Source of the DNA: a virus
DNA length: 37,801 nt
IMG/VR virus record: IMGVR_UViG_3300031730_000014
Coordinates: 1 to 37,801 of that record
Direction: 5' to 3' (one strand)
Program-made: the position numbers and the translations under genes
The notes under the pieces: generated by a model
Database searches by the model: none
What the model was told of the DNA's origin: nothing
What the model saw: only the letters and a program-made list of their open reading frames with translations
Part shown: positions 1-37,801 of the stretch, piece after piece
Position numbering within the stretch: position 1 is the stretch's first letter
How the letters are laid out: each line of letters starts with the position of its first letter

Positions 1-127
1 CCTGTCGTCGCAGCGCAGGTACTGGCCGGGCTGTCCGGGGATGGCCACGGGCGGCCAGCCGGGGGTGGCGCGCAGCTGGTGCGGCGGCTTCGGCTTAGCG
101 GCCTCGTCGAGCTCTCGGCGGGTGCGG
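1..127. repeat. Terminal direct repeat, copy A (identical to 37675..37801); most likely a circular-assembly overlap
   Basis: Base-by-base comparison shows that cctgtcgtcgcagcgcaggtactgg...gctctcggcgggtgcgg occurs at both ends. The repeat lies inside a coding frame. Confidence 0.9.
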
Positions 128-561
128 TGCCCGATGAGGTCGGGTGTGCGGCCGAGGTTCTTCAGCCAGGCAACGAGTTCTTCCTCGTCGCCGTACTTCC
201 GCCACATCTCCGCGGCCTCGAGGGCGCCCGCCAGCCGCCGGGGGTCGCCCGGGTCGAGGGCGATCCAGGCCTGGCTGCCGTACTTGGGGAAGTCGCGTGC
301 CGACCATGCGGCCTTGGCGTTCGCCCAGAGTTCGGTGAGCGCATCCGGATCGACGTCGATGGGCTCCGGCCCGGGACTGGGTGACGTCGAGTCACTCTGT
401 TCGCCGCAGCGCGCGGCGATGCAGTCGAGGGGGTCGCGGTGTCCGCAGTCGAACGGCTCGCAGCGGGCGGCCGCTTCACGGCGGTTCGTCAGCTGGGCCG
501 CGGTGCCGAGGGAGTCCAGCCGGATCGCGTGGATCGGCTGCGGCTCGGGGGTGCTGTTCAC
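1..561 (-). CDS. Hypothetical early protein; the gene is split by linearisation and its 3' end lies at 37663..37801
   Basis: The minus-strand frame is open to the left edge. GTG start at 561 (alternative TTG at 591). Translation reads VNSTPEPQPIHAIRLDSLGTAAQLTNRREAAARCEPFDCGHRDPLDCIAARCGE...WANAKAAWSARDFPKYGSQAWIALDPGDPRRLAGALEAAEMWRKYGDEEELVAWLKNLGRTPDLIGHRTRRELDEAAKPKPPHQLRATPGWPPVAIPGQPGQYLRCDDREAA. The composition is protein-like and I have no confident family assignment. Confidence 0.6.
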   Translation of the reverse strand, partial: MNSTPEPQPIHAIRLDSLGTAAQLTNRREAAARCEPFDCGHRDPLDCIAARCGEQSDSTSPSPGPEPIDVDPDALTELWANAKAAWSARDFPKYGSQAWIALDPGDPRRLAGALEAAEMWRKYGDEEELVAWLKNLGRTPDLIGHRTRRELDEAAKPKPPHQLRATPGWPPVAIPGQPGQYLRCDDR

Positions 562-648
562 GAACGGGCTCTTTTCGGTGAGCTGGATCAAGAGTTCGCG
601 GGGGTGCTGGCCGGGCGCGGCGGGGGGACGACGGCGCCCGGCCAGCGG

Positions 649-861
649 TCATGCGGCCTTGCGGAGCTGCTCGGCGACGGAGTCGGCCATCGCCGTGATG
701 GCGGCGCACCATCGGCGGCCGGCGGACAGGACGCTGCGAGGGCTCGGCTGGGCCTCGAGGTCGGCGCGGATCGCGTCGAGGGTCAGCTGCCGCTGAGCCC
801 GTTCCGCGGCGTACCGGAGACGGATGTCGTCGGACGGCGACTGGTCAGGGTGCGCTGTCAC
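649..861 (-). CDS. Hypothetical small protein (70 aa)
   Basis: GTG start preceded by GAGGAGG, overlapping the upstream stop (GTGA). Sequence VTAHPDQSPSDDIRLRYAAERAQRQLTLDAIRADLEAQPSPRSVLSAGRRWCAAITAMADSVAEQLRKAA. The listed 229-aa ORF is an Arg/Pro-rich over-extension. Confidence 0.55.
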   Translation of the reverse strand: MTAHPDQSPSDDIRLRYAAERAQRQLTLDAIRADLEAQPSPRSVLSAGRRWCAAITAMADSVAEQLRKAA

Positions 862-1049
862 GGCCCCTCCTCGCGGTCGGTGGGCCAGCCGGGGCCGGGC
901 GGGAACTCGGGCAGTCCGCGCAGGGCGCGAGGGGTGTGGGCCGGGCAGCGCAGGCCGGTGACGAATCGGCGGATGCCGTCGGCCTCCCGACAGTGCCGCT
1001 GTTCGGCGCCGATCCAGTGCGTGCACTCGGGGCGCGTCGTCTCCTTCAC
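858..1049 (-). CDS. Hypothetical small Cys/His-containing protein (63 aa)
   Basis: ATG start overlaps the upstream stop (ATGA). Sequence MKETTRPECTHWIGAEQRHCREADGIRRFVTGLRCPAHTPRALRGLPEFPPGPGWPTDREEGP. Confidence 0.55.
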   Translation of the reverse strand: MKETTRPECTHWIGAEQRHCREADGIRRFVTGLRCPAHTPRALRGLPEFPPGPGWPTDREEGP

Positions 1050-1219
1050 GCCGCCTCCCGTACTGCGGGCGCGTGGAAGGCAGCGCGGATCTGCGCACGT
1101 TGGTCGTCTGTGAGGGGCGGCGCCTGGTCGACGATGCGGGCGACGCGCGCCCAGTAGGCGGCGTTGCGGCGGTCGTCGTCGAAGCGGGCAGGCCGGACCG
1201 AAGGGCGCGGTGAGACCAC
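1046..1219 (-). CDS. Hypothetical small protein (57 aa)
   Basis: GTG start lies 5 nt after GGGAGA. Sequence VVSPRPSVRPARFDDDRRNAAYWARVARIVDQAPPLTDDQRAQIRAAFHAPAVREAA. It is the first gene after a 149-nt gap that contains a hairpin. The upstream part of the listed 164-aa ORF is Arg-rich junk. Confidence 0.55.
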   Translation of the reverse strand: MVSPRPSVRPARFDDDRRNAAYWARVARIVDQAPPLTDDQRAQIRAAFHAPAVREAA

Positions 1220-1313
1220 ACAGTTCTCCCTAAACTGTTGAGGCCCCGCGCCTGTCTCCAAGGACAGCACAGATCCTTGAGGGTGTTCCCCCCGCTCGGT
1301 GTTGGCCGGGCGG

Positions 1314-1344
1314 CCGGGGGTGCCCACGAGCTGCGCACCCCCGG
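1314..1344 (-). terminator. Hairpin downstream of CDS 1369..1821
   Basis: Perfect 10-bp stem CCGGGGGTGC (1314-1323) / GCACCCCCGG (1335-1344), about 25 nt after the stop codon on the minus strand. Confidence 0.45.
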
Positions 1345-1368
1345 CGGCCGCGGTGTTCTCCGAGCTCG

Positions 1369-1821
1369 TCACGCCCGGGCCGCCTGCTCGATGGCGTCGT
1401 TTACGGCGTTGGCGACAGCGCTGACGCGCTGGACGGGGTCCTGGCCGAGGGGTACGACGACGACCAGCTGTCCGTTCTCGACGTAGGCGGCGGCCGCGAA
1501 CCTGGCGCGCAGCAGAGGGTCGGCGACGTCGGTGTCCCATTCCTCCAGCCGCGCGTGATGCTCGGCGAGGATTGCGGCGAGGGTGTCGCGGGCCTCGAAC
1601 TCGCGGGCCAGGCGCTCCATCCGGTCGAGCTGCGCTCTGGCGTCGGAGACCATGCCCAGGAACCGGGCCGGGCTGACCGGCTCGCAGGCCATGTCCTCGG
1701 TGGTGACACAGAAGGTGTCGGGCCCGCCCTCGATGTCCTTCCAGACCTCGGCTTCGAGGACGAGGCGAACGCGCTGTTCGGCCTGGGGCGACGGCATCGT
1801 TGCCGTCATGGGAAGCTTCAT
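1369..1821 (-). CDS. Hypothetical protein (150 aa)
   Basis: ATG ORF with acidic/helical composition: MKLPMTATMPSPQAEQRVRLVLEAEVWKDIEGGPDTFCVTTEDMACEPVSPARFLGMVSDARAQLDRMERLAREFEARD... An internal Met start is possible. Confidence 0.6.
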   Translation of the reverse strand: MKLPMTATMPSPQAEQRVRLVLEAEVWKDIEGGPDTFCVTTEDMACEPVSPARFLGMVSDARAQLDRMERLAREFEARDTLAAILAEHHARLEEWDTDVADPLLRARFAAAAYVENGQLVVVVPLGQDPVQRVSAVANAVNDAIEQAARA

Positions 1822-1871
1822 GTGAGCTGTTCCGATCTCATCGCATGGGTTCGTGGATTTGCTCGACTGGA

Positions 1872-1894
1872 GGGGCCGCCTCGCACGCGGCCCC
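1872..1894 (-). terminator. Hairpin between the Xis-like gene and the next gene
   Basis: 8-bp stem GGGGCCGC / GCGGCCCC with a 7-nt loop, in the 135-nt gap 1822..1956. Confidence 0.35.
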
Positions 1895-1956
1895 TTCGCC
1901 GTTTCCGGCCGCCGATCCCACCTCGCACGTGGGACCGACGCCGTTCTCCTCGGCGA

Positions 1957-2142
1957 TCACGCCGCCTTCTCGCGCTCGGCGAGCCAGGCGTCGACGGCCG
2001 TGCGGTAGTAGACGACGTCCCGGCCGAGCCGGAAGCCGGCCGGGCCGACCTTGCGGTGGCGCCATCCGCGGATGGTGTTCACCGGTTTGTTGAGGTACTG
2101 GGCGAGCTGCTTCGTTGTGAGCAGCTCAAGAGTCTGAGTCAT
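1957..2142 (-). CDS. Excisionase/MerR-type helix-turn-helix DNA-binding protein (61 aa); candidate Cro-like regulator or recombination directionality factor
   Basis: ATG at 2142 with GGAG about 10 nt upstream. MTQTLELLTTKQLAQYLNKPVNTIRGWRHRKVGPAGFRLGRDVVYYRTAVDAWLAEREKAA matches the Xis/AlpA-type HTH pattern (LT..E.A..L.V...T...W...G..P..R.G....Y....V..WL). It is divergent from the XRE gene. Confidence 0.8.
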   Translation of the reverse strand: MTQTLELLTTKQLAQYLNKPVNTIRGWRHRKVGPAGFRLGRDVVYYRTAVDAWLAEREKAA

Positions 2143-2363
2143 GGGCTGTACTCCGTTGTGGCTGAGCAACGCCGTTGTGGTTAGCGTTGCGAGCTGACCC
2201 ACAACATACGCAACGTTATGACCAACGTCAACCACAATGTTGCGGGTGTTCTGGACATTGTGGGTGATCTTGAGGGCGAGGCCCAAAGTTGCACTAGCGC
2301 TGCGGGCCAACGTTGTGGATGCTGTACCTCGACGCTGACCAACGTTGAGGAGGATTGAGCAAC
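2143..2363. promoter_or_regulatory. Divergent switch region with repeated operator-like motifs
   Basis: Seven copies of (G/A)TTGTGG or its complement: 2155-2161, 2174-2180, 2199-2205, 2232-2238, 2257-2263, 2312-2318 and 2368-2374. Palindrome CAACGTTG at 2308-2315 and 2340-2347, with near copies at 2211-2218 and 2223-2230. G+C is lower than the surrounding sequence. Confidence 0.6.
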
Positions 2364-3230
2364 ATGGCCACAACAAAGGACCCCAAGGCGTGGGCTGCCC
2401 TCGGTGAAGTGATCGCTGAGCGGCGGAAGCAGATGGGCTGGGACCAGCGAGAGCTTGCTGAGGCGGCGGGCATCTCCGAGAACACGGTCAGCAACTACGA
2501 ACGGGGCCGGGTCCCTGCCCGCGGCAAGGTGCCGGCGGGCTACTACCGGGTGGAGAAGGCCCTCAAGTTCGGCCGTGGCAGCATCGACCAGATCCTGGCG
2601 GGCGGTGGCCCGACCTTCGCGGTGGAAGGCCGGGCAGATACGCGCCTCACGCTGCGAGATCCGGACGAAATTGACGACCCTCTGCTCCGTGCCGTCATTC
2701 CCAAGATTCAAGAGGCTATGGAGCTTGAGCAAGTTGCCATGGCATTCGCCGACTTGGCGTCGCGCTGGAACGCCTCAGATGAGTTGATCGAGCGTTACAA
2801 GTCGGCAACGTCAGATCTACTCGGAAACATGTTCAGCCCGGGGCACGGGCCGATTGAGGTGCAGCGGTACCACGAGGCAATGGCGGCCGGAAAAGTCTCC
2901 AACGAAAACATGGAGAAGCGTCCCGACCTGGGATGGTTCGCCCTGGGGGTGGACCTGGAAGGCGCTCGAGACGACCTTGGTGACATCCTTCGGAAGGCCC
3001 GATACGGGGCGGGTATGGAGTTTGAAGACCTGAGCCTGGCTTCGAAGGTGCCGGTAAGGATCATCGAATACATCGAGGCGAGCAGGTTCGATTTTCCGGG
3101 CGCATTCATGCACGCGCCTGTCTATATCCAGCTCATGGCGGACGCTCTTGGTCTGGATGCTGAGCCCCTTATTGAGCGATTCAAGGCAGAGCATGCAGAA
3201 CCTGAGACTCCGTCGGAAGACGAGGGCTAG
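2364..3230 (+). CDS. XRE-family HTH transcriptional regulator (repressor candidate) with a second, RodZ/HTH_25-like C-terminal HTH
   Basis: ATG at 2364, 11 nt after GAGGAGG (the track start at 2355 is a TTG abutting the RBS). N-terminal GWDQRELAEAAGISENTVSNYERG is a classic XRE HTH. The C-terminal MEFEDLSLASKVPVRIIEYIEASRFDFPGAFMHAPVYIQLMADALGLD resembles the RodZ-type HTH. Confidence 0.85.
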   Translation: MATTKDPKAWAALGEVIAERRKQMGWDQRELAEAAGISENTVSNYERGRVPARGKVPAGYYRVEKALKFGRGSIDQILAGGGPTFAVEGRADTRLTLRDPDEIDDPLLRAVIPKIQEAMELEQVAMAFADLASRWNASDELIERYKSATSDLLGNMFSPGHGPIEVQRYHEAMAAGKVSNENMEKRPDLGWFALGVDLEGARDDLGDILRKARYGAGMEFEDLSLASKVPVRIIEYIEASRFDFPGAFMHAPVYIQLMADALGLDAEPLIERFKAEHAEPETPSEDEG

Positions 3231-4735
3231 CTCGCACCCCGCTTCCACGCGAAGTCAACAGCCTCGTAGTCGAAGTACCCGCCGTCGGGCATGCGTCCGG
3301 GCCGCGGCGTCTTCAGCGTCACCTCGACGAGACCTCGCAGCACGTTTCGCTGTCGGTCCAGCTCCAGCGCACGCCAGGCCTTACGCACGTCCGGCGCCCC
3401 CACCAGGCCGACGAGCGGGTCCTGGGTTGCCGCCCTGGCCAGCTGCCGCGTGACGCCCTCCAGCTGCCCGCGGGCCGTGTCCATGCCCTCGGTGAACGGC
3501 CCCAGCTCCAACCGGCCGGCGCCGAACATGCCACCGAGATCCTTCATGCGCTGCCGGATCTCCTCGGCCTCCGCCTGGAGCCCAGCCACGTTCACGTCTT
3601 CCGGGCCGGGCAGCAACAGGTCGTGCGCATCGGCGCGTGACAGCCGCTCGACGATGACGTCCTCGACGTACTGGTCCACGATCTCCGCCCGGCGGCCGCC
3701 GCCATGGCCGGTCGGGCAGCGGTACGACGGATACGACCGCCCGCCGGACTGGGTGACGGTCACGCCCTTCCCGCATCCGTCGCGGCCGCACAGGTACAGC
3801 AGCGAGCCAACCCACTTCGGCTGCGCCCCGCGGTTCACCGTGCGGCCCGGGTCGGACAGGATCGCCACGACGGCCCTGAACTTCGCCTCGTCGACGATCG
3901 CCTCCCACTTCCCCGGGCCGACCTCCTCGCCCTTGTAGACGGCGATCCCCGCGTTCCTGGGGCGCAGCAGCATGTCCCGCATGTCGGTGTGCGTGACCGG
4001 ATTCCCTCTCGTGGTGAGCACACCCTTGTCGGCGCACCACTTCACGAGCGAACGGATCGAGCCGCCGGACAGAATCTCGTCCGTCCAAAACCGCAGCGCC
4101 TCGGCCTCCTCGGGCACGACCTTCGTCATGTCCAGCTCGTCGACCTCGACCTCCTCGCGGGTCTTCCGGTCGATCTTCTTGCACTTCTCACCGGTGGGCA
4201 CGCCCCACCCGAACGGCCGGATGCCGCCCGCCCATTCACCCGCCATGGCCTTCTGCTGTCGGGCACGAGCAACGCGGGCGCCCTTGTGTTCGGACTCCAG
4301 ACGGGCGACGACGCCCATGAACCGGGCCTGCGCCCTGCCGGTCGGGGTGACGAGGTCGAGGGCGCCGGCCTGCACGGTGTGCGTGGACACGCCGCGCTTC
4401 TCGCAGAGGTTGATGTACTCCTCCAGCTCCAGCGGGCTGCGATGCAACCGGTCGGTGTGCCAGACGATGACCACGGTTGCCGCCCCCTGGTCAAGGTCGG
4501 CGAGCATCTGCTGATAGCCCTTGCGCCTCTTCCCGGAGAAGGCGCTCACGTCGTTGTCGACGTACACCTCGACGACGTCCCAGCCGTTACGTTCCGCGAG
4601 GGCCTCGCAGTCCTCGCGCTGCCGGTCGACGCCGAGGCCGGCGCCCGTGCGGTCCTGGCTGATGCGGCAGTAGACGACCGCGCGCGTCCGGCTGACAGCC
4701 GTTGAGGTGGACTTCATCCCCCGAGTGTGGCCCAA
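3227..4735 (-). CDS. int: Large serine recombinase (phage integrase)
   Basis: Resolvase catalytic domain AVVYCRISQDRTGAGLGVDRQREDCEALAERNGW...VVIVWHTDRLHRS, followed by a recombinase domain, a zinc ribbon CGRDGCGKGV...YRCPTGH and a C-terminal coiled-coil region. Start is TTG at 4735 or ATG at 4717. Confidence 0.93.
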   Translation of the reverse strand: MGHTRGMKSTSTAVSRTRAVVYCRISQDRTGAGLGVDRQREDCEALAERNGWDVVEVYVDNDVSAFSGKRRKGYQQMLADLDQGAATVVIVWHTDRLHRSPLELEEYINLCEKRGVSTHTVQAGALDLVTPTGRAQARFMGVVARLESEHKGARVARARQQKAMAGEWAGGIRPFGWGVPTGEKCKKIDRKTREEVEVDELDMTKVVPEEAEALRFWTDEILSGGSIRSLVKWCADKGVLTTRGNPVTHTDMRDMLLRPRNAGIAVYKGEEVGPGKWEAIVDEAKFRAVVAILSDPGRTVNRGAQPKWVGSLLYLCGRDGCGKGVTVTQSGGRSYPSYRCPTGHGGGRRAEIVDQYVEDVIVERLSRADAHDLLLPGPEDVNVAGLQAEAEEIRQRMKDLGGMFGAGRLELGPFTEGMDTARGQLEGVTRQLARAATQDPLVGLVGAPDVRKAWRALELDRQRNVLRGLVEVTLKTPRPGRMPDGGYFDYEAVDFAWKRGAS

Positions 4736-4828
4736 CAGTGGTGTCTCTGTCCCGGGTTCGGGAACCCCGATATGAGCCTATGACGCCACTAGGTAATGGT
4801 CACGCGGGGTTACCGGTACAGGGGGAGG
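4736..4828. other. Candidate attP and integrase promoter region
   Basis: A 93-nt gap immediately upstream of the serine integrase gene. It contains GGGTTC-GG-GAACCC (4754-4767), GGTAA-N13-TTACC (4792-4814) and the palindrome TACCGGTA (4811-4818). Confidence 0.4.
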
Positions 4829-5062
4829 CTAGTCACCGTCGTCGATAGCCAGTTCTTCGATCGCCTTGATCATCTGCCGGACACCCTGTAGGTCGTCGCC
4901 GAATTCCGCCCAGATCTTGAACGATCCGCCAGGCTTCTGCGTGATCTCGAAGCGATGGCCGTTCCCCTCGGCATCCCTGACCAGTTCCTGGACGTCGGCA
5001 GGGGCGGCATCCTCAAGTTCCAGTTCGACCCTGGTCTTTACGGCCATTTTCGTCAGCCTCAT
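4829..5062 (-). CDS. Hypothetical acidic protein (77 aa)
   Basis: ATG at 5062, 4 nt after GGAGG. Sequence MRLTKMAVKTRVELELEDAAPADVQELVRDAEGNGHRFEITQKPGGSFKIWAEFGDDLQGVRQMIKAIEELAIDDGD. Confidence 0.6.
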   Translation of the reverse strand: MRLTKMAVKTRVELELEDAAPADVQELVRDAEGNGHRFEITQKPGGSFKIWAEFGDDLQGVRQMIKAIEELAIDDGD

Positions 5063-5121
5063 GGCGCCTCCAGCTTGGGCTACCGCCAGTCTGCGCCGCA
5101 CCTTGCGTCCCCGCACATGGA

Positions 5122-5207
5122 GCGGCCCCGGTCGGCGAGGGGGTCAGCCGACCGGGGCCGCGAGACCGCCCGTCCTCCAGGTGCTCACGGGGTACGAGGA
5201 CGGGCGG
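5122..5207 (-). terminator. Two tandem strong hairpins downstream of CDS 5211..5579
   Basis: Perfect 15-bp stem GCGGCCCCGGTCGGC (5122-5136) / GCCGACCGGGGCCGC (5147-5161), and perfect 12-bp stem CCGCCCGTCCTC (5166-5177) / GAGGACGGGCGG (5196-5207). They begin 4 nt after the stop codon. Confidence 0.7.
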
Positions 5208-5210
5208 GGA

Positions 5211-5579
5211 TCACGAACGCTCGGAGGTAGCGACCCTGGCGAGGGCTTCCCAGTGGTCGCACAGGGCGTTGAGGGTGCGGGCGAGGCGCCGGGTGTGGCC
5301 GGCGGGTCCGCCGTACCTGCGGGTGGGCTCGGAGCGGAGCCGCTCGCGGGCCTCGCCGACGCTGACGAGCGCGCAGTACCGGGGGATGCTCTCGGCCGGG
5401 AGCCGCTTCGCTGCCTGCTCGACCTCGGGCAGCATCAGCGCTAGGTGCCCGCGCAGCTGGAGGGTGAGCGTCTCCAACTCGCCGGGGACCGGCGGGAGAG
5501 CCTGGGGTACGGCGTCCGGGTCGAGGAGCCGGTCGATCACGTCCCGCATGGTCTCGATGTCCGGCGGTTCGGCTTTCAT
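5211..5579 (-). CDS. Small helical protein (122 aa) resembling Streptomyces DUF6415-type proteins
   Basis: ATG at 5579, 7 nt after AGGAG, with an ATGA overlap onto the upstream gene. Sequence MKAEPPDIETMRDVIDRLLDPDAVPQALPPVPGELETLTLQLRGHLALMLPEVEQAAKRLPAESIPRYCALVSVGEARERLRSEP...RLARTLNALCDHWEAL. The family call is from memory. Confidence 0.6.
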   Translation of the reverse strand: MKAEPPDIETMRDVIDRLLDPDAVPQALPPVPGELETLTLQLRGHLALMLPEVEQAAKRLPAESIPRYCALVSVGEARERLRSEPTRRYGGPAGHTRRLARTLNALCDHWEALARVATSERS

Positions 5580-5914
5580 CGCTTCACTCCTAACTGAGCC
5601 CACAGCCCGCATCCGTCGGTGGCGACTCCCGTGAGGTCGGCCAGGCCGCTGATGATCTGCCAGCCGGGCCCGTGGCTGCTGAGCAGGGGGAGCGGGTCCG
5701 GGCCGTCTGCCGTGATGCGGATGCGGTTGCCCGCGGTCCAGATCCCCATCTCGATGACGGGGGCTCCGGAGTGCAGGACGGCGACGTACAGCTCATGCGC
5801 GAGGAGCGGGGCATCGGGGTGCTTCACGCGGCCGCGGGTCCAGAGGCGGACGTGGGCCGCCTCGATGGGCTTGGCCTTGAAGGGCTTGCGCCAGGTATGA
5901 CCCGACTCGGGCAT
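5576..5914 (-). CDS. Anti-sigma-factor/RsbW-like HATPase-fold 'ATP-binding protein' (112 aa, motifs degenerate)
   Basis: ATG at 5914 after GGGGGA. MPESGHTWRKPFKAKPIEAAHVRLWTRGRVKHPDAPLLAHELYVAVLHSGAPVIEMGIWTAGNRIRITADGPDPLPLLSSHGPGWQIISGLADLTGVATDGCGLWAQLG follows the layout of Streptomyces HATPase_c_2 proteins, but the N-box and G-box residues are weak. Confidence 0.55.
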   Translation of the reverse strand: MPESGHTWRKPFKAKPIEAAHVRLWTRGRVKHPDAPLLAHELYVAVLHSGAPVIEMGIWTAGNRIRITADGPDPLPLLSSHGPGWQIISGLADLTGVATDGCGLWAQLGVKR

Positions 5915-6012
5915 AGCTGTCCCCCGGAGACAGTGGTTATCTGAATACGGTAACTGCCTTTGTGTATTCAGATTGTCGCCGGGATTGGCGTTGGTCAAGT
6001 GGAAGGGCGATT
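5915..6012. promoter_or_regulatory. Divergent promoter/operator region of the GntR cassette
   Basis: Perfect 10-bp inverted repeat ATCTGAATAC (5939-5948) / GTATTCAGAT (5964-5973) with a 15-nt spacer. GTATAC at 6017-6022 lies just inside the GntR gene. Confidence 0.55.
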
Positions 6013-6816
6013 ATGCGTATACAGATTGACGCGATCAGTGGAAGCGGGAGCATCGCTGTGGCACAGCCTGAGTACCTGCGGATCGCCGCCGACCTGCGGC
6101 GCCGCATCGCACCCGGCGGCGAGTACGGACCCGGCGACCGCATCCCCACCCTCCCCGAACTCTGCGAGCAGTACGGCGTCTCAGAGATCACCGTCCGCAA
6201 CGCGCTGCGTCTCCTCACCAACGAGGGGCTCATCGAGTCCAGGGCCCGCGCAGGGACCATCGTCCGTGCCCGGCCGGCCATTCACCGGATGCCCGCCGAC
6301 CGCTACCGGTCCACGCCCGGCACCAAGTCGACGCCGTACACCAGGGATCAGGGCATCGGCTGGACCGAGTACCGCCTCGACAAGAGGTTCGAGCGCGTCC
6401 AGGCCGACGCTGAGCTGGCCGCCCTGTTTGAGTGCGAGGTGGGCGAGCGGCTCCTCGCCCGGCACTTCGTGTTCTACGACAACGACCAGCCCACCCAGAT
6501 GTCCATCAGCTACGTGCGGTGGTCGGACGTCGAGGGGACGCCGGTCGCCGACCCCATCAACGAGCCGTGGCCGGGCGGCACTCGGGCACAGATGGCGTCC
6601 CTCGGGATCCGCGTCACGGCGATCACCGAGTCTTTCCAGGCGGGCATGCCCACCGAGTTGGAGGCGGCGACGCTGCGCATCGGCTCGGGCGTTCCGGTCC
6701 TGCGGTACACGCGGCGCCACATCGCCGACACCGGCCGGATCGTCGAGGTCGCTCACCCGATCGTGCGCCGCGGAGACACCACCATCGTCGACTTCCGCAT
6801 CGACCTCGACGACTGA
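6013..6816 (+). CDS. GntR-family (HutC/UTRA-type) transcriptional regulator
   Basis: ATG at 6013 after GGAAGGG. The winged HTH is YLRIAADLRRRIAPGGEYGPGDRIPTLPELCEQYGVSEITVRNALRLLTNEGLIESRARAGTIV. The C-terminal UTRA-like domain is ...GERLLARHFVFYDNDQPTQMSISYV...VLRYTRRHIADTGRIVEVAHPIVRRGDTTIVDF. Confidence 0.9.
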   Translation: MRIQIDAISGSGSIAVAQPEYLRIAADLRRRIAPGGEYGPGDRIPTLPELCEQYGVSEITVRNALRLLTNEGLIESRARAGTIVRARPAIHRMPADRYRSTPGTKSTPYTRDQGIGWTEYRLDKRFERVQADAELAALFECEVGERLLARHFVFYDNDQPTQMSISYVRWSDVEGTPVADPINEPWPGGTRAQMASLGIRVTAITESFQAGMPTELEAATLRIGSGVPVLRYTRRHIADTGRIVEVAHPIVRRGDTTIVDFRIDLDD

Positions 6817-6853
6817 GGGGTCCGGACTGGTCCGTACCCCTGGACGCACGAAA

Positions 6854-6887
6854 GCGGCCCCGCCCTCCCGAAGGAGAGCGGGGCCGC
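6854..6887. terminator. Bidirectional terminator between convergent genes
   Basis: Hairpin GCGGCCCCGCCCTCC-CGAA-GGAGAGCGGGGCCGC (15-bp stem, 1 mismatch), followed by the T-rich attccgtttcgtatttcgtt. Confidence 0.7.
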
Positions 6888-6905
6888 ATTCCGTTTCGTA
6901 TTTCG

Positions 6906-7526
6906 TTACGGGTACTGGCGCCGGGTCGGGTCGAGACCCAAGGAGAGCAGGCCGCCGTTGCCGTTGCCCGGCTCCGGATCGGGGGCGCCGTCCTGGCGGC
7001 ACACCTTCGCATAGGGGTCGTAAGACGGGGTCTGCCACGAGTAGCCGTCGGGGCACGACTGACCGGCCGGGCCGGGCGGACCCTGCTCGCCCGTGTCGCC
7101 CTTCTCTCCGCGCTCACCCGCAGGGCCGGATGGACCTGCGGGGCCAGCGGGGCCGACGATCGATTCGCCGTCACGGCCTGGCACTCCCGAGGCGCCGGGC
7201 GCCCCCGTGGCGCTGGCCCCATCAGCGCCGGTTTTCCCGTCCTGGCCTTCTTCGCCGGCAGGGCCGGAGGGCCCAGGTGGGCCGGTCGGGCCTGGCGGTC
7301 CCGTGACCGAGGCGCCGGGCTGGCCCCGGCTGCCGGGCGGGCCGGTGACCGGGGTTCCTCCGAGGCGCTCAACCTGGTGGGCGAGCGCCCGGTTGTACTC
7401 CCGCTCTGCCTGCAGCTGGTGGCCGAGCTGGCCGCTTTGCCACCAGATGTATGCGACGAGCAGGGCGAGCATTCCGCCAATAAGGAGGGCGATCGGGTCG
7501 CGGCGGGGCACCCTGTGCGCGCTCAC
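6906..7526 (-). CDS. Membrane-anchored collagen-like (Gly-X-Y repeat) protein
   Basis: GTG start after AAGGGGGGA. N-terminal TM IALLIGGMLALLVAYIWW, then a short coiled segment, then about 100 aa of G-X-Y triplets (GPPGSRGQPG...GPPGPTGPPGPSGPAGEEGQDGKTGADG...GPAGPAGPSGPAGERGEKGDTGEQGPPGPAG). The C-terminal module contains two Cys. Confidence 0.85.
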   Translation of the reverse strand: MSAHRVPRRDPIALLIGGMLALLVAYIWWQSGQLGHQLQAEREYNRALAHQVERLGGTPVTGPPGSRGQPGASVTGPPGPTGPPGPSGPAGEEGQDGKTGADGASATGAPGASGVPGRDGESIVGPAGPAGPSGPAGERGEKGDTGEQGPPGPAGQSCPDGYSWQTPSYDPYAKVCRQDGAPDPEPGNGNGGLLSLGLDPTRRQYP

Positions 7527-7527
7527 G

Positions 7528-7839
7528 TCATGATCCCCCCTTGTTGGCGTTGTACAACTGGATCGCCAGAAGCAGCACGGGCACGACGAGACTGAAGAAG
7601 ATCAGGCGACGGTCGTTCTGCCGCTGCTTGTCCTTCTCCTCGGCCTGCTGTTCCAGCTTCGCGACCCGGCCGACGAGGGCGGTGTGCCGCTCGTCCTGCG
7701 CCTGTTGCCCGAGGCGGAGGATCTCCCCGTCGACCTTCTGGTTGACGAGCGCGACGACCCCGTGAATGTCCTCCTTGAGATCTTGGCGGACGTCCTCCAG
7801 GCGGCGGACTACTTCACCAGTCGTCGGCTCATCTGCCAC
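7528..7839 (-). CDS. Coiled-coil protein with a C-terminal transmembrane anchor (lysis-cassette associated)
   Basis: GTG start with GGAG 8 nt upstream. Sequence ...RRLEDVRQDLKEDIHGVVALVNQKVDGEILRLGQQAQDERHTALVGRVAKLEQQAEEKDKQRQNDRRLIFFSLVVPVLLLAIQLY. Confidence 0.7.
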   Translation of the reverse strand: MADEPTTGEVVRRLEDVRQDLKEDIHGVVALVNQKVDGEILRLGQQAQDERHTALVGRVAKLEQQAEEKDKQRQNDRRLIFFSLVVPVLLLAIQLYNANKGGS

Positions 7840-7855
7840 GTTCGGCTCCGATCAG

Positions 7856-8083
7856 TCAGGTGTCCGAGCGCGGGGTATGCGGTGCCGCCCATCCGGCAAC
7901 CCACGACCCGGCGGCGGGGATGAGGGCGAGCACGAACGGCTCCAGCGCGTCGGGCATACCGGAGATCAGCGACGGGTCGTCCGTGACGGCGCCGAGGATG
8001 GCCAGACCTGCGAGGCTCGCCAGGTATGCGACGGCCGAGGAGGCCTTGACCTTCTTCTCGATCGGGGCAGAGGGAGATGCCAT
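7856..8083 (-). CDS. Holin-like small membrane protein (75 aa, two hydrophobic segments)
   Basis: ATG start with GGAAGGAA upstream. AVAYLASLAGLAILGAV and FVLALIPAAGSWVAGWA are TM-like. It lies directly downstream of the endolysin. Confidence 0.6.
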   Translation of the reverse strand: MASPSAPIEKKVKASSAVAYLASLAGLAILGAVTDDPSLISGMPDALEPFVLALIPAAGSWVAGWAAPHTPRSDT

Positions 8084-8103
8084 GAGGGATCGTTCCTTCC
8101 GGG

Positions 8104-9042
8104 TCAGGTGGTGACGGTGAAGCCGTGCCGGGCGGCGAGCAGCTTCAGGGACTTCTCGCCGGGGATGCCGTCGGCTGCGTCGCCGGTGTAGCCACCGCCG
8201 GCTGGGGAGCGCTGCCAGCGGGCGTAAGCCGTGATGGTCTTCGTGCCGAAGCTGCCGTCGACGTACTGGCCGGGCAGCAGACCCTCGGCCTTGAGCGCCC
8301 GCTCGACGGTGAGGACCTCAGCCTTGTGCGAGGTGTGGCCCTGCGCGGCGGCCGGGTCGTGGCGGGCCGCGTACACGACGTGCGCCAGCGACACCTTCGG
8401 CTTGGCCGGGGTGCTGGGTGTGGTCGGGTTCGTGCCCTCAGCGGTTCCGACGAACGTCGGCCAGGAGCCGGGGTCCTGGTGGGAGTTCTCCGGGACCTGG
8501 CTGTGCCCGTACCAGCCGCCCTTCGAAGCCCACGTGGACGCGGACCGGTGGGACGTGAAGTCCGTCGGCCGGCCCATGGGCCACGAGTTCGCCACGCCCC
8601 AGGAGCTCACCCACTCTTGGAGTTCGGCCCACCCCTTGCACGGGGTGTCGACGAGCCGCGCGTACACCGTCTTCCCGACCCGGCAGTACGGGAAGAACAG
8701 GGCCTCGATCTGAATCACGACCGAGCCCGCGCGGTTGGTGCGCGTGCCGCCCGCCTGGTCGGCGAGGGACTTGGAGCGGGAGTTCGCGGGGACGAACTGG
8801 GTGATGCGGCCGGTGAACGGGTCCCACAGGATGTGCGGGGCGACCGCCTTGCCACCTCCAGCGAAGTAGGAGCGCAGGGCCTCGTAGGGGACGAGGTCGA
8901 TCGGCTTGGCCGCGGTCGCGTTCTTGTCCCAGGTGATGTGGGCGATCGCCTTGGCGGGGCCGCCGTCGGTGGCGGCGTGGTCGCCTATGTCGAGCCGGGT
9001 CGCGCCCGGCATCCACAGGTCGGGCATGGGTGCTCCAGACAT
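8104..9042 (-). CDS. Endolysin (cell-wall hydrolase with a C-terminal peptidoglycan-binding domain)
   Basis: ATG at 9042 (MSGAPMPDLWMPGATRLDIGDH...); the track's upstream extension to 9222 is Pro/Ser/Arg junk. The C-terminal GHTSHKAEVLTVERALKAEGLLPGQYVDGSFGTKTITAYARWQRS is PG_binding_1-like. The position after the tail genes supports the call. The type of N-terminal catalytic domain is unresolved. Confidence 0.75.
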   Translation of the reverse strand: MSGAPMPDLWMPGATRLDIGDHAATDGGPAKAIAHITWDKNATAAKPIDLVPYEALRSYFAGGGKAVAPHILWDPFTGRITQFVPANSRSKSLADQAGGTRTNRAGSVVIQIEALFFPYCRVGKTVYARLVDTPCKGWAELQEWVSSWGVANSWPMGRPTDFTSHRSASTWASKGGWYGHSQVPENSHQDPGSWPTFVGTAEGTNPTTPSTPAKPKVSLAHVVYAARHDPAAAQGHTSHKAEVLTVERALKAEGLLPGQYVDGSFGTKTITAYARWQRSPAGGGYTGDAADGIPGEKSLKLLAARHGFTVTT

Positions 9043-9049
9043 GACGAAA

Positions 9050-9071
9050 GCCCCGGCCGTCGGCGCGGGGC
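9050..9071 (-). terminator. Hairpin between the tail and lysis genes
   Basis: On the minus strand, GCCCCG...CGGGGC is followed by TTTCGTC, immediately before the endolysin ATG. Confidence 0.3.
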
Positions 9072-9088
9072 GTGAGGGCGGGGCGGGG

Positions 9089-9322
9089 TTACTGCAGGGG
9101 TGTCTCGTCGGTGGCGATGCGGACGATCCCGCCGTTGACGAACGGGGGCTGCGCGAGGGCCTCCGCGAAGGTGGCGAGGGCGGCCTCGACACGCTCGGCG
9201 GGGAGCATCGCGGAGGCGCCACCGACGTAGATCTCGGTGATGTCCCCGCTGTCGTTGCCGATCGTCACGCGGTAGACGACGGGGGATCCGGCGAGGCTGA
9301 TCTGGCTGGCGAACCCGGCCAT
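9089..9322 (-). CDS. Hypothetical tail-region protein (77 aa)
   Basis: ATG at 9322 after AAAGGAG. Sequence MAGFASQISLAGSPVVYRVTIGNDSGDITEIYVGGASAMLPAERVEAALATFAEALAQPPFVNGG... Confidence 0.65.
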   Translation of the reverse strand: MAGFASQISLAGSPVVYRVTIGNDSGDITEIYVGGASAMLPAERVEAALATFAEALAQPPFVNGGIVRIATDETPLQ

Positions 9323-9332
9323 GAGGCTCCTT

Positions 9333-9836
9333 TCAGGAGGCTGCTTCGTAGGTGATGCAGGCGCGCATCTGGAAACTGGCGGCCCACGTGAACGGGATGG
9401 TCGGGCTCATCGTGGACAGCCTGGACACCGGCACGAGTCCGGAATCGGGGAAGTAGCAGGCGCTCGTTGACGAGCCGCCGGTGATGAGGATGTGGCCCGC
9501 GTAACGGCTACTGCCCCCCACGGCTTGGGCGCCGCCGATCTGATTGACCCCGCTGACTGCGGCGGCCGGCATGGCGAATGCGTAGGTGCCGCTGCCGTAG
9601 GTGGTGGTGGACCCCGTCAGCAGGTCGATCACGCGGTGCACGGTCCGGCCGATTTTCAGGTAACGGCCGCTGAGGGTTCCGTTGCCGAGTACCGGGTTGG
9701 TGGTGGACGCCGTCCAGGTTGGCGTGTCCGAGGTCCAGGCGCCGAAGAAGCTGAGGAACTGGTCGCGGATCTCGGCGTTGAGCTGGGCTGCGGTGACGAC
9801 CTCTCCGACAACCCAGGTGCGCGGGGTGAAGGTCAC
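9333..9836 (-). CDS. Minor tail / tail-fibre-like protein
   Basis: The N-terminal motif TFTPRTWVVGEVVTAAQLNAEIRDQF is typical of actinophage minor tail proteins. The remainder is Gly/Ser/Thr-rich and beta-type. GTGA overlap with the upstream gene. Confidence 0.65.
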   Translation of the reverse strand: MTFTPRTWVVGEVVTAAQLNAEIRDQFLSFFGAWTSDTPTWTASTTNPVLGNGTLSGRYLKIGRTVHRVIDLLTGSTTTYGSGTYAFAMPAAAVSGVNQIGGAQAVGGSSRYAGHILITGGSSTSACYFPDSGLVPVSRLSTMSPTIPFTWAASFQMRACITYEAAS

Positions 9837-10300
9837 CGGCCGTCCTCCTCACCGTCAAGGGCCGCGGTGGCGGCCAGGTCGTCGAGCGGGTCGGCTGCGT
9901 CGTCGGGCGGCCGGTTCCAGGCCGACTCGTCGGCGGGGTTCCACCAGTTCCGGTCATGCGGCAGCAGCGCGGCCAGCTCCGCCTCGACGGCCCGCACGTC
10001 GTCGGGGAAAACCAGGGCGAACCAGCCGGCCCCGCACTCCGTGCACGCCATGCGCGGATCGTCCGGTGAGACGACCTGCGCGGAGCCGCACGGGCAGTCC
10101 GCCACCCACCGGCCGTGGTTGACCTGCGCGTACAGCCGGTGCCCGAGGATGAAGCCCTCGGGCGGGATGAGGCGGCGCTGCTGGCGCAGTTCGACCCAGC
10201 GGAACACCCGCTCCGCGGCTGGCATGAGCGCCCAGGCGTGGGCCAGTTGGTCGGGCGGCGGCAGGTAGAACGTCTCGGCGCGCACGACGGCGATGGGCAC
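9833..10300 (-). CDS. Hypothetical tail-region protein with a zinc-ribbon motif
   Basis: GTG start after AAAGGGGGGA. It contains CPCGSAQVVSPDDPRMACTECG. Confidence 0.6.
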   Translation of the reverse strand: MPIAVVRAETFYLPPPDQLAHAWALMPAAERVFRWVELRQQRRLIPPEGFILGHRLYAQVNHGRWVADCPCGSAQVVSPDDPRMACTECGAGWFALVFPDDVRAVEAELAALLPHDRNWWNPADESAWNRPPDDAADPLDDLAATAALDGEEDGR

Positions 10301-10313
10301 GGCGTCCCCCCTT

Positions 10314-13300
10314 TCAGTAGGCGAGGCGGGTGGTGGAGCCGAGGACCGAGTACGAGGCGTCGTCCAGCACCCACACCGTGTCGGTGAAGGTCTTCGACGT
10401 CTGGAACTGGAAGAGGTGCTGTTTCTCGCCGATGTCCTCGCGCCAGCCCTCGACCGTCACGGACATCGACGAGGAGGGCGCCTGGCTGGGCATCGTCGTC
10501 ACCGTGATGACGGTGGAGATGTCGGCGGCCATCAGCGCCCGGTAGGTGCCCAGGCCCATCGTGTACGCCTCGATCTTGATCCCGCGCAGCTCCAGAGACG
10601 GGCTCGAGTAGCGCTGCAGGAGCCAGTTGCCGAGGTCGGTGACGACCAGGTCGGTGGTGCACAGGGTGTCCACGGTGCGGCCCATCGGACCGCGCGCCGC
10701 CTTCGAGATGGCCTGGACCATGCGCTGTGTCGCCCCGCCCGGACGGGTCAGGGTGAGGACGTTGGCGACTTTCTGGGTGTCGTAGGCCAGCGTGAAGTCG
10801 TCCGGCTCGTAGTCGGCGTAGAGGATGCTCAGGGTGCTGGCCGGGTTGTAGCGCACGGACCGGCCTTGCAGCTTCACCGTCGGCGTGCTGCGGGAGGCGT
10901 ACACCTTCCCGGACTCGGTTCGCTCGACCTCCCGCAGGTGCTCCAGGCAGGACTTGCCCAGGGCGGCCTGTTCGGCGATCCCGGTGCTGAACGTCCCTAT
11001 GTCGGCGAAGCCCAGGCCGACGTAGGAGACCAGCCGGAAGGCGCGTTCGTCGGCGGTCTCGCCGCTGTACCCGTTGGTGCCGCACGTGTAGTGGGTGGCG
11101 ATGTCCGCGGCCGCGATGCTGGAGTCGAAGTACACGGCGACGCTGCTGATGCCGCCGTTCCACAGGTTGGAGCCGTTGTGGCTGGCCCCGACCGTGAGCG
11201 TGGACAGGTCCTGCATGGCCAGGATGCCGCCGCCGCCGGAAACGAAGGCGCCGTCCACGTACAAGCTCTGGGTGGTCTCCGTATACACGACGTGGTGCAG
11301 CTGGCCGTCGGCCAGGTTCACCGCTCCGGCCGTGGTGGTCACGGCCGCCAGGTCGGGTGTCTTCGACTCGACGGTCAGAAAGCCGGTGCCGGCGGCCAGG
11401 TAGAGGATCAGGTAGGTGGTCTTGTCGGCGCTGTGGATGGTGAGGATGTTGCGGCCCGCTGTCGACGTGGCGAACCAGGCCTCGATCAGTAGGTCTTCGG
11501 AGAACGAGCTGCCGTTGGCGCTGCCGCCCAGGCTGGCCCGCAAGTACTTCCCGGCAGAGGCCGAGGCGGGCGTGAAGAGCGGCGCACCGGCCATCCCGAG
11601 CGGGGCAGTGCCGGCGCCGAAGGTGAGGGTGCCGCCCGCCCCGGACTGCTGGATGGCGAGGGACTGCGGCCCGGTCGTCCCCGACGCGTCGCCGCCCGAG
11701 GTGGCGGTGGAGTCCTCGTCGAGGGGGTAGTACGCGTTCGGCCCCCACAGCAGGACCTCTTGGATGAGCATGGCCCGCATCTGGTCATCGGCCCGCGAGA
11801 GCACGCTGAGCACGTCGGATGCGGTGATGGTGACCTTCGAGTTGAGGCCGATGAGCTTGACCGGCCACTGGTTGACCGGCCCCCAGAACCGGCCGGACAG
11901 CTCGGCTGCGTCGAGCGCGTTCCAGGCGGTCACGGTGGCGCCCTCCTGCACCTGCACGCCGTCCACCCACACCTGGCGGCCGGACTGCGGGTAGTCAGAT
12001 GGAATGACCTGCAGAGTGTGGCTGGTCGCGGTGGCGGTGAAGGTGTAGGTGATGCGCTGCCAGTCGCCGTTGACGGTGGAGGCAGCCCCGGCGCCGCTGA
12101 TCCCCACGACGAACAGCGAGGCCGCCCGTCCCCCGGACGGCACCCACACGTAGGCGGAGGCGGTGTACTGCTGCCCGATCACCAGGCTCGTGACGACAGT
12201 CTGCACCGCGGGGAACTGGCCGCCCGGCGAGCGCAGGAACCGCACCTCGTCGACGAACAGGATGTCGCCGGCGGGGGGCGTGCTGGGCACGGTCGCGGCG
12301 ATCTGCCCGAATGCCGCGCCCGCCGGGGCGGTGAACGTGCCGCTGAAGAACGTCCAGGTGTTGGCCGTGACCGCCTGCGAGTTGAAGCTGGTGGTCAGGT
12401 AACCACCGCTGGCGTTGTACCAGTTCACGTTCAGCGACACCGTCCTGGCGGTGACGCAGCGCAGCCAGCCCTCCGCCTTGTAGGACAGGCCCTCGGTGAC
12501 CGGGAACGTCTCGGATTCCATCCGGGGCGACGACGCGATCCCGTTGGGGGTGATCTGTGCGGACCAGGTGCCGGACTGGGCGACGGTGTTGACGCGGGCC
12601 ACCGTCGCACCGTTGCCGGTCCACGGGGACAGTGCCGTCTCGAAGGTGGGGTTCGAGTTGAGGGCGCCGCCCCAGGTGATGAGCATCGAGCGGGAGCCCT
12701 GCCAGGCCCTGACCGAGGACTGCGCGAACGACGTCGAGGCGTCGCTGCCCACCGCCCACCCGCTGGTGTCCACCTCGAACGTCGGGTTCCCGACGTAGTT
12801 GAGGGCCGACGCGGTCGCGGCCTCCTCGACCATGACCGCGTCCACGGACACCAGGTCCCCAGCGGCCGGCGCCGCGTTGGGCATGACCCGCAGCGTGGCC
12901 ACCGCACCGGTCGCGGTGAACGACACCGTCAGACGGGTGTACGCGTCGTTGACCGCGGAGGCCGCCGAGTCCTGCCCGCCCGCGCGGAGCTTGACCGCGA
13001 CGTCCCCGGCCGGCACCCGCACATACGCGCTCGCCGTGTACGTCGCGCCGATCGTCAGCCCGTACACCGTCGTCTGGAAGTAGTCGCCTGCGGACGGCGA
13101 CCAGGTGACGCGGGCCGCGTTCGAGCCGACCTTGACCGCGCCAGCCGGGGCGGACACGTCGACCCCGCCGGACCATTCCCAGGTCTCGACGCTGCCGCTC
13201 TCGAAGCTGGGGTTGCGCACGAAGTTCGTGGCGACGGTGGCGATGCTCACCCGCAGCGGCACGCCGTCGACGACGTTCGGGAAGTACGGCGAGGAGCTGT

Positions 13301-13508
13301 TCTCCGGGGTGAGCGCCCCGTCCAGGTTGTCCAGGGTCAGCGTGCACGTGCCGACCTGGGTGTCCGACAGTTCGTCCTGCGCCCCGCCGGTGATCGAGAT
13401 CCCTGCGGGCATATCGACGCGGCCCGTGATGTCCGTCCAGGTGCCACCCGTTGAAACGGCATCTGTCAGTGTCGTACCGAATGCGGCTTCCACGACCACC
13501 CGTGTCAT
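10314..13508 (-). CDS. Large minor tail protein: Dit (distal tail, Sipho_tail-like) scaffold with inserted carbohydrate-binding-like modules and a LamG/ConA-like domain (1064 aa)
   Basis: The N-terminus ...GTCTLTLDNLDGALTPEN... is Dit-like. Three modules begin N(F/Y)V.NP(S/T)FE...W (aa ~95, ~236, ~283). The LamG-like segment is LLIEAWFATSTAGRNILTIHS...DGQLHHVVYTETTQSLYVDGAFV. The C-terminal tail-component region follows. The gene lies directly downstream of the tape measure. Confidence 0.8.
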   Translation of the reverse strand: MTRVVVEAAFGTTLTDAVSTGGTWTDITGRVDMPAGISITGGAQDELSDTQVGTCTLTLDNLDGALTPENSSSPYFPNVVDGVPLRVSIATVATNFVRNPSFESGSVETWEWSGGVDVSAPAGAVKVGSNAARVTWSPSAGDYFQTTVYGLTIGATYTASAYVRVPAGDVAVKLRAGGQDSAASAVNDAYTRLTVSFTATGAVATLRVMPNAAPAAGDLVSVDAVMVEEAATASALNYVGNPTFEVDTSGWAVGSDASTSFAQSSVRAWQGSRSMLITWGGALNSNPTFETALSPWTGNGATVARVNTVAQSGTWSAQITPNGIASSPRMESETFPVTEGLSYKAEGWLRCVTARTVSLNVNWYNASGGYLTTSFNSQAVTANTWTFFSGTFTAPAGAAFGQIAATVPSTPPAGDILFVDEVRFLRSPGGQFPAVQTVVTSLVIGQQYTASAYVWVPSGGRAASLFVVGISGAGAASTVNGDWQRITYTFTATATSHTLQVIPSDYPQSGRQVWVDGVQVQEGATVTAWNALDAAELSGRFWGPVNQWPVKLIGLNSKVTITASDVLSVLSRADDQMRAMLIQEVLLWGPNAYYPLDEDSTATSGGDASGTTGPQSLAIQQSGAGGTLTFGAGTAPLGMAGAPLFTPASASAGKYLRASLGGSANGSSFSEDLLIEAWFATSTAGRNILTIHSADKTTYLILYLAAGTGFLTVESKTPDLAAVTTTAGAVNLADGQLHHVVYTETTQSLYVDGAFVSGGGGILAMQDLSTLTVGASHNGSNLWNGGISSVAVYFDSSIAAADIATHYTCGTNGYSGETADERAFRLVSYVGLGFADIGTFSTGIAEQAALGKSCLEHLREVERTESGKVYASRSTPTVKLQGRSVRYNPASTLSILYADYEPDDFTLAYDTQKVANVLTLTRPGGATQRMVQAISKAARGPMGRTVDTLCTTDLVVTDLGNWLLQRYSSPSLELRGIKIEAYTMGLGTYRALMAADISTVITVTTMPSQAPSSSMSVTVEGWREDIGEKQHLFQFQTSKTFTDTVWVLDDASYSVLGSTTRLAY

Positions 13509-13543
13509 CCGTGCACCCCTTCACCAGGGCAGCCCCGGCCCGC

Positions 13544-16500
13544 CTACGCGAGACCGAGGCTGCCGCCGCCGCTGTTCCGTTTGAGCTCCAGGAGCGTCTT
13601 TTGGATCGCCTTGCCGACGCTCATCGGATCGGCTGTCGGCGCTACCTGGACCGTCACCTGCACGACGGTCCCGCCGCCCGGACGTACAGCAGCTGCCCGC
13701 CCGGCTACCGGGGCGACCGTCGCGCGTCCGGCCATCCGGCCCGCCACGGTGTCCATTGCCCGGTCGACGTGCGGCAGGCCCTGCAGGACACCGACCGCCA
13801 CACCACGCGCGGTGTTGATGCCGTCGGGGATCATCGCCCTGGCCGGGCTCTTGATGCCGAGGGCCTTCCGCAGCGCCTTCTGCATCGACTTGGCCAGCTT
13901 CTCCATGGTCGCTTCCAGGGATTTCTCCTGGGAGAGCAGACCCGTGAGGAAGCCCTTGGACGCGTTCTTGCCCGAGTCGTACAACTTGTCCGCGCCGGAC
14001 TTGCCCAGGGCCGTGGTCGACGAATCGATCTGCGACTGAAGGGCGTTGATGGACTTGAAGGTGCCCTTGTCCGCGCCGACCAGGGCGGAGGCGTAGGCGT
14101 ACCCGGCCTCCGGGCCCATGTTGAGGATCTGCCTCAGCAGGCTCTTCGACAGGCCCTTCTTGGCGAGGATGTCGATGTACCGGGTGAACTGGCGGATCTG
14201 CGCCAGCTTGCCCGCGAGGCCCGCCTTGATGCTGCTGCCCGAGACCTGATCCGGCTCCAGTCCCAGACTCGACAGGGAGGCGCCCTCGCGCGCGGACCTC
14301 GTGACGTCGCCCGCGAACGCCTTCGCTGCGGCGATCCGCGCGGCGATCGCGTCGCGCTTCTTCGCCGCCGCCAGCAGCTTGTCGGTCTGCTTGTCGACGT
14401 ACCGGACCAGGCCGGACTCCTTCTTGCCGGAGAACGCCGTCTTGATGTCCTTGACCAGGTCGGCAGCCGTCGACTTGATCTTTGCCGCGCTGCCGGTAAG
14501 GCCCAGTATCAGGCCCTTGCCCATGTCCTTGGCGAGCGCCGTCGTCTTCTTTGACGGCGAGCGGATCTCCATCTCGTCACGGATCCCGGCAGTGACCGCG
14601 GACGCCATCAACCGTGCGGCCGCACCCACGCTGCCCGCGGCGCCGGCCATACCGGACACGAGGCCGGCCGCCACTGCGGCTCCCGCGCCCGCCATGCCGT
14701 ACCCGGAGCCGAGGCGGTCCTCGTTGATGGCCTCGACGAGGGACCGGTACTTCGCCGTCGACTTGGCGTTGATCATGTACTCGCCGTTCGAGGCCATGAT
14801 CGGGACGCTGTCCGAAGTGCCCGTGCCCGGGCCACGGATGGGGCCGCCACCGGGAAACCCAATAGGGCCGCCCGTGGCGTAGTTGCGGTGCGCCGGCGCG
14901 ACCGCACTCTTCGACCCCACCGTGGTGAATACCGACGTGATGTGGACCGTCTTGTCGTTGACGGACGCCAGTTGACCCTTGGCCCGTCGGACCTTCGCTT
15001 CGAGGTCGGCGATGGTCGCCTTCAGCGCGGCCTGCTTCGACGGCGGGACCGTGGCCAACTTCCGCTTGGCCTCGGCGAGCTGCGCCGTCCAGTTGTTGAT
15101 GTCCAGCTTCAGCTTGCCCGCCGACAGCTTCGGCGCCGACGAGGCCGCGAACTCGGTCGCCTTGCGCTCCGCGGCGTCGAGGCTGCTCAGGTATTTGCCC
15201 TTGAAGCTGTCGAACTCGGAGCTGGCCTTCTTCAGTTTCGGACCGATGCCGGGCATCCAGCCGAACAGCTTCGCTGCGGCGCCCACGACCACGCCGACCG
15301 AGTCCATGAACGCTTGGCTGATGAACCGGAAGGCATGGATGACGATCGGCGCGGCGTTGATCGCGGCCCCGGTGAGGTCGATCATGGCGACGCCGAAGAC
15401 GCGGGACGCCTCCAGGATGCCGATCTTGTTCTCGGCGACCCACTGATTCAGGCGCTGAAGTGGCCCGACCGCGTTGTTCACCGAGTCGCCGATCGGCAGG
15501 AAGGCACCAGCGATCCCCATCGCGGTGTCCTTGAGCGTGGGCCCGATGAGGGCTCCGACGTCGCGGATCGTCTTCATCCCGAACGTGATGTCCCGGAACA
15601 CCGGCTGCAGTTTGTCCAGGGCGCCTGCCAGGACGTCCATGGCGCCGGCCGCGATGTCTCCGCCGACCTTGAAGGTCTCGCCGAACATCGGGCCTAGGAC
15701 GCGGCCCGCTTCCCCGCCGAGACGGCCGATCCCGCCGACCACGCTGTCGACTGCGGAGAACAGACCGTCGAGCATCTTGGCGGCGCCGGGGATGCCGGTC
15801 TTCAGCCCGTCGAACATCTCGGGCAGTCCCTTGGACAGCAGGCCGCCGATGCCGTCGGAGAAGGCCTTCAGTGTCGGGCCGGAGGCCGCACCGAAGTCGA
15901 GCAGGCTCTTGGCGAACGGGCCGACCGACGACGTCATGTCGCGGATGAATCCGGTGCCCAGCTTCAGGTTGGTCTGGAGGTCGTCCTGGAAACCCGAGTC
16001 CTTCAGCAGGCGGCCGACGCCCTTGGCTGCGTCACCGAACCCCTTGCCCATCTCGGTCGCGGACCTGCCGAGGATCTTCACCACCGGCGCGGCGTCCTTC
16101 ACCGCGCGCGTGAACCCCGGGAGCATCGCCTTCTGGACGTCTCGGCCGACGCCGGCGAACTCCTTCTTCGTGCTGACGAGCGCCTTGGTGAAGTCGCGCT
16201 GTTCGGGGCCCAGTTTCTTCAGGGCCTCGGCGTATTCCTTCTTGCCCTTGCCCGCAGCCTCCATCGCGTCACCGACACCGGCGAAGCCGAGCTTGAGGGT
16301 GACCGCTGCCAGGGCGCCCCCGGCCAGCATCGGCACGAGTGCCCCGAGTGCTGGCAGCAGGGACAGGCCTGCCGCACCGGCCACGGCCATCATGCCGCCG
16401 CTGAGGCCACCGCCCGAGCTGCCCAGACTGGTGGCCGCACTTCCGCTCGCGGAACCGACGTCGCGTAGGCGCCGGGCGACGTCGGGCGCGCCATCGCCCA

Positions 16501-16873
16501 GGACGCCCTGCGCGTCGGCCGCGGAGAGGAAGCGGCCGCGCAGATCGCGCAGTCGTCCGTTGGCGTCCGTGGTGAACGCGGCCACACCGCGCTGAGCACG
16601 CGTACTGGCGTCGCTGATGTGGAGCAGGCGGCGGGCCGCCGCCGCTATGCGGCTCCCCATAGAGTCCGCGGAGTCCCCGGCCGTGGAGAACCGGGACTGC
16701 AGCGTGCGGAGCCGGGTGCCTGCGTCGTCGGCCATGGACCGGACGGCGGTCGAACTGCGCTGGCTCATGTCGGCCAGGCGGCGGTGCAGTCGTTCGCTGC
16801 TGTCGCCTGCCCGGTTGAGGACCCGGCTCAGCCGGTCGTCGCCGTCGAGGATGAACCGCATACGGTCCGACAT
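13544..16873 (-). CDS. Tape measure protein
   Basis: About 1109 aa, Ala/Gly-rich and helical, with hydrophobic GxxxG-like stretches (GGLSGGMMAVAGAAGLSLLPALGALVPMLAGGALAAV). It follows the G/GT chaperone genes. ATG at 16873 lies 6 nt after GGAGG (the track start at 16876 is a GTG one codon upstream). Confidence 0.92.
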   Translation of the reverse strand: MSDRMRFILDGDDRLSRVLNRAGDSSERLHRRLADMSQRSSTAVRSMADDAGTRLRTLQSRFSTAGDSADSMGSRIAAAARRLLHISDASTRAQRGVAAFTTDANGRLRDLRGRFLSAADAQGVLGDGAPDVARRLRDVGSASGSAATSLGSSGGGLSGGMMAVAGAAGLSLLPALGALVPMLAGGALAAVTLKLGFAGVGDAMEAAGKGKKEYAEALKKLGPEQRDFTKALVSTKKEFAGVGRDVQKAMLPGFTRAVKDAAPVVKILGRSATEMGKGFGDAAKGVGRLLKDSGFQDDLQTNLKLGTGFIRDMTSSVGPFAKSLLDFGAASGPTLKAFSDGIGGLLSKGLPEMFDGLKTGIPGAAKMLDGLFSAVDSVVGGIGRLGGEAGRVLGPMFGETFKVGGDIAAGAMDVLAGALDKLQPVFRDITFGMKTIRDVGALIGPTLKDTAMGIAGAFLPIGDSVNNAVGPLQRLNQWVAENKIGILEASRVFGVAMIDLTGAAINAAPIVIHAFRFISQAFMDSVGVVVGAAAKLFGWMPGIGPKLKKASSEFDSFKGKYLSSLDAAERKATEFAASSAPKLSAGKLKLDINNWTAQLAEAKRKLATVPPSKQAALKATIADLEAKVRRAKGQLASVNDKTVHITSVFTTVGSKSAVAPAHRNYATGGPIGFPGGGPIRGPGTGTSDSVPIMASNGEYMINAKSTAKYRSLVEAINEDRLGSGYGMAGAGAAVAAGLVSGMAGAAGSVGAAARLMASAVTAGIRDEMEIRSPSKKTTALAKDMGKGLILGLTGSAAKIKSTAADLVKDIKTAFSGKKESGLVRYVDKQTDKLLAAAKKRDAIAARIAAAKAFAGDVTRSAREGASLSSLGLEPDQVSGSSIKAGLAGKLAQIRQFTRYIDILAKKGLSKSLLRQILNMGPEAGYAYASALVGADKGTFKSINALQSQIDSSTTALGKSGADKLYDSGKNASKGFLTGLLSQEKSLEATMEKLAKSMQKALRKALGIKSPARAMIPDGINTARGVAVGVLQGLPHVDRAMDTVAGRMAGRATVAPVAGRAAAVRPGGGTVVQVTVQVAPTADPMSVGKAIQKTLLELKRNSGGGSLGLA

Positions 16874-17474
16874 CACTCACCTCCGCGGATCTGTGCCTGG
16901 TGGTTGTCGATCCAGGTGGTGAGCAGGTCGAACTCTTCCTCGGTGAGGTCGTCGACGTCGCGCGGGGTGTAGCCGAAGTGCAGCCCGAACAGCGGCAGGT
17001 AGCTCAGCCGTCGCTCGGTGAAGCTGCCTCCGTCGGCGGCGTCTCCGGGGCGGGGGCGGGGGCCGGGTCTTTTGGGGCCGTCACGTCGGCGATCGCGGCC
17101 TCAGCGTCTGCAGGGTCGTGCGCCACGTCGCGGAGCTCGTCGAACGCCTCGGCGAGATCGTCCGGGTTCTCCCGGTACTCCTCGAACATGGCCTCGGCGT
17201 AGGCCTTGACCTCGCGGGCGTCGAGCCGGGAGCGCAGCTCACCCTCGAACGGATCGAAGTCACCGAACCTGAGAGCGGGTTCGGTGCGCTTCCGAATCGC
17301 CCAGACGACGACCCGCAGGGCGTGAATGTCGCCAGACCTCACGCCCTCCTTGATGTCAGCCCATCGGGCGTCAGCGGTGCGCTCGATGATCTGGATCTCG
17401 GAGGCGCGCAGCTGGCCGCGGCCGGCGTCGAAGGACTGCGGCTCGGAGCCCTCGGGCTCGTAGACGATGATCAC
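16873..17474 (-). CDS. Tail assembly chaperone GT fusion, produced by a -1 programmed frameshift
   Basis: The -1 frame is open from the slippery site to TGA at 16873-16875. It encodes ...RRLSYLPLFGLHFGYTPRDVDDLTEEEFDLLTTWIDNHQAQIRGGE, a typical T-segment motif. The stop overlaps the tape-measure ATG. Confidence 0.7.
17004..17474 (-). CDS. Tail assembly chaperone G
   Basis: GTG start 8 nt after AGGAG; 156 aa. It sits between the tail-tube region and the tape measure and has an acidic/Pro-rich C-terminus. Confidence 0.75.
   Translation of the reverse strand: MIIVYEPEGSEPQSFDAGRGQLRASEIQIIERTADARWADIKEGVRSGDIHALRVVVWAIRKRTEPALRFGDFDPFEGELRSRLDAREVKAYAEAMFEEYRENPDDLAEAFDELRDVAHDPADAEAAIADVTAPKDPAPAPAPETPPTEAASPSDG
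17070..17076 (-). promoter_or_regulatory. Slippery heptamer C_CCA_AAA for the G/GT -1 frameshift
   Basis: In the G reading frame the codons are GCC CCA AAA GAC, which fits X_XXY_YYZ. The plus strand reads ttttggg at 17070-17076. Confidence 0.6.
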
Positions 17475-17484
17475 GGGTGTGCTC

Positions 17485-17994
17485 CTATTCGAGGCGGCGC
17501 CGCACGTCGTCGAGGACGCGGGCCACCTCTCGTTCCATACGGGGGGTGTGGTTGCGGACGGTGCGGTCCCACCACAGAGGCGTGGCGTTCTGCTGCGCCC
17601 ACCGGCGCCGGTTGCCGAATACGGGGTGGCGGATGCGGCCGGTGTTGATGGCGGCCGGCATGCCCTTCAGGTCGGTTGGCAGGCGGCTCTTGTCGATCCA
17701 CACGGTGGCGCCCGGCCGGGACCCGGTACGCACGCTGATACGGATCGCGTCGGCGATCGTCGCCCGCATGGGACGCGTCGTCGGTGACGGGCCGCCCCGC
17801 CGCCCGGCACTGCGGCCCTGGGAGCTGATGTCGAGGTTGCGGATGGTGTCTTGGAGGTCGTCGCGCAGGGGCTCGGCGGCCCGCCTGATCCTGCGCTGCA
17901 TCGAGCTGCGGATGTTCTCGCCACCGGCAGCGCGCAGGCGCCGCTGCAGCTCCAGCAGGCTGCCGGTGTTGAGGATCCGTACATCGCGCGTCAC
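17485..17994 (-). CDS. HK97 gp10-family-like head-tail/tail completion protein
   Basis: 169 aa. ...LLELQRRLRAAGGENIRSSMQRRIRRAAEPLRDDL...GRIRHPVFGNRRRWAQQ... resembles gp10-family proteins of actinobacterial prophages. The family call is from memory. Confidence 0.5.
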   Translation of the reverse strand: MTRDVRILNTGSLLELQRRLRAAGGENIRSSMQRRIRRAAEPLRDDLQDTIRNLDISSQGRSAGRRGGPSPTTRPMRATIADAIRISVRTGSRPGATVWIDKSRLPTDLKGMPAAINTGRIRHPVFGNRRRWAQQNATPLWWDRTVRNHTPRMEREVARVLDDVRRRLE

Positions 17995-18001
17995 GGCAGG
18001 C

Positions 18002-18988
18002 TCACAGCGTGACGTCGGTCGACATGTACTCGATCTTCGGCTGGTTTGTGCCGTCGTACAGGCCGGTGAAGTTGAAGCTCGGCTTCACGACACCGAACCC
18101 GTCGACGACGGGCGGACCCTCGTCGAGGCGGATCGCGGGCAGGATGATGCGGAACGTCTCGAAGTACGTCGACGCGATCAGCGGGCCGATGAACTCCCAC
18201 ACCAGACTGGTCGCCCCGTCGCTGGTGTGCAGGTCATCCAGGGTCGTGGCGACGTAGTCCGACTCCAGCGTGCCGGTGATCTTGACCTGGTCGTTCTCGA
18301 TCGGCTCCTTCTTGAGAGCCGACTGGTTGGCGTAGAAGCGCTCGACGTCCTGAGGCCGCTCGATCTTGCAGGACACCTTGCGGATCCCGTCGAGCGCCGT
18401 CTCCGTACCGAACGCGCCGGTCTTGAGCGCCATCTGGCCGAAGTGGAACGGCGACATGTTCGAGTAGCTGGCGACCGCCAACGTCTGGCCCTCGTCGCAG
18501 TCCTTGCCGTCGATCTCGAACGTACCGGTGAGCATCTCGCCCACGCCGCACGCGAACTCACCCGACGTGATCTTGCAGCCCAGAAAGGTCTTGTCGGTCA
18601 CCGTGCCGGTCGTGAGTGGCACGCCCTTCTGGATCGTCAGGCTCTTGCCCGCGACCGACGCCAGGGTGTGAGTCTGCAGGTACGCGGTCGTCGCCGCCTG
18701 CTGGACGGGCGTGACCGTCGTGCCCATCAGCGTCTGCAGGATCAGCCCCATCCCCTTGTTGGAGATCTCCATTTCGAACGACCCGGAGACTTCCTTGCGC
18801 GTGAGGACGCGCCGTGCTGACAGCGGCAGCAGACGACCGGCCGCGATGCCCGCGCTCTGGGCCGTGGTCTTCTTGAGGACCAGCGATTCCTTGGTGAACT
18901 CGATGAACTTGGACGACGCCGTGAAGGTGCCGTAAGCCGACTCGGCCGCGATGCCCATCTGGGCGCCGAGCCCGGATCCGATCGCCAT
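18002..18988 (-). CDS. Major tail (tail tube) protein
   Basis: 328 aa, beta-rich, ATG after GAAGGAGGG. It lies upstream of the chaperone/tape-measure block. Sequence MAIGSGLGAQMGIAAESAYGTFTASSKFIEFTKESL... Confidence 0.7.
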   Translation of the reverse strand: MAIGSGLGAQMGIAAESAYGTFTASSKFIEFTKESLVLKKTTAQSAGIAAGRLLPLSARRVLTRKEVSGSFEMEISNKGMGLILQTLMGTTVTPVQQAATTAYLQTHTLASVAGKSLTIQKGVPLTTGTVTDKTFLGCKITSGEFACGVGEMLTGTFEIDGKDCDEGQTLAVASYSNMSPFHFGQMALKTGAFGTETALDGIRKVSCKIERPQDVERFYANQSALKKEPIENDQVKITGTLESDYVATTLDDLHTSDGATSLVWEFIGPLIASTYFETFRIILPAIRLDEGPPVVDGFGVVKPSFNFTGLYDGTNQPKIEYMSTDVTL

Positions 18989-18991
18989 GGA

Positions 18992-19216
18992 TCAGCCCTC
19001 CTTCTGCGGCGCCGACTTGGCCGCGGTCTTCTTCAGCGGCGCCTGCGGCGCCTGCTCGTCCTTGGGCTCCTCGACGCCCTCCCACGTGCCGGACTGGCAC
19101 ACGTAGCCGTCGAAGCGCTCGTCGGGCACCTCCACGACCTCGTCGGGATGCACCTCGCGGCCGCCGAGCTCCGGCACGGTTACCGGCTCGGGCCCGATGT
19201 AGCGCACACGCGCCAT
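18992..19216 (-). CDS. Hypothetical structural-region protein (74 aa)
   Basis: ATG after GAGGAG. Sequence MARVRYIGPEPVTVPELGGREVHPDEVVEVPDERFDGYVCQSGTWEGVEEPKDEQ... Confidence 0.6.
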   Translation of the reverse strand: MARVRYIGPEPVTVPELGGREVHPDEVVEVPDERFDGYVCQSGTWEGVEEPKDEQAPQAPLKKTAAKSAPQKEG

Positions 19217-19240
19217 CGCTTACTCCTCAAGTGGGTTGGA

Positions 19241-19705
19241 TCAGATACGGGCTCGGCAGGACACCGTGAACTGGACACCCGCCAGGGCGCCTTCGCTGAT
19301 GTTCTGCAGGAGGTTGCCGGTCGTGAGCTCTGCCCACAGCACGACGCCGCCGAGGTCCGGCGCCGTCGGGTTGGAGGCCGAGGCCCGAAGCGCCGTCTCG
19401 ACCTCGCCGACCAGGTCGAAGGCGTCACCGCGGCGGAACGACATGTCCTTGTCGCCGCCCCGCGATTCGGCGTAGCAGGAAATCGAGAACACCTCGTCGC
19501 GGGTACGGGCCCCCGCAGCGTTGAACTCCTGCTGCAGCTCCACGGACTGCTCGCCGCCCGGCACCCACCCGATGTGGATCCGGCGCCGGTTGGTCAGGTT
19601 CACCGCGGTCGGGCCGTCCACGATCGCCACCTCGGCGAGCGCGGGCCGTGCCCGCAGGATCGCCAGCAGCGCGTCAACGGCGGCCGGGACTCGGGACGTC
19701 TGCAC
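19241..19705 (-). CDS. Head-tail joining / tail terminator-like protein (154 aa)
   Basis: GTG at 19705 shares 1 nt with the upstream TAG (TAGTG). Sequence VQTSRVPAAVDALLAILRARPALAEVAIVDGPTAVNLTNRRRIHIGWVPGGEQ... The upstream part of the listed 281-aa ORF is junk. The function is inferred from position only. Confidence 0.5.
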   Translation of the reverse strand: MQTSRVPAAVDALLAILRARPALAEVAIVDGPTAVNLTNRRRIHIGWVPGGEQSVELQQEFNAAGARTRDEVFSISCYAESRGGDKDMSFRRGDAFDLVGEVETALRASASNPTAPDLGGVVLWAELTTGNLLQNISEGALAGVQFTVSCRARI

Positions 19706-20259
19706 TACGCCACCCCCGGCGGGACCTTGTACGGCTCCAGCAGCTGCAGGACCCGGTTGGGGATCGCGTAGCCCCAGCCCGGTGTGGGCTCGGTGACGTT
19801 GAAGTCGTCGCCGCCGCCGACCGAGGACAGGCCGCGTGATGCCCCGTACTGGGTGCGCCACAGGTGCTGCAGCAGGATGCGGGCGGCGAGGTTGATGGTG
19901 GCCGGTACGGTGCCCCTGCCGGCCGTGTAGGTGACGCGCCACAGGGTCCCGGTGAACGAGCCGCCCCGGTAGCGGACGATGCCGGTGGCCCCGTCCAGGA
20001 CGAGGTCGGCCACGTCGAGGGCGTCGCCGGTCTCGACGGCCGGTACCACCGACACCAGGGCGACGGCCGGGATGTTCGACAGGCACAAGGAGGCGCCGCG
20101 GCCCTCGATGGTCTCGGCGAACTCGCGGGTCTCGACCGGGCCGACGTGCCGTTCGATCGCCGCGGTGAGGGCGTCGACGTACACCTGCAGCTCGGCGTCT
20201 TCACTGGTGCCGTCGATGTCGAGCTGTGCCTTCGCCTCGGCGAGGGTGAGCAGCGCCAC
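19705..20259 (-). CDS. Head-tail connector (gp6-like) protein
   Basis: GTG after GGGAGG. The N-terminal ALLTLAEAKAQLDIDGTSEDAELQVYVDALTAAIERHVG is the classic gp6-like head-tail connector motif. Confidence 0.7.
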   Translation of the reverse strand: MALLTLAEAKAQLDIDGTSEDAELQVYVDALTAAIERHVGPVETREFAETIEGRGASLCLSNIPAVALVSVVPAVETGDALDVADLVLDGATGIVRYRGGSFTGTLWRVTYTAGRGTVPATINLAARILLQHLWRTQYGASRGLSSVGGGDDFNVTEPTPGWGYAIPNRVLQLLEPYKVPPGVA

Positions 20260-20271
20260 GGGTGCCTCCCG

Positions 20272-20520
20272 CTACTTGCCGTCGAGCGTGGACTTCGTCA
20301 TGGGCTTGCGGCGGCCGGTCGCCTTCTCCGGCTCGCCCGGCGCGGTTGCGGTCTCCTCCGGGGCGTCGCCGCTCTCGTCGCCGTCGGTGTCTTCGGTGGC
20401 GAGGCCGCCCGCGATCATCTGCTTGGCCTCGTCGTCGGGCAGGTCCACGCTGTTGCCCCGGTCCGGCCAGGGCTGGCCGTCGCGAGTGCCAGAGATCGTG
20501 ACCTTCATACGAACACGCAT
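20272..20520 (-). CDS. Hypothetical head-region protein (82 aa)
   Basis: ATG at 20520 after GAGAGGAAA. Sequence MRVRMKVTISGTRDGQPWPDRGNSVDLPDDEAKQMIAGGLATEDTDGDESGD... Confidence 0.6.
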   Translation of the reverse strand: MRVRMKVTISGTRDGQPWPDRGNSVDLPDDEAKQMIAGGLATEDTDGDESGDAPEETATAPGEPEKATGRRKPMTKSTLDGK

Positions 20521-20581
20521 TGCTGTTTCCTCTCGGGCCAAAGGGCGGCCACCGGCCGGTGGCCGCCCGGATACGGACGGA

Positions 20582-21796
20582 TCAGGACGCGCCGCCGACG
20601 AAGACCTTGACCGCGCCGGTCTGGTCGATGAGCAGGCCGTCCGCGCGGATGATCGCCCGGAAGGTGACCAGGTCGGAGTTGAACGCGTAGTCGTCGGAAC
20701 GCTCGAAGCGCACCCCGCCCGCCAGGCGGACGAAGTACTGCGCGAAGTCACCGAACGCGACCGACTTCGCCGACAGTGCGGGCGCGGCCACGTTCGGGTC
20801 GGTGTGGACCGGCTTGCCCAGCAGCGTGTCCGGGGCGCCGACCTGGATGGACGGCTGCCACAGGTACTGCCCCTGCCCGTCCTTGAGCTTGCGTGCGGCG
20901 CCGAGAGTGGCGTCCCGCATCAGCCAGCCGCACGAGGTGCTGTTCCGGTACGGGGCGATGACCGAGTAGTACAGGTCGATCAGGTTGTCCGCGGTGAACG
21001 CACCCACCACGGCCGTGCCGCCGGTCACACCGGTCGAGGCGGAGGTGATGACACCGGTCGGCTTCGACGAGCCGTCACCGGTGATGGCGTGGACGCCGAA
21101 CGCGTTGCCCAGCGCCCGCCCGGCCTGCATCGCCAGGTAGCCCTCCAGGTCGACACCGGTGTCGGACAGCAGCTCGGACGACGCCTGCAGGAGAACGCCG
21201 TACTTGTACGCACCCAGAGTCCGCTTGGCGAACGCCGGGTCCGACTCCGAGATGGGTGCGGCCTCGGCGGTGAGCGCGGCGCTGGAGTGCGCCGTGGTCA
21301 CCGGGATCTCGATGCTCTCGCCGGACGCCGTGTTCAGCACGGTCGGCCCGGCCATCATGATCCCGGACACCTCGATGAGGTGCGCCATCAACTGGCCGTA
21401 GAACGTGGTCGGCACGGTGTTGCCGCCCGCCGTCGCGGTGCCCTTGACCAGGTCACGGAAAGCGACACCGTCAGGCTTGGCGATGTCGATGCCGCGCATC
21501 TCGCCGCGCGCCCAGCGCCGCAGCTCGGAGTCCTTGTCGCTCTTGCGCTCCTGCTCCTGCGGCTTGGCGAGCAGCCCGGCGAACGCAGCCTCGGCGTCCT
21601 TGGTGCGCTGCTCCGCCTCGACCAGGTCCTTGGCCCGCTGGTCCATCTTGTCGAGGTCGGCGTTGAAGGCCTGGTACTTGGCCTCCTCCTCCGCCGTCAG
21701 ATCCCGCTTCTCCTTCTCGGCCGTGTCGAGCAGCTCCTTGGCCTGCTCCCACACGTTGGCGCGGCGCTCCTGCAGCGCCTTGATGAACGAACTCAC
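20582..21796 (-). CDS. Major capsid protein, HK97 fold
   Basis: GTG after AGGAGGG. The N-terminal coiled-coil delta-like domain (RDLTAEEEAKYQAFNADLDKMDQRAKDLVEAEQR) is followed by a capsid body. The gene follows the prohead protease. Confidence 0.9.
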   Translation of the reverse strand: MSSFIKALQERRANVWEQAKELLDTAEKEKRDLTAEEEAKYQAFNADLDKMDQRAKDLVEAEQRTKDAEAAFAGLLAKPQEQERKSDKDSELRRWARGEMRGIDIAKPDGVAFRDLVKGTATAGGNTVPTTFYGQLMAHLIEVSGIMMAGPTVLNTASGESIEIPVTTAHSSAALTAEAAPISESDPAFAKRTLGAYKYGVLLQASSELLSDTGVDLEGYLAMQAGRALGNAFGVHAITGDGSSKPTGVITSASTGVTGGTAVVGAFTADNLIDLYYSVIAPYRNSTSCGWLMRDATLGAARKLKDGQGQYLWQPSIQVGAPDTLLGKPVHTDPNVAAPALSAKSVAFGDFAQYFVRLAGGVRFERSDDYAFNSDLVTFRAIIRADGLLIDQTGAVKVFVGGAS

Positions 21797-21884
21797 GTCG
21801 CCCTCCTGGGCATGACGAAGGCACCCGCAAGCCGGTGGCCGGGGCGCCAGGTGGATGGTGTGTCGAGGTGGGTTTCGCCCTGCC

Positions 21885-22559
21885 TCAGAAGGTGCGGCGA
21901 CTCATGAGCTCGGCTCGCCGCTGCCGTACCGCCATGACCGGGTGGGGGTCGCCCTGCCCAGTCGGCGGAATGATCGTGGGGGCCGGGGCCCCGAGGAACC
22001 GCTTCAGCTCGCCCGCCTCGGCCGCGGCCCGCACCTCGGCCAGCTCGGCGCCGGCCTTCTCCGCCAGAGAGCGCAGCCCCGTCGAAGTGTCCAGGTAAGC
22101 CGGATCGTTGACCGGGGCCACGTCGACCAGCTGCCCGGACAGCAGCGTCCGCACAGGGAAGCCGTCGTCCGTCATCGACCAGTCGTCCTCGAACGTGAAG
22201 AACGCGAACGACGACTCGGTGACGTCGCCGCGCTGCACCAGCTCGTACACGTCACCGCGGGCCGCGGGCACGTCGACGCTGTAGTCCAGCCCCGTACCGT
22301 CCGTCTGTAGCCGCAGCGTGCCCGCACGGGAGGTGCCCAGCAGCATGTTGTTGTCGTGGTTGTAGCGGGCCATCACACGCGGCCAGCCGTCCCCCTCGGA
22401 CTTCGCGAAGAACCCGGGGTCGATGCGCTCGACAAACCCGCCAAGGTTGCGGGACAGCGTGTTGAACTTCGCCGCGTACCCGCCGATCGTCCTGCTATCG
22501 CCGGCCGCCCGGACCTCCACGAGGCCGCGCGTGAACCGACGCTCACTGTCGCCGTTCAT
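21885..22559 (-). CDS. HK97-family prohead protease
   Basis: ATG at 22559 overlaps the portal stop. MNGDSERRFTRGLVEVRAAGDSRTIGGYAAKFNTLSRNLGGFVERIDPGFF...ARYNHDNNMLLG...GDVTESSFAF matches the S78/U35 protease pattern. The track ORF extension to 23699 is spurious. Confidence 0.88.
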   Translation of the reverse strand: MNGDSERRFTRGLVEVRAAGDSRTIGGYAAKFNTLSRNLGGFVERIDPGFFAKSEGDGWPRVMARYNHDNNMLLGTSRAGTLRLQTDGTGLDYSVDVPAARGDVYELVQRGDVTESSFAFFTFEDDWSMTDDGFPVRTLLSGQLVDVAPVNDPAYLDTSTGLRSLAEKAGAELAEVRAAAEAGELKRFLGAPAPTIIPPTGQGDPHPVMAVRQRRAELMSRRTF

Positions 22560-23704
22560 CACTTCTCGCTTTCGTCGCGGGCCACCTTGCCCAGTGGCGC
22601 GTAGTCCTTGCCCAGACCGTTGGGCAGGGGCGGTTCGTCTTCCATCCGGCGCAGCTCGTCGATGTTGTGCAGGCCGATCGCCCGGGAGATCCGGTGGGCC
22701 TGGTAGCGGGTGAGGGTGTCGGTGCGGAGCATCGCGTCCGCGTTGAACCGGGCCTCTTCCGTGGGAGGGCGCAGCAGCGAGAACGCGTCCTCCAGGCGGG
22801 CGAGCCACGGGCGCAGCGTCCACGTCAGGAGGTCGATGCTGTTCTGCTCGACCGTGGCGTAGGTGAGGCTGCCGCCCGTCTCGCCGCCGACCTTCTCCGG
22901 CGGCACGCCGTAGATTGCGGCGATCTGGTTCGCGGTCGCCTTGATGGTCTCCAGGAACTGCGACTCGTTGGCCGGCACCGAGATGGCCCGGTACTTCACG
23001 CCGTTGCCCAGCGCGACCACGTCGCGGCCCTGGGCAGCTTCCTTGAAGCGGGCCTTCAGGATCGTCGCCGCGTCCCGGTCGACGACCATGTCCGTCTCCA
23101 GGACCGCGCTCGGGGTGGAGCCGTTGGCGAACCAGTCCCGCCCGAACTGGTTGGCCAGCAGCCCGGCCTCCGTCGTCGTCGCGAAGTACGCGATCGGCGA
23201 CAGCCCGAGGATCTGCCCGGGCACCGTGTACGCGGGGACGTGAAACATCTGCCCGTCCTCGAGACGGCGGCCCTTGTAGTACCAGACCGGCACCGCAGCG
23301 AGGTTGTCCTCGATGTGGACGTCGTCCGGGTGGAGCCACTCGATCTGGGACGGCCAGCCGTCCGGGCCCCAGGCGACGATCAGCCCGTAGGCGTTGCCGC
23401 GCAGCGTCAGCGACGTCATGCACCGGTGCAGCCAGTCGTAGCGCGTACCGACCGCGCTCGGGCGGCGGAACAGCGGGGGCACCGGGGCCCGCAGCCGGTC
23501 CTCTCCGTCCGCCCGGTAGGACTTCAGCGGCAGGGACGCCACCGAGTCCGCCAGCAGCCGCGTGGCCGCGTACACGGGCCCCAGCCGCAGCGCCCGTTCC
23601 TGGCTGCCGCCGCGCAGTACGGCTGGGTCCGAGCCCGAGCCCCACACGTCCTGGTACGAGATCGCCCGCTTCAGCGCCGTTCGACGGAAGGGCCACCACC
23701 TCAT
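22559..23704 (-). CDS. Portal protein (HK97 family)
   Basis: 381 aa, lying between the large terminase and the protease. Sequence ...LGPVYAATRLLADSVASLPLKSYR...NAYGLIV...WLHPDDV... Confidence 0.88.
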   Translation of the reverse strand: MRWWPFRRTALKRAISYQDVWGSGSDPAVLRGGSQERALRLGPVYAATRLLADSVASLPLKSYRADGEDRLRAPVPPLFRRPSAVGTRYDWLHRCMTSLTLRGNAYGLIVAWGPDGWPSQIEWLHPDDVHIEDNLAAVPVWYYKGRRLEDGQMFHVPAYTVPGQILGLSPIAYFATTTEAGLLANQFGRDWFANGSTPSAVLETDMVVDRDAATILKARFKEAAQGRDVVALGNGVKYRAISVPANESQFLETIKATANQIAAIYGVPPEKVGGETGGSLTYATVEQNSIDLLTWTLRPWLARLEDAFSLLRPPTEEARFNADAMLRTDTLTRYQAHRISRAIGLHNIDELRRMEDEPPLPNGLGKDYAPLGKVARDESEK

Positions 23705-23717
23705 TTCGTCACCCTTC

Positions 23718-25256
23718 TCACCACACGCTGCTCAGAATGTCTCCGGACCGCTTGTCCTCCACCTCGGCGCCGAGGCCCCACTTGGCTTCCGTCGCCGCGA
23801 CCAGGGGGCTGATATCGACGGAGACGATCCGCCGGGCCCACGCCCACGAGTCACCGAGCGTCCGTTTCTGCGCACCCGCCAGCGCCGACGCCAGCGGCGC
23901 CTCGTCGAAGTGGGTCAGCGACTGGTCGGCGACAGCGTCGTAGAACTGGCCGCAGGCCGCCGCCATCTCCCGGGCCTTGGGCTTGACCACCTCGACGCCC
24001 AGGCCGTCGTCCTCGTCCTCCAGATCGTCGATGAGGGAGCCTGCAGCGCTGGCCGGATCGACCACCCAGCAACGCGGCTCCCACTTGGCGTGCAGCTCCT
24101 TGGCGCGCTCCACGACCCAGCCCACGCCGGGCCGGTGGTCGACCACCGTGACGTGCACACCGCCCCGCCAGGGGAACGCTGCGCAGATCGCCGCGTGCGA
24201 CCGCTCCGGGGTGACGTCGATGGCGAACGCCACCGTCCCCGACCGCTCGGCGTCTGTGACCGCCAGGGCCCGCCAGGCTTCCTCGCCGATGACCTGCCAG
24301 GTGGCCGCCTGGTCGGACGGGTAGTCGCCGACCCCGAGCCGCTCACGGGCGTACAGGGCGTCGCCCATCGTCAGCCTCCGGTGCATGCTCTTCTCGACTT
24401 GGAGCCGGTAGCCGACGGCCGGGTTCGCCTTCAGCAGCGACGCGACGGAGTCGATGTCGTCGTGCTCCGTACAGCCACGCGGGCACTCAGCCAGGTGCGG
24501 GGTGATGGACCACTCGAAGTACGCCAGGACCGGATCCAGCGTGCCGCTCTCCAGCGCGGCCATGGCCCGGGCCCGCAGCCGCCCCAACTGCTGCGACGGG
24601 GCGCCGATGCCTGCGCTGCCGAGGAACCACAGCTGACTGTTCTCGACGGCCTCCGTCGTCGGCGCGAGGGCCGACATGGAGTCGTCGCCGAGAATCATGC
24701 ACTCGTCGAAGATGACGCAGTCCGAGGTGAAGCCACGGCCGGAGCCGCGGGAGCGGGCGATGTACTTCAGCTCCCGCCCGTCATGCAGCTCGATGCCCTC
24801 GCGGCCTACCGTCTTGTGGTACGCCTTGACGCGTTTATGCAGGTCAGGGCATCCGCGGATGAGGCGCTCGATGCGCTTCATCGTGTTCATCGTGGTTTTG
24901 AACTCGTGAGCCGACAGCAGGATCTGCTTCTCGCCACCGATGAACAGGCCCCACAACACGCGGGCCTCGATCACTCCGCCCTTGCCGTTCTGGCGCGGCA
25001 GGTTAATCGCGACCTCGGGCGCCGACCAGGAACCGTCCGGCTTCTCGCCCATCCCGACGCGCAGGATGTGCTGCTGCCACGGATCCAGCTTCAATCCCGC
25101 GCGCGCGGCAAGGTCGATAGCCTCCTGGCCGGCGCTCGACACCGACGGCGGCGCAGTCTCGATCGGCGGCTTCTGCCAGCCGTAGACCGGCTCGTCAGCC
25201 GGTGGACTGCTCACGGGCTGCGGCTCGGCGCTTCTCTCGCTGCTCAGCAATGTCAT
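23718..25256 (-). CDS. Terminase large subunit
   Basis: 512 aa. The sequence ...DPWQQHILRVGMGEKPDGSWSAPEVAINLPRQNGKGGVIEARVLWGLF...FDECMILGDD... carries ATPase Walker-like motifs, followed by a nuclease half. The gene is directly upstream of the portal. Confidence 0.9.
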   Translation of the reverse strand: MTLLSSERSAEPQPVSSPPADEPVYGWQKPPIETAPPSVSSAGQEAIDLAARAGLKLDPWQQHILRVGMGEKPDGSWSAPEVAINLPRQNGKGGVIEARVLWGLFIGGEKQILLSAHEFKTTMNTMKRIERLIRGCPDLHKRVKAYHKTVGREGIELHDGRELKYIARSRGSGRGFTSDCVIFDECMILGDDSMSALAPTTEAVENSQLWFLGSAGIGAPSQQLGRLRARAMAALESGTLDPVLAYFEWSITPHLAECPRGCTEHDDIDSVASLLKANPAVGYRLQVEKSMHRRLTMGDALYARERLGVGDYPSDQAATWQVIGEEAWRALAVTDAERSGTVAFAIDVTPERSHAAICAAFPWRGGVHVTVVDHRPGVGWVVERAKELHAKWEPRCWVVDPASAAGSLIDDLEDEDDGLGVEVVKPKAREMAAACGQFYDAVADQSLTHFDEAPLASALAGAQKRTLGDSWAWARRIVSVDISPLVAATEAKWGLGAEVEDKRSGDILSSVW

Positions 25257-25473
25257 CGACCGAGTCCCCCTTCACTTCGACGGGGGCCAGGCGGCGCAGG
25301 TCAGCCATGATCGGGCGCAGCTTGTCAGCCAGGACGGCCTTCGCGGTGGGGGCATCCGTCTCATCCATGGCCTTCGCGAGGTCCCGGGCGACGGCCGCCA
25401 TGCCGGGGGAGGTCTCGCCCGCGTGAAGGTCGTCGAGTTCGGCGGCGATGTCGTCGGCAACCGACATGATCAC
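25195..25473 (-). CDS. Terminase small subunit candidate (92 aa)
   Basis: It lies directly upstream of, and overlaps, the large terminase gene. Sequence MIMSVADDIAAELDDLHAGETSPGMAAVARDLAKAMDETDAPTAKAVLADKLRPIMADLRRLAP... resembles actinophage small terminases. Confidence 0.55.
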   Translation of the reverse strand: MIMSVADDIAAELDDLHAGETSPGMAAVARDLAKAMDETDAPTAKAVLADKLRPIMADLRRLAPVEVKGDSVDDIAEQREKRRAAAREQSTG

Positions 25474-25603
25474 CCCCGGTCATCACGCACCGTCACGGGC
25501 GGCGGTTCGCTAAACCACTGGCGCCGACGCCGACGGAATAGCGGCCGCCCACTAAATCGCTGGTCTCCGCTTCGCCGGATCAGGGCTTTGGAAATCGCCG
25601 CGC

Positions 25604-25638
25604 AAAAAATCGGGCGACAAGGGCGTTTGGGTCGCCCG
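25604..25638 (-). terminator. Rho-independent terminator ending the early/middle operon
   Basis: On the minus strand, CGGGCGAC-loop-GTCGCCCG (25611-25638) is followed by ATTTTTTG (25603-25610). It lies 33 nt after the stop of CDS 25671..26108. Confidence 0.75.
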
Positions 25639-25670
25639 GGAAGGCCTCTAAAAAGGGGCCGGGCTCTTGA

Positions 25671-26108
25671 TCACCACTCCAGTGTCCGGCCGGCCGTCGG
25701 GGTCCGGGTGGCGGCCGGCCGCTGCCGGTACCAGCGGGTGGCGACCCGTTTCATCTCGGGGTCGCGCATGGCTTCGATGCGCTGCATCACGATGGTGCGC
25801 CCGGGGTCGACGGCGATGACCTTGGCGTCCATGCGCTTGTACCGGGCGAGCCACTTGGGGCTGGGATTGGTGTGGATCAGGTAGACATCGACCTTGTCGC
25901 GGTGCTCGAACGCCTCGTACATGGCGGCGTACCGGGCCTTGTGGGCGACGCGCAGCAGTGTCGGGTCCTGGTTCCACTGCGGGGCGCCGGGTCCGGCGAG
26001 CGCGCGGGTGATGCGGTCGAGGTCGATGACCACGTCGTTGGGCTTGGCGTGCGCGTCGATCCAGCTGGTCTTGCCGGAGGCCGGCGGGCCGGTGACGACG
26101 TACAGCAC
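25671..26108 (-). CDS. P-loop NTPase (AAA/kinase-like ATP-binding protein)
   Basis: GTG start. The Walker A motif GPPASGKT lies at the N-terminus: MLYVVTGPPASGKTSWIDAH... Confidence 0.75.
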   Translation of the reverse strand: MLYVVTGPPASGKTSWIDAHAKPNDVVIDLDRITRALAGPGAPQWNQDPTLLRVAHKARYAAMYEAFEHRDKVDVYLIHTNPSPKWLARYKRMDAKVIAVDPGRTIVMQRIEAMRDPEMKRVATRWYRQRPAATRTPTAGRTLEW

Positions 26109-26112
26109 GGCG

Positions 26113-26394
26113 TCACCACCTCAGCTGAGGGCGCTGGCGTACCACCTTCGGTGTGGTGGTGCGGTTGCCGCGGCTGCTGTTGCACTTCCGATGCGCGGGC
26201 CGGGCGTTAGCCGGGTCGAGCAGGTTGCCGCCCTTGGACAGCGGCTGCTCGTGGTCGAGGGTGAAGGACAGAGGGTGCTTGGCGTTCAGCTCGTACCCGA
26301 TGTTGTGGCCGCAGATCCAGCAGGGCAGGCGCTGGGCTCGGAGCCAGGCGCAGAGTCGGCGGTAGGGGCGCCCGTTGCGTGGGTTGCCGGCCAC
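26113..26394 (-). CDS. HNH endonuclease
   Basis: GTG after GGGAGG. It contains CWICGHNI...LDHEQPLSKGGNLLDPANARPAHRKCNSSRG (H-N-H with a Cys zinc site). It lies near the terminase genes, as in HK97-like cos phages. Confidence 0.88.
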   Translation of the reverse strand: MAGNPRNGRPYRRLCAWLRAQRLPCWICGHNIGYELNAKHPLSFTLDHEQPLSKGGNLLDPANARPAHRKCNSSRGNRTTTPKVVRQRPQLRW

Positions 26395-26416
26395 GGGCGC
26401 CGCCTCCCGGTGTGGG

Positions 26417-26881
26417 TCAGGGTGTGGGCGTGGCGTTCAGCAGGCTGTTGGTGACGTCCTCGATGGCCTGGTTGAGCTCGTCCTCGGGGAGGTCGCCGCA
26501 GACCTTGTAGCCCTCGGTGGCGTCGATGCCGCCGCCTGTGCTGTGGAGTTGGTCTTCGATCCAGGCTCGGCACTCGGGGCTGACGCTCGTGGTGGCGGCG
26601 GCTGTGTCGGTGGGCAGGGCGCTGTTGACGGCGGCGCCGACCTGGTCGGCCATGAGCTCGCCCGCGTACTTCTGGAGTGTCTTGGTGGCGATGCCGTCGC
26701 ACTGGGAGGGGTGGGTGCCGGGTGTGGCGCTCGCGCCGGAGTCGATGGCGTCCTGGAGTTGCTTGCGCATGGCCGTCTTGCAGGCGGCTGGGTCGGCCTT
26801 GGCGTCGTCTCCGCCGCTGCATGCGGTGAGGGCGGCGGTGAGGGCGAGGAGGGCGGCGCAGGCGGCTGTGCGGGTCTTCAT
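26417..26881 (-). CDS. Secreted lipoprotein (moron candidate)
   Basis: ATG at 26881 after GGGGGAA. The signal peptide plus lipobox is MKTRTAACAALLALTAALTAC|SGG. The mature part has 4 further Cys. The upstream extension of the track ORF to 27130 is junk. Confidence 0.8.
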   Translation of the reverse strand: MKTRTAACAALLALTAALTACSGGDDAKADPAACKTAMRKQLQDAIDSGASATPGTHPSQCDGIATKTLQKYAGELMADQVGAAVNSALPTDTAAATTSVSPECRAWIEDQLHSTGGGIDATEGYKVCGDLPEDELNQAIEDVTNSLLNATPTP

Positions 26882-27064
26882 GGTTCCCCCGGGGCTTGGA
26901 TGCTGAGGGGGCATCATGCGACGCGTGGAACCGCTGTGGGGGCGCTGTGGCCGTGTTGTGACGATGGGGGGTCCGCCGCCCGGCGCTGAGCATCCCTGCG
27001 GGCCCGTGTTCCCGCGTGAGGCTCCCCAGCCTCCGGACGCCGGGCGGCGGACGTGGGGCACGAC

Positions 27065-27099
27065 GAAGCCCCGGCGGGGGTGGTGGTGGCCGGGGCTTC
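27065..27099 (-). terminator. Strong hairpin after the early gene block
   Basis: Perfect 11-bp stem GAAGCCCCGGC (27065-27075) / GCCGGGGCTTC (27089-27099) with a 13-nt loop. There is no U-tract. Confidence 0.55.
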
Positions 27100-27169
27100 G
27101 TGTGCGTCTGTGGTGCCTGCTTCGGGGCACAGTTGTTCACCGAGATCGTGACACGGCCCTGACCTGCGG

Positions 27170-27379
27170 TCAAGCGGCGTCGCGTGCTTGGCGTTCGGCA
27201 GCGAGGGCAGCGACGTCCTGGGCGGCGTACCAGGCCTGTCGTGGTGTGCCGCCTGAGCGGGTGAGGCGGCCGCGGCGGACCAGCTGCCGGACGGTGCCGA
27301 GCTCGACGCCGAGCATGCGCGCGGTCTGGTGGGCGGTGAGGTGGCCGGGCCGGATCATCTGCGACTCCATGACCCCCAT
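27170..27379 (-). CDS. MerR/excisionase-type HTH DNA-binding protein
   Basis: ATG at 27379 or 27370. Sequence ...MIRPGHLTAHQTARMLGVELGTVRQLVRRGRLTRSGGTPRQAWYAAQDVAALAAERQ. The upstream part of the listed 174-aa ORF is junk. Confidence 0.7.
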   Translation of the reverse strand: MGVMESQMIRPGHLTAHQTARMLGVELGTVRQLVRRGRLTRSGGTPRQAWYAAQDVAALAAERQARDAA

Positions 27380-27387
27380 GATGCGGG

Positions 27388-27792
27388 CTACGGCCGCCAT
27401 TCCTCGCGGTAGCCGGGCCGGTCCGAGTAGGGCAGCGCGAGCAGGCGCAGCGTCCTGCACGGCCAGCTGGCATTGATTCCGTCGTCGCGGTAGCAGGTGC
27501 CGCAGTCGCTGCCGAGGTCGCTGACGTTGATGGCGGGGTGTGCGTCGATGATCCGCCGCTTCGCGTCGATCTCGCCCAGCACCCGAGCGGGATTCCATCG
27601 GACGATGTGATCTGCCTGCACGGCCTCGTGGATGACCCCGACATGCGGCGTGATCGTCGTGTGCTGCTGCCGCTCGGGCCGGTGCGCACCCCATCCGTTC
27701 TCCGGGTCAGCCTGCCCGCTGAACGCCTGCTGTGCAGCCTCAGCTTCCTCGTCGAGCTGCTCGCCGAGCCACTGCACCAGGTCTTCGCTCAT
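27388..27792 (-). CDS. DUF6221-like protein
   Basis: 134 aa. ...HIVRWNPARVLGEIDAKRRIIDAHP...CGTCYRDDG...WPCRTLRLLALPYSDRPGYREEWRP matches my recollection of the Streptomyces DUF6221 pattern. Confidence 0.65.
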   Translation of the reverse strand: MSEDLVQWLGEQLDEEAEAAQQAFSGQADPENGWGAHRPERQQHTTITPHVGVIHEAVQADHIVRWNPARVLGEIDAKRRIIDAHPAINVSDLGSDCGTCYRDDGINASWPCRTLRLLALPYSDRPGYREEWRP

Positions 27793-27878
27793 GAGCTCAT
27801 CCTCTCGTACCGATGTCGCCTGTGGGGCCTATCGGATCACCGCGTTCGGGGGCAGGTTGAGGGCTCGGCGGGAGGGCC

Positions 27879-27968
27879 CGAAACTCGAAACTTGGCAGGT
27901 GGGGGCCGATATCGGGGGCGAAACCGGTTTCGGATCAAGGCGAAACCACACCCTTGATCCGAAACCGG
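27879..27968. repeat. CGAAAC repeat cluster with nested palindromes (candidate clt / TraB recognition locus)
   Basis: CGAAAC starts at 27879, 27886, 27919, 27941 and 27960, with an inverted copy at 27927-27932. Perfect palindrome CGAAACCGGTTTCG at 27919-27932. Inverted repeat GGATCAAGG (27932-27940) / CCTTGATCC (27952-27960). The cluster ends 12 nt from the stop of the translocase gene. Confidence 0.5.
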
Positions 27969-27979
27969 CTCGGCGGCCC

Positions 27980-30103
27980 CTATTCGCCGTCCTCGACGGC
28001 AGGGAGATCGGCGTAGCGGAGGCCCTTGGCGCCGCCGCAGCACTCCCGGATCGTCAGCTGCTTGGTGGAAACCTTGAAGGGCTTCAGCGCGGCGCTGAGG
28101 GCCGTCGACGAGCCTGCGGCATCCAGCTCCAGCCACTGCTTGTACAGGTCGGCCCGGTAGGCGGCGAGGGCCTCGACGAGCCGGTGGGAGTGCACAGCCT
28201 CGACACCGTCCGGCCAGACCGCCCGCAGGTGGTCGACGACCGTCTCGACGTCCTGCTCTTCGACCGCGGCACCGACGGCCTGTCCGGTGAGGGTGCCGGC
28301 CGCGGTGCGCAGTGCGAGGGCCCGCTTCCCGATGTCCTCGGCTTCGGTCTGCTTGATGAACGCGGCGCGGACGGTGATGCCTTCGCGGCCGCGGGCGAGG
28401 ATGCCGGTGCCCTGTTCGTCGACGCTGATGTCGGTGGCGCGCAGGCCGCGGTCGTAGGCGCCGGTGCCTAGGACGTTGTTGTTGGCTCGCCAGTCCATGA
28501 CGGCCAGGCACAGACGGGTGCCGACTGACGAGGAGACGCCGGTGGGCAGGGACGGCGCGTCCGGGTTCTGGGTGAGCAGGATGAGGATGATGCCGTAGGC
28601 GCGGCCCTTCTTGATGAGGCGGGTGGCCAGGGCGGCGGCCTCGTCCTTGTAGTCGGCGTGGGTGAAGAGTTCCTGGACCTCGTCGATGACGATGACGCGC
28701 GGGCCGAGGTTCTGTTCCGGGTACTTCTCAGCCAGCGCGCGGGTGACCTTGCGGCCCTCGGGGACCTCGCTGGACGGCAAGGACTTGATGAACTTGGCGC
28801 GCCGCTGGTACTCGGCGATCCCGGAGCGCATGCCGCCGAGGGCGGCCTCCAGGTCCTCGTCTTCGTCGCCGGAGACGTAGCGGTGGCAGACGGGGCGGAC
28901 GGAGTCGAGGTCGCCGGATCCCTTGAGCTCGAAGATCCACAGTTCGGCGGTGGGGTCGAGGGCGACTCCGAGGACGATGGCGAGGGCGCAGGAGGTCTTG
29001 CCGGAGCCGGGGATGCCTCCGACCAGGAGGTTTGAGTACATGAGGGTGATCTCGACGAGGTTGCCGCGCGGGTCGAAGCCGTAAGGCAGCGGCTCGTACA
29101 CGTCGGCCTGGCCGTCCTTCATCAGCGGCCACAGCTTGCGGGCGGCCTTCGCGGGGTCGCGCTGCGCCACCCACAGGACGAGGCGTCCGGGATGCGCGGT
29201 GCGGTCGCCCTCAAGCCACACGGTGCTGATGGGGCGGCGCATGGCGGCGGCGAGCGCGGCCCGCTTCTCCAGGACGGCGCTGGCCTCGATGCCGGGGGGC
29301 AGGTCGACCTCGGCTCGCCAGCCGGGCCCGTCGCGCATGACCTCGGAGGCGAACTCGGTTCCCTTCTTGCCCTTCTTGCCTTCGATGCCGATTGCGGCGA
29401 GCGCGTCGAGGACCTCGGTGGAGTCGAGGCGGCGCAGGACGTTGGTGGCGACGTAGCGGGTGATCAGCGGCTTCCCGTCGCTCTTCTTGCCGTTGAGGCC
29501 GACAAGGGTGGCCGCGGTGAGCGTCGCGGTGAGCGTCCAGCCGGGGGCCAGGAAGCAGCCGGCCAGCGTGGTGATGCCGGTGGTCGTGGCGACCGCCAGG
29601 GAGGCGATACGGCGTGGCCGGACGCGGCGGGAGTGCTCGCGGGACAGCGTGATCCAGGCGTCGATGTCCGCGGACGCGGCGGCCTTGGCTTCGACGGGTC
29701 GGGCCTCGGTGTCCGCGACCCACTTGCCCCAGCGGAGAACCATGCGGGCGAGGCCGCGGGGCGCGCGGGTGAGCAGGCGCAGGGCGTAGACGGGCAGGCG
29801 GATGGCGTGGAAGGCGGTGACGTGGCCGTAGTACGACGCGGTCCAGCGGGCGGCGTTGACGAACTCGGCGGCGTTGCGCAGGAACGTGGGGACGACGGGC
29901 GGGGCGTCGGCGAGGTACGCCTGCTTCTCCGCGATCCAGGTGCCTGCGGGCGGGGCCTGCTCGGGCGGGTCGACAGGACGCGGCTCGGCGTTCTGGACGA
30001 CGTCGATGATGGTCTGCTTCAGGTCCGCGTCCTGGACGTCCTCGCTATCCGGCGGGGGCGTCCTGGGGGCGTCCTTGTGGAGCTGTACGACGTTGTTCGT
30101 CAT
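27980..30103 (-). CDS. FtsK/SpoIIIE-family DNA translocase, TraB-like
   Basis: 707 aa. Hydrophobic N-terminal segments (IASLAVATTTGITTLAGCFLAPGWTLTATLTAATLVGL), Walker A GGIPGSGKTS, Walker B PRVIVIDEVQELF, LLTQNP, and a C-terminal helical domain. Confidence 0.9.
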   Translation of the reverse strand: MTNNVVQLHKDAPRTPPPDSEDVQDADLKQTIIDVVQNAEPRPVDPPEQAPPAGTWIAEKQAYLADAPPVVPTFLRNAAEFVNAARWTASYYGHVTAFHAIRLPVYALRLLTRAPRGLARMVLRWGKWVADTEARPVEAKAAASADIDAWITLSREHSRRVRPRRIASLAVATTTGITTLAGCFLAPGWTLTATLTAATLVGLNGKKSDGKPLITRYVATNVLRRLDSTEVLDALAAIGIEGKKGKKGTEFASEVMRDGPGWRAEVDLPPGIEASAVLEKRAALAAAMRRPISTVWLEGDRTAHPGRLVLWVAQRDPAKAARKLWPLMKDGQADVYEPLPYGFDPRGNLVEITLMYSNLLVGGIPGSGKTSCALAIVLGVALDPTAELWIFELKGSGDLDSVRPVCHRYVSGDEDEDLEAALGGMRSGIAEYQRRAKFIKSLPSSEVPEGRKVTRALAEKYPEQNLGPRVIVIDEVQELFTHADYKDEAAALATRLIKKGRAYGIILILLTQNPDAPSLPTGVSSSVGTRLCLAVMDWRANNNVLGTGAYDRGLRATDISVDEQGTGILARGREGITVRAAFIKQTEAEDIGKRALALRTAAGTLTGQAVGAAVEEQDVETVVDHLRAVWPDGVEAVHSHRLVEALAAYRADLYKQWLELDAAGSSTALSAALKPFKVSTKQLTIRECCGGAKGLRYADLPAVEDGE

Positions 30104-30140
30104 GCTGGGGGCTTCCTGCCTCTTGATGGGGTACGGGACG

Positions 30141-30183
30141 CCCGGGGACGGCGGCTGCTTGGCGGTAGGACGCCGTCCCCGGG
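30141..30183 (-). terminator. Hairpin (terminator/attenuator) immediately upstream of the translocase gene
   Basis: Perfect 13-bp stem CCCGGGGACGGCG (30141-30153) / CGCCGTCCCCGGG (30171-30183) with a 17-nt loop, in the 86-nt gap. Confidence 0.45.
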
Positions 30184-30189
30184 GTGTAG

Positions 30190-30525
30190 CTACTGGTAGC
30201 GGCGCAGCTCGCGCTCGACGCGGCGGGCGGCGGCCTCGTGGTCGTTCATCTGCCGGCGGGCGGCGGCGCGTTCGGGACCGCGGCTGGTGCGCATGGTGGC
30301 CTTGGCTGACGCGGCAGCGTTGCGGGCCTCGTTCAGGCGGCGCTCAAGGGCCTGCACCTCGCGGGCGCCTCGGTCGGCGGCCCGCTTCTCGATGCGGTCG
30401 GCCTCCCGCTTGACCTTCGGGTCGATGGTGTCGTCGTTGCGGTCACCCGCCATCGACTGCTTGCCGGCCTTGGCGACCAGGACGGCCAGGCGGAGCCTCT
30501 CGCGGGTGGTGTACGAGCTGGGCAT
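30190..30525 (-). CDS. Hypothetical basic coiled-coil protein (111 aa)
   Basis: ATG start. Sequence ...KVKREADRIEKRAADRGAREVQALERRLNEARNAAASAKATMR... Confidence 0.6.
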   Translation of the reverse strand: MPSSYTTRERLRLAVLVAKAGKQSMAGDRNDDTIDPKVKREADRIEKRAADRGAREVQALERRLNEARNAAASAKATMRTSRGPERAAARRQMNDHEAAARRVERELRRYQ

Positions 30526-30528
30526 GGG

Positions 30529-30735
30529 TCAGACTCCCGTCTGGATTTCGGGCAGGGTGGCGGCGATGGCGGTGTAGGCGCGGGAGGTGTCCGCCCACGC
30601 GGCGGCGGCTGCAGCGAGCTGCGGCACCCTGCCCTGGCTGTCGCCGTTGTCGGCGGCGTTCTCGACTTTCCCGGCGTACACCTTGGCGTTGCGGGCGGCG
30701 TTGATGGCCTCATTGAGGGCCTGCTGACGATTCAT
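30529..30735 (-). CDS. Hypothetical small helical protein (68 aa)
   Basis: ATG after AGGAGGAA. Sequence MNRQQALNEAINAARNAKVYAGKVENAADNGDSQGRVPQLAAAAAAWADTSRAYTAIAATL... Confidence 0.6.
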   Translation of the reverse strand: MNRQQALNEAINAARNAKVYAGKVENAADNGDSQGRVPQLAAAAAAWADTSRAYTAIAATLPEIQTGV

Positions 30736-30754
30736 GGGTACGGGTTCCTCCTGG

Positions 30755-31096
30755 TCAGTGGGTGTTGCGGAAGTCGCGCCACATCGAGCGCAGGACGAGC
30801 AGGCAGCAGGTCGCGCAGGTGGCGCCGATGGCGACGGCGATGGAGGCGAGGGCGAACGCGACGGCGAGGACGCTGGCCGCGCCGGCGCCGACGATGGCGA
30901 GGCCGCCGATCGTCCACCACTTCTTCGCGTCGAACTGGGGCTGCGTCTGGTGGTCGTGCTGGCAGTGATGCTGTGGCTGCTGCTGGGCGGCTTTGGCCAG
31001 TTCCAGCGCGGCCATCGCGACCTGTACGACGCCGGTGTTGGACTCGGCCTGGACGACGGCGGCCTCCGCCTTGTCGAGCGGGGTGAGGTCGCTCAT
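30755..31096 (-). CDS. Membrane protein (113 aa; Spd-like candidate)
   Basis: ATG at 31096 with an ATGA overlap. The C-terminal hydrophobic segments are WWTIGGLAIVGAGAASVLAVAFALASIAVAIGATCATCCLLVL. Confidence 0.6.
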   Translation of the reverse strand: MSDLTPLDKAEAAVVQAESNTGVVQVAMAALELAKAAQQQPQHHCQHDHQTQPQFDAKKWWTIGGLAIVGAGAASVLAVAFALASIAVAIGATCATCCLLVLRSMWRDFRNTH

Positions 31097-31269
31097 CGCG
31101 TCCACCCCCGGATGTGGCGGCTGATGCGCGGCCACGCGATGACGCCGGCCGCGAACGCGAGGACGGCGGGCTGCGAGACGAGCCCGGCAACGACGGCCAG
31201 GACGAGGGCGAGGAGCGTCGGGTACGCGACGAGGAGGCCGAGGACGGCGCCGAACAGGATGCGCATCAT
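31093..31269 (-). CDS. Small membrane protein (58 aa)
   Basis: ATG at 31269 with an ATGA overlap onto the upstream stop. Sequence MMRILFGAVLGLLVAYPTLLALVLAVVAGLVSQPAVLAFAAGVIAWPRISRHIRGWTR. The listed 336-aa ORF is an over-extension. Confidence 0.55.
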   Translation of the reverse strand: MMRILFGAVLGLLVAYPTLLALVLAVVAGLVSQPAVLAFAAGVIAWPRISRHIRGWTR

Positions 31270-32039
31270 GACGGCACCGCCTCGTAGTCGGGGAGCTCGT
31301 CCTCGTGGAAGAGGTTGCGTCCTCCGATGCCTTTGCGGTGGACGGTGAGGCGTCCTGAGGCGACCCAGGAGCGGACGGTGGACATCTCGATGCCGTACTT
31401 CGCGGCGACCTGGGCGGAGTTGAGGAGGGGCGGTTGGGGCGGGATCTGGTTCGCTTCCGCCCAGTCGTCCTCGGCGTCCTGGTCCGTCCCGGGCGGGAGT
31501 TCGGGCGTCCCGTCGGCGTCCTGCTCGTCGAGCCGTTCGAGAGTGATCTCGTCGGTCGACAAGGGGTCGGCCTGACCCTCTGTCGCTACCTCGGGGACGC
31601 TCGGGACGGCTGGAGACGCCGGGGCGTCCTCGGCGTCGTGCGCCAGGCGCTCGTGCAGCTGCCGCATGAGGGCGCCGAACGCTACGAGTGCGGCGGAGGG
31701 CGGGACGGCGGCCACGATGTACTCCATCGGGTCGGCCCCGTATCCGACGCCCGCGACGTTCAGTGCGATCGAGCCGAGGGACCCGAATGCGGCGAGGGCG
31801 ACGGCCCACCAGTCCATGCCGCGGCGGGCCAGCGACGCGCGGAGGATGAGGAGTTCCCCGGCGACGATGAACAGGTCGACGGTGGCGGGCCAGGCCCAGG
31901 CGCGGGCGCCGTCGAGGCCGTTGTCGTCGGCGATGTCGTGGAGGTGTTCGTAGGACAGCCAGAAGGCGGCTGCGGTGAGCAGGATGGTGACGGTGGCTGC
32001 GCCGACGGCGAGGCCGTCGCGGGCGTTGATACGGCTCAT
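31266..32039 (-). CDS. DUF2637-like polytopic membrane protein with a C-terminal HTH (SpdA-type spread protein candidate)
   Basis: The N-terminal half is LAVGAATVTILLTAAAFWLSYEHLHDIADDNGLDGARAWAWPATVDLFIVAGELLILRA...WAVALAAFGSLGSIALNVAG, followed by an acidic linker. The C-terminal LLNSAQVAAKYGIEMSTVRSWVASGRLTVHRKG is an excisionase-type HTH. Confidence 0.75.
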   Translation of the reverse strand: MSRINARDGLAVGAATVTILLTAAAFWLSYEHLHDIADDNGLDGARAWAWPATVDLFIVAGELLILRASLARRGMDWWAVALAAFGSLGSIALNVAGVGYGADPMEYIVAAVPPSAALVAFGALMRQLHERLAHDAEDAPASPAVPSVPEVATEGQADPLSTDEITLERLDEQDADGTPELPPGTDQDAEDDWAEANQIPPQPPLLNSAQVAAKYGIEMSTVRSWVASGRLTVHRKGIGGRNLFHEDELPDYEAVPS

Positions 32040-32758
32040 CGGCCTTCACCTCGCAGGCGGGCGAGCTCGGCGATGGCGCGGTCGAGGCGGGCGGACGCGA
32101 CACGAATGGCGCGGGTGAGGTGCCGGCCGTCCTCCGGGTCGACGGAGGCGTCGAGGTCGAGGGCGACGTACAGGACGGGGTGGGGCTCGGGCTGCTGTAC
32201 GGCGTGGGGTGCGTGGGTGATGCAGCCGTGCATGACCTCGATCTCGCCGTGGCTGGCGGTGATGGCGGTCGCGGTGATGGGCGGCCCGTTGTGGGTGACG
32301 TCGGCGAGGCGGCCGACGGTGTCGTCGCCGTGGCCGATGCACCAGACGGGCTCGTCGACGGTGACCTCGCCGTGGTCGCTGGTCTGCAGCGTGACGGTGC
32401 CGTCCCTGTAGCGGGGGTCCTGCGCCAGGGGCGGGGCCGGGTCGCGCCGGGTGTAGGCGCGTTCGATGGCGGCGTCGATGGCGGCCAGCAGCTCGGGGGA
32501 GATGCGGGCGGTGGACGCTTCCTGCTCGGTGCCGATGACGGCTGCGGCGGCGAGGTAGCCCTCGACTTCGCGGCGGACGTCGAGGATGTCCAGCTCCGGA
32601 AGCGGCGGCTGGCCGGCCTGCTCGGCGTGGCCGATGGCGAGGGCGGCGCGCAGCTGCTCGCGGGAGACGACGAGGGAGATGTTGACCGTGGCGAACGCGT
32701 CCCAGTCGTCGTCGCAGGGGATCGGGTCGGTGGGTCCGAAGGCGGGCGGGGTGCTCAC
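32036..32758 (-). CDS. Hypothetical protein (240 aa)
   Basis: GTG at 32758 with a GTGA overlap. Sequence VSTPPAFGPTDPIPCDDDWDAFATVNISLVVSREQLRAALAIGHAEQ...VWCIGHGDDTVGRLADVTHNGPPITATAITASHGEIEVMHGCITHAPH... The upstream part of the listed 318-aa ORF is junk. Confidence 0.6.
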   Translation of the reverse strand: MSTPPAFGPTDPIPCDDDWDAFATVNISLVVSREQLRAALAIGHAEQAGQPPLPELDILDVRREVEGYLAAAAVIGTEQEASTARISPELLAAIDAAIERAYTRRDPAPPLAQDPRYRDGTVTLQTSDHGEVTVDEPVWCIGHGDDTVGRLADVTHNGPPITATAITASHGEIEVMHGCITHAPHAVQQPEPHPVLYVALDLDASVDPEDGRHLTRAIRVASARLDRAIAELARLRGEGR

Positions 32759-33015
32759 TGGCCGCTCCGCTCGCCGGCGAGGAAGGTGGCCACTCCGGGG
32801 AAGTGCCTGTCGACGAAGCGGCGGGCGGCCTCCTCCTCGGTGACCGGCTCGGCGTCGAGGGCGCGGAGGACGAGGCGCAGCGATTCGCGGAGGGCGATGG
32901 GGCTGCCGCTGTCGAGTGTGCGCTGGGCGACACGGATGGCGACGTCGAGGTCGCTCGGTTCGGTGGCGCGCACGGTGGTGTCGTCCGCGCATGCGGACGT
33001 GGAAAGATCGGTCAT
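32755..33015 (-). CDS. Hypothetical protein (86 aa)
   Basis: ATG after AGGAG. Sequence MTDLSTSACADDTTVRATEPSDLDVAIRVAQRTLDSGSPIALRESLRLVLRALDAEPVTEEEAARRFVDRHF... Confidence 0.6.
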   Translation of the reverse strand: MTDLSTSACADDTTVRATEPSDLDVAIRVAQRTLDSGSPIALRESLRLVLRALDAEPVTEEEAARRFVDRHFPGVATFLAGERSGQ

Positions 33016-33114
33016 GCCGACTCCTGGTGTAGTCAGGATGTTCGGTAGAGGGTCGGGTGGTGCGATCGCCCTGGGTGCTCCAACACCCGGGAGCTGCTGC
33101 CCGGCCCTCGTGGT

Positions 33115-33363
33115 CTATTCGGTTGTGGGGGCGCCCGGCTTGGGCGCCTTCTTTCGTTTGCGCTCGTCCCGCTTGAGTGCCTGGTCGACGGCCTGCCAGC
33201 TGCGCCCGAGATCGCGGGCGACGTTGGCGACCGTGCCGAGTTCCTCTACGCCTTCGCGTAGAGCCTCAGCTCGTCGGGTGGCGGACTCGGAGGCGAGTTG
33301 GTTGAGCTGCTCCAACAGCTGTTCCTCGTCGCGGAGCCGATCCCGCCAGGGCTTCGGTTCCAT
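33115..33363 (-). CDS. Small HTH-like DNA-binding protein (82 aa)
   Basis: ATG at 33363. Sequence MEPKPWRDRLRDEEQLLEQLNQLASESATRRAEALREGVEELGTVANVARDLGRSWQAVDQALKRDERKRKK. The upstream part of the listed ORF is junk. Confidence 0.6.
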   Translation of the reverse strand: MEPKPWRDRLRDEEQLLEQLNQLASESATRRAEALREGVEELGTVANVARDLGRSWQAVDQALKRDERKRKKAPKPGAPTTE

Positions 33364-33370
33364 CCCGGCC

Positions 33371-33399
33371 ACTGTATCCAATAGGGGTGTTGGACGCAA
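33371..33399 (-). promoter_or_regulatory. Sigma-70-like promoter candidate, possibly giving a leaderless mRNA for CDS 33115..33363
   Basis: The minus strand reads TTGCGT (33399-33394), a 17-nt spacer, then TACAGT (33376-33371). The ATG follows 7 nt after the -10 element and has no obvious SD. Confidence 0.3.
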
Positions 33400-33404
33400 G
33401 GAGG

Positions 33405-33563
33405 TCACACCGGATCCTCGGTCTTGCGCGCCCGCTGGAACGCCGCGTGGATGAGCCGCTGCGCCTCGGCCAGGTGACGGGCGCAGATCTTCAGCTCGGC
33501 GCCCGGGTCGACGGCCTCGCCCGTGCACTGGGTGCCGCGGCCGGACAGGACACGGCAGGTCAC
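33405..33563 (-). CDS. Small Cys/His protein (52 aa), not in the supplied ORF track
   Basis: My own translation gives GTG at 33563, sharing 1 nt with the upstream TAG. Sequence VTCRVLSGRGTQCTGEAVDPGAELKICARHLAEAQRLIHAAFQRARKTEDPV, with TGA at 33405-33407. Codon usage and composition are protein-like. Confidence 0.5.
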   Translation of the reverse strand: MTCRVLSGRGTQCTGEAVDPGAELKICARHLAEAQRLIHAAFQRARKTEDPV

Positions 33564-34213
33564 TATGCGCTCTGGCACGACTCCTCCTCCGGCTGGAAGA
33601 ACTGGAGGCGCAGCCAGTCCTGCGGGGTCACGTAGGTGTAGCTACACCAGCCGCACCGGACGCGGGTCTCTCCCGGCATCCGCTTGATGACGGCCCCGCA
33701 CACCACGCCCTCGACGTCGACGGCGACGCACGTGCCGAGCCGCTGCGGACGCGGCGCCGGATCACCGACCATCGACCGCATGCCGACCTCGAGCGTCCGC
33801 ACCTCGCGGGCGAGATCGCCGGCCGCCGGATACTCGACGGCGATCCAGTCGAGCTCCATGGCCAGCCAGCGGGACGCGACCGCAACACGGCGGGCCATGA
33901 CGCCCTCGGTGGGCGGCGCCCCGTGGCTGGGCCAGCGCACCCGCTGCACGTCCGCCCGCCACAGCTCCAGCACCTCGGCGACGTGCCCGCCGTCGACCAG
34001 GTCCAGGACGTCCTCGTCGAGCGGGGACCGCGGCCCGGCCACGGTCGCCGTCACGAACTCGGCGGGCCCCGACCGGCGCGGCACCAGGCACTCCGTCAGC
34101 TCGTCGAACAGGGCGGGCATCTGCTCCAGCCGCTTGGCCAGCTGCACCACGTCACTGGTGCACAGGTAGCCGTCCGCGATCTCCCGCTCGCAGAGGCCGC
34201 AGGACGCTGTCAC
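33563..34213 (-). CDS. Hypothetical protein with N- and C-terminal Cys clusters (216 aa)
   Basis: GTG with a GTGA overlap. Sequence MTASCGLCEREIADGYLCTSD...GTCVAVDVEGVVCGAVIKRMPGETRVRCGWCSYTY... Confidence 0.65.
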   Translation of the reverse strand: MTASCGLCEREIADGYLCTSDVVQLAKRLEQMPALFDELTECLVPRRSGPAEFVTATVAGPRSPLDEDVLDLVDGGHVAEVLELWRADVQRVRWPSHGAPPTEGVMARRVAVASRWLAMELDWIAVEYPAAGDLAREVRTLEVGMRSMVGDPAPRPQRLGTCVAVDVEGVVCGAVIKRMPGETRVRCGWCSYTYVTPQDWLRLQFFQPEEESCQSA

Positions 34214-34416
34214 CGCCGCACCTCACGCTGGGCACGCAGCCGGTACAGGCGGAAGCTGCTCATGAACTGGTCGCCGGCCGCGCCCTTCGCGATGGCCCGG
34301 GAGGCTCGCTCGCTGCGGCGTGCGTCCCGCATGTCCCACCACATGTGAAGCAGCGTCATGCCCTGGACGCCGAGGGCGATGCCGGTCGCGAACAGGACGA
34401 TCTCGTCAGTGGTCAC
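34210..34416 (-). CDS. Small membrane protein (68 aa)
   Basis: GTG after AGGAGG. Sequence TTDEIVLFATGIALGVQGMTLLHMWW, followed by a basic tail. Confidence 0.55.
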   Translation of the reverse strand: MTTDEIVLFATGIALGVQGMTLLHMWWDMRDARRSERASRAIAKGAAGDQFMSSFRLYRLRAQREVRR

Positions 34417-34425
34417 GTCGGCCTC

Positions 34426-34944
34426 CTAGAAGGGCGGGTTCTCGGGGTGTCCTGCCGGGGCCGCGGCGGGCTGCTGCTGTTGCGCGCCACCCCATCCGCC
34501 ACCCCCCTGCTGCCCGTTCGCGGCCTGGGCGCCGGCCCACGGGTCGCCACTGCCCTCCCGCGAGGAGGCCTGTCCGCCGCTGGGGTTCTTGGTGACCTTG
34601 GCGGTGGCGCGGGCGAGGGTGGGCCCGACCTCGTCGACGTCGAGCTCGTAGACCGTGCGCTTCACCTGCTCCTTGTCCTCGTAGGACCGCTGCTTGAGCC
34701 GCCCCTGGACGATGACGCGCATGCCGCGCTGGAGGGACTCGGCGACGTTCTCGGCGGCCTGCCGCCACACCGAGCAGGCGAGGAACAGGGAGTCGCCGTC
34801 GCGCCACTCGTTGGTCTGCTTGTCGAAGATCCGTGGGGTGGAGGCGATGCGGAAGCGGGCGACGGCCGCGCCGGCCGGGGTGAAGCGGAGTTCGGGGTCG
34901 TCGACCAGGTTGCCGACGACGGTGATCACGGTCTCTCCGGACAC
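34426..34944 (-). CDS. ssb: Single-stranded DNA-binding protein
   Basis: OB-fold motif [83 protein letters not shown], a Gly/Gln-rich linker and a C-terminal PPF tip. Confidence 0.95.
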
Positions 34945-34977
34945 GGAGGGCTCCTTCTGTGGTGTGCTGGGTGGGAG

Positions 34978-35004
34978 GTCGGGCCCGATAACCGCGGGCC
35001 CGAC
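34978..35004 (-). terminator. Hairpin upstream of ssb
   Basis: Perfect 10-bp stem GTCGGGCCCG (34978-34987) / CGGGCCCGAC (34995-35004), in the 74-nt gap. Confidence 0.4.
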
Positions 35005-35018
35005 CGGTGTTGTGCGGG

Positions 35019-35417
35019 TCAGGCGATCGAGAGTGGCCCGTATGCCAGGGCGAGCTGGAGGTAGTCGACTCCCTCCAGCGGTGCCACCCGGTCGCCGTGG
35101 TGGCCGGTGACAAGCACCGGTCCGTAGACGGTCAGGGCGCAGCTGTCGGGGTGGCTCTGGGTGAACCAGGTGATGAACTCGTTGTGCGGCCGCTCGCCGA
35201 GGCCCTCTTCGTCCATCCAGAGGTGCAGGCCGGGCGCAATCTTGACGTGCTCGACGAGGCCGCAGCGGAGGACGGCAGCGGCGTACTCGGCGAAGTGCTC
35301 CGGGTTGGCGGGCAGATTGAGGGCGGCCATGCGACTGTCCTCGGTGATCAGGACGGCATCCGGGTGCGTACCGCCCATCTCTTCGGCGAGCTGAGCAAGG
35401 GTCTTGGTCGTGGTCAC
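35019..35417 (-). CDS. DUF3846-like protein (132 aa)
   Basis: GTG at 35417 after GAGGAGAA, with a GTGA overlap. Sequence ...[36 protein letters not shown]...[22 protein letters not shown]...[12 protein letters not shown]. The family call is from memory. Confidence 0.55.
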
Positions 35418-35644
35418 TGGTTCTCCTCGGTGTTGAGGCCGTGGGCGTCGCGGGCGGCGGCCATGATCTGGTCGACGAGGGCCTGGCCGCGCTCGGGGTT
35501 CGGCGAGTGGGCGGCGAGGGTTCGCATGCCGGCCTCGTCGATGACGGTCAGGGTCCGGCCGAACGTGTCGGTGATGGTCTTGGTGTTCACGCCGAGTGCG
35601 GCACAGATGGCCTTGGCGTCGGCGTCGGTGAGGTCGTCGGTCAC
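35414..35644 (-). CDS. Hypothetical protein (76 aa)
   Basis: GTG at 35644 after GAGGAGGA, with a GTGA overlap. Sequence [70 protein letters not shown]... Confidence 0.55.
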
Positions 35645-35856
35645 TGGTCCTCCTCGGTGGTGGTTGTCTCCGTCGGGGTGACGGAGACAGATCCGTCCGT
35701 CGTGCGGGCGGAAGCCTGGTTGCGGAGCTTGGCGGCGTGCCGGTGGGCGAGGCCGCGTTGCCGTGCGGCGGCGAGGGCTGCGCGCCGGCGCCTGGCCGCT
35801 TCCGCGCGGGCGCGGGCGGCGGCGATCTTCTCCGCAACGACGTCGTCGACGTTCAC
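35641..35856 (-). CDS. Hypothetical basic protein (71 aa)
   Basis: GTG after AGGAAGG. It is the first gene downstream of the iteron region. Sequence VNVDDVVAEKIAAARARAEAARRRRAALAAARQRGLAHRHAAKLRNQ... Confidence 0.5.
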   Translation of the reverse strand: MNVDDVVAEKIAAARARAEAARRRRAALAAARQRGLAHRHAAKLRNQASARTTDGSVSVTPTETTTTEEDQ

Positions 35857-35918
35857 GGCCGTGCACCTTCCTGTGGTGAAAAGACGGCAGCTAGATGAGA
35901 GGTGGCCTCGGGCCGGTT

Positions 35919-36173
35919 CGAAGGCTTTCCGAAGGCTTCGAAGGGATGAGCGGGCGATCCCTTCGGGGGCTTGACCTGCGGGTTCGAAGGGACCGAAGGG
36001 TTCGAAGGGATCCGGGTGGGGTCTGGCGCCAATGGGCCATAGGTGAAAGGGCCGTCAATCTCGTATGCGCAAGACCTCGTGTACTTCCCTTCGATCCCTT
36101 CGAAGTGCAGGTCAGACCCTTCGGGGATCCCTTCGGTATTCCTTCGGGGAAGCCTTCGGATCCCTTCGCGAAG
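35919..36173. repeat. Iteron-like array: opposed clusters of CGAAGG / CCTTCG repeats flanking a lower-GC spacer (candidate replication origin)
   Basis: CGAAGG at 35919, 35930, 35939, 35985, 35994 and 36003. CCTTCG at 35960, 36088, 36097, 36118, 36130, 36141, 36153 and 36163. The extended unit GATCCCTTCG occurs at 35956, 36093, 36126 and 36159, and its complement CGAAGGGATC at 36003. The array lies in the 325-nt non-coding gap directly downstream of the primase-helicase gene. Confidence 0.6.
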
Positions 36174-36181
36174 ATCCATAG

Positions 36182-37666
36182 TCAGAAGGACGGAACGGTC
36201 TGGAGTCCGTAGATCACCGACCTTCGGTTGGTGGGGTGCTGGCCTCGGGCATAGCCCTTCTCCTGGAGGGCGTCGCCGAACGCGCGGATGCTCATCTCGC
36301 GGAGGGACCCGGTCTGGCACCACTGCTTGTAGCTGGCGAAGAGCACGCCGGTCTCGGTGTACTGGTCGGTCTCGATCGGCCTGGTGCACTCGTCCCGCCA
36401 CATCAGGAGCGGATCGGACTTCGCCAGGTGCTCCTGCGTCTTCTCCTTGACTGCGGCAGGTACGGCAAGCCCGTTCTGCTGCCAGTCGAGGCATCCGGCG
36501 ATCGCCCAGTTCAGTACGCCCGCCGCCTCATTGGCGAGGATCTTCTCGTCGTACTTCTTGATGCGCTTTTCGGGCGGCACGATGACGTCCCAGCCGATGT
36601 CCTGGAGGCGGCGGGCGATGCCGTGCCCGCCGCCGACGGTAGGCAGGTAGTTGGTGACGAGGTGGATCTTGCCGACGGGCCGGAAGTCGAAGTACTCCTT
36701 GTTGAGGAACCGGGCGCTCACGGTGTCCTCGCCGGTGAGCTGCTTGACCAGCTCGTCGTCGAGCTTCTTGCCGGCCGATGTCTCGGTCGTGGAGAGCAGG
36801 CGCTTGCCCATCATCCGGGCGACGTCGTTGGGGATGCCTTCGTTCTGCTTGGCCATCAGGGTCGACCGTGGAACGGACTGCGCGTAGTCGCCGAAGATCT
36901 CGGTGATGACGCGCATGAACACGCCCTTGCCGTTCTGTCCGTCGCCGTGGTGGATGAACATCACCTGCTCCTCGGTGGAGCCGGTGAGGGTGTAGCCGAT
37001 GACGCGGGCCAGGTAGGCGCGCCGCTCCTCGTCGGGCATGACCGAGGCGAGGAACTCTTCCCACATCGGGGCCTTGGCGTTCGGGTCGTAGATGATGGGT
37101 GACTGCTGCATCAGGTACAGCCCGGCCTCGTGCTGCTGGAGTTCGCCCGTGCGCAGGTCGACGACGCCGTTTCCGACGTTGAGCAGCATCTCGGGCCGGT
37201 CGAAGTCGTCCATGTAGCAGTGCAGGGACGGGTGGCCCTGTGCCACCTCGCGCATCGCTGCGAGCTTGGGACGCATCCGCTGCGACGCCGCCCACTTCAT
37301 GAACGTCTCGCGCGGAGAGGGCAGCTCCTTGCCGTCCTCGCCGCGGCCGGGCACGTTGCTGTACGCGCCCGCCTCGGTGTGCGCGAGTGCGTCGATGGTG
37401 CGGATGACGCGCTGCCAGACCCGGGTCGATCCGCCCTTGAAACTCCAGCGGCCGTCCTCGTAGGTCACCCATTGCTCGGCGTCCACGGTGTACCGGATCT
37501 CGGATCCGTAGTGGTCGACGAGCCGCTCTGCGTTCCCGATGTCGTCGAGGGTGCGGCGCGGATACGCCAGGCTCCGCTGAGGTGTTGGCCCCGGCTCGTC
37601 GACGGCAGGGGGTTCCGGTTCCCCGGCCCACATGTCGTCGTCGGGGACATCGGCCGCGGAGGTCAC
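36182..37666 (-). CDS. Phage/plasmid primase-helicase (P4-family / D5-like SF3 NTPase)
   Basis: 494 aa. D5_N-like ...LLNVGNGVVDLRTGELQQHEAGLYLMQQSPIIYDP...WEEFL..., Walker A FIHHGDGQNGKGVF, ...LLSTTETSAGKKLDDELVKQLTGEDTVSARFLNKEYFDFRPVGKIHLVTNYLP..., and a C-terminal ...FASYKQWCQTGS... segment. Confidence 0.9.
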   Translation of the reverse strand: MTSAADVPDDDMWAGEPEPPAVDEPGPTPQRSLAYPRRTLDDIGNAERLVDHYGSEIRYTVDAEQWVTYEDGRWSFKGGSTRVWQRVIRTIDALAHTEAGAYSNVPGRGEDGKELPSPRETFMKWAASQRMRPKLAAMREVAQGHPSLHCYMDDFDRPEMLLNVGNGVVDLRTGELQQHEAGLYLMQQSPIIYDPNAKAPMWEEFLASVMPDEERRAYLARVIGYTLTGSTEEQVMFIHHGDGQNGKGVFMRVITEIFGDYAQSVPRSTLMAKQNEGIPNDVARMMGKRLLSTTETSAGKKLDDELVKQLTGEDTVSARFLNKEYFDFRPVGKIHLVTNYLPTVGGGHGIARRLQDIGWDVIVPPEKRIKKYDEKILANEAAGVLNWAIAGCLDWQQNGLAVPAAVKEKTQEHLAKSDPLLMWRDECTRPIETDQYTETGVLFASYKQWCQTGSLREMSIRAFGDALQEKGYARGQHPTNRRSVIYGLQTVPSF

Positions 37667-37801
37667 GCTGCCTCCCTGTCGTCGCAGCGCAGGTACTGGC
37701 CGGGCTGTCCGGGGATGGCCACGGGCGGCCAGCCGGGGGTGGCGCGCAGCTGGTGCGGCGGCTTCGGCTTAGCGGCCTCGTCGAGCTCTCGGCGGGTGCG
37801 G
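37663..37801 (-). CDS. 3' end of the wrapped gene 1..561 (partial at the window edge)
   Basis: It is the same frame as 1..561 read across the circular junction. It ends ...GQYLRCDDREAA with TGA at 37663-37665, and the stop overlaps the GTG start of the primase-helicase gene. Confidence 0.6.
   Translation of the reverse strand, partial: RTRRELDEAAKPKPPHQLRATPGWPPVAIPGQPGQYLRCDDREAA
37675..37801. repeat. Terminal direct repeat, copy B (identical to 1..127)
   Basis: Exact match to 1..127 by direct comparison. Confidence 0.9.

Follow-up and report, generated by a model that had tools for sequence, protein, structure and literature searches.

A probable regulatory switch beside the attachment site of a temperate Streptomyces phage

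The window, that is, the whole stretch of 37,801 nucleotides analysed, belongs to a Streptomyces temperate phage and carries a self-contained switch at the attachment-site end of the genome. In the window, three genes make up the cassette. gntR (6058–6816, plus strand) encodes a HutC-type GntR/UTRA repressor of 252 aa, with a likely GTG start. Divergent from it on the minus strand lie mid112 (5576–5914), coding for a 112-aa protein, and a DUF6415 gene (5211–5579; 122 aa); their reading frames overlap at ATGA (5576–5579), as read directly in the sequence, so that DUF6415 is coupled in translation to the gene before it. On its other side gntR is convergent with a collagen-like tail-fibre gene (6906–7526, minus strand), assigned by library scans. 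The features described in an earlier, sequence-only reading of this DNA were all found again in place: the genes with their ATGA overlap, a 10-bp inverted repeat between the divergent genes, and three hairpins, all beyond chance.

All three hairpins bound the cassette as that reading had claimed; their stems measure 15 bp, 12 bp and 19 nt. The proximal terminator hairpin (5166–5177/5196–5207, minus strand; 12 bp, 100% complementary, 18-nt loop) lies 4 nt after the DUF6415 stop codon and is followed by the distal one (5122–5136/5147–5161, minus strand; 15 bp, 100% complementary, 10-nt loop), the second of the tandem pair. A two-way terminator hairpin (6850–6868/6873–6891; 19 nt, 89% complementary) separates gntR from the tail-fibre gene. 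The predicted RNA fold of the tandem pair has a z score of -6.3, and that of 6850–6891 scores -5.1 on the plus and -6.9 on the minus strand; none of 200 shuffles was as stable in either case. The proximal hairpin is conserved in relatives and its stem changes preserve pairing, as judged by eye. The distal-hairpin segment is conserved behind the cargo genes of seven relatives (L003, L005, L045, L049, L050, L054 and L061); at L060 only the attP segment was matched, and a stem of different sequence was seen by eye.

The attP region (4736–4828) lies directly upstream of the serine integrase gene and includes ~85 nt of non-coding sequence conserved in 5 elements. An integrated relative, the S. canus prophage L003, served to place attP: the two sequences cease to match at GGGGTTCCCG, which maps the core to ~4759–4769. 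The proposal that the cassette is insulated and adjoins attP is upheld, and, given where attP lies, no other transcription unit would stand between the cassette and the host DNA in a lysogen. It resembles a prophage moron or lysogenic-conversion gene set, having an apparent promoter of its own together with terminators, a position at the prophage edge beside att, and cargo that differs among related phages. It differs from a moron in that the regulator–effector core is far more conserved than the carrier phages and that the cassette brings its own ligand-type repressor. On balance, the locus is read as an autonomous regulatory cassette that is shared by a family of temperate Streptomyces phages and forms the final transcription unit ahead of attP.

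The boldest claim of the sequence-only reading was that the 5576–5914 product has an RsbW/anti-sigma-like HATPase fold. Of the 136 homologues of the protein, almost every one has a length of exactly 112 aa, and the median dN/dS over 231 pairs is 0.32, which indicates purifying selection; on this comparative evidence the open reading frame is a real gene. mid112 had no match in Pfam, NCBIfam, PHROG or PADLOC. Even at E <= 1 a Pfam scan left mid112 and 29 other ordinary family members without a match, and the only protein matched was P0174, a true HATPase included in the family alignment. The family forms 56 clusters among 1.84 billion representatives, and its profile reaches the true HATPase proteins P0174 and P0169. 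A tblastn search of 50,697 phage records gave no match, and one of plasmids gave four relatives only, on large Streptomyces/Embleya replicons. Sequence searches of the PDB with two mid112 family profiles returned chance matches only. A 101-aa gene beside the GntR gene of another locus (L066) was considered as a mid112 relative and found not convincing (9 bits).

An AF2 model from a shallow alignment (65–90% identity) had a pLDDT of 57.6 and HATPase-like fold matches that were not significant, and was replaced by a model from a diverse alignment (pLDDT 94, pTM 0.88). Foldseek comparison of mid112 with the PDB at E <= 0.001 yielded 19 matches, of which 17 are chains of RsbW/SpoIIAB/UsfX-type anti-sigma kinases and the other two are chains of the response regulator LvrC (9qih). 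The matches have TM scores of 0.63–0.81 at probability 1.00, with 12–16% sequence identity; among viral proteins, a HATPase protein of a Streptomyces phage matches best. When the diverse alignment, with one true HATPase removed, was aligned by hhalign to Streptomyces HATPase_c_2 proteins, the score was 97.15% (E 4.7e-11), as against 54% for the tight family alone. By profile comparison, mid112 is a remote homologue of the Streptomyces HATPase_c_2 or AbaA-type 'ATP-binding proteins', and the anti-sigma-like fold is borne out by both the AF2/Foldseek and the hhalign results.

The ATP-binding motifs, previously called weak, turn out instead to have lost two key residues across the whole mid112 family. 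The invariant N-box Asn of the reference set (N57) aligns with the near-invariant Ala45 of mid112, the G1-box Asp (D86) aligns with Gly71, and the ATP lid is shorter by ~7–8 residues. With the N-box Asn and the G1 Asp missing, mid112 would be a pseudokinase; as far as can be predicted from these residues, its family branched off from the anti-sigma kinases and can no longer bind ATP. mid112 shares the fold and topology of RsbW, SpoIIAB and UsfX in the predicted model, but differs from them in length (112 aa versus ~140–160), in its truncated lid and low identity, and in the absence of a STAS antagonist or sigma gene nearby.

The pairing with the regulator is conserved. gntR is divergent from mid112 in all 36 genome loci and in all 17 IMG/VR viral contigs, across a nearly fixed gap of ~95–100 nt. 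The earlier reading had described a three-gene unit; the survey shows a conserved pair instead, with DUF6415 in only ~5 of 55 loci. It adjoins mid112 only in the window and at L016, L029, L043/44 and L047/48; most relatives carry two small Cys-rich ORFs or other cargo in its place, and a NUDIX gene follows in one distant relative. The pair also persists in loci that lack recognised phage genes among their neighbours, most of those neighbours being unannotated. The pair is conserved in more than 50 related prophages, which makes it a good candidate for a device by which phages manipulate the regulation of their hosts.

The cargo protein of the window, described before as DUF6415-like, proved to be a true DUF6415 protein over its full length (PF19979, E 2.8e-32; 111.8 bits against a cut-off of 27.5). 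It has 153 homologues, which are named 'DUF6415 family natural product biosynthesis protein'; gp32 of phage Kromp is a homologue. A DUF6415 profile found no relative in the PDB, and direct comparison showed DUF6415 and mid112 to be unrelated.

The regulator has the two domains expected of a HutC-type GntR protein, in agreement with the initial assignment: an N-terminal winged helix-turn-helix (PF00392, E 4.2e-17, residues 21–84) and a C-terminal UTRA effector-binding domain (PF07702, E 1.1e-14, residues 126–250). HutC is its best NCBIfam match and scores below the family cut-off, so that the regulator is not an equivalog of any named regulator. The start first assigned, ATG 6013, is now an upper bound. 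It is out of frame in L004, L009, L011 and L012, whereas GTG 6058 is retained at all but one of the 36 genome loci (37 sequences with the window); a gene caller gives 251 aa for the homologue in L045. Translation of gntR most likely starts at GTG 6058. GntR is also the most conserved protein of the region (79–98% identity, versus 27–64% for the tail genes). In S. viridochromogenes the repressor gene is broken and decayed while an intact mid112 and DUF6415 persist, which suggests that tight repression is not essential for the host.

The control region contains three putative operator boxes, not two. The perfect 10-bp inverted repeat noticed earlier (5939–5948/5964–5973) was confirmed and accounts for two of them, and a third lies at 6017–6026. 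O3 (5939–5948, plus strand; ATCTGAATAC) is situated in the mid112 5' leader, at a position conserved in all related loci. O2 (5964–5973, minus strand; ATCTGAATAC) overlaps the putative -10 of the mid112 promoter (CAATCT, 5970–5975), and O1 (6017–6026, minus strand; ATCTGTATAC) overlaps the probable gntR transcription start, for which GATTAT (6009–6014) is the candidate -10. The promoter hexamers are weak and were not reported by a consensus promoter scanner; the -35 (TTGACC, 5993–5998, minus strand) is therefore proposed from conservation. TTGACC, which the alignment shows 17 nt upstream of the -10, is retained at 35 of these 36 loci (with the window, 37 sequences).

The half-site CTGWATAC occurs 3 times in the 37.8 kb, versus 0.19 copies expected, and all three copies are in the cassette control region; for the boxes the expected number is 0.19–0.39. 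Outside it no operator copy was found in the window, the early, replication and structural genes included, and direct control of the transfer-like genes, one of the functions first suggested for the cassette, is therefore unlikely. Over more than 50 loci the boxes co-vary with the recognition helix of the regulator, giving three classes: helix VSEITVR with box CTG[AT]ATAC, helix VSEAPVR with box C[CT]GGATAC, and helix VS[EQPD]TTIR with box CTGAGTAC. These classes correspond to three clades and hence to few independent events. A distant relative (45% identity) retains the same three-box layout, and in L042 the boxes are 6+6 palindromes, ATCTGT-NN-ACAGAT. In the leader transcript, O2 and O3 may also form an RNA hairpin (z = -4.9). 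A purely RNA role for this repeat is rated less likely, since O1, which is outside the transcript, co-varies with O2 and O3, as the recognition helix does too. The box–helix co-variation points to the GntR repressor as the probable regulator of the mid112 operon.

We favour, with moderate confidence, a mechanism in which the cassette is ligand-gated and self-repressed and sets free an AbaA/RsbW-like protein that binds a regulator of the host. Its regulatory logic has good support; target and phenotype are inferred. The HutC-type repressor, through its winged helix-turn-helix, would bind the three related ~14-bp boxes. From O1, over the gntR transcription start, it would repress its own gene, and from O2 and O3, over the -10 and the leader of the divergent promoter, it would repress the operon. 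Binding of a small molecule to the UTRA domain would then release the operon. Its first and only conserved product would be the 112-aa protein of RsbW/SpoIIAB anti-sigma kinase fold. With neither the Asn for Mg/ATP binding nor the Asp for adenine binding, and with a much reduced lid, this protein would act solely by binding a partner. The genes behind mid112, DUF6415 in the window, would be interchangeable cargo. The tandem terminators would block read-through, which in the lysogen would enter host DNA and in the free phage orf95 and int.

The likeliest partner of mid112 would be a host sigma factor or developmental regulator, and its binding would change how the host signals in stress or development; the most plausible function would be to manipulate host development or a host sigma factor. 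No sigma factor or STAS domain is present among the 30 window proteins scanned, so the target named here is a guess. A precedent is provided by the AbaA paralogues, which adjoin their own regulators; overexpression of abaA6 blocks sporulation (PMC10294661). A narrower version, which we regard as possible though doubtful, is that the mid112 family is a phage-evolved decoy: it would lock a host SigB-like or developmental sigma factor, or a component of the AbaA/BldB network, could not be reset by partner switching, and would be released solely when a metabolite binds the phage HutC repressor. Were this true, it would be the first described temperate phage to plug into the Streptomyces developmental/stress partner-switching network under small-molecule control, and the operator/helix classes would prevent cross-talk between co-resident prophages.

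The AbaA/WhiJ/BldB modules of Streptomyces, where AbaA is a HATPase_c 'anti-sigma-like' protein beside its own regulator (PMC10294661), offer a close parallel. Both arrangements set a small anti-sigma-kinase-like protein beside a dedicated transcription factor, here a divergent one, and mid112 is remotely homologous to the AbaA-type 'ATP-binding proteins'. One distant mid112 relative (L039), the only one of its kind, adjoins an HTH_31 (XRE) regulator, and DUF6415 is found elsewhere in the same slot beside WhiJ-like HTH_31+DUF5753 regulators. The differences are that the regulator here is a HutC GntR protein with a ligand domain and not a WhiJ-type XRE protein (HTH_31 + DUF5753), that the cassette lacks a DUF397/BldB partner, that mid112 lacks ATP-binding residues and falls below Pfam thresholds, and that the cassette is phage-borne and adjoins att.

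The literature holds no description of this module that we could find. mid112 defines a previously unannotated protein family, coupled with a ligand-type repressor of its own. The role of many AbaA-like Streptomyces 'ATP-binding proteins' is still obscure, and a minimal, mobile two-gene version with an on/off switch would be an easy handle on their binding partners. For phage biology it represents a candidate signal-responsive host-manipulation module at the prophage–host junction, and the three matched repressor/operator classes, if binding is confirmed, are ready-made orthogonal parts for Streptomyces synthetic biology.

A different role is suggested by the kil-kor regulation of KorSA-pra on pSAM2 and of SCO3932-SCO3933 on an AICE remnant of S. 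coelicolor (PMC8584621, PMC2440964). GntR would take the part of KorSA or SCO3932 in a life-cycle switch and mid112 that of a Pra-like activator of excision, replication or transfer; we hold this to be unlikely, yet the likenesses are several. In each case a HutC-type repressor on an integrating element regulates, or here would regulate, itself and one adjacent small gene. SCO3932 is divergent from the small gene SCO3933, with a serine integrase nearby (that of the SCO3937 element), and has binding sites in the shared region, one of them over the start of the small gene (PMC8584621). KorSA binds its own and the pra promoters only, and the three predicted boxes of the cassette are likewise purely local. 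The window holds AICE-like genes, FtsK/SpoIIIE (27980–30103) and DUF2637+HTH_17; the NUDIX gene that follows in one distant relative is found so in AICEs, and in the free phage genome transcription of mid112 runs towards int. However, in a lysogen the operon and int are at opposite prophage ends and two strong terminators lie behind the operon, which excludes control of int by the operon in cis. The fold of mid112 is that of an anti-sigma kinase, with no DNA-binding domain; its family numbers only 56 clusters, against the wide occurrence reported for pra homologues in elements of Frankia and Mycobacterium; and mid112 is retained in remnants without recognised phage genes (most neighbours being unannotated). 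The KorSA/SCO3932 operator, AC[TC]T[AG]TT[GC][TG][GT]ACG, is also different from the ATCTGWATAC of the cassette, whose element is a tailed phage.

The release of a partner-binding protein is likewise preferred to superinfection exclusion, defence or a kil-kor addiction pair, for which mid112, with or without the cargo, would have to harm incoming phages or the host unless repressed. Accessory and defence genes of prophages typically occupy such an insulated position near att, with cargo that varies, the pair persists at loci whose neighbours, mostly unannotated, include no recognised phage gene, and homologues of korSA and SCO3932 could not be deleted. Against this, a scan of PADLOC-DB v2 gave no match for mid112, DUF6415 or orf95 and only two chance-level matches for the GntR HTH, so that a defence role, one of the earlier suggestions, finds no known defence family behind it, and the cassette has no nuclease, NTPase or membrane effector. 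The broken repressor beside an intact mid112 in S. viridochromogenes argues against lethality on derepression. We consider this whole group of explanations improbable. Least probable is that GntR is the main immunity repressor of the prophage and the three operator classes are immunity groups: the classes do resemble heteroimmune groups and GntR is the most conserved protein of the region, but its boxes are confined to the cassette, a separate XRE regulator and an Xis-like HTH protein flank the integrase, with the XRE regulator conserved alongside it, and the module lies at the far end of the late genes.

The conserved unit of the cassette is a pair, made up of mid112, the 112-aa protein encoded at 5576-5914 on the minus strand, and the divergent HutC-type GntR/UTRA repressor gene. 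mid112 has 136 close homologues, nearly all of exactly 112 aa. Every homologue with an organism name comes from Streptomyces, and the named ones are all annotated as hypothetical. One genome per species was scanned, yielding 36 loci, and a scan of IMG/VR yielded 17 viral contigs. A GntR/UTRA gene was present divergently upstream of mid112 in 36/36 genome loci and 17/17 contigs, with little variation in spacing (about 95-100 nt). Identity is 77-98% for the repressor (GntR/UTRA) and 52-94% for mid112, as against 27-64% for the adjacent tail genes, where these could be matched at all. The repressor and mid112 are far better conserved than the tail genes beside them, from which it follows that the pair passes between phages that differ in other respects. 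Purifying selection acts on mid112 (median dN/dS 0.32).

The sequence-only reading had proposed a three-gene unit. The GntR/mid112 pairing stands, but the DUF6415 gene is not a constant third member. This gene (5211-5579, minus strand; full-length match, E 2.8e-32, as had been supposed) is joined to mid112 by an ATGA overlap at 5576-5579, read from the sequence, and occurs behind mid112 only in the window and at loci L016, L029, L043/44 and L047/48. Most relatives have two small Cys-rich ORFs in its place, or other genes, for example a methyltransferase. The Cys-rich ORFs (L049 10337-10700; L050 1565-1925; L003/L045 10336-10733) encode about 70 and 59 aa with zinc-ribbon-like CxxC pairs, and the first overlaps the mid112 stop codon.

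mid112 had no match among Pfam, NCBIfam, PHROG and PADLOC models, PDB sequences or sequenced phage isolates. A profile search run exhaustively over 1.84 billion representatives returned 56 clusters only, and the family is therefore small. Among the weakest matches of this search were P0174, a true HATPase_c/HATPase_c_2 protein, and P0169, in which a mid112-like domain is fused to a HATPase_c_2 domain (E 3.8e-16). The AlphaFold model built on a diverse alignment (pLDDT 94, pTM 0.88) has the topology beta-alpha-alpha-beta-beta-alpha-beta-beta. Foldseek gave 19 PDB matches with E <= 0.001 (TM 0.63-0.81, probability 1.00), all of them RsbW, SpoIIAB or mycobacterial UsfX-type anti-sigma kinases except two chains of the response regulator LvrC (9qih). 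The sole significant viral structure match was the HATPase-domain protein of Streptomyces phage Nesbitt. After removal of one true HATPase from the mid112 profile, it aligned with 32 Streptomyces HATPase_c_2 'ATP-binding proteins' over 109 columns (97.15% probability, E 4.7e-11). Structure and profile matches thus agree with the anti-sigma-like HATPase fold assigned to mid112 earlier. Its ATP-binding motifs, described then as weak, are indeed degenerate, and more than weak: the invariant N-box Asn corresponds to a near-invariant Ala45, the G1 Asp to Gly71, and the lid is shortened. An Asn at the N-box position is absent from every family member. These changes point to an anti-sigma-kinase homologue lacking canonical ATP binding, that is, a predicted pseudokinase, which can act only through binding something. 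SpoIIAB works as a dimer. At L039 3305-3951 two mid112-like genes stand in tandem, with an XRE HTH_31 regulator and a CYTH protein as neighbours, and P0163 is a fused tandem of mid112-like domains; both arrangements would fit mid112 acting as a dimer.

Alignment of the intergenic regions of the loci revealed three predicted operator boxes, O3 (5939-5948, plus strand), O2 (5964-5973, minus strand) and O1 (6017-6026, minus strand). The inverted repeat 5939-5948/5964-5973 is perfect, as first described. The motif CTGWATAC occurs three times in the 37.8 kb against 0.19 expected, always as O1-O3, and the box 10-mer gives three exact occurrences and one chance single-mismatch match (0.39 expected). 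The boxes of L042, a distant relative, are 6+6 palindromes (ATCTGT-NN-ACAGAT), which makes it probable that a single box serves as one dimer site. Within a locus, the bases that vary do so jointly in all three boxes and track the start of the recognition helix: VSEITVR accompanies CTG[AT]ATAC (the window and 7 loci), VSEAPVR accompanies C[CT]GGATAC (6 to 7 loci), and VS[EQPD]TTIR accompanies CTGAGTAC (the remaining loci). This co-variation is the strongest available computational evidence that GntR may bind the boxes, with the classes being clades and hence few events of independent origin. The viral contig L053 keeps the three-box layout, at about 9870-10000, with a fourth version of the operator, CTGTAATCAC / GTATCAGTAATC.

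On the minus strand, TTGACC at 5993-5998 is kept in 35/36 genome loci (37 sequences with the window), and CAATCT, 17 nt downstream, overlaps O2. Together they form a candidate mid112 promoter; a consensus promoter scanner reported nothing. On the opposite strand TTGGCG, an 18-nt spacer and GATTAT (6009-6014) would start gntR transcription within O1, a start that fits GTG 6058 rather than ATG 6013 as the start codon. The gene placed at 6013-6816 does encode GntR and UTRA domains; its start requires revision. In L004, L009, L011 and L012 the reading frame of ATG 6013 does not match that of the GntR body, and GTG 6058, with GGGAG 7 nt upstream, is kept in 35/36 loci, intact proteins being 251-255 aa. 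One gene caller likewise gives 251 aa. gntR is therefore most likely 6058-6816 (252 aa). The annotated ATG falls within an operator and the candidate -10.

These features are read here, with moderate confidence, as a ligand-gated, self-repressed cassette releasing mid112 onto a host partner. GntR would repress its own gene at O1 and the divergent operon at O2 and O3; a ligand of the UTRA domain would relieve repression, whereupon mid112 would be produced and bind its partner. Since no sigma factor or STAS protein is encoded in the window, that partner is probably a host protein. The regulatory logic is held with good confidence, and the identity of the target with far less. The nearest functional precedent is the AbaA paralogues of Streptomyces, HATPase_c 'anti-sigma-like' proteins whose genes adjoin their own WhiJ regulators; overexpression of abaA6 blocks sporulation (PMC10294661). 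HutC repressor, anti-sigma-kinase fold, DUF6415 and moron-like position are all of known kinds. What is new is a family of pseudokinases that had gone unannotated and is strictly paired with a repressor of the ligand type, a control region of three boxes whose specificity classes match those of the recognition helix, and the constant place of the cassette at the att-proximal edge in one group of Streptomyces prophages. Searches of the literature gave no account of such a module.

The hairpins said to bound the cassette are present: tandem perfect stems of 15 bp (5122-5161) and 12 bp (5166-5207), and on the far side of gntR a hairpin at 6850-6891 (19 nt at 89% complementarity). RNA folding against shuffles gave z = -6.3 for the tandem pair, and -5.1 and -6.9 for the two strands of the hairpin beyond gntR, with 0/200 shuffles equally stable. 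In the viral contigs L049, L050, L060 and L061, mid112 is followed by two small ORFs, the same pair of hairpins, a conserved non-coding stretch of about 85 nt and a serine integrase 80-85% identical to that of the window. In the window the non-coding block lies at 4736-4828, directly upstream of the integrase, with inverted arms (AGTGGCGTC ... GACACCACT) on its flanks. Homology with L003, an integrated S. canus prophage, extends past the hairpins into the block and ends at GGGGTTCCCG, with host genes beyond. This identifies the block as attP (core near 4759-4769) and the window as the unintegrated phage form. In a lysogen the cassette is the final phage transcription unit before the host junction, transcribed outward and closed by two terminators. 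In the window an inserted ORF, orf95 (4829-5116, minus strand), separates the tandem terminators from attP. It matches no family, and L049, L050, L060 and L061, the four nearest relatives in attP form, do not have it. Lying immediately before int, it is placed as a recombination directionality factor might be. At L045 the same module adjoins, by eye, a tRNA-like sequence at the junction, which points to a different integration site. Clearly recognisable prophages carry tail, lysin and holin genes on the GntR side; in about half of the genome loci no phage genes were recognised among the neighbours, most of which are unannotated.

The window is a tailed-phage genome of Streptomyces type, with about 70% G+C. 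A protein recorded on a contig of 37,815 bp is 100% identical to its DUF6415 protein, so that the window amounts to nearly an entire metagenome contig. Its minus strand runs from D5_N primase, SSB, a DUF2637+HTH_17 protein and an FtsK/SpoIIIE-like protein through HNH and portal to tape-measure, tail proteins, endolysin, a holin-like protein and a collagen-like tail fibre, then the cassette region and the serine integrase (3227-4735). An XRE regulator (2355-3230, plus strand) and an Xis-like HTH_17 gene lie at the integrase end. The FtsK/SpoIIIE-family (707 aa) and DUF2637+HTH_17 genes, at 27980-30103 and 31266-32039 (minus strand) in the early region, are typical of actinomycete conjugative elements and are found here in a tailed phage; no GntR operator lies near either. 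At 1-1340 there are many long spurious ORFs, none showing the distribution of G+C over codon positions that real genes have.

The FtsK- and DUF2637-type genes, and an architecture closely parallel to SCO3932/SCO3933 and KorSA/pra, would suit a Kor/Pra-type switch. This is nevertheless unlikely, as mid112 lacks a DNA-binding fold and belongs to a small family, and the operon is insulated from int, lying at the opposite prophage end in the lysogen. A defence, exclusion or addiction cassette, which would fit the position and the persistence in remnants, is improbable: PADLOC gave no match, and in S. viridochromogenes DSM 40736 (L043) the decayed repressor speaks against toxicity, the GntR gene being broken, with only a 100-aa UTRA fragment called, and mid112 and a 179-aa DUF6415 gene intact. 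That remnant (9118-10911) lies between a type I-E CRISPR-Cas locus and housekeeping genes, the FGGY/ABC/hrdB-dnaG region. That GntR is the main immunity repressor, as its operator/helix specificity classes would allow, is very improbable, the operator occurring nowhere else in the genome.

Under the ligand-gated reading, DUF6415 would be an effector in its own right that can be exchanged, in keeping with the AbaA-type precedent. Elsewhere, DUF6415 genes either diverge from WhiJ-like regulators (HTH_31+DUF5753) or follow a different GntR/UTRA regulator. The cases at L068 5138-7390, L066 5593-7381 and L065 lie in mobile DNA rich in integrases or transposases. Given these mobile and regulator contexts, the NCBI name 'natural product biosynthesis protein' may be misleading. 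Phage Kromp carries DUF6415 in its lysis-integrase interval.

Follow-up and report, generated by a model that had tools for sequence, protein, structure and literature searches.

A putative TraB/clt/Spd-type DNA translocation module between the early and late genes of a Streptomyces temperate phage

Does a temperate phage that builds complete virions also carry machinery for moving its double-stranded DNA in the manner of a conjugative plasmid? The question is raised by IMGVR_UViG_3300031730_000014, a single short-read metagenome contig that was analyzed over its whole length of 37,801 nt (the window), in which a block of translocase and membrane-protein genes lies between the early and late genes of a Streptomyces phage.

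Gene content of the phage genome and its translocase

The first 127 nt of the window are identical to its last 127 nt, indicating that the contig closes on itself as a circle of ~37.7 kb. Its phage genes include those for a serine integrase, a CI-like repressor, a D5-type primase, and an SSB, together with TerL, portal, S78 protease, HK97 capsid, tail tube, tape measure, and endolysin (Table 1); integrase, repressor, morphogenesis, and lysis genes on a self-closing contig agree with the original prediction of a complete temperate-phage replicon. In transcription order, the late region runs from HNH through the TerS-like ATPase, TerL, portal, S78 protease, and HK97 capsid to the tail tube, tape measure, CBM/laminin-G tail protein, holin-like protein, and endolysin. 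The CI-like repressor gene is divergent from the early operon, and the transfer module forms the end of that operon. The order of phage and module genes is seen again in isolate genomes, such as that of S. scabiei ATCC 49173 (L022), which shows that the assembly is not chimeric. A mis-assembly joining an AICE to a phage, conceivable for one short-read contig, is refuted by this recurrence, since the synteny of early genes, module, TerL, portal, and capsid is found in many isolate genomes and dozens of independent contigs; we assign it a negligible probability.

Table 1. Coordinates of the phage and module features in the window
Feature	Position	Strand	Basis or remarks
CI-like repressor	2355..3230	+	HTH_31/HTH_3 + HTH_25
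Large serine integrase	3227..4735	-	Resolvase 1e-33, Recombinase 9e-11
GntR/UTRA (HutC-type) regulator	5962..6816	+	GntR + UTRA domains
Late region	7528..26394	-	HNH first in transcription order, endolysin last
clt-like cis element, 90 bp	27879..27968	-	Repeats, conservation, hairpin covariation
TraB-like FtsK-fold dsDNA translocase, 707 aa	27980..30103	-	Pfam, PHROG, BLASTP, fold
Conserved GC-rich hairpin	30141..30183	-	13-bp perfect stem, 17-nt loop
111-aa charged, probably helical protein	30190..30525	-	Immediately upstream of translocase
68-aa Ala-rich soluble protein	30529..30735	-	
113-aa protein, C-terminal two-TM hydrophobic segment	30755..31096	-	48 loci
58-aa two-TM hairpin membrane protein	31093..31269	-	49 loci, 41-82% identity
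DUF2637 four-TM protein, acidic linker, C-terminal HTH_17	31266..32039	-	DUF2637 3.9e-16, HTH_17 7e-7
DUF6907 protein	32036..32758	-	6e-21

The translocase matches Pfam FtsK_SpoIIIE above the cutoff (28.5 bits) and phrog_1358 "FtsK/SpoIIIE-like" (3e-29). Its N-terminal region is helical and moderately hydrophobic; an FtsK-type motor with Walker A (GIPGSGKT, residue 363) and Walker B (VIVIDE, residue 470) motifs follows, and a predicted winged helix (residues ~620 to 700) forms the C terminus. The FtsK/SpoIIIE match and Walker motifs that had been predicted for it stand, but the "membrane segments" reduce to moderately hydrophobic helices at residues 166 to 203 (Kyte-Doolittle values of 1.2 to 1.5); pSVH1 TraB is at an equal level, and the N-terminal membrane anchor is weakly predicted. 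In Foldseek searches the AF2 model matches FtsK motor structures (E value of 6e-17). The modeled C-terminal domain has the topology H-b-H-H-H-b-b with a pLDDT of ~90, and its top structural neighbors are nearly all winged-helix DNA binders, with a best E value of 0.16 that is not significant.

BLASTP aligned the motor and C terminus with pSVH1 TraB (2e-36, 31% identity over 416 aa), compared with 5e-7 for FtsK in the PDB and 7e-7 for EccC in NCBIfam. By tblastn, 95 plasmid records were matched, the best of them at 41% identity over 84 to 87% of the length; the top match (41%, 87% of the length) is an AICE-like plasmid with GntR, NUDIX, DUF2637, Prim-Pol, and Int, and the classic Tra proteins of pSVH1, pSG5, and pFP11 were also recovered. 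Judged by these similarity scores, the translocase is far closer to actinomycete plasmid/AICE Tra proteins than to FtsK, EccC, or terminases, and is TraB-type as predicted rather than a housekeeping or packaging ATPase. No close relative was found among sequenced isolated phages. The gene is intact and, from dN/dS values of 0.2 to 0.35 against Streptomyces relatives, under purifying selection.

Exact peptide words of the translocase gathered 60 genome and 44 viral loci, a sampling in which close relatives are over-represented. The same cassette is widespread, recurring in ~100 related elements, both in phage contexts and in loci, partly AICE-like, where no phage structural gene is found within 10 kb. 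Among phage genomes its slot is constant despite differing structural modules: it closes the early operon, ahead of HNH/terminase, and always has one orientation.

The repeat site behind the translocase gene

Directly 3' of the translocase stop codon lies a 90-bp element with six GTTTCG copies, a hairpin, and palindromes. Six of the 10 copies of GTTTCG/CGAAAC in the 37.8-kb window fall within 27879-27965, far above chance, so that the repeat cluster predicted 3' of this gene is present. The hairpin has 17 bp (27924-27940 paired with 27952-27968), with outer arms GGTTTCG/CGAAACC and a further GGTTTCG in its loop; the element also contains the palindrome CGAAACCGGTTTCG (27919-27932), CGATATCG (27907-27914), and the tandem GTTTCGAGTTTCG (27879-27891). 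This hairpin stands at the early/late boundary and could be a mere terminator.

The element is kept in every one of the 89 related loci, which span five genera and translocase identities as low as 50%. Within its hairpin, 90.4% of cells are paired and six pairs show double changes, values that none of 500 shuffles reached. All 38 exact copies found in IMG/VR adjoin the translocase gene, with no orphan among them. In addition, the sequence persists in loci whose terminase and portal share just ~30% identity or escape detection, and also in loci without any late operon. As a positive control, five of seven plasmid copies of the published pSVH1 TRS (GACCCGGA) cluster 3' of traB, an inverted pair included. 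A 41%-identity relative has all five of its CGATAGC copies at the equivalent 3' place; both pSVH1 and an AICE-like plasmid have repeat clusters of their own where the phage site stands. This place is that of the experimentally defined clt of pSVH1. Linked to its gene in every case and situated at the pSVH1 clt position, the repeat cluster behaves like a cognate clt, and the 89 loci and 38 IMG/VR copies support the "clt-like" designation.

The upstream membrane-protein operon and its control

The GC-rich hairpin lies in the 86 nt that separate the translocase start from the next gene upstream. Of 65 distinct loci, 49 have a perfect inverted repeat (≥8 bp) here, compensatory variants among them, and the structure may gate translocase expression. 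The 111-aa protein is conserved in ~50 loci and shows a weak DUF6257-like match (E value of 0.006, below the cutoff), its slot carrying a precomputed DUF6257 annotation in L110 and L115. The 58-aa protein gene overlaps each neighbor by 4 nt. All parts of the module predicted between 27980 and 32039 were recovered there, including the run of small proteins at 30190-31269, two of the four with two-TM segments, and a polytopic DUF2637-like protein, here with four TM segments and a C-terminal HTH. The DUF6907 protein, present in 49 loci, is a frequent upstream neighbor of the module.

DUF2637 genes lie directly upstream of the translocase gene in three divergent clades, represented by pPaSha2, the AICE-like plasmid, and Actinomadura AICE-like loci, and in eight related loci, some with phage genes downstream, a SpdB_N (Pfam) protein fills this slot. 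Homology was not detectable between DUF2637 and SpdB2 or SpdB_N, or between the small proteins and characterized Spd proteins. The DUF2637 protein is a positional counterpart of SpdB-type proteins, and the Spd assignment is made by position and topology, not homology; the Spd-like block of the original prediction holds in its spd-operon layout and in the SpdB_N protein at the same slot of relatives, but not as homology of DUF2637 to SpdB2 or SpdB_N. DUF2637 and small membrane proteins are also found in isolated phages without the translocase (OnionKnight, Dubu, phiSASD1), which suggests that DUF2637 may have a translocase-independent role.

The GntR protein shares its GntR/UTRA architecture with pSVH1 TraR (27% identity). 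Its gene and the module are 21 kb apart and on opposite strands, the gene being next to the integrase region at the late operon's far end, and no TraR/Kor-type GntR gene adjoining the module was found in this element. Of the expected Kor-like regulator, therefore, the gene and its TraR-like architecture are present, but the divergent Kor-type position is not, and a distance of 21 kb leaves a Kor role unsupported. The module instead makes up the far portion of the early operon, which follows the CI-like repressor.

Proposed role, alternatives, and relation to known systems

With moderate confidence, we regard the block as a TraB/clt/Spd-type dsDNA translocation module of AICE/plasmid ancestry that has become regular in a Streptomyces temperate siphophage family. 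The 8-bp repeats of clt are bound by TraB, with which Spd proteins form a membrane complex. Upon induction or infection, the early operon would be switched on, from the CI-controlled region through primase and SSB to the DUF2637 protein, small membrane proteins, and translocase. A translocase hexamer, using its C-terminal winged helix, would then recognize the GGTTTCG repeats in the 90-bp site that directly follows the translocase gene on the circular dsDNA phage genome, and might pump this genome via cross-walls or hyphal contact points into neighboring compartments or mycelia; the four-TM DUF2637-HTH and small TM proteins would take the Spd (spreading or pore) role, and in the compartment or recipient so reached, the serine integrase would establish the prophage. 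Because the cassette occurs in so many related elements, hyphal spread of DNA without virions may be open to these phages as well, which would give them two dissemination routes.

Alternatively, a hairpin-traB-clt unit might recombine among AICEs and prophages without any role in the phage life cycle, either for its own spread or as what remains of an AICE that had entered a prophage. Nucleotide similarity across the ~100 loci indeed stops just outside the translocase gene, with dS of just 0.27 to 0.53 while neighboring genes are unalignable; in the translocase tree, loci with nearby phage genes mix with loci that lack them, AICE-like loci with Prim-Pol house the basal relatives, and a few copies are truncated (e.g., L052 and L053). 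However, the constant slot and orientation across phages with differing structural modules and the purifying selection on an intact gene make this rather unlikely; moreover, a cassette that mobilizes its own replicon would in effect be a second route for the phage, so that this explanation overlaps with ours.

The translocase could also have an FtsK-like role in phage genome replication, segregation, or maturation, with the repeats as its KOPS/dif-like or partition site, for instance for resolving or positioning replicating circles; or the repeats could be only a terminator plus late-gene operator, or cos/pac. Their place at the early/late junction, ~1.5 kb upstream of HNH/TerS/TerL, would suit this, as would the structurally conserved hairpin, palindromes fitting a dimeric regulator, and an HTH_17 gene just downstream. 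Yet a site unchanged where terminases diverge or are absent, or where the late operon is missing, argues against cos/pac and a late operator, and the nearest characterized relatives of the translocase are conjugative Tra proteins rather than FtsK, with the pSVH1 clt at the equivalent position; we consider this group of functions unlikely. Quite unlikely, too, is an exclusion or defense function, in which the membrane translocase and membrane proteins, produced by the prophage or soon after infection, would keep out or expel incoming DNA. This would amount to superinfection exclusion or to entry exclusion of AICEs and plasmids that share the route. Membrane-protein blocks at such positions in temperate phages are often exclusion genes, PHROGs classes the translocase family as "moron, auxiliary metabolic gene and host takeover," and the translocase-less phages named above would fit, but an exclusion protein has no need for a strictly co-inherited multirepeat cis site on its own genome, and the genes belong to the early lytic operon instead of forming a moron with its own transcription.

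A translocation module finds parallels in several known systems. The TraB/clt/Spd systems of pSVH1, pSG5, and pIJ101 likewise have an FtsK-fold translocase ending in a winged helix, a cluster of short repeats, direct and inverted, just behind its gene (as in pSVH1), small overlapping membrane-protein genes in an operon upstream, one of them for a four-TM protein, and a GntR/UTRA regulator elsewhere on the replicon. Here, by contrast, the module is carried by a complete tailed-phage genome, inside a CI-controlled early operon; its repeats have the motif GGTTTCG, its four-TM protein (DUF2637-HTH) shows no detectable homology to SpdB2, and the GntR gene is nonadjacent. AICEs combine integrase, replication, and Tra modules, with DUF2637 upstream of Tra, GntR, and, in some relatives, NUDIX; they excise to a circular dsDNA form, as implied here, and AICEs or AICE-like elements house the nearest translocase relatives (41 to 64% identity). 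However, they measure 9 to 24 kb, lack virion and lysis genes, and use RepSA, RepAM, or Prim-Pol, whereas this 37.7-kb element has a full morphogenesis/lysis set and a D5-type primase.

Among phage-like replicons, pPaSha2 (Pseudonocardia alni, CP052773; 41.9 kb, circular) has terminase, portal, protease, capsid, and holin genes and adjacent DUF2637 and FtsK genes, its translocase being 41% identical over 84% of the length; it belongs to another genus, was deposited as a plasmid, lacks the GTTTCG site, and carries the module on the strand opposite the structural genes. Gilgamesh and other large lytic Streptomyces phages (~130 kb) share the FtsK/SpoIIIE ATPase fold (PHROG 1358), but at only 27.6% identity over 44% of the protein. 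There is more precedent than the original prediction implied, in the pZL12 plasmid-phage (PMC3583192) and the SpdB2 homologues on phiC31 and VWB (PMC4447253). The latter homologues, on temperate Streptomyces phages, were proposed to help spread phage DNA, and the available description (PMC4447253) mentions no phage-borne translocase or clt, whereas a full translocase and site are present here. Conjugal transfer of pZL12 needs a tra gene (as cited in PMC3583192); pZL12 / phage ZL12 (GQ919031) likewise combines tailed-phage genes, an FtsK/SpoIIIE-type tra, neighboring membrane-protein genes, and GntR, but it is a 90-kb extrachromosomal ParAB plasmid-prophage, whereas the 38-kb element described here is integrative via a serine integrase. 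Its Tra protein (pZL12.71c) is 24% identical to the present translocase over 145 aa (E value of 1e-3), which points to a different clade and an independent capture.

Genome setting of the putative transfer module

The window, an ENA metagenome contig with a G+C content of 70%, was read with coding frames chosen by third-position GC, and nearly all real genes lie on its minus strand. Positions 1 to 127 are identical to 37675 to 37801 (127 nt), so that the contig closes on itself as a circle of ~37.7 kb (unit, ~37,674 bp). Profile searches recovered the whole gene set of a temperate member of the Caudoviricetes (genes for terminase, portal, protease, and major capsid, for tail and lysis, and for integrase and repressor), so that by gene content the window is a complete temperate tailed-phage genome. 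A chimeric assembly is ruled out by the recurrence of the arrangement in isolate genomes. The original prediction described such a phage that also carries a TraB/Spd-type block for the transfer of double-stranded DNA (dsDNA) and a Kor-like GntR regulator. Every part that it listed (translocase, repeat cluster, small proteins, DUF2637-HTH protein, and GntR gene) is present, and overall the observation is confirmed and extended. Its interpretation finds partial support, good for the TraB family and the clt-like site and weaker for the Spd and Kor assignments. The module closes the early operon, directly ahead of the late genes.

Coordinates and content of features in the window
Feature	Position	Strand	Content or evidence
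CI-like repressor	2355-3230	+	Profile search
Large serine integrase	3227-4735		Profile search
DUF6415 protein	5211-5612		3e-32; between integrase and GntR genes
GntR/UTRA gene	5962-6816	Opposite to module	Between lysis genes and integrase
HTH_17/MerR-like gene	27170-27400		76 aa; just downstream of DUF6221
Putative clt-like site	27879-27968		~90 bp, 3' of translocase stop
Translocase	27980-30103	-	707 aa
Upstream hairpin	30141-30183		In 86-nt gap before translocase start
Four small proteins			Upstream of translocase; 111 aa, charged; 68 aa; 113 aa, two-TM tail; 58 aa, two-TM hairpin
257-aa protein			Beyond small genes; DUF2637 (3.9e-16), four TM segments, acidic linker, C-terminal HTH_17
Early operon	Starts near 2100, wraps through position 1		DUF2742, D5-type primase, SSB, DUF6907
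Late operon, part 1			HNH, TerS-like ATPase, TerL (phrog_9, 7e-72), portal, S78 protease
Late operon, part 2			HK97 capsid, tail tube, tape measure, CBM/laminin-G tail protein, endolysin (phrog_17214, 1e-70)

Actinomycete integrative conjugative elements (AICEs) combine Int, Rep, and Tra in 9 to 24 kb without virion genes. The window has Int-Ser, D5 primase/SSB, and Tra but also a complete complement of head, tail, and lysis genes and a size of 37.7 kb; the element is therefore partly AICE-like in its working and yet no AICE. Low G+C (0.62 to 0.63, compared with ~0.70) marks two stretches, 2001 to 3000, with the repressor gene and the divergent early promoter region, and 36001 to 37000, inside the D5 primase gene. 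The 76-aa HTH_17/MerR-like protein may regulate late genes or bind DNA in association with TerS; the stretch containing its gene (27001 to 27500) is the only one besides the translocase gene that is conserved at the nucleotide level in up to ~35 of the loci compared.

Translocase family and candidate recognition site

The translocase contains a Walker A motif (GIPGSGKT, residue 363) and a Walker B motif (VIVIDE, residue 470) and matches Pfam FtsK_SpoIIIE with 28.5 bits (cutoff, 24) as well as phrog_1358. In BLASTP, TraB of the Streptomyces conjugative plasmid pSVH1 aligns with it over 416 residues (133 bits, 2e-36) that extend from the pre-motor region through the motor into the C terminus. 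For comparison, the scores are 32 bits (5e-7) for PDB FtsK, 28 bits (7e-7) for EccC, and 14 bits (6e-3) for the E. coli-type FtsK PRK10263, and the TerL PHROG is matched at 4e-5. Among 72,556 plasmids searched with tblastn, 95 records, mainly from Streptomyces, were matched with scores of up to 336 bits, including the Tra proteins of the classic plasmids pSVH1, pSG5, and pFP11. The best of these matches (41% identity over 87% of the length) is found in an 18-kb AICE-like plasmid that carries GntR, NUDIX, DUF2637, Prim-Pol, and integrase genes. Judged by these scores, the Tra proteins of plasmids and AICEs are closer to the translocase than are chromosomal FtsK, EccC, or the ATPases that package phage DNA, as had been proposed, and its membership in the TraB-type family is well supported. 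The NCBIfam model plasmid_TraB was uninformative as a family test, pSVH1 TraB itself scoring 41 bits against a cutoff of 800. In 50,697 phage genomes, tblastn matched only the lytic phage Gilgamesh (27.6% identity, 44% of the length) and one Staphylococcus phage, with no close homologue of the translocase among these sequenced isolated phages, and megablast of the module block against the same genomes gave no nucleotide match.

An AlphaFold model of the translocase, built on a 72-sequence alignment (mean pLDDT of 76.6), superposes on FtsK motor structures (E value of 6e-17, TM score of 0.6 to 0.7), with TcpA, EccC, and HerA next. Its N-terminal region has long helices at residues 147 to 203. 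The membrane segments of the original prediction correspond to helices at 166 to 203, but these are just moderately hydrophobic (Kyte-Doolittle values of 1.2 to 1.5, under a strict TM threshold); pSVH1 TraB is no higher, its residues 246 to 277 being equal in hydrophobicity. Residues ~620 to 700 adopt an H-b-H-H-H-b-b topology (H622-629, b636-638, H639-649, H651-659, H662-676, b681-685, and b690-696) with a pLDDT of ~90 in two independent predictions, the full model and the domain alone. A Foldseek search with the isolated domain returned no significant match (best E value of 0.16), and its top neighbors are nearly all winged-helix DNA binders (TubR, Fur, PadR, BlaI, forkhead, MarR, and Orc/Cdc6). 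At the level of predicted fold only, the C terminus carries a winged-helix DNA-recognition domain.

The anticipated repeat cluster 3' of the translocase gene is real: 6 of the 10 GTTTCG/CGAAAC hexamers of the whole window are located in the 87 bp past the translocase stop (27879 to 27965). For comparison, translocase relatives were collected from 60 loci in genomes and 44 in IMG/VR, belonging to Streptomyces, Actinacidiphila, Actinomadura, Spirillospora, and Nocardiopsis. The ~90 bp past the stop has one common architecture in essentially all of them; GGTTTCG is followed by a variable inner stem, a loop with GGTTTCA or GGTTTCG, and the complementary inner stem, and then by CGAAACCGGTTTCG, CCCCGATATCG, a spacer of ~15 nt, and GTTTCGrGTTTCG. 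The cluster was found at 89/89 loci, and in 85 of these the densest GTTTCG group is at most 120 bp from the stop; in the remaining four it is located at 313 to 545 bp, beyond an inserted small gene. In the comparison loci L012, L015, and L027, an extra small gene or another hairpin separates the translocase stop from the site, which is shifted by 313 to 545 bp and intact. The site hairpin (27924 to 27968) is conserved as a structure: 90.4% of the cells are paired and both-side changes occur at 6 pairs, values equaled in 0/500 shuffles and far above those of slid controls. The sequence of its outer arms and of the extra copies does not vary. An exact IMG/VR scan for CGAAACCGGTTTCGNCCCNGATATCG recovered 38 contigs; the site adjoins the translocase gene in 38/38, and no copy apart from this gene was found in the scan.

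In the positive control pSVH1, the published TraB recognition motif GACCCGGA has 5 of its 7 plasmid copies, including an inverted pair, directly past the traB stop, and in the AICE-like plasmid, whose translocase is 41% identical, 5/5 copies of a different motif, CGATAGC, occupy the same position. From these patterns, every translocase clade has a short repeat of its own at one position, which agrees with the published description of clt (PMC4447253, PMC3583192). A clt-like nature of the window's repeat site, cognate to the translocase, is well supported at the sequence level. Readings of the repeats as a cos or pac site or as a late operator are rejected, since their sequence is preserved both where TerL and portal are ~30% identical or undetectable and at loci without a late operon. 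In the AICE-like plasmid itself (NZ_CP107792), the five CGATAGC copies are arranged as CTATCGATAGC palindromes within 140 bp past the translocase stop (10097 to 10236), a stretch that is a candidate clt of that plasmid; one part of it, CCCCGATAGCGG, is similar to the CCCCGATATCGG box in the site of the window.

Upstream genes and candidate regulators

Several genes of the upstream block overlap by 4 nt, including those at 32036/32039 and 31266/31269, and their layout is of the Spd type, with a protein of about four TM segments in a translationally coupled operon followed by two small TM proteins, next to tra. In iterative HMM searches, the 58-, 113-, and 111-aa proteins were each recovered at ~50 loci, in conserved order upstream of the translocase. 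The slot of the large membrane protein is filled by a DUF2637-type protein in 45 loci and by a protein with precomputed Pfam SpdB_N in 8 loci, some of which have TerL, portal, and capsid genes downstream. In three clades that diverge from one another, DUF2637 immediately precedes the translocase (the plasmid-deposited record pPaSha2, the AICE-like plasmid, and Actinomadura loci with Prim-Pol). Homology of DUF2637 to SpdB2 or SpdB_N was considered and is unsupported: no family is shared between pSVH1 SpdB2 and the window proteins in Pfam (in a copy that may not include PF27080), an iterative HMM seeded with SpdB2 found nothing, and hhalign of DUF2637 against SpdB_N-like proteins gave a probability of ~1%. 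Three isolated phages, OnionKnight, Dubu, and phiSASD1, also have a DUF2637 gene followed by small membrane proteins but have no translocase. In Streptomyces phage OnionKnight (OQ938575), the block is located at the right genome end (5896 to 7770), where three small membrane proteins follow the DUF2637 protein; therefore, such a membrane-protein block can exist without a pump. Because of this and because no homology was detected, the weaker Spd assignment draws on position, topology, and association, and of the expected profile support, that for DUF2637 was obtained but that for SpdB2/SpdB_N homology was not.

The hairpin in the gap before the translocase start has perfect 13-bp inverted arms (CCCGGGGACGGCG and CGCCGTCCCCGGG) and a 17-nt loop, and 49 of 65 distinct loci have a perfect inverted repeat of 8 bp or more at this position, with compensatory variants. 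This hairpin may be an attenuator or terminator gating translocase expression; unregulated traB is reported to be toxic (PMC4447253). The window's GntR protein has the GntR/UTRA architecture of TraR/Kor-type regulators, with 27% identity to pSVH1 TraR and 31% identity to a GntR/UTRA protein (locus L115) whose gene is located divergently upstream of the L115 tra operon. The gene and its architecture agree with the proposed Kor-like regulator, but its position does not; no GntR-type TraR/Kor repressor was found adjacent to the module, and the window gene is 21 kb away on the other strand, which leaves the Kor role a weaker assignment. An adjacent GntR repressor is common in the TraB family, yet it is not known to be part of the family definition.

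Distribution of the cassette and possible modes of spread

A protein search with the translocase yielded 569 clusters at an E value of <1e-10, the best 120 of which are all 83 to 100% identical to it. Their sources are numerous Streptomyces species (S. scabiei 87.22, S. hygroscopicus 5008, and S. canus among them) as well as metagenome contigs of 34 to 42 kb. Across the fetched loci, which were collected via exact peptide words of the window translocase and are biased to close relatives, the median identity to the window protein is 85% for the translocase versus 32 to 34% for portal and TerL where detectable. Nucleotide similarity peaks over the translocase gene (~100/106 loci, versus at most 35 elsewhere). 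Extraordinary purifying selection would be one cause of such high protein identity and is ruled out by the low dS of 0.27 to 0.53 between the translocase and its Streptomyces relatives (dN/dS of 0.2 to 0.35); the identity therefore stems mostly from a recent common origin through exchange of the module, with purifying selection contributing. TerL is located 1.2 to 4.2 kb downstream of the module in 54 loci, with portal or capsid also detected in 37 of them, and 29 loci are free of structural genes within 10 kb, counts that include some contigs present in both collections. To these 29 loci belong every basal branch in the tree of translocases (those of Nocardiopsis, Actinomadura, and Spirillospora and the Streptomyces forms of 50% identity), some of them clearly AICE-like, and a minority interspersed in the Streptomyces crown clade. 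Most simply, temperate phages of Streptomyces acquired a Tra/clt cassette of the AICE type, which is now exchanged among these phages and elements related to them.

Phage-like replicons with Tra genes have precedents. One is the 90-kb Streptomyces plasmid-phage pZL12 (phage ZL12), for which conjugal transfer is reported to depend on a major tra gene (PMC3583192); its record contains an FtsK/SpoIIIE-like gene, neighboring membrane-protein genes, and GntR. Close kinship is ruled out by the 24% identity of its Tra to the window translocase over 145 aa, and the two captures are therefore independent. pPaSha2 of Pseudonocardia alni (CP052773), deposited as a 41.9-kb circular plasmid, encodes terminase, portal, protease, capsid, holin, and Bet together with overlapping DUF2637 and FtsK genes (4807 to 7484), and the phage-Tra association therefore recurs in another genus. 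Literature searches on DUF2637, on prophages with TraB, and on Streptomyces phage-plasmids retrieved no description of an integrative prophage family of ~38 kb with the cassette.

Virion-independent spread by the module is a reasonable and testable inference. Tentatively, and with our own judgment leaning somewhat against it, we suggest that a large uncultured family of Streptomyces phages may possess a second, capsid-independent route, in which the phage's own TraB-like motor, acting on a dedicated GGTTTCG-repeat clt, would pump the circular phage genome from one hyphal compartment to another or into neighboring mycelia, with mutual mobilization in trans as a further possibility. Such mobilization is conceivable because the hairpin-traB-clt cassette is nearly unchanged among prophages and AICE-like elements that are otherwise unrelated. 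An active module would mean that one genome could use virions between colonies and dsDNA pumping within or between mycelia, so that in a multicellular bacterium the boundary of viruses with conjugative elements would blur; this would bear on how lysogeny is established across compartmentalized hyphae, on the apparent rarity of transduction compared with conjugation-dominated gene flow in Streptomyces, and on module exchange between AICEs and phages. The idea is directly testable, since a candidate protein with its predicted DNA-binding domain is defined along with a candidate site of 90 bp. Culturable strains, S. scabiei for example, are available as lysogens. As a simple sequence marker, the cassette and its conserved site can also help to find such elements.

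Some Streptomyces loci, such as L109 (S. argyrophyllae CP053189, 9481 to 9912), L114, and L115, carry the same translocase (84 to 89% identical) and site without phage structural genes within 10 kb. In one of them, a NUDIX gene is directly upstream of the translocase; pSAM2 has a NUDIX gene (mdp) as well. L109 and L114 have a common downstream pair, DUF6879 plus HTH_31/DUF5753, and loci of this type may represent a distinct type of small element or decayed prophages.

Follow-up and report, generated by a model that had tools for sequence, protein, structure and literature searches.

A conserved repeat array behind the TraB/FtsK-like translocase gene of actinomycete siphophages as a candidate clt-like site

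Results

The window, i.e., the whole stretch of 37,801 nucleotides analyzed here (IMG/VR virus record IMGVR_UViG_3300031730_000014), is a complete temperate siphophage. A cluster of short repeats is found in a region where all the genes are carried by the minus strand. The gene that precedes it in the direction of transcription (27980..30103, minus strand) codes for a TraB/FtsK-like double-stranded DNA translocase of 707 residues, as established by Pfam, PHROG, PDB and tblastn searches. Farther upstream (31266..32039, minus strand), a DUF2637 membrane protein is fused to an Xis/BldC-like HTH_17 domain (Pfam DUF2637, 3.9e-16; Pfam HTH_17, 7.4e-7; NCBIfam HTH_BldC, 1.8e-5). A gap of 187 nt lies between the stop codon of the translocase gene (27980-27982) and the start codon of the next gene (27792). 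The whole conserved repeat module, our candidate clt-like array, occupies 92 bp of that gap on both strands (27877..27968), and its first base is located 11 nt past the translocase stop codon.

The translocase has the FtsK/SpoIIIE motor domain that characterizes TraB-type proteins. It matched the Pfam profile FtsK_SpoIIIE (PF01580; 1.3e-6, 28.5 bits for a cut-off of 24), phrog_1358 (3.4e-29) and the FtsK structure 2IUU in the PDB (residues 224-571, E of 4.9e-7), with a Walker A motif, GIPGSGKT, at residue 363 and a Walker B motif, VIVIDE, at residue 470. Homology to an experimentally characterized TraB was also established, as tblastn aligned the motor domain (residues 262-582) with TraB of the Streptomyces venezuelae plasmid pSVH1 (NC_007431) at 31% identity (E of 5e-24). 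Dozens of Streptomyces plasmid Tra proteins also match, at about 31%. Residues 166-203 form a moderately hydrophobic hairpin (Kyte-Doolittle values of 1.2-1.5) flanked by basic residues, which suggests a resemblance to the two N-terminal transmembrane segments reported for TraA of pWTY27 (PMC3583192).

The C-terminal segment of approximately 90 residues is a putative DNA-recognition domain. AF2 modeled the last 92 residues (~616-707) with a pLDDT of 75, the structural elements following one another as H-(E)-H-H-H-E-E, and another AF2 model of the domain reached a pLDDT of 60; the alignments behind both models were shallow, at ~85% identity. The top Foldseek matches of the first model were mostly winged-helix proteins (Fur, Rok, TubR, PadR, FoxO), none of them significant (E of at least 0.9, TM of at most 0.5), and neither model gave a significant match (best E of 0.9). 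A profile search with this domain against PDB sequences returned no match.

Read on the gene strand, the repeat is GTTTCG, or (G)GTTTCG(G) in its extended form. The module contains six such sites, five direct and one inverted, and two degenerate ones. On the plus strand, CGAAAC starts at 27879, 27886, 27919, 27941 and 27960, and the inverted copy lies at 27927-27932. The five start positions, the existence of one inverted copy, the coordinates of the central palindrome and the length of the gap had been given in the original prediction, and they proved exact on recheck. In the order of transcription, site 1 (27959..27968, minus strand; CCGGTTTCGG on the gene strand, CCGAAACCGG on the plus strand) corresponds to near-invariant columns of the family alignment. 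Site 2 (27941..27947, minus strand) is located within the loop of a potential hairpin and reads GGTTTCG here and GGTTTCA in most relatives. Sites 3 and 4 are arranged head to head in an invariant, perfect 14-bp palindrome, CGAAACCGGTTTCG (27919..27932, both strands), which is present once per locus of approximately 10 kb and absent from the rest of 843 kb of flanking sequence. It is followed by a second palindrome, CCGATATCGG (27906..27915, both strands), made of two overlapping degenerate sites (GATATCG), then by a spacer (27892..27905) that includes CAGGTG (27896-27901; CACCTG on the gene strand) and has two alleles in the family. Sites 5 and 6 form a tandem pair with a 7-bp step, GTTTCGaGTTTCG (27879..27891, on the gene strand, minus).

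The spacings between these elements are tightly kept among the 84 unique loci. Site 1 and the palindrome are 34 nt apart in 71 of them, and the GATATCG element begins 19 nt past the palindrome start in 78. The tandem pair begins 41 nt past the palindrome start in 71 loci and at 51-53 nt in 7 others, which corresponds to one extra helical turn. In distant loci, GATATCG or GATTTCG takes the place of GTTTCG in the tandem pair.

Sites 1 and 3 contribute ten base pairs, and the variable arms next to them seven, to a perfect 17-bp inverted repeat with an 11-nt loop (27924-27940 / 27952-27968; 27924..27968 overall), which can be extended to 37-nt arms with 76% complementarity. Two symmetric elements had been predicted at the outset, the 14-bp palindrome and the pair GGATCAAGG / CCTTGATCC (27932-27940 / 27952-27960). 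Both are present at those positions, but the extent of the second had been underestimated, the inverted repeat being perfect over 17 bp, and the palindrome CCGATATCGG had been overlooked.

Both strands together, the window contains 10 copies of CGAAAC/GTTTCG for 13.65 expected, 6 of which fall inside 90 bp (27879-27965). First-order Markov simulations of the window (n=300) yielded at most 3 copies per 90-bp span, and the Poisson probability of the clustering is ~7e-8 after Bonferroni correction over all positions. A chance origin of the array is excluded, and its conservation in about 100 independent loci settles the question of whether it is real. In FtsK, the small C-terminal gamma domain reads DNA and is thought to load the motor on an 8-bp word, KOPS, with SpoIIIE and SRS as a related pair. 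KOPS are dispersed and strand-skewed over the whole chromosome, whereas the word found here is concentrated in one array. Outside the modules, GTTTCG is neither enriched nor depleted, with an observed-to-expected ratio of 1.09 over 843 kb, and there is therefore no KOPS-like genome-wide signal. A parallel between TraB and the loading of FtsK at KOPS has been drawn (PMC4447253).

The original prediction had called for a search for the motif behind homologous translocase genes. Of 100 evaluable related loci, 98 have the same module there, at a near-fixed distance. Across these 98, the palindrome lies 7-163 nt past the stop codon, and 45-51 nt past it in most; in three loci with an inserted extra gene, it comes after that gene. 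In the reverse direction, a search with the module alone (CGAAACCGGTTTCRN5GATATCG) retrieved 44 matches from 2.9 million viral contigs, never more than one on the same contig. For 43 of them, the stretch includes upstream DNA and the module is located ~50 nt behind a homologous translocase gene; the 44th stretch begins at the module, and the same contig (L030) carries the translocase gene. Both search directions, over about 100 loci, thus show that the array is exclusively linked to this translocase gene. On the other side of the array, the first downstream ORF belongs to 42 families across the 98 loci. A DUF6221 gene is next to the array in only 3 of those, which contradicts, in its specific form, the scenario initially offered as a refutation, that the repeats are promoter sites of a DUF6221/HTH operon.

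More than 100 genomes and viral contigs contain the array and the motor gene within complete tailed prophages. These prophages form a large, mosaic family whose hosts are Streptomyces and related mycelial actinomycetes; S. scabiei 87.22 and S. populi A249, for instance, harbor members of it. Searches of 50,697 phage records by blastn and tblastn revealed no cultured relative with this translocase, the best match being Gilgamesh at 27.6%. In a literature search of incomplete coverage, we found nothing on phage-borne TraB or clt for this prophage family.

The orientation of the module with respect to the gene is reversed in the Actinomadura and Spirillospora loci. A known RNA element was sought in the region 27000-28600 and rejected, as a scan against Rfam 15 returned only sub-threshold matches to hairpin-shaped miRNAs (e.g., 27.1 bits for a threshold of 50). 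The inversion in the Actinomadura loci, the presence of sites in both orientations, their spacings, either constant or offset by about one helical turn, and the lack of an Rfam family show that the module acts at the DNA level and not as RNA.

The closest protein homologues outside the family, at 35-41% identity, are encoded by AICE-type or phage-plasmid relatives, namely the 18.4-kb Streptomyces plasmid NZ_CP107792 (L105), a Nonomuraea locus (L152), and the Pseudonocardia plasmids pPaSha2 (L106) and NZ_CP053567 (L151), of which L106 is a circular 41.9-kb plasmid with phage genes. Like the window, these elements have DUF2637 genes upstream of the translocase gene, and an array composed of a palindrome plus half-sites past its stop codon or past a small inserted gene. 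In contrast with the window, each has its own hexamer right past the stop, GCTATC in L105, GCTAGC in L152, GCTACA in L106 and GTCAGG in L151, and pSVH1 carries GACCCGGA repeats at the equivalent place, with one copy inverted. Five further lineages thus use five other repeat words. The sister arrays appear to have been neither annotated nor described before.

We compared the translocases of these lineages in pairs. Between the window and L042, which have the same motif, the C-terminal domains are 63% identical at a motor identity of ~50%, whereas at the same motor identity the C-terminal domains of the window and of L105 or L106, which have other motifs, are only 23-27% identical. The L105 and L152 proteins, whose motifs are near-identical, share 49% identity in the C-terminal domain and 46% in the motor. 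Over about six lineages, the alignments thus show that similarity of the putative recognition domain tracks identity of the motif. In this small number of lineages the repeat word is specific to the cognate translocase, a hallmark of clt loci.

Discussion

The 92-bp array probably is a cis-acting recognition and loading site for the TraB/FtsK-like translocase encoded upstream, i.e., an equivalent of clt. It would feature a new recognition repeat, (G)GTTTCG(G), with the degenerate variant GATATCG, in a phage setting. A clt-like function had been put forward in the original prediction, and it agrees with every comparative test that we ran, whether on homology, linkage, sister arrays or C-terminal covariation. 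The mechanism can be outlined by analogy with TraB of pSVH1 and TraA of pWTY27. The C-terminal domains of a membrane-anchored hexameric motor would read six to eight phased sites, the motor ring would assemble on double-stranded phage DNA, and the DNA would be pumped across the membrane or a septal cross-wall. Given that the array and the motor gene belong to a complete temperate siphophage, the DNA transported would be the phage genome, either excised or replicating. Both the binding of the array by this translocase and a resulting transfer of DNA are inferred.

In the known clt loci, direct repeats of 5-9 bp are combined with inverted repeats over about 50-175 bp, beside the 3′ end of tra or overlapping it (PMC3583192). 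Their sequences differ between plasmids, and TraB or TraA binds them via the C-terminal domain (PMC3583192, PMC4447253, PMC4170104). Similarly, the window has six sites, two degenerate sites, a palindrome and a 17-bp inverted repeat within 92 bp, adjacent to the 3′ end of its tra-like gene. A close parallel is pSVH1, whose clt/TRS is recognized by TraB according to the accounts of Reuther 2006 and Vogelmann 2011 given in PMC4170104, PMC4447253 and PMC3583192. The pSVH1 clt likewise starts a few nucleotides past the stop codon of its translocase gene, an FtsK-like homologue of that in the window. Both arrays comprise ~6-8 copies of a short repeat in ~100-125 bp, mostly direct with one inverted, which creates an inverted repeat capable of forming a hairpin. 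The two proteins, of 772 residues in pSVH1 and 707 in the window, have homologous motors, but their C-terminal domains are only ~24% identical. The window also differs from the pSVH1 clt by its word, (G)GTTTCG(G) and not GACCCGGA, a departure from the published TRS that the original prediction had rightly noted, by its central perfect 14-bp palindrome and the additional CCGATATCGG, and by the host element, a tailed temperate phage as opposed to a rolling-circle plasmid. The array thus belongs to the same kind of site as the pSVH1 TRS without being of the pSVH1 type.

The words of other clt loci are not identical to that of the window either. In pWTY27, TraA leaves a footprint on TGACACC and CCCGCCC repeats, and the pJV1 clt has nine 9-bp repeats (PMC3583192). 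The clt of pIJ101, as summarized in that paper, has 54 bp with an inverted repeat and three G(C/A)AAC repeats, and is located near korB and not directly behind tra. On the basis of that summary, G(C/A)AAC resembles the GAAAC core of the window repeat, perhaps by coincidence.

The array might instead be bound by another protein of the element, e.g., the DUF2637-HTH_17 protein or another regulator, which would tether the DNA at the membrane or organize a nucleoprotein complex. HTH_17 proteins of the Xis/BldC class bind direct repeats cooperatively, and short direct and inverted repeats would suit this class, to which the HTH_17 domain of the DUF2637 protein is related by its BldC-type similarity. 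In the plasmids L105, L106 and L151, too, a DUF2637 gene is found ahead of the translocase gene, and the DUF2637-HTH protein is a possible Spd-like partner of the translocase. However, just 22 of 68 loci contain a detectable homologue of the window protein, and its HTH part is found upstream in only 15 of 68 loci with the identical array. The DUF2637 protein of L106 (210 residues) has no extra domain, and the array is still there. Moreover, the distance that stays fixed is the one from the translocase stop codon, and the domain that tracks the motif is the C-terminal domain of the translocase. We therefore regard a different binder as unlikely.

A role in transcription, in which the hairpin would end or stabilize the translocase mRNA and the repeats would be operators for a promoter into the packaging/late operon, is a little less credible still. 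The array is located at the early/late boundary of the phage map, with its perfect 17-bp stem 11 nt past the stop codon, and a segment of 116 nt folds with an energy of -55.7 kcal/mol (z of -4.1). Changes in the variable arms are partly compensatory, as 5.02 of 7 Watson-Crick pairs are kept, compared with 3.57 +/- 0.20 when the arms are permuted. On the other hand, the stem is followed only by UUUCG, without the U-tract of an intrinsic terminator, and our scans detected no terminator-like site and no sigma-70-like or canonical promoter. Recombinant arm haplotypes disrupt the pairing, and GGTTTCac at site 2 is conserved as sequence despite its location in the loop. In the most distant loci, the hairpin, made of site 1 and the arms, is absent, whereas the palindrome, GATATCG and the tandem pair are kept. 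The inversion of the module in the Actinomadura loci, and the analogous arrays of AICE-like plasmids devoid of late genes, are also difficult to reconcile with such a role. The 17-bp hairpin may nevertheless also terminate the translocase transcript, conceivably as an actinomycete terminator devoid of a U-tract.

A further conserved element, which would fit transcriptional control, is found in the rest of the gap. A CGACAYC box (CGACATC here; 27812..27818, minus strand) is located at a fixed 69 nt past the tandem pair and ~20 nt before the next start codon, whatever the downstream gene. The spacer between the tandem pair and this box is invariant in length in 37 of 38 loci and variable in sequence. 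A second conserved hairpin between the two was considered, since some loci looked paired by eye, and rejected, as RNAalifold found no consensus structure for the 38 loci. The box may belong to the promoter or 5′-UTR of the genes that follow, or mark the outer limit of the cis site. Part of the conservation of the gap could be regulatory, because the gap must also hold the signals of the downstream genes, such as this box.

It is very unlikely that the array serves the phage genome as an iteron-type replication origin or as a centromere for partition. Multiple phased short repeats around a central palindrome would be compatible with either, and the circular plasmid L106, with its phage genes, indicates that some members may be extrachromosomal. 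Short palindromes on Streptomyces plasmids can also serve stability, as in the SpdA2/sps system (PMC4170104). Nevertheless, the repeats are of 6-8 bp, not iterons of 17-22 bp, there is no AT-rich unwinding stretch at the array, and the replication gene, which codes for a D5-type primase-helicase (36182-37666), is 6 kb away. No ParA/ParB-type gene was found in the window, and the majority of family members are chromosomally integrated prophages. An SpdA2/sps site was also rejected, as the sps palindrome CGTCACGTGACG is unrelated to the motif.

Most improbable of all is a packaging signal, i.e., a cos or pac site with terminase-binding repeats. The array does precede the terminase genes by 1.2-2.5 kb, close to where the early region ends, and like a cos site it comprises both repeats and a symmetric element. 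Yet neither its motif nor its spacing from the translocase stop codon changes between loci, whereas the terminases belong to different families (a TerL of the phrog_9 type in the window, phrog_19179 in L074, a phrog_83 TerS in L063), and variable genes intervene. The HNH/polynucleotide-kinase genes that come last before the genome end in related phages would place cos near 25.5 kb here, and non-phage relatives carry analogous arrays.

If the array is indeed the loading site of the translocase, this siphophage family might, more tentatively, carry a working plasmid-type module for the conjugation of double-stranded DNA, composed of the TraB-like motor, a clt of its own that features a new word, and a Spd-like partner of the DUF2637 type. 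The genome could then possibly spread between hyphal compartments or mycelia without virions. Such elements would be hybrids between phages and conjugative elements, and a functional motor-array pair would provide temperate phages of mycelial bacteria with a second, virion-independent route of spread. This would matter for the colonization of the mycelium by prophages, for the gene flow that prophages mediate in Streptomyces, and for the distinction between 'phage' and 'conjugative element' in genome annotation. Conjugative behavior of a tailed phage is not documented in the papers searched, and virion-independent spread has so far only been hinted at, via the SpdB2 homologues on actinophages (PMC4447253).

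Defined clt loci are few, and all of them come from small Streptomyces plasmids; even for pSAM2, the archetypal AICE, no clt is known (PMC9513070). Our analysis adds a candidate clt whose limits are precisely defined and whose recognition word is new. The sister arrays, paired with diverged C-terminal domains, represent a natural series for the study of how TraB-type motors read DNA. Lineages using other hexamers also have an ACCTGC box similar to that in the spacer of the window array.

Structure of the repeat array

A repeat array at 27877-27968 begins 11 nt past the stop codon of the gene for the 707-residue TraB/FtsK-like translocase (30103 to 27980, minus strand). On the plus strand, CGAAAC starts at 27879, 27886, 27919, 27941 and 27960, with an inverted copy at 27927-27932, exactly as the original prediction had placed them, and the 14-bp palindrome that it reported, CGAAACCGGTTTCG, is present at 27919-27932. 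The other symmetric element proposed there, GGATCAAGG/CCTTGATCC, is real but belongs to a longer, perfect 17-bp inverted repeat (27924-27940/27952-27968) with an 11-nt loop, and a second palindrome, CCGATATCGG at 27906-27915, had been missed. The surrounding genes all lie on the minus strand, and the repeat therefore reads GTTTCG on the gene strand. Counting both strands, the hexamer occurs 10 times in the whole window, versus 13.65 expected from shuffles, and six of the 10 copies are packed into 90 bp. No more than 3 copies per 90-bp span were obtained in 300 Markov-simulated windows, and the Bonferroni-corrected Poisson probability of the cluster is ~7e-8.

Conservation of the array next to the translocase gene

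Relatives of the protein (50 to 92% identity) were found in 44 viral contigs and in 60 genomic loci. Most of the latter are from Streptomyces, and others are from Actinacidiphila, Actinomadura, Spirillospora and Nocardiopsis. A search 3′ of these homologous genes, as suggested in the original prediction, identified the palindrome [CT]GAAAC[CT]GGTTTC[GA] just past the stop codon in 98 of 100 evaluable loci. It is located 45 to 51 nt past the stop in most of them, and after the inserted gene in three loci where a small gene intervenes. The palindrome is present at no second place in any locus, three loci having two adjacent copies inside the module, and it is absent from 843 kb outside the modules. 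Conversely, among 2.9 million viral contigs, the pattern CGAAACCGGTTTCRN5GATATCG matched 44, once in each. Where upstream DNA was included (43 stretches), the match is always ~50 nt 3′ of a gene for a homologous translocase; the remaining stretch starts at the module, and the gene is present on its contig.

The gene-strand consensus consists of cCGGTTTCGG, 7 variable nt, nnnnGGTTTCAcc, 7 variable nt, CGAAACCGGTTTCG, cccCcGATATCGg, ~13 nt with CTG, and the tandem pair GTTTCGrGTTTCG. Relative to the palindrome start, the first site is at -34 in 71 of the 84 unique sequences, GATATCG starts at +19 nt in 78, and the start of the tandem pair is at +41 in 71 and one helical turn farther, at +51 to +53, in seven. 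The tandem pair of distant loci has GATATCG or GATTTCG in place of GTTTCG, which argues that the site is degenerate, G[GA]T[TA]TCG, and that CCGATATCGG is a pair of overlapping sites. Another degenerate, inverted copy is found at 27840-27852 (CCGCGTTCGGGGG on the plus strand, CCCCCGAACG on the gene strand); many relatives have CCCGRAAYCGG or CCGAAACGG ~40 to 50 nt after the tandem pair.

The neighboring genes vary. Across 98 loci, 42 unrelated families are represented by the first ORF 3′ of the array, most often a 77-residue MerR/Xis-like HTH protein (27 loci). The DUF6221 gene that occupies this position in the window (27388-27792) is next to the array in three of the 98, and the possibility raised in the original prediction that the repeats serve a DUF6221/HTH operon was thus not borne out. 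The HNH endonuclease (26113-26394), large terminase (23718-25256) or DUF2637-HTH protein (31266-32039, minus strand) of the window type is found in only about one-third of the loci, and the others have different terminase families ~2 kb downstream. These variable neighbors argue that the array goes with the translocase gene and is independent of the DUF6221 operon, the DUF2637-HTH protein and the packaging genes. The slot just 3′ of the array (27388-27792 and its equivalents) is a gene-replacement hot spot.

The DUF2637-HTH protein is a fusion of a DUF2637 membrane domain with an HTH_17 domain of Xis/BldC-like type. DUF2637 genes are also located upstream of the translocase gene on plasmids L105, L106 and L151, which carry more distant homologues, and DUF2637 and FtsK-like genes look like a conserved pair; SpdB2 of pSVH1 gave no Pfam match. 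Binding of the array by a protein other than the translocase, notably this HTH, is an unlikely explanation, as the HTH part was detectable in only 15 of 68 loci.

A DNA-level site rather than an RNA structure

The region folds into a hairpin of -55.7 kcal/mol (116 nt, z -4.1). Its variable arms keep 5.02 of 7 pairs, versus 3.57 ± 0.20 with permuted arms, statistics that rest on essentially two haplotypes, and A-T to G-C double changes are present at three arm positions. Pairing is broken in recombinant haplotypes, and the most distant loci have neither site 1 nor the arms. In Actinomadura and Spirillospora (loci L039, L084, L085, L088, L090 and L102), the core, made up of the tandem pair, a CAGGT spacer, GATACC and the palindrome, is inverted relative to the gene, ~100 to 160 nt past the stop codon and without the site 1 hairpin. 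The hexamer is found in both orientations, and that of the hairpin loop is kept as sequence. Together, these observations argue that the conserved core is a set of protein-sized DNA words to which the hairpin is accessory. The latter is possibly a terminator of the translocase transcript lacking a U-tract, or a counterpart of the essential inverted repeat of the pIJ101 clt (PMC3583192). The array region gave no Rfam match, and no canonical promoter or terminator was found there. We hold a purely transcriptional role of the array to be doubtful. An origin or partition site is improbable, and a packaging site, given the differing terminases, very improbable.

Private repeat words in sister lineages

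We read the post-stop sequences of the closest homologues outside the family (35 to 41% identity) directly. The 18.4-kb AICE-like Streptomyces plasmid L105 has two GCTATCGATAGC palindromes, GATAGC/ATAGC half-sites and GGCCCACCTGCAA at 6965-7060, and a Nonomuraea locus (L152) has six GCTAGC-type words at 3442-3550. In the Pseudonocardia alni phage-plasmid L106, GCTACATGTAGC and GCTACA/GCTACG lie past a small inserted gene (7205-7300), and the Pseudonocardia broussonetiae plasmid L151 has GGGTCAGGaatCCTGACCC and GTCAGG/CCTGACC copies at 2875-3030. These unannotated arrays, whose hexamers are GCTATC, GCTAGC, GCTACA and GTCAGG, respectively, follow related FtsK-like genes and are candidate clt loci of their elements. 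In pSVH1, four perfect GACCCGGA repeats, one inverted and several imperfect copies span ~125 bp from 5 nt past the stop codon; GACCCGGA is the published TraB recognition sequence (PMC4170104, PMC4447253, PMC3583192). The pSVH1 and window arrays are both just past the translocase stop but differ in their word, GACCCGGA versus GTTTCG. These lineages thus have a common architecture, but each has a word of its own. Several sister arrays, like the window (27895-27901), also contain an ACCTGC/GCAGGT box.

The 707-residue protein matches the FtsK/SpoIIIE motor (Pfam, 28.5 bits; cut-off 24) and FtsK structure 2IUU (residues 224 to 571, E 4.9e-7), and contains both Walker motifs (A and B) as well as a hydrophobic hairpin (residues 166 to 203). 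Streptomyces plasmid Tra proteins are homologous to it, including TraB of pSVH1 (31% identity over 320 residues, E 5e-24), and it is absent from a collection of 50,697 cultured-phage records. A second AF2 model of the C-terminal domain (92 residues, pLDDT 75) has a helix, a short strand, three helices and two strands; its best Foldseek matches, all non-significant (E ≥ 0.9, TM ≤ 0.5), are nearly all winged-helix DNA-binding domains (Fur, Rok, TubR, PadR, FoxO, MukE, Rex).

We compared identities in the motor (residues 250 to 580) and C-terminal-domain columns (615 to 700) across about six lineages. The window and L042 proteins, which share the word, are 50% identical in the motor and 63% in the C-terminal domain. 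For pairs with different words, the respective values are 47 and 27% (window-L105), 47 and 23% (window-L106), and 59 and 34% (L105-L106), and for L105-L152, whose words are nearly the same, 46 and 49%. In this small sample, identity of the C-terminal domain follows the word, as would be the case for a domain that recognizes the neighboring repeat. Compared with the window protein, that of L084 has 82% identity in the motor and only 51% in the C-terminal domain, which suggests that in Actinomadura and Spirillospora domain and site may have been exchanged together. The C-terminal domain of the L106 TraB-like protein (4890-6938; residues 575 to 671) weakly matches the C-terminal part of DUF3631 (RepAM family; E 4e-4), a hint that AICE replication initiators and Tra proteins might have a DNA-reading domain in common.

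A probable clt-like site carried by a phage

The clt reading of the original prediction best explains the position of the palindrome past the translocase stop, the private words and the C-terminal covariation. Judging from these sequence comparisons, the array is probably where the neighboring TraB-like motor is loaded onto DNA, through a new recognition word. The kind of site is already known from the clt of Streptomyces conjugative plasmids. The word and the palindrome-centered layout are new, and the carrier even more so: complete tailed prophages that form a widespread, mosaic family, in which motor and site keep a constant position immediately upstream of the variable slot and the packaging genes. 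A TraB/clt pair carried by a phage is not described in the literature that we searched, whose coverage was incomplete. Virion-independent, conjugation-like spread of the phage genome is a tentative proposal.

The window is a complete temperate siphophage (69.6% G+C, no tRNA gene) that encodes a serine integrase (3227-4735), endolysin (8104-9222), tape-measure protein (13544-16876), minor tail protein (18002-18988), major head protein (20582-21796), portal protein (22559-23704), DUF6907 protein (32036-32992) and D5-type primase-helicase (36182-37666). Cluster P mycobacteriophages and Gordonia phages encode homologues of its AAA_33/polynucleotide-kinase-like protein (25671-26108, minus strand), and these are annotated as "terminase small subunit" in RefSeq and as "polynucleotide kinase" in GenBank copies of the same genomes. 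In these phages the homologue is encoded by the final gene of the genome, and by this comparison the cos site of the window phage maps near 25.5 kb. The ~1 kb between the DUF6221 and HNH genes (26395-27387, minus strand) contains overlapping long ORFs (26286-27689, 26417-27130 and 27170-27694) without family matches. CTCGAG, the XhoI site, is strongly under-represented outside the modules of L001-L104 (observed/expected 0.22 in 843 kb), which may reflect restriction avoidance.

Part of the gap is likely also regulatory. In 37 of 38 aligned loci, the distance from the tandem pair to a CGACAYC box (27812-27818; GATGTCG on the plus strand, CGACATC on the gene strand) is exactly 69 nt, across a highly variable stretch without a consensus RNA fold in these loci, and the box is ~20 to 25 nt upstream of the start codon, whichever gene comes next. 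This box, which resembles the TGACACC repeat of pWTY27, may mark the outer edge of the cis site or act as a promoter or 5′-UTR element.

Follow-up and report, generated by a model that had tools for sequence, protein, structure and literature searches.

A putative replication origin with opposed CGAAGG iteron arrays beside an SF3 helicase gene in an actinobacterial phage genome

The locus and its repeat arrays

The window, i.e. the whole stretch of 37,801 nucleotides that was analysed (IMG/VR record IMGVR_UViG_3300031730_000014), begins and ends with the same 127 nt and therefore corresponds to a circular assembly with a unit of 37,674 bp, whose G+C content is 69.6%. Almost all genes with a coding-like GC3 lie on the minus strand. 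By the recognisable ones, which are listed below together with the candidate origin and its neighbours, this is a temperate phage of Streptomyces type with a siphovirus-like genome.

3227-4735, minus strand: serine integrase
13544-16876, minus strand: tape measure protein
20582-21796, minus strand: major capsid protein
22559-23704, minus strand: portal protein
23718-25256, minus strand: large terminase
27980-30103, minus strand: FtsK/SpoIIIE-like ATPase
31266-32039, minus strand: DUF2637 and HTH protein
34426-34944, minus strand: SSB gene (Pfam SSB, 1e-29), part of the same replication module as the helicase gene
35641-35856, minus strand: 71-aa gene, co-oriented with the helicase gene and the first one downstream of the candidate origin
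35857-36181, no strand: non-coding gap of 325 nt between the helicase and 71-aa genes, holding the whole candidate origin
36182-37666, minus strand: helicase gene, 494 aa, with D5_N, an SF3 helicase and a predicted C-terminal winged helix

The ends of the genes at 36182-37666 and 35641-35856 confirm the 325-nt gap from which the original prediction started. As had also been stated, no protein-like ORF runs across it: the long open frames of the gap have a GC3 of at most 0.56, versus about 0.9 in real genes. The 71-aa gene starts with GTG behind an AGGAAGG ribosome-binding site; it has no family match in Pfam or PHROG and is not kept across the relatives that share the repeat architecture described below. 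The "wrapped" gene upstream of the helicase gene gave no match in Pfam or PHROG either.

The gap contains 14 copies of one hexamer in two opposed arrays, all of them found exactly where they had been placed before: on the plus strand, six copies read CGAAGG and seven read CCTTCG, with one additional CCTTCG at 35960. The 10-mer GATCCCTTCG is indeed present at 35956, 36093, 36126 and 36159, with its complement at 36003. In the whole window, the hexamer occurs 49 times against 24.5 ± 4.8 in shuffled sequences, and none of the 100 shuffles reached 49. At the shuffle rate, about 0.2 copies would be expected in the ~250 nt that hold the 14. When 300-nt segments were compared genome-wide, 14 copies of one hexamer were seen only at the gap, the runner-up segment having six copies, whichever hexamer was considered. 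Starting from the helicase gene, the arrays comprise the following elements (iterons are given by their first plus-strand position).

36118-36168, minus strand: helicase-proximal outer array of five iterons (CGAAGG on the minus strand; 36163, 36153, 36141, 36130 and 36118), with 10-12 bp spacing
36107-36114, minus strand: conserved box TGACCTGC, separating the outer array from the inner pair
36088-36102, minus strand: proximal inner iteron pair (36097 and 36088), 9 bp apart
36009-36087, no strand: central core of 79 nt, 59.5% G+C, the presumed melting region
35985-36008, plus strand: distal inner iterons, three CGAAGG units (35985, 35994 and 36003) 9 bp apart, facing the proximal set
35972-35979, plus strand: second TGACCTGC box, the mirror image of the box at 36107-36114
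35919-35965, plus strand: distal outer array of three iterons (35919, 35930 and 35939) and a copy in the opposite orientation (35960)

Read along the minus strand, the first iteron begins 13 nt past the helicase stop codon and opens a series of five CGAAGG(G) units 10-12 bp apart, followed by TGACCTGC and two units 9 bp apart. Then come the 79-nt core, carrying GCGCATACGAG and CCTATGG, and three CCTTCG units 9 bp apart. The GCAGGTCA box, one CGAAGG, three CCTTCG and about 60 nt lead from there to the ribosome-binding site and start of the next gene. Seven iterons are located on the helicase side, six opposed ones on the far side and one is an inverted copy, the whole repeat region (35919-36168) forming an imperfect dyad of about 250 bp. 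On the plus strand, the conserved core motifs are CTCGTATGCGC (36060-36070) and CCATAGG (36037-36043).

The description of the centre as a lower-G+C unwinding element holds in part. A recount agrees with the 22 G+C in 40 nt at 36041-36080, and the core as a whole is about 10 points lower in G+C than the genome (59.5% against 69.6%), its lowest 40-nt stretch (52.5%) being within the lowest 0.7% of genome windows. The enrichment in A+T is nevertheless modest and relative, not absolute: several other spots of the genome are lower in G+C, for instance 5937 at 35%, and the cores of relatives have 48-67% G+C. Cumulative GC skew has no turning point at the gap, with detrended extremes at about 25576 and 3100; since almost all genes are on one strand, this measure is uninformative either way.

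The adjacent helicase and its counterparts in known replicons

In Pfam, the 494-aa protein matches D5_N (4.5e-23) and DUF5906, an SF3-helicase family (5e-7), and its homologues are named "phage/plasmid primase, P4 family" at NCBI. Of the "primase-helicase" announced in the original prediction, the helicase part stands, with its SF3 and D5_N domains and a winged helix, but the PrimPol domain is absent from the protein, and tblastn with the PrimPol part of relatives as query found none elsewhere in the window. PHROG phage primase profiles match the protein only via their C-terminal halves. A fused PrimPol (PF09250) is carried by relatives of about 815 aa; the window protein and its nearest relatives are without it.

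The AlphaFold2 model of the protein, obtained with 111 sequences, has a pLDDT of 92.4. Foldseek searches with this model retrieved ASFV C962R (~1e-24), SaPI5 PriRep (7ola_C, E 7e-18, TMt 0.73, 452 aligned columns) and the D5-type helicase E5 of mpox, and a sequence-profile search from the helicase reaches 7ola_A (E 1.6e-7). With its matching domain set and modelled fold, the adjacent protein is a structural homologue of SaPI5 PriRep. Modelled alone, residues 400-494 adopt a winged-helix fold with a pLDDT above 90 over the folded part. The best structural match of this C-terminal domain is the winged-helix DNA-binding domain of RFX in a DNA-bound structure (TMt 0.72), and it also resembles the C-terminal domain of ASFV C962R and the winged helices of Orc1/Cdc6 on origin DNA. 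By its modelled fold, the C-terminal winged helix is a predicted DNA-binding domain.

The pri-rep-ori replicons of SaPIs (Staphylococcus aureus pathogenicity islands), reportedly described by Ubeda et al. in 2007 and 2012 and treated by Qiao et al. in 2022 (PMC9371898), provide a first comparison. In SaPI replicons, the primase gene is followed by rep, and the origin is situated immediately downstream of the rep ORF; it contains 6-12 iterons, at least two per side and in opposite directions, with an AT-rich centre (PMC9371898). The penta- or hexanucleotide iterons are recognised by the C-terminal winged helix of Rep, the primase domain is either fused or separate, and unrelated Reps each have their own cognate origin (PMC9371898). 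A similar organization is observed here. The window protein superposes on PriRep5, a characterised self-loading initiator-helicase that ends in a winged helix; the repeats are of hexanucleotide scale and lie immediately 3' of the rep ORF; two opposed iteron sets surround a centre of higher A+T; and this helicase family occurs with and without a fused primase domain, much as SaPIs have theirs fused or separate. On the other hand, the genome is that of a complete tailed temperate phage of a high-G+C actinobacterium and not of a satellite island, it has 14 iterons instead of 6-12, and its arrays contain the extra conserved TGACCTGC/GCAGGTCA box pair. Furthermore, the core is AT-rich in relative terms only (48-67% G+C), the window protein is about 16% identical to PriRep5, and this genome has no recognisable partner that could act as primase.

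A second counterpart is found in the Lactobacillus casei phage A2, whose record (AJ251789.2) has a rep_origin annotated at 32208-32717, beside ORF35, a "putative primase". The product of ORF35 and the window protein share 36.6% identity over 88% of the query. The annotated rep_origin begins at the 3' end of ORF35, and its ~10-bp ACGGGAGGAT iterons form two opposed sets flanking an AT-rich centre. The two systems differ in the iteron sequence, in the centre, which is truly AT-rich in A2, in the host of A2, a low-G+C Firmicute, and in the protein, which has 770 aa in A2 against 494 aa and no primase domain in the window. The same origin design is known from the Sfi21-type phages of Streptococcus thermophilus.

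More remote parallels exist. The window protein shares its family name with P4 alpha, whose own origin-binding domain, a winged helix at the C-terminus, recognises short iterons; this P4 alpha domain (1KA8) is absent from the best 50 structural matches of the C-terminal domain of the window protein. Satellite phage P4 uses ori together with crr, another cis site at a distance of several kb, whereas this genome has a single repeat cluster. SV40 large T antigen and papillomavirus E1 are SF3 helicases that form two opposed hexamers on inverted short repeats flanking a melting region, but these viruses are eukaryotic, the sequence relationship to the window protein is limited to the SF3 core, and large T and E1 carry their origin-binding domain, which has a fold other than the winged helix, on the N-terminal side of the helicase. 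A classical iteron plasmid origin of the RepA/Pi/TrfA type combines a Rep_3/RepA winged-helix Rep with direct iterons of ~17-22 bp and host DnaA boxes. This type was rejected here: no Rep_3-type protein was found among 18 window ORFs searched against Pfam, and the units are of 6-11 bp and opposed.

Conservation of the architecture among relatives

Related loci were gathered by exact protein look-up (three loci) and by genome scan (80 loci). Helicase homologues number at least 759 and are plentiful in Streptomyces and related genomes, and the two-array CGAAGG/CCTTCG architecture is present in every actinobacterial locus with a helicase at least 59% identical, namely in 13 loci from Streptomyces, Kitasatospora and Kribbella (59-87% identity). 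It lies directly past the helicase stop codon in 11 loci (L003-L006, L008 and L010-L015), about 700 nt further on, behind an inserted ORF, in L007, and it is dispersed and follows a terminator hairpin in L009. A helicase-proximal array of 4-6 iterons (10-12 bp) stands straight after the stop codon in 11 of the 12 related loci, L007 being the exception, and a homologous gap of about 300-320 nt is found behind the helicase gene in L001, L002 and L003. Among viral contigs, a scan with the single helicase protein as query found no relative, and a DNA-pattern scan returned eight further contigs with arrays; in at least five of them, the arrays come right behind the end of a gene for a helicase homologue (59-64% identity). 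Blastn of the gap gave no match in the isolated-phage collection or in the plasmid collection.

The subgroup with a fused PrimPol has a canonical form of the element that is more symmetrical than that of the window: 4-6 units, TGACCTGC, 2 units, the core, 2 units, GCAGGTCA and 4-5 units. Compared with the canonical arm of 4-5 iterons in these more distant relatives, the distal outer arm of the window is rearranged. The helicase gene is the sole constant neighbour of the arrays, the genes on either side varying by subgroup. Upstream, a DUF2742 protein is encoded in the closest relatives and other genes elsewhere; downstream, the 71-aa gene or other ORFs are replaced in the PrimPol-fused subgroup by a ~105-aa CPRCG zinc-ribbon gene.

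To compare constraints, the subgroup of the window was aligned with the PrimPol-fused subgroup, the helicases of the two groups having an amino acid identity of 0.62. Cross-group identity amounts to 0.84 in the hexamer columns and 0.82 in the TGACCTGC/GCAGGTCA box columns, against 0.42 in the spacers between iterons, 0.38 in the core and 0.57 at the fourfold-type third codon positions of the helicase gene. In the alignment of the 13 loci, at least 80% agree on the consensus of the TGACCTGC box, and the inner pair TCGAAGGGrTCGAAGGG is kept throughout, with a diverged flank in L007. The length of the core is 75-79 nt in 12 of the 13 loci (G+C 0.48-0.67). With an identity of only 0.38, the sequence of the core is therefore free to drift, unlike its length. 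By this pattern, it is the hexamers and the length of the core that are under selection, and not the sequence of the spacers or of the core. Of 138 pairs of neighbouring iterons with the same orientation, 115 have a spacing of 9-12 bp and another 16 one of 21 bp. A spacing of 9-12 bp is close to one helical turn, as would be expected if the bound proteins all sat on one side of the DNA.

One and the same CGAAGG core iteron serves helicases that are 59-87% identical, with and without fused PrimPol, in many prophages from at least three actinobacterial genera, in contrast to the SaPIs, in which unrelated Reps each have a cognate origin. The flanks of the hexamer fall into three variants: CGAAGGgaT in the group of the window, tgCGAAGGGGT in the L010 group and tgCGAAGGACC in L007 and L009. 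Three variants of the winged helix parallel these three flank variants, and loci with other hexamers have different wings. Such covariation between winged helix and iteron variant is suggestive, and it is confounded by phylogeny. Near more distant helicase homologues, other hexamer arrays are found, for instance CTGCCC in L036, CCTACC in L016 and several others.

Origin reading, alternatives and proposed mechanism

The gap at 35857-36181 is probably the replication origin of the phage, on which the adjacent SF3 helicase would act as a self-loading initiator by way of its winged helix. This reading is supported by comparison, namely by the layout of the arrays, their linkage to the helicase gene, the selection pattern, the core length and the predicted fold of the protein. 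The initial proposal of an iteron-type origin beside an initiator/helicase gene gains support in the same manner from the 13 loci, the at least five viral contigs, the PriRep-like fold and the layout shared with SaPIs and A2; its "theta-type" qualification is an inference.

The arrays could alternatively constitute an operator or another regulatory region, coated by a phage or host protein and controlling read-through from the helicase gene into the early genes downstream of it, or transcription from a promoter in the core. The gap does sit between co-oriented genes, and in the PrimPol-fused subgroup the next gene begins 5-10 nt beyond the last repeat, so that transcripts must cross the element or start within it. 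A comparable arrangement exists in parC of plasmid R1, where two repeat sets flank a promoter, and origins and operators can overlap. However, a promoter scan of 35500-36500 found no sigma-70-like promoter, and no regulator gene is a constant neighbour of the arrays, only the helicase gene. The downstream genes that would be regulated differ among subgroups, and the opposed arrays with their fixed 75-79-nt core match the SaPI/A2 origin layout, which makes a regulatory role unlikely. A terminator scan gave a single terminator-like match, on the non-transcribed plus strand and within chance expectation.

It is also conceivable, but highly unlikely, that the element acts as a long hairpin, either as an mRNA signal for processing, stability or attenuation or as single-stranded or cruciform DNA, instead of as a set of double-stranded protein sites. 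The minus-strand RNA indeed folds as one long hairpin (-129.5 kcal/mol, z = -5.8, equalled by none of 200 shuffles). Moreover, the arms are near-perfect inverted repeats, in L006 and L008 nearly identical with their spacers included, and flank changes hit both arms together. To address this question, the left arm was compared with the reverse complement of the right arm; since in several loci the spacers are part of the repeat unit, this comparison is not decisive between a hairpin and protein sites. Other features fit a hairpin poorly. Its formation would not call for direct repeats inside each arm with a period near one helical turn, and the outer arms are non-collinear in the window and in L003-L005 (five iterons versus one inverted and three) and unequal in L007 (179 and 89 nt). 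Conservation of the hexamer goes beyond what pairing requires, and some asymmetries between the arms are themselves conserved among loci. No Rfam family matched 35500-36500 even with a permissive threshold, and the dyad symmetry is equally predicted by the loading of a double hexamer.

Finally, a centromere-like partition, packaging or recombination site bound by a protein other than the helicase is most improbable: partition sites also have arrays of short repeats in two clusters and an FtsK/SpoIIIE-like ATPase is encoded at 27980-30103, but no ParA, ParM or ParB gene is adjacent, the relatives are prophages that are integrated and encode integrases, about 11 kb separate the element from the terminase gene, the L002 element lies inside an integrated prophage of Streptomyces sp. 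NBC_00096 and is therefore not an att site, and the linkage of the element is to the helicase gene.

If the gap is the origin, the following sequence of events can be proposed, in which protein binding, melting of the core, a bidirectional start and origin activity itself are what we infer from the comparison. The C-terminal winged helix of the 36182-37666 product would bind the CGAAGG(G) iterons. Two helicase rings would then assemble on either side of the lower-G+C core of fixed length (~77 bp), and since the two arrays face each other, the rings would load in opposite orientation. The core would melt and the two rings would move apart, giving bidirectional replication, while the phage SSB, encoded about 1 kb downstream, would coat the unwound strands. 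Priming would be the task of the fused PrimPol domain in relatives and would here have to be provided by another primase or by the host.

The design itself is of a known kind, found in SaPIs and Firmicute phages and confirmed for A2 from its annotation, and does not represent a new type of element. What is new here is a well-conserved family of such candidate origins in high-G+C actinobacterial prophages, the extra invariant box pair together with the strictly conserved core length, and a variant that has neither a primase domain nor a recognisable substitute in the genome. The comparison also shows that SF3 Rep genes with opposed iterons behind them are not limited to Firmicute phages and islands and occur in the high-G+C actinobacteria as well. 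Few replication origins have been mapped in actinobacterial phages and prophages, and our literature searches found none of the iteron type described for phages of Streptomyces. The module of about 1.8 kb, composed of the helicase gene and the 250-bp candidate origin, would be a candidate new replicon for Streptomyces vectors and could serve as a marker for annotating origins across this prophage family, and its fixed core length constrains models of double-hexamer loading.

A more speculative and rather doubtful extension is that the origins of this family cross-react, the iterons of a resident prophage titrating the initiator of an incoming relative and so causing superinfection exclusion or incompatibility. 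Specificity would then come only from the flanks and the TGACCTGC boxes: the flank variants (GAT, GGT or ACC) and these invariant boxes, which may recruit a second factor, alone may tune it, and the PrimPol-less variant may depend on an unrecognised primase or loader, such as the product of the upstream gene (DUF2742 in the closest relatives).

Conserved elements of the candidate origin

Besides its iterons, the candidate replication origin between the helicase gene and the next gene (35857-36181) carries further short elements, lying between the outer and inner iterons and in the core, respectively:

35972-35979 and 36107-36114: highly conserved box pair TGACCTGC/GCAGGTCA, between outer and inner iterons
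36060-36070, minus strand: core motif GCGCATAnGAG, conserved
36037-36043, minus strand: core motif CyTATGG, conserved

The box pair and both core motifs are common to all 13 loci whose helicase is 59-87% identical to that of the window, and they could act in priming or as an additional site of binding. At two of these loci the surroundings are arranged differently: the iteron region is displaced in L007 and dispersed in L009, and both carry a different iteron flank variant, CGAAGGACC. In these two loci, the helicase stop codon is followed by a terminator-like hairpin that is strong and rich in G+C, GGAAGGGGCGGCC...GGCCGCCCCTTCGG (L007 4386-4450, L009 4428-4490).

Distant helicase homologues possess their own short-repeat arrays, the position of which varies by locus:

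L023 4367-4621: ATCACC/GGTGAT array, within the helicase-matching region
L042 5837-6125: GGAACA array of 16 direct copies, 1.4 kb downstream of the helicase homologue
L016 341-647: CCTACC/GGTAGG array, upstream of the helicase homologue gene
L036 4446-4744: CTGCCC/GGGCAG array, directly downstream of the helicase homologue

Helicase gene and genome ends

The first 127 nt of the window (1-127) are identical in sequence to the last 127 (37675-37801), from which it follows that the assembly is either circular or terminally redundant and that the genome has 37,674 bp. One gene crosses these ends, immediately upstream of the helicase gene:

36182-37666, minus strand: helicase gene, PrimPol domain absent
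37666 to about 570, running over the junction, minus strand: wrapped gene, about 190 aa

The original prediction had labelled the first of these a 'primase-helicase', but it lacks a PrimPol domain. Nor was any PrimPol-like sequence detected in the entire window. Helicase relatives of ~815 aa have the PrimPol domain fused. The product of the wrapped gene matched no family, and in the relatives' loci L001-L003 its place is taken by a DUF2742 gene.

Other features of the genome

The lowest G+C of the genome (35-45%) is found at 5928-6032, just upstream of the plus-strand gene 5962-6816, which is divergent to the preceding minus-strand genes, and extends into the start of this gene. The spot contains an inverted repeat whose two 10-bp arms match perfectly, ATCTGAATAC at 5939 and GTATTCAGAT at 5964, with a related copy at 6014-6032, and looks like the operator region of a lysogeny switch.

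Two further genes encode proteins typical of actinomycete conjugative elements:

27980-30103, minus strand: FtsK/SpoIIIE-like ATPase
31266-32039, minus strand: DUF2637 + HTH_17 protein

Both occur here beside a complete tailed-phage structural gene set in the same genome.
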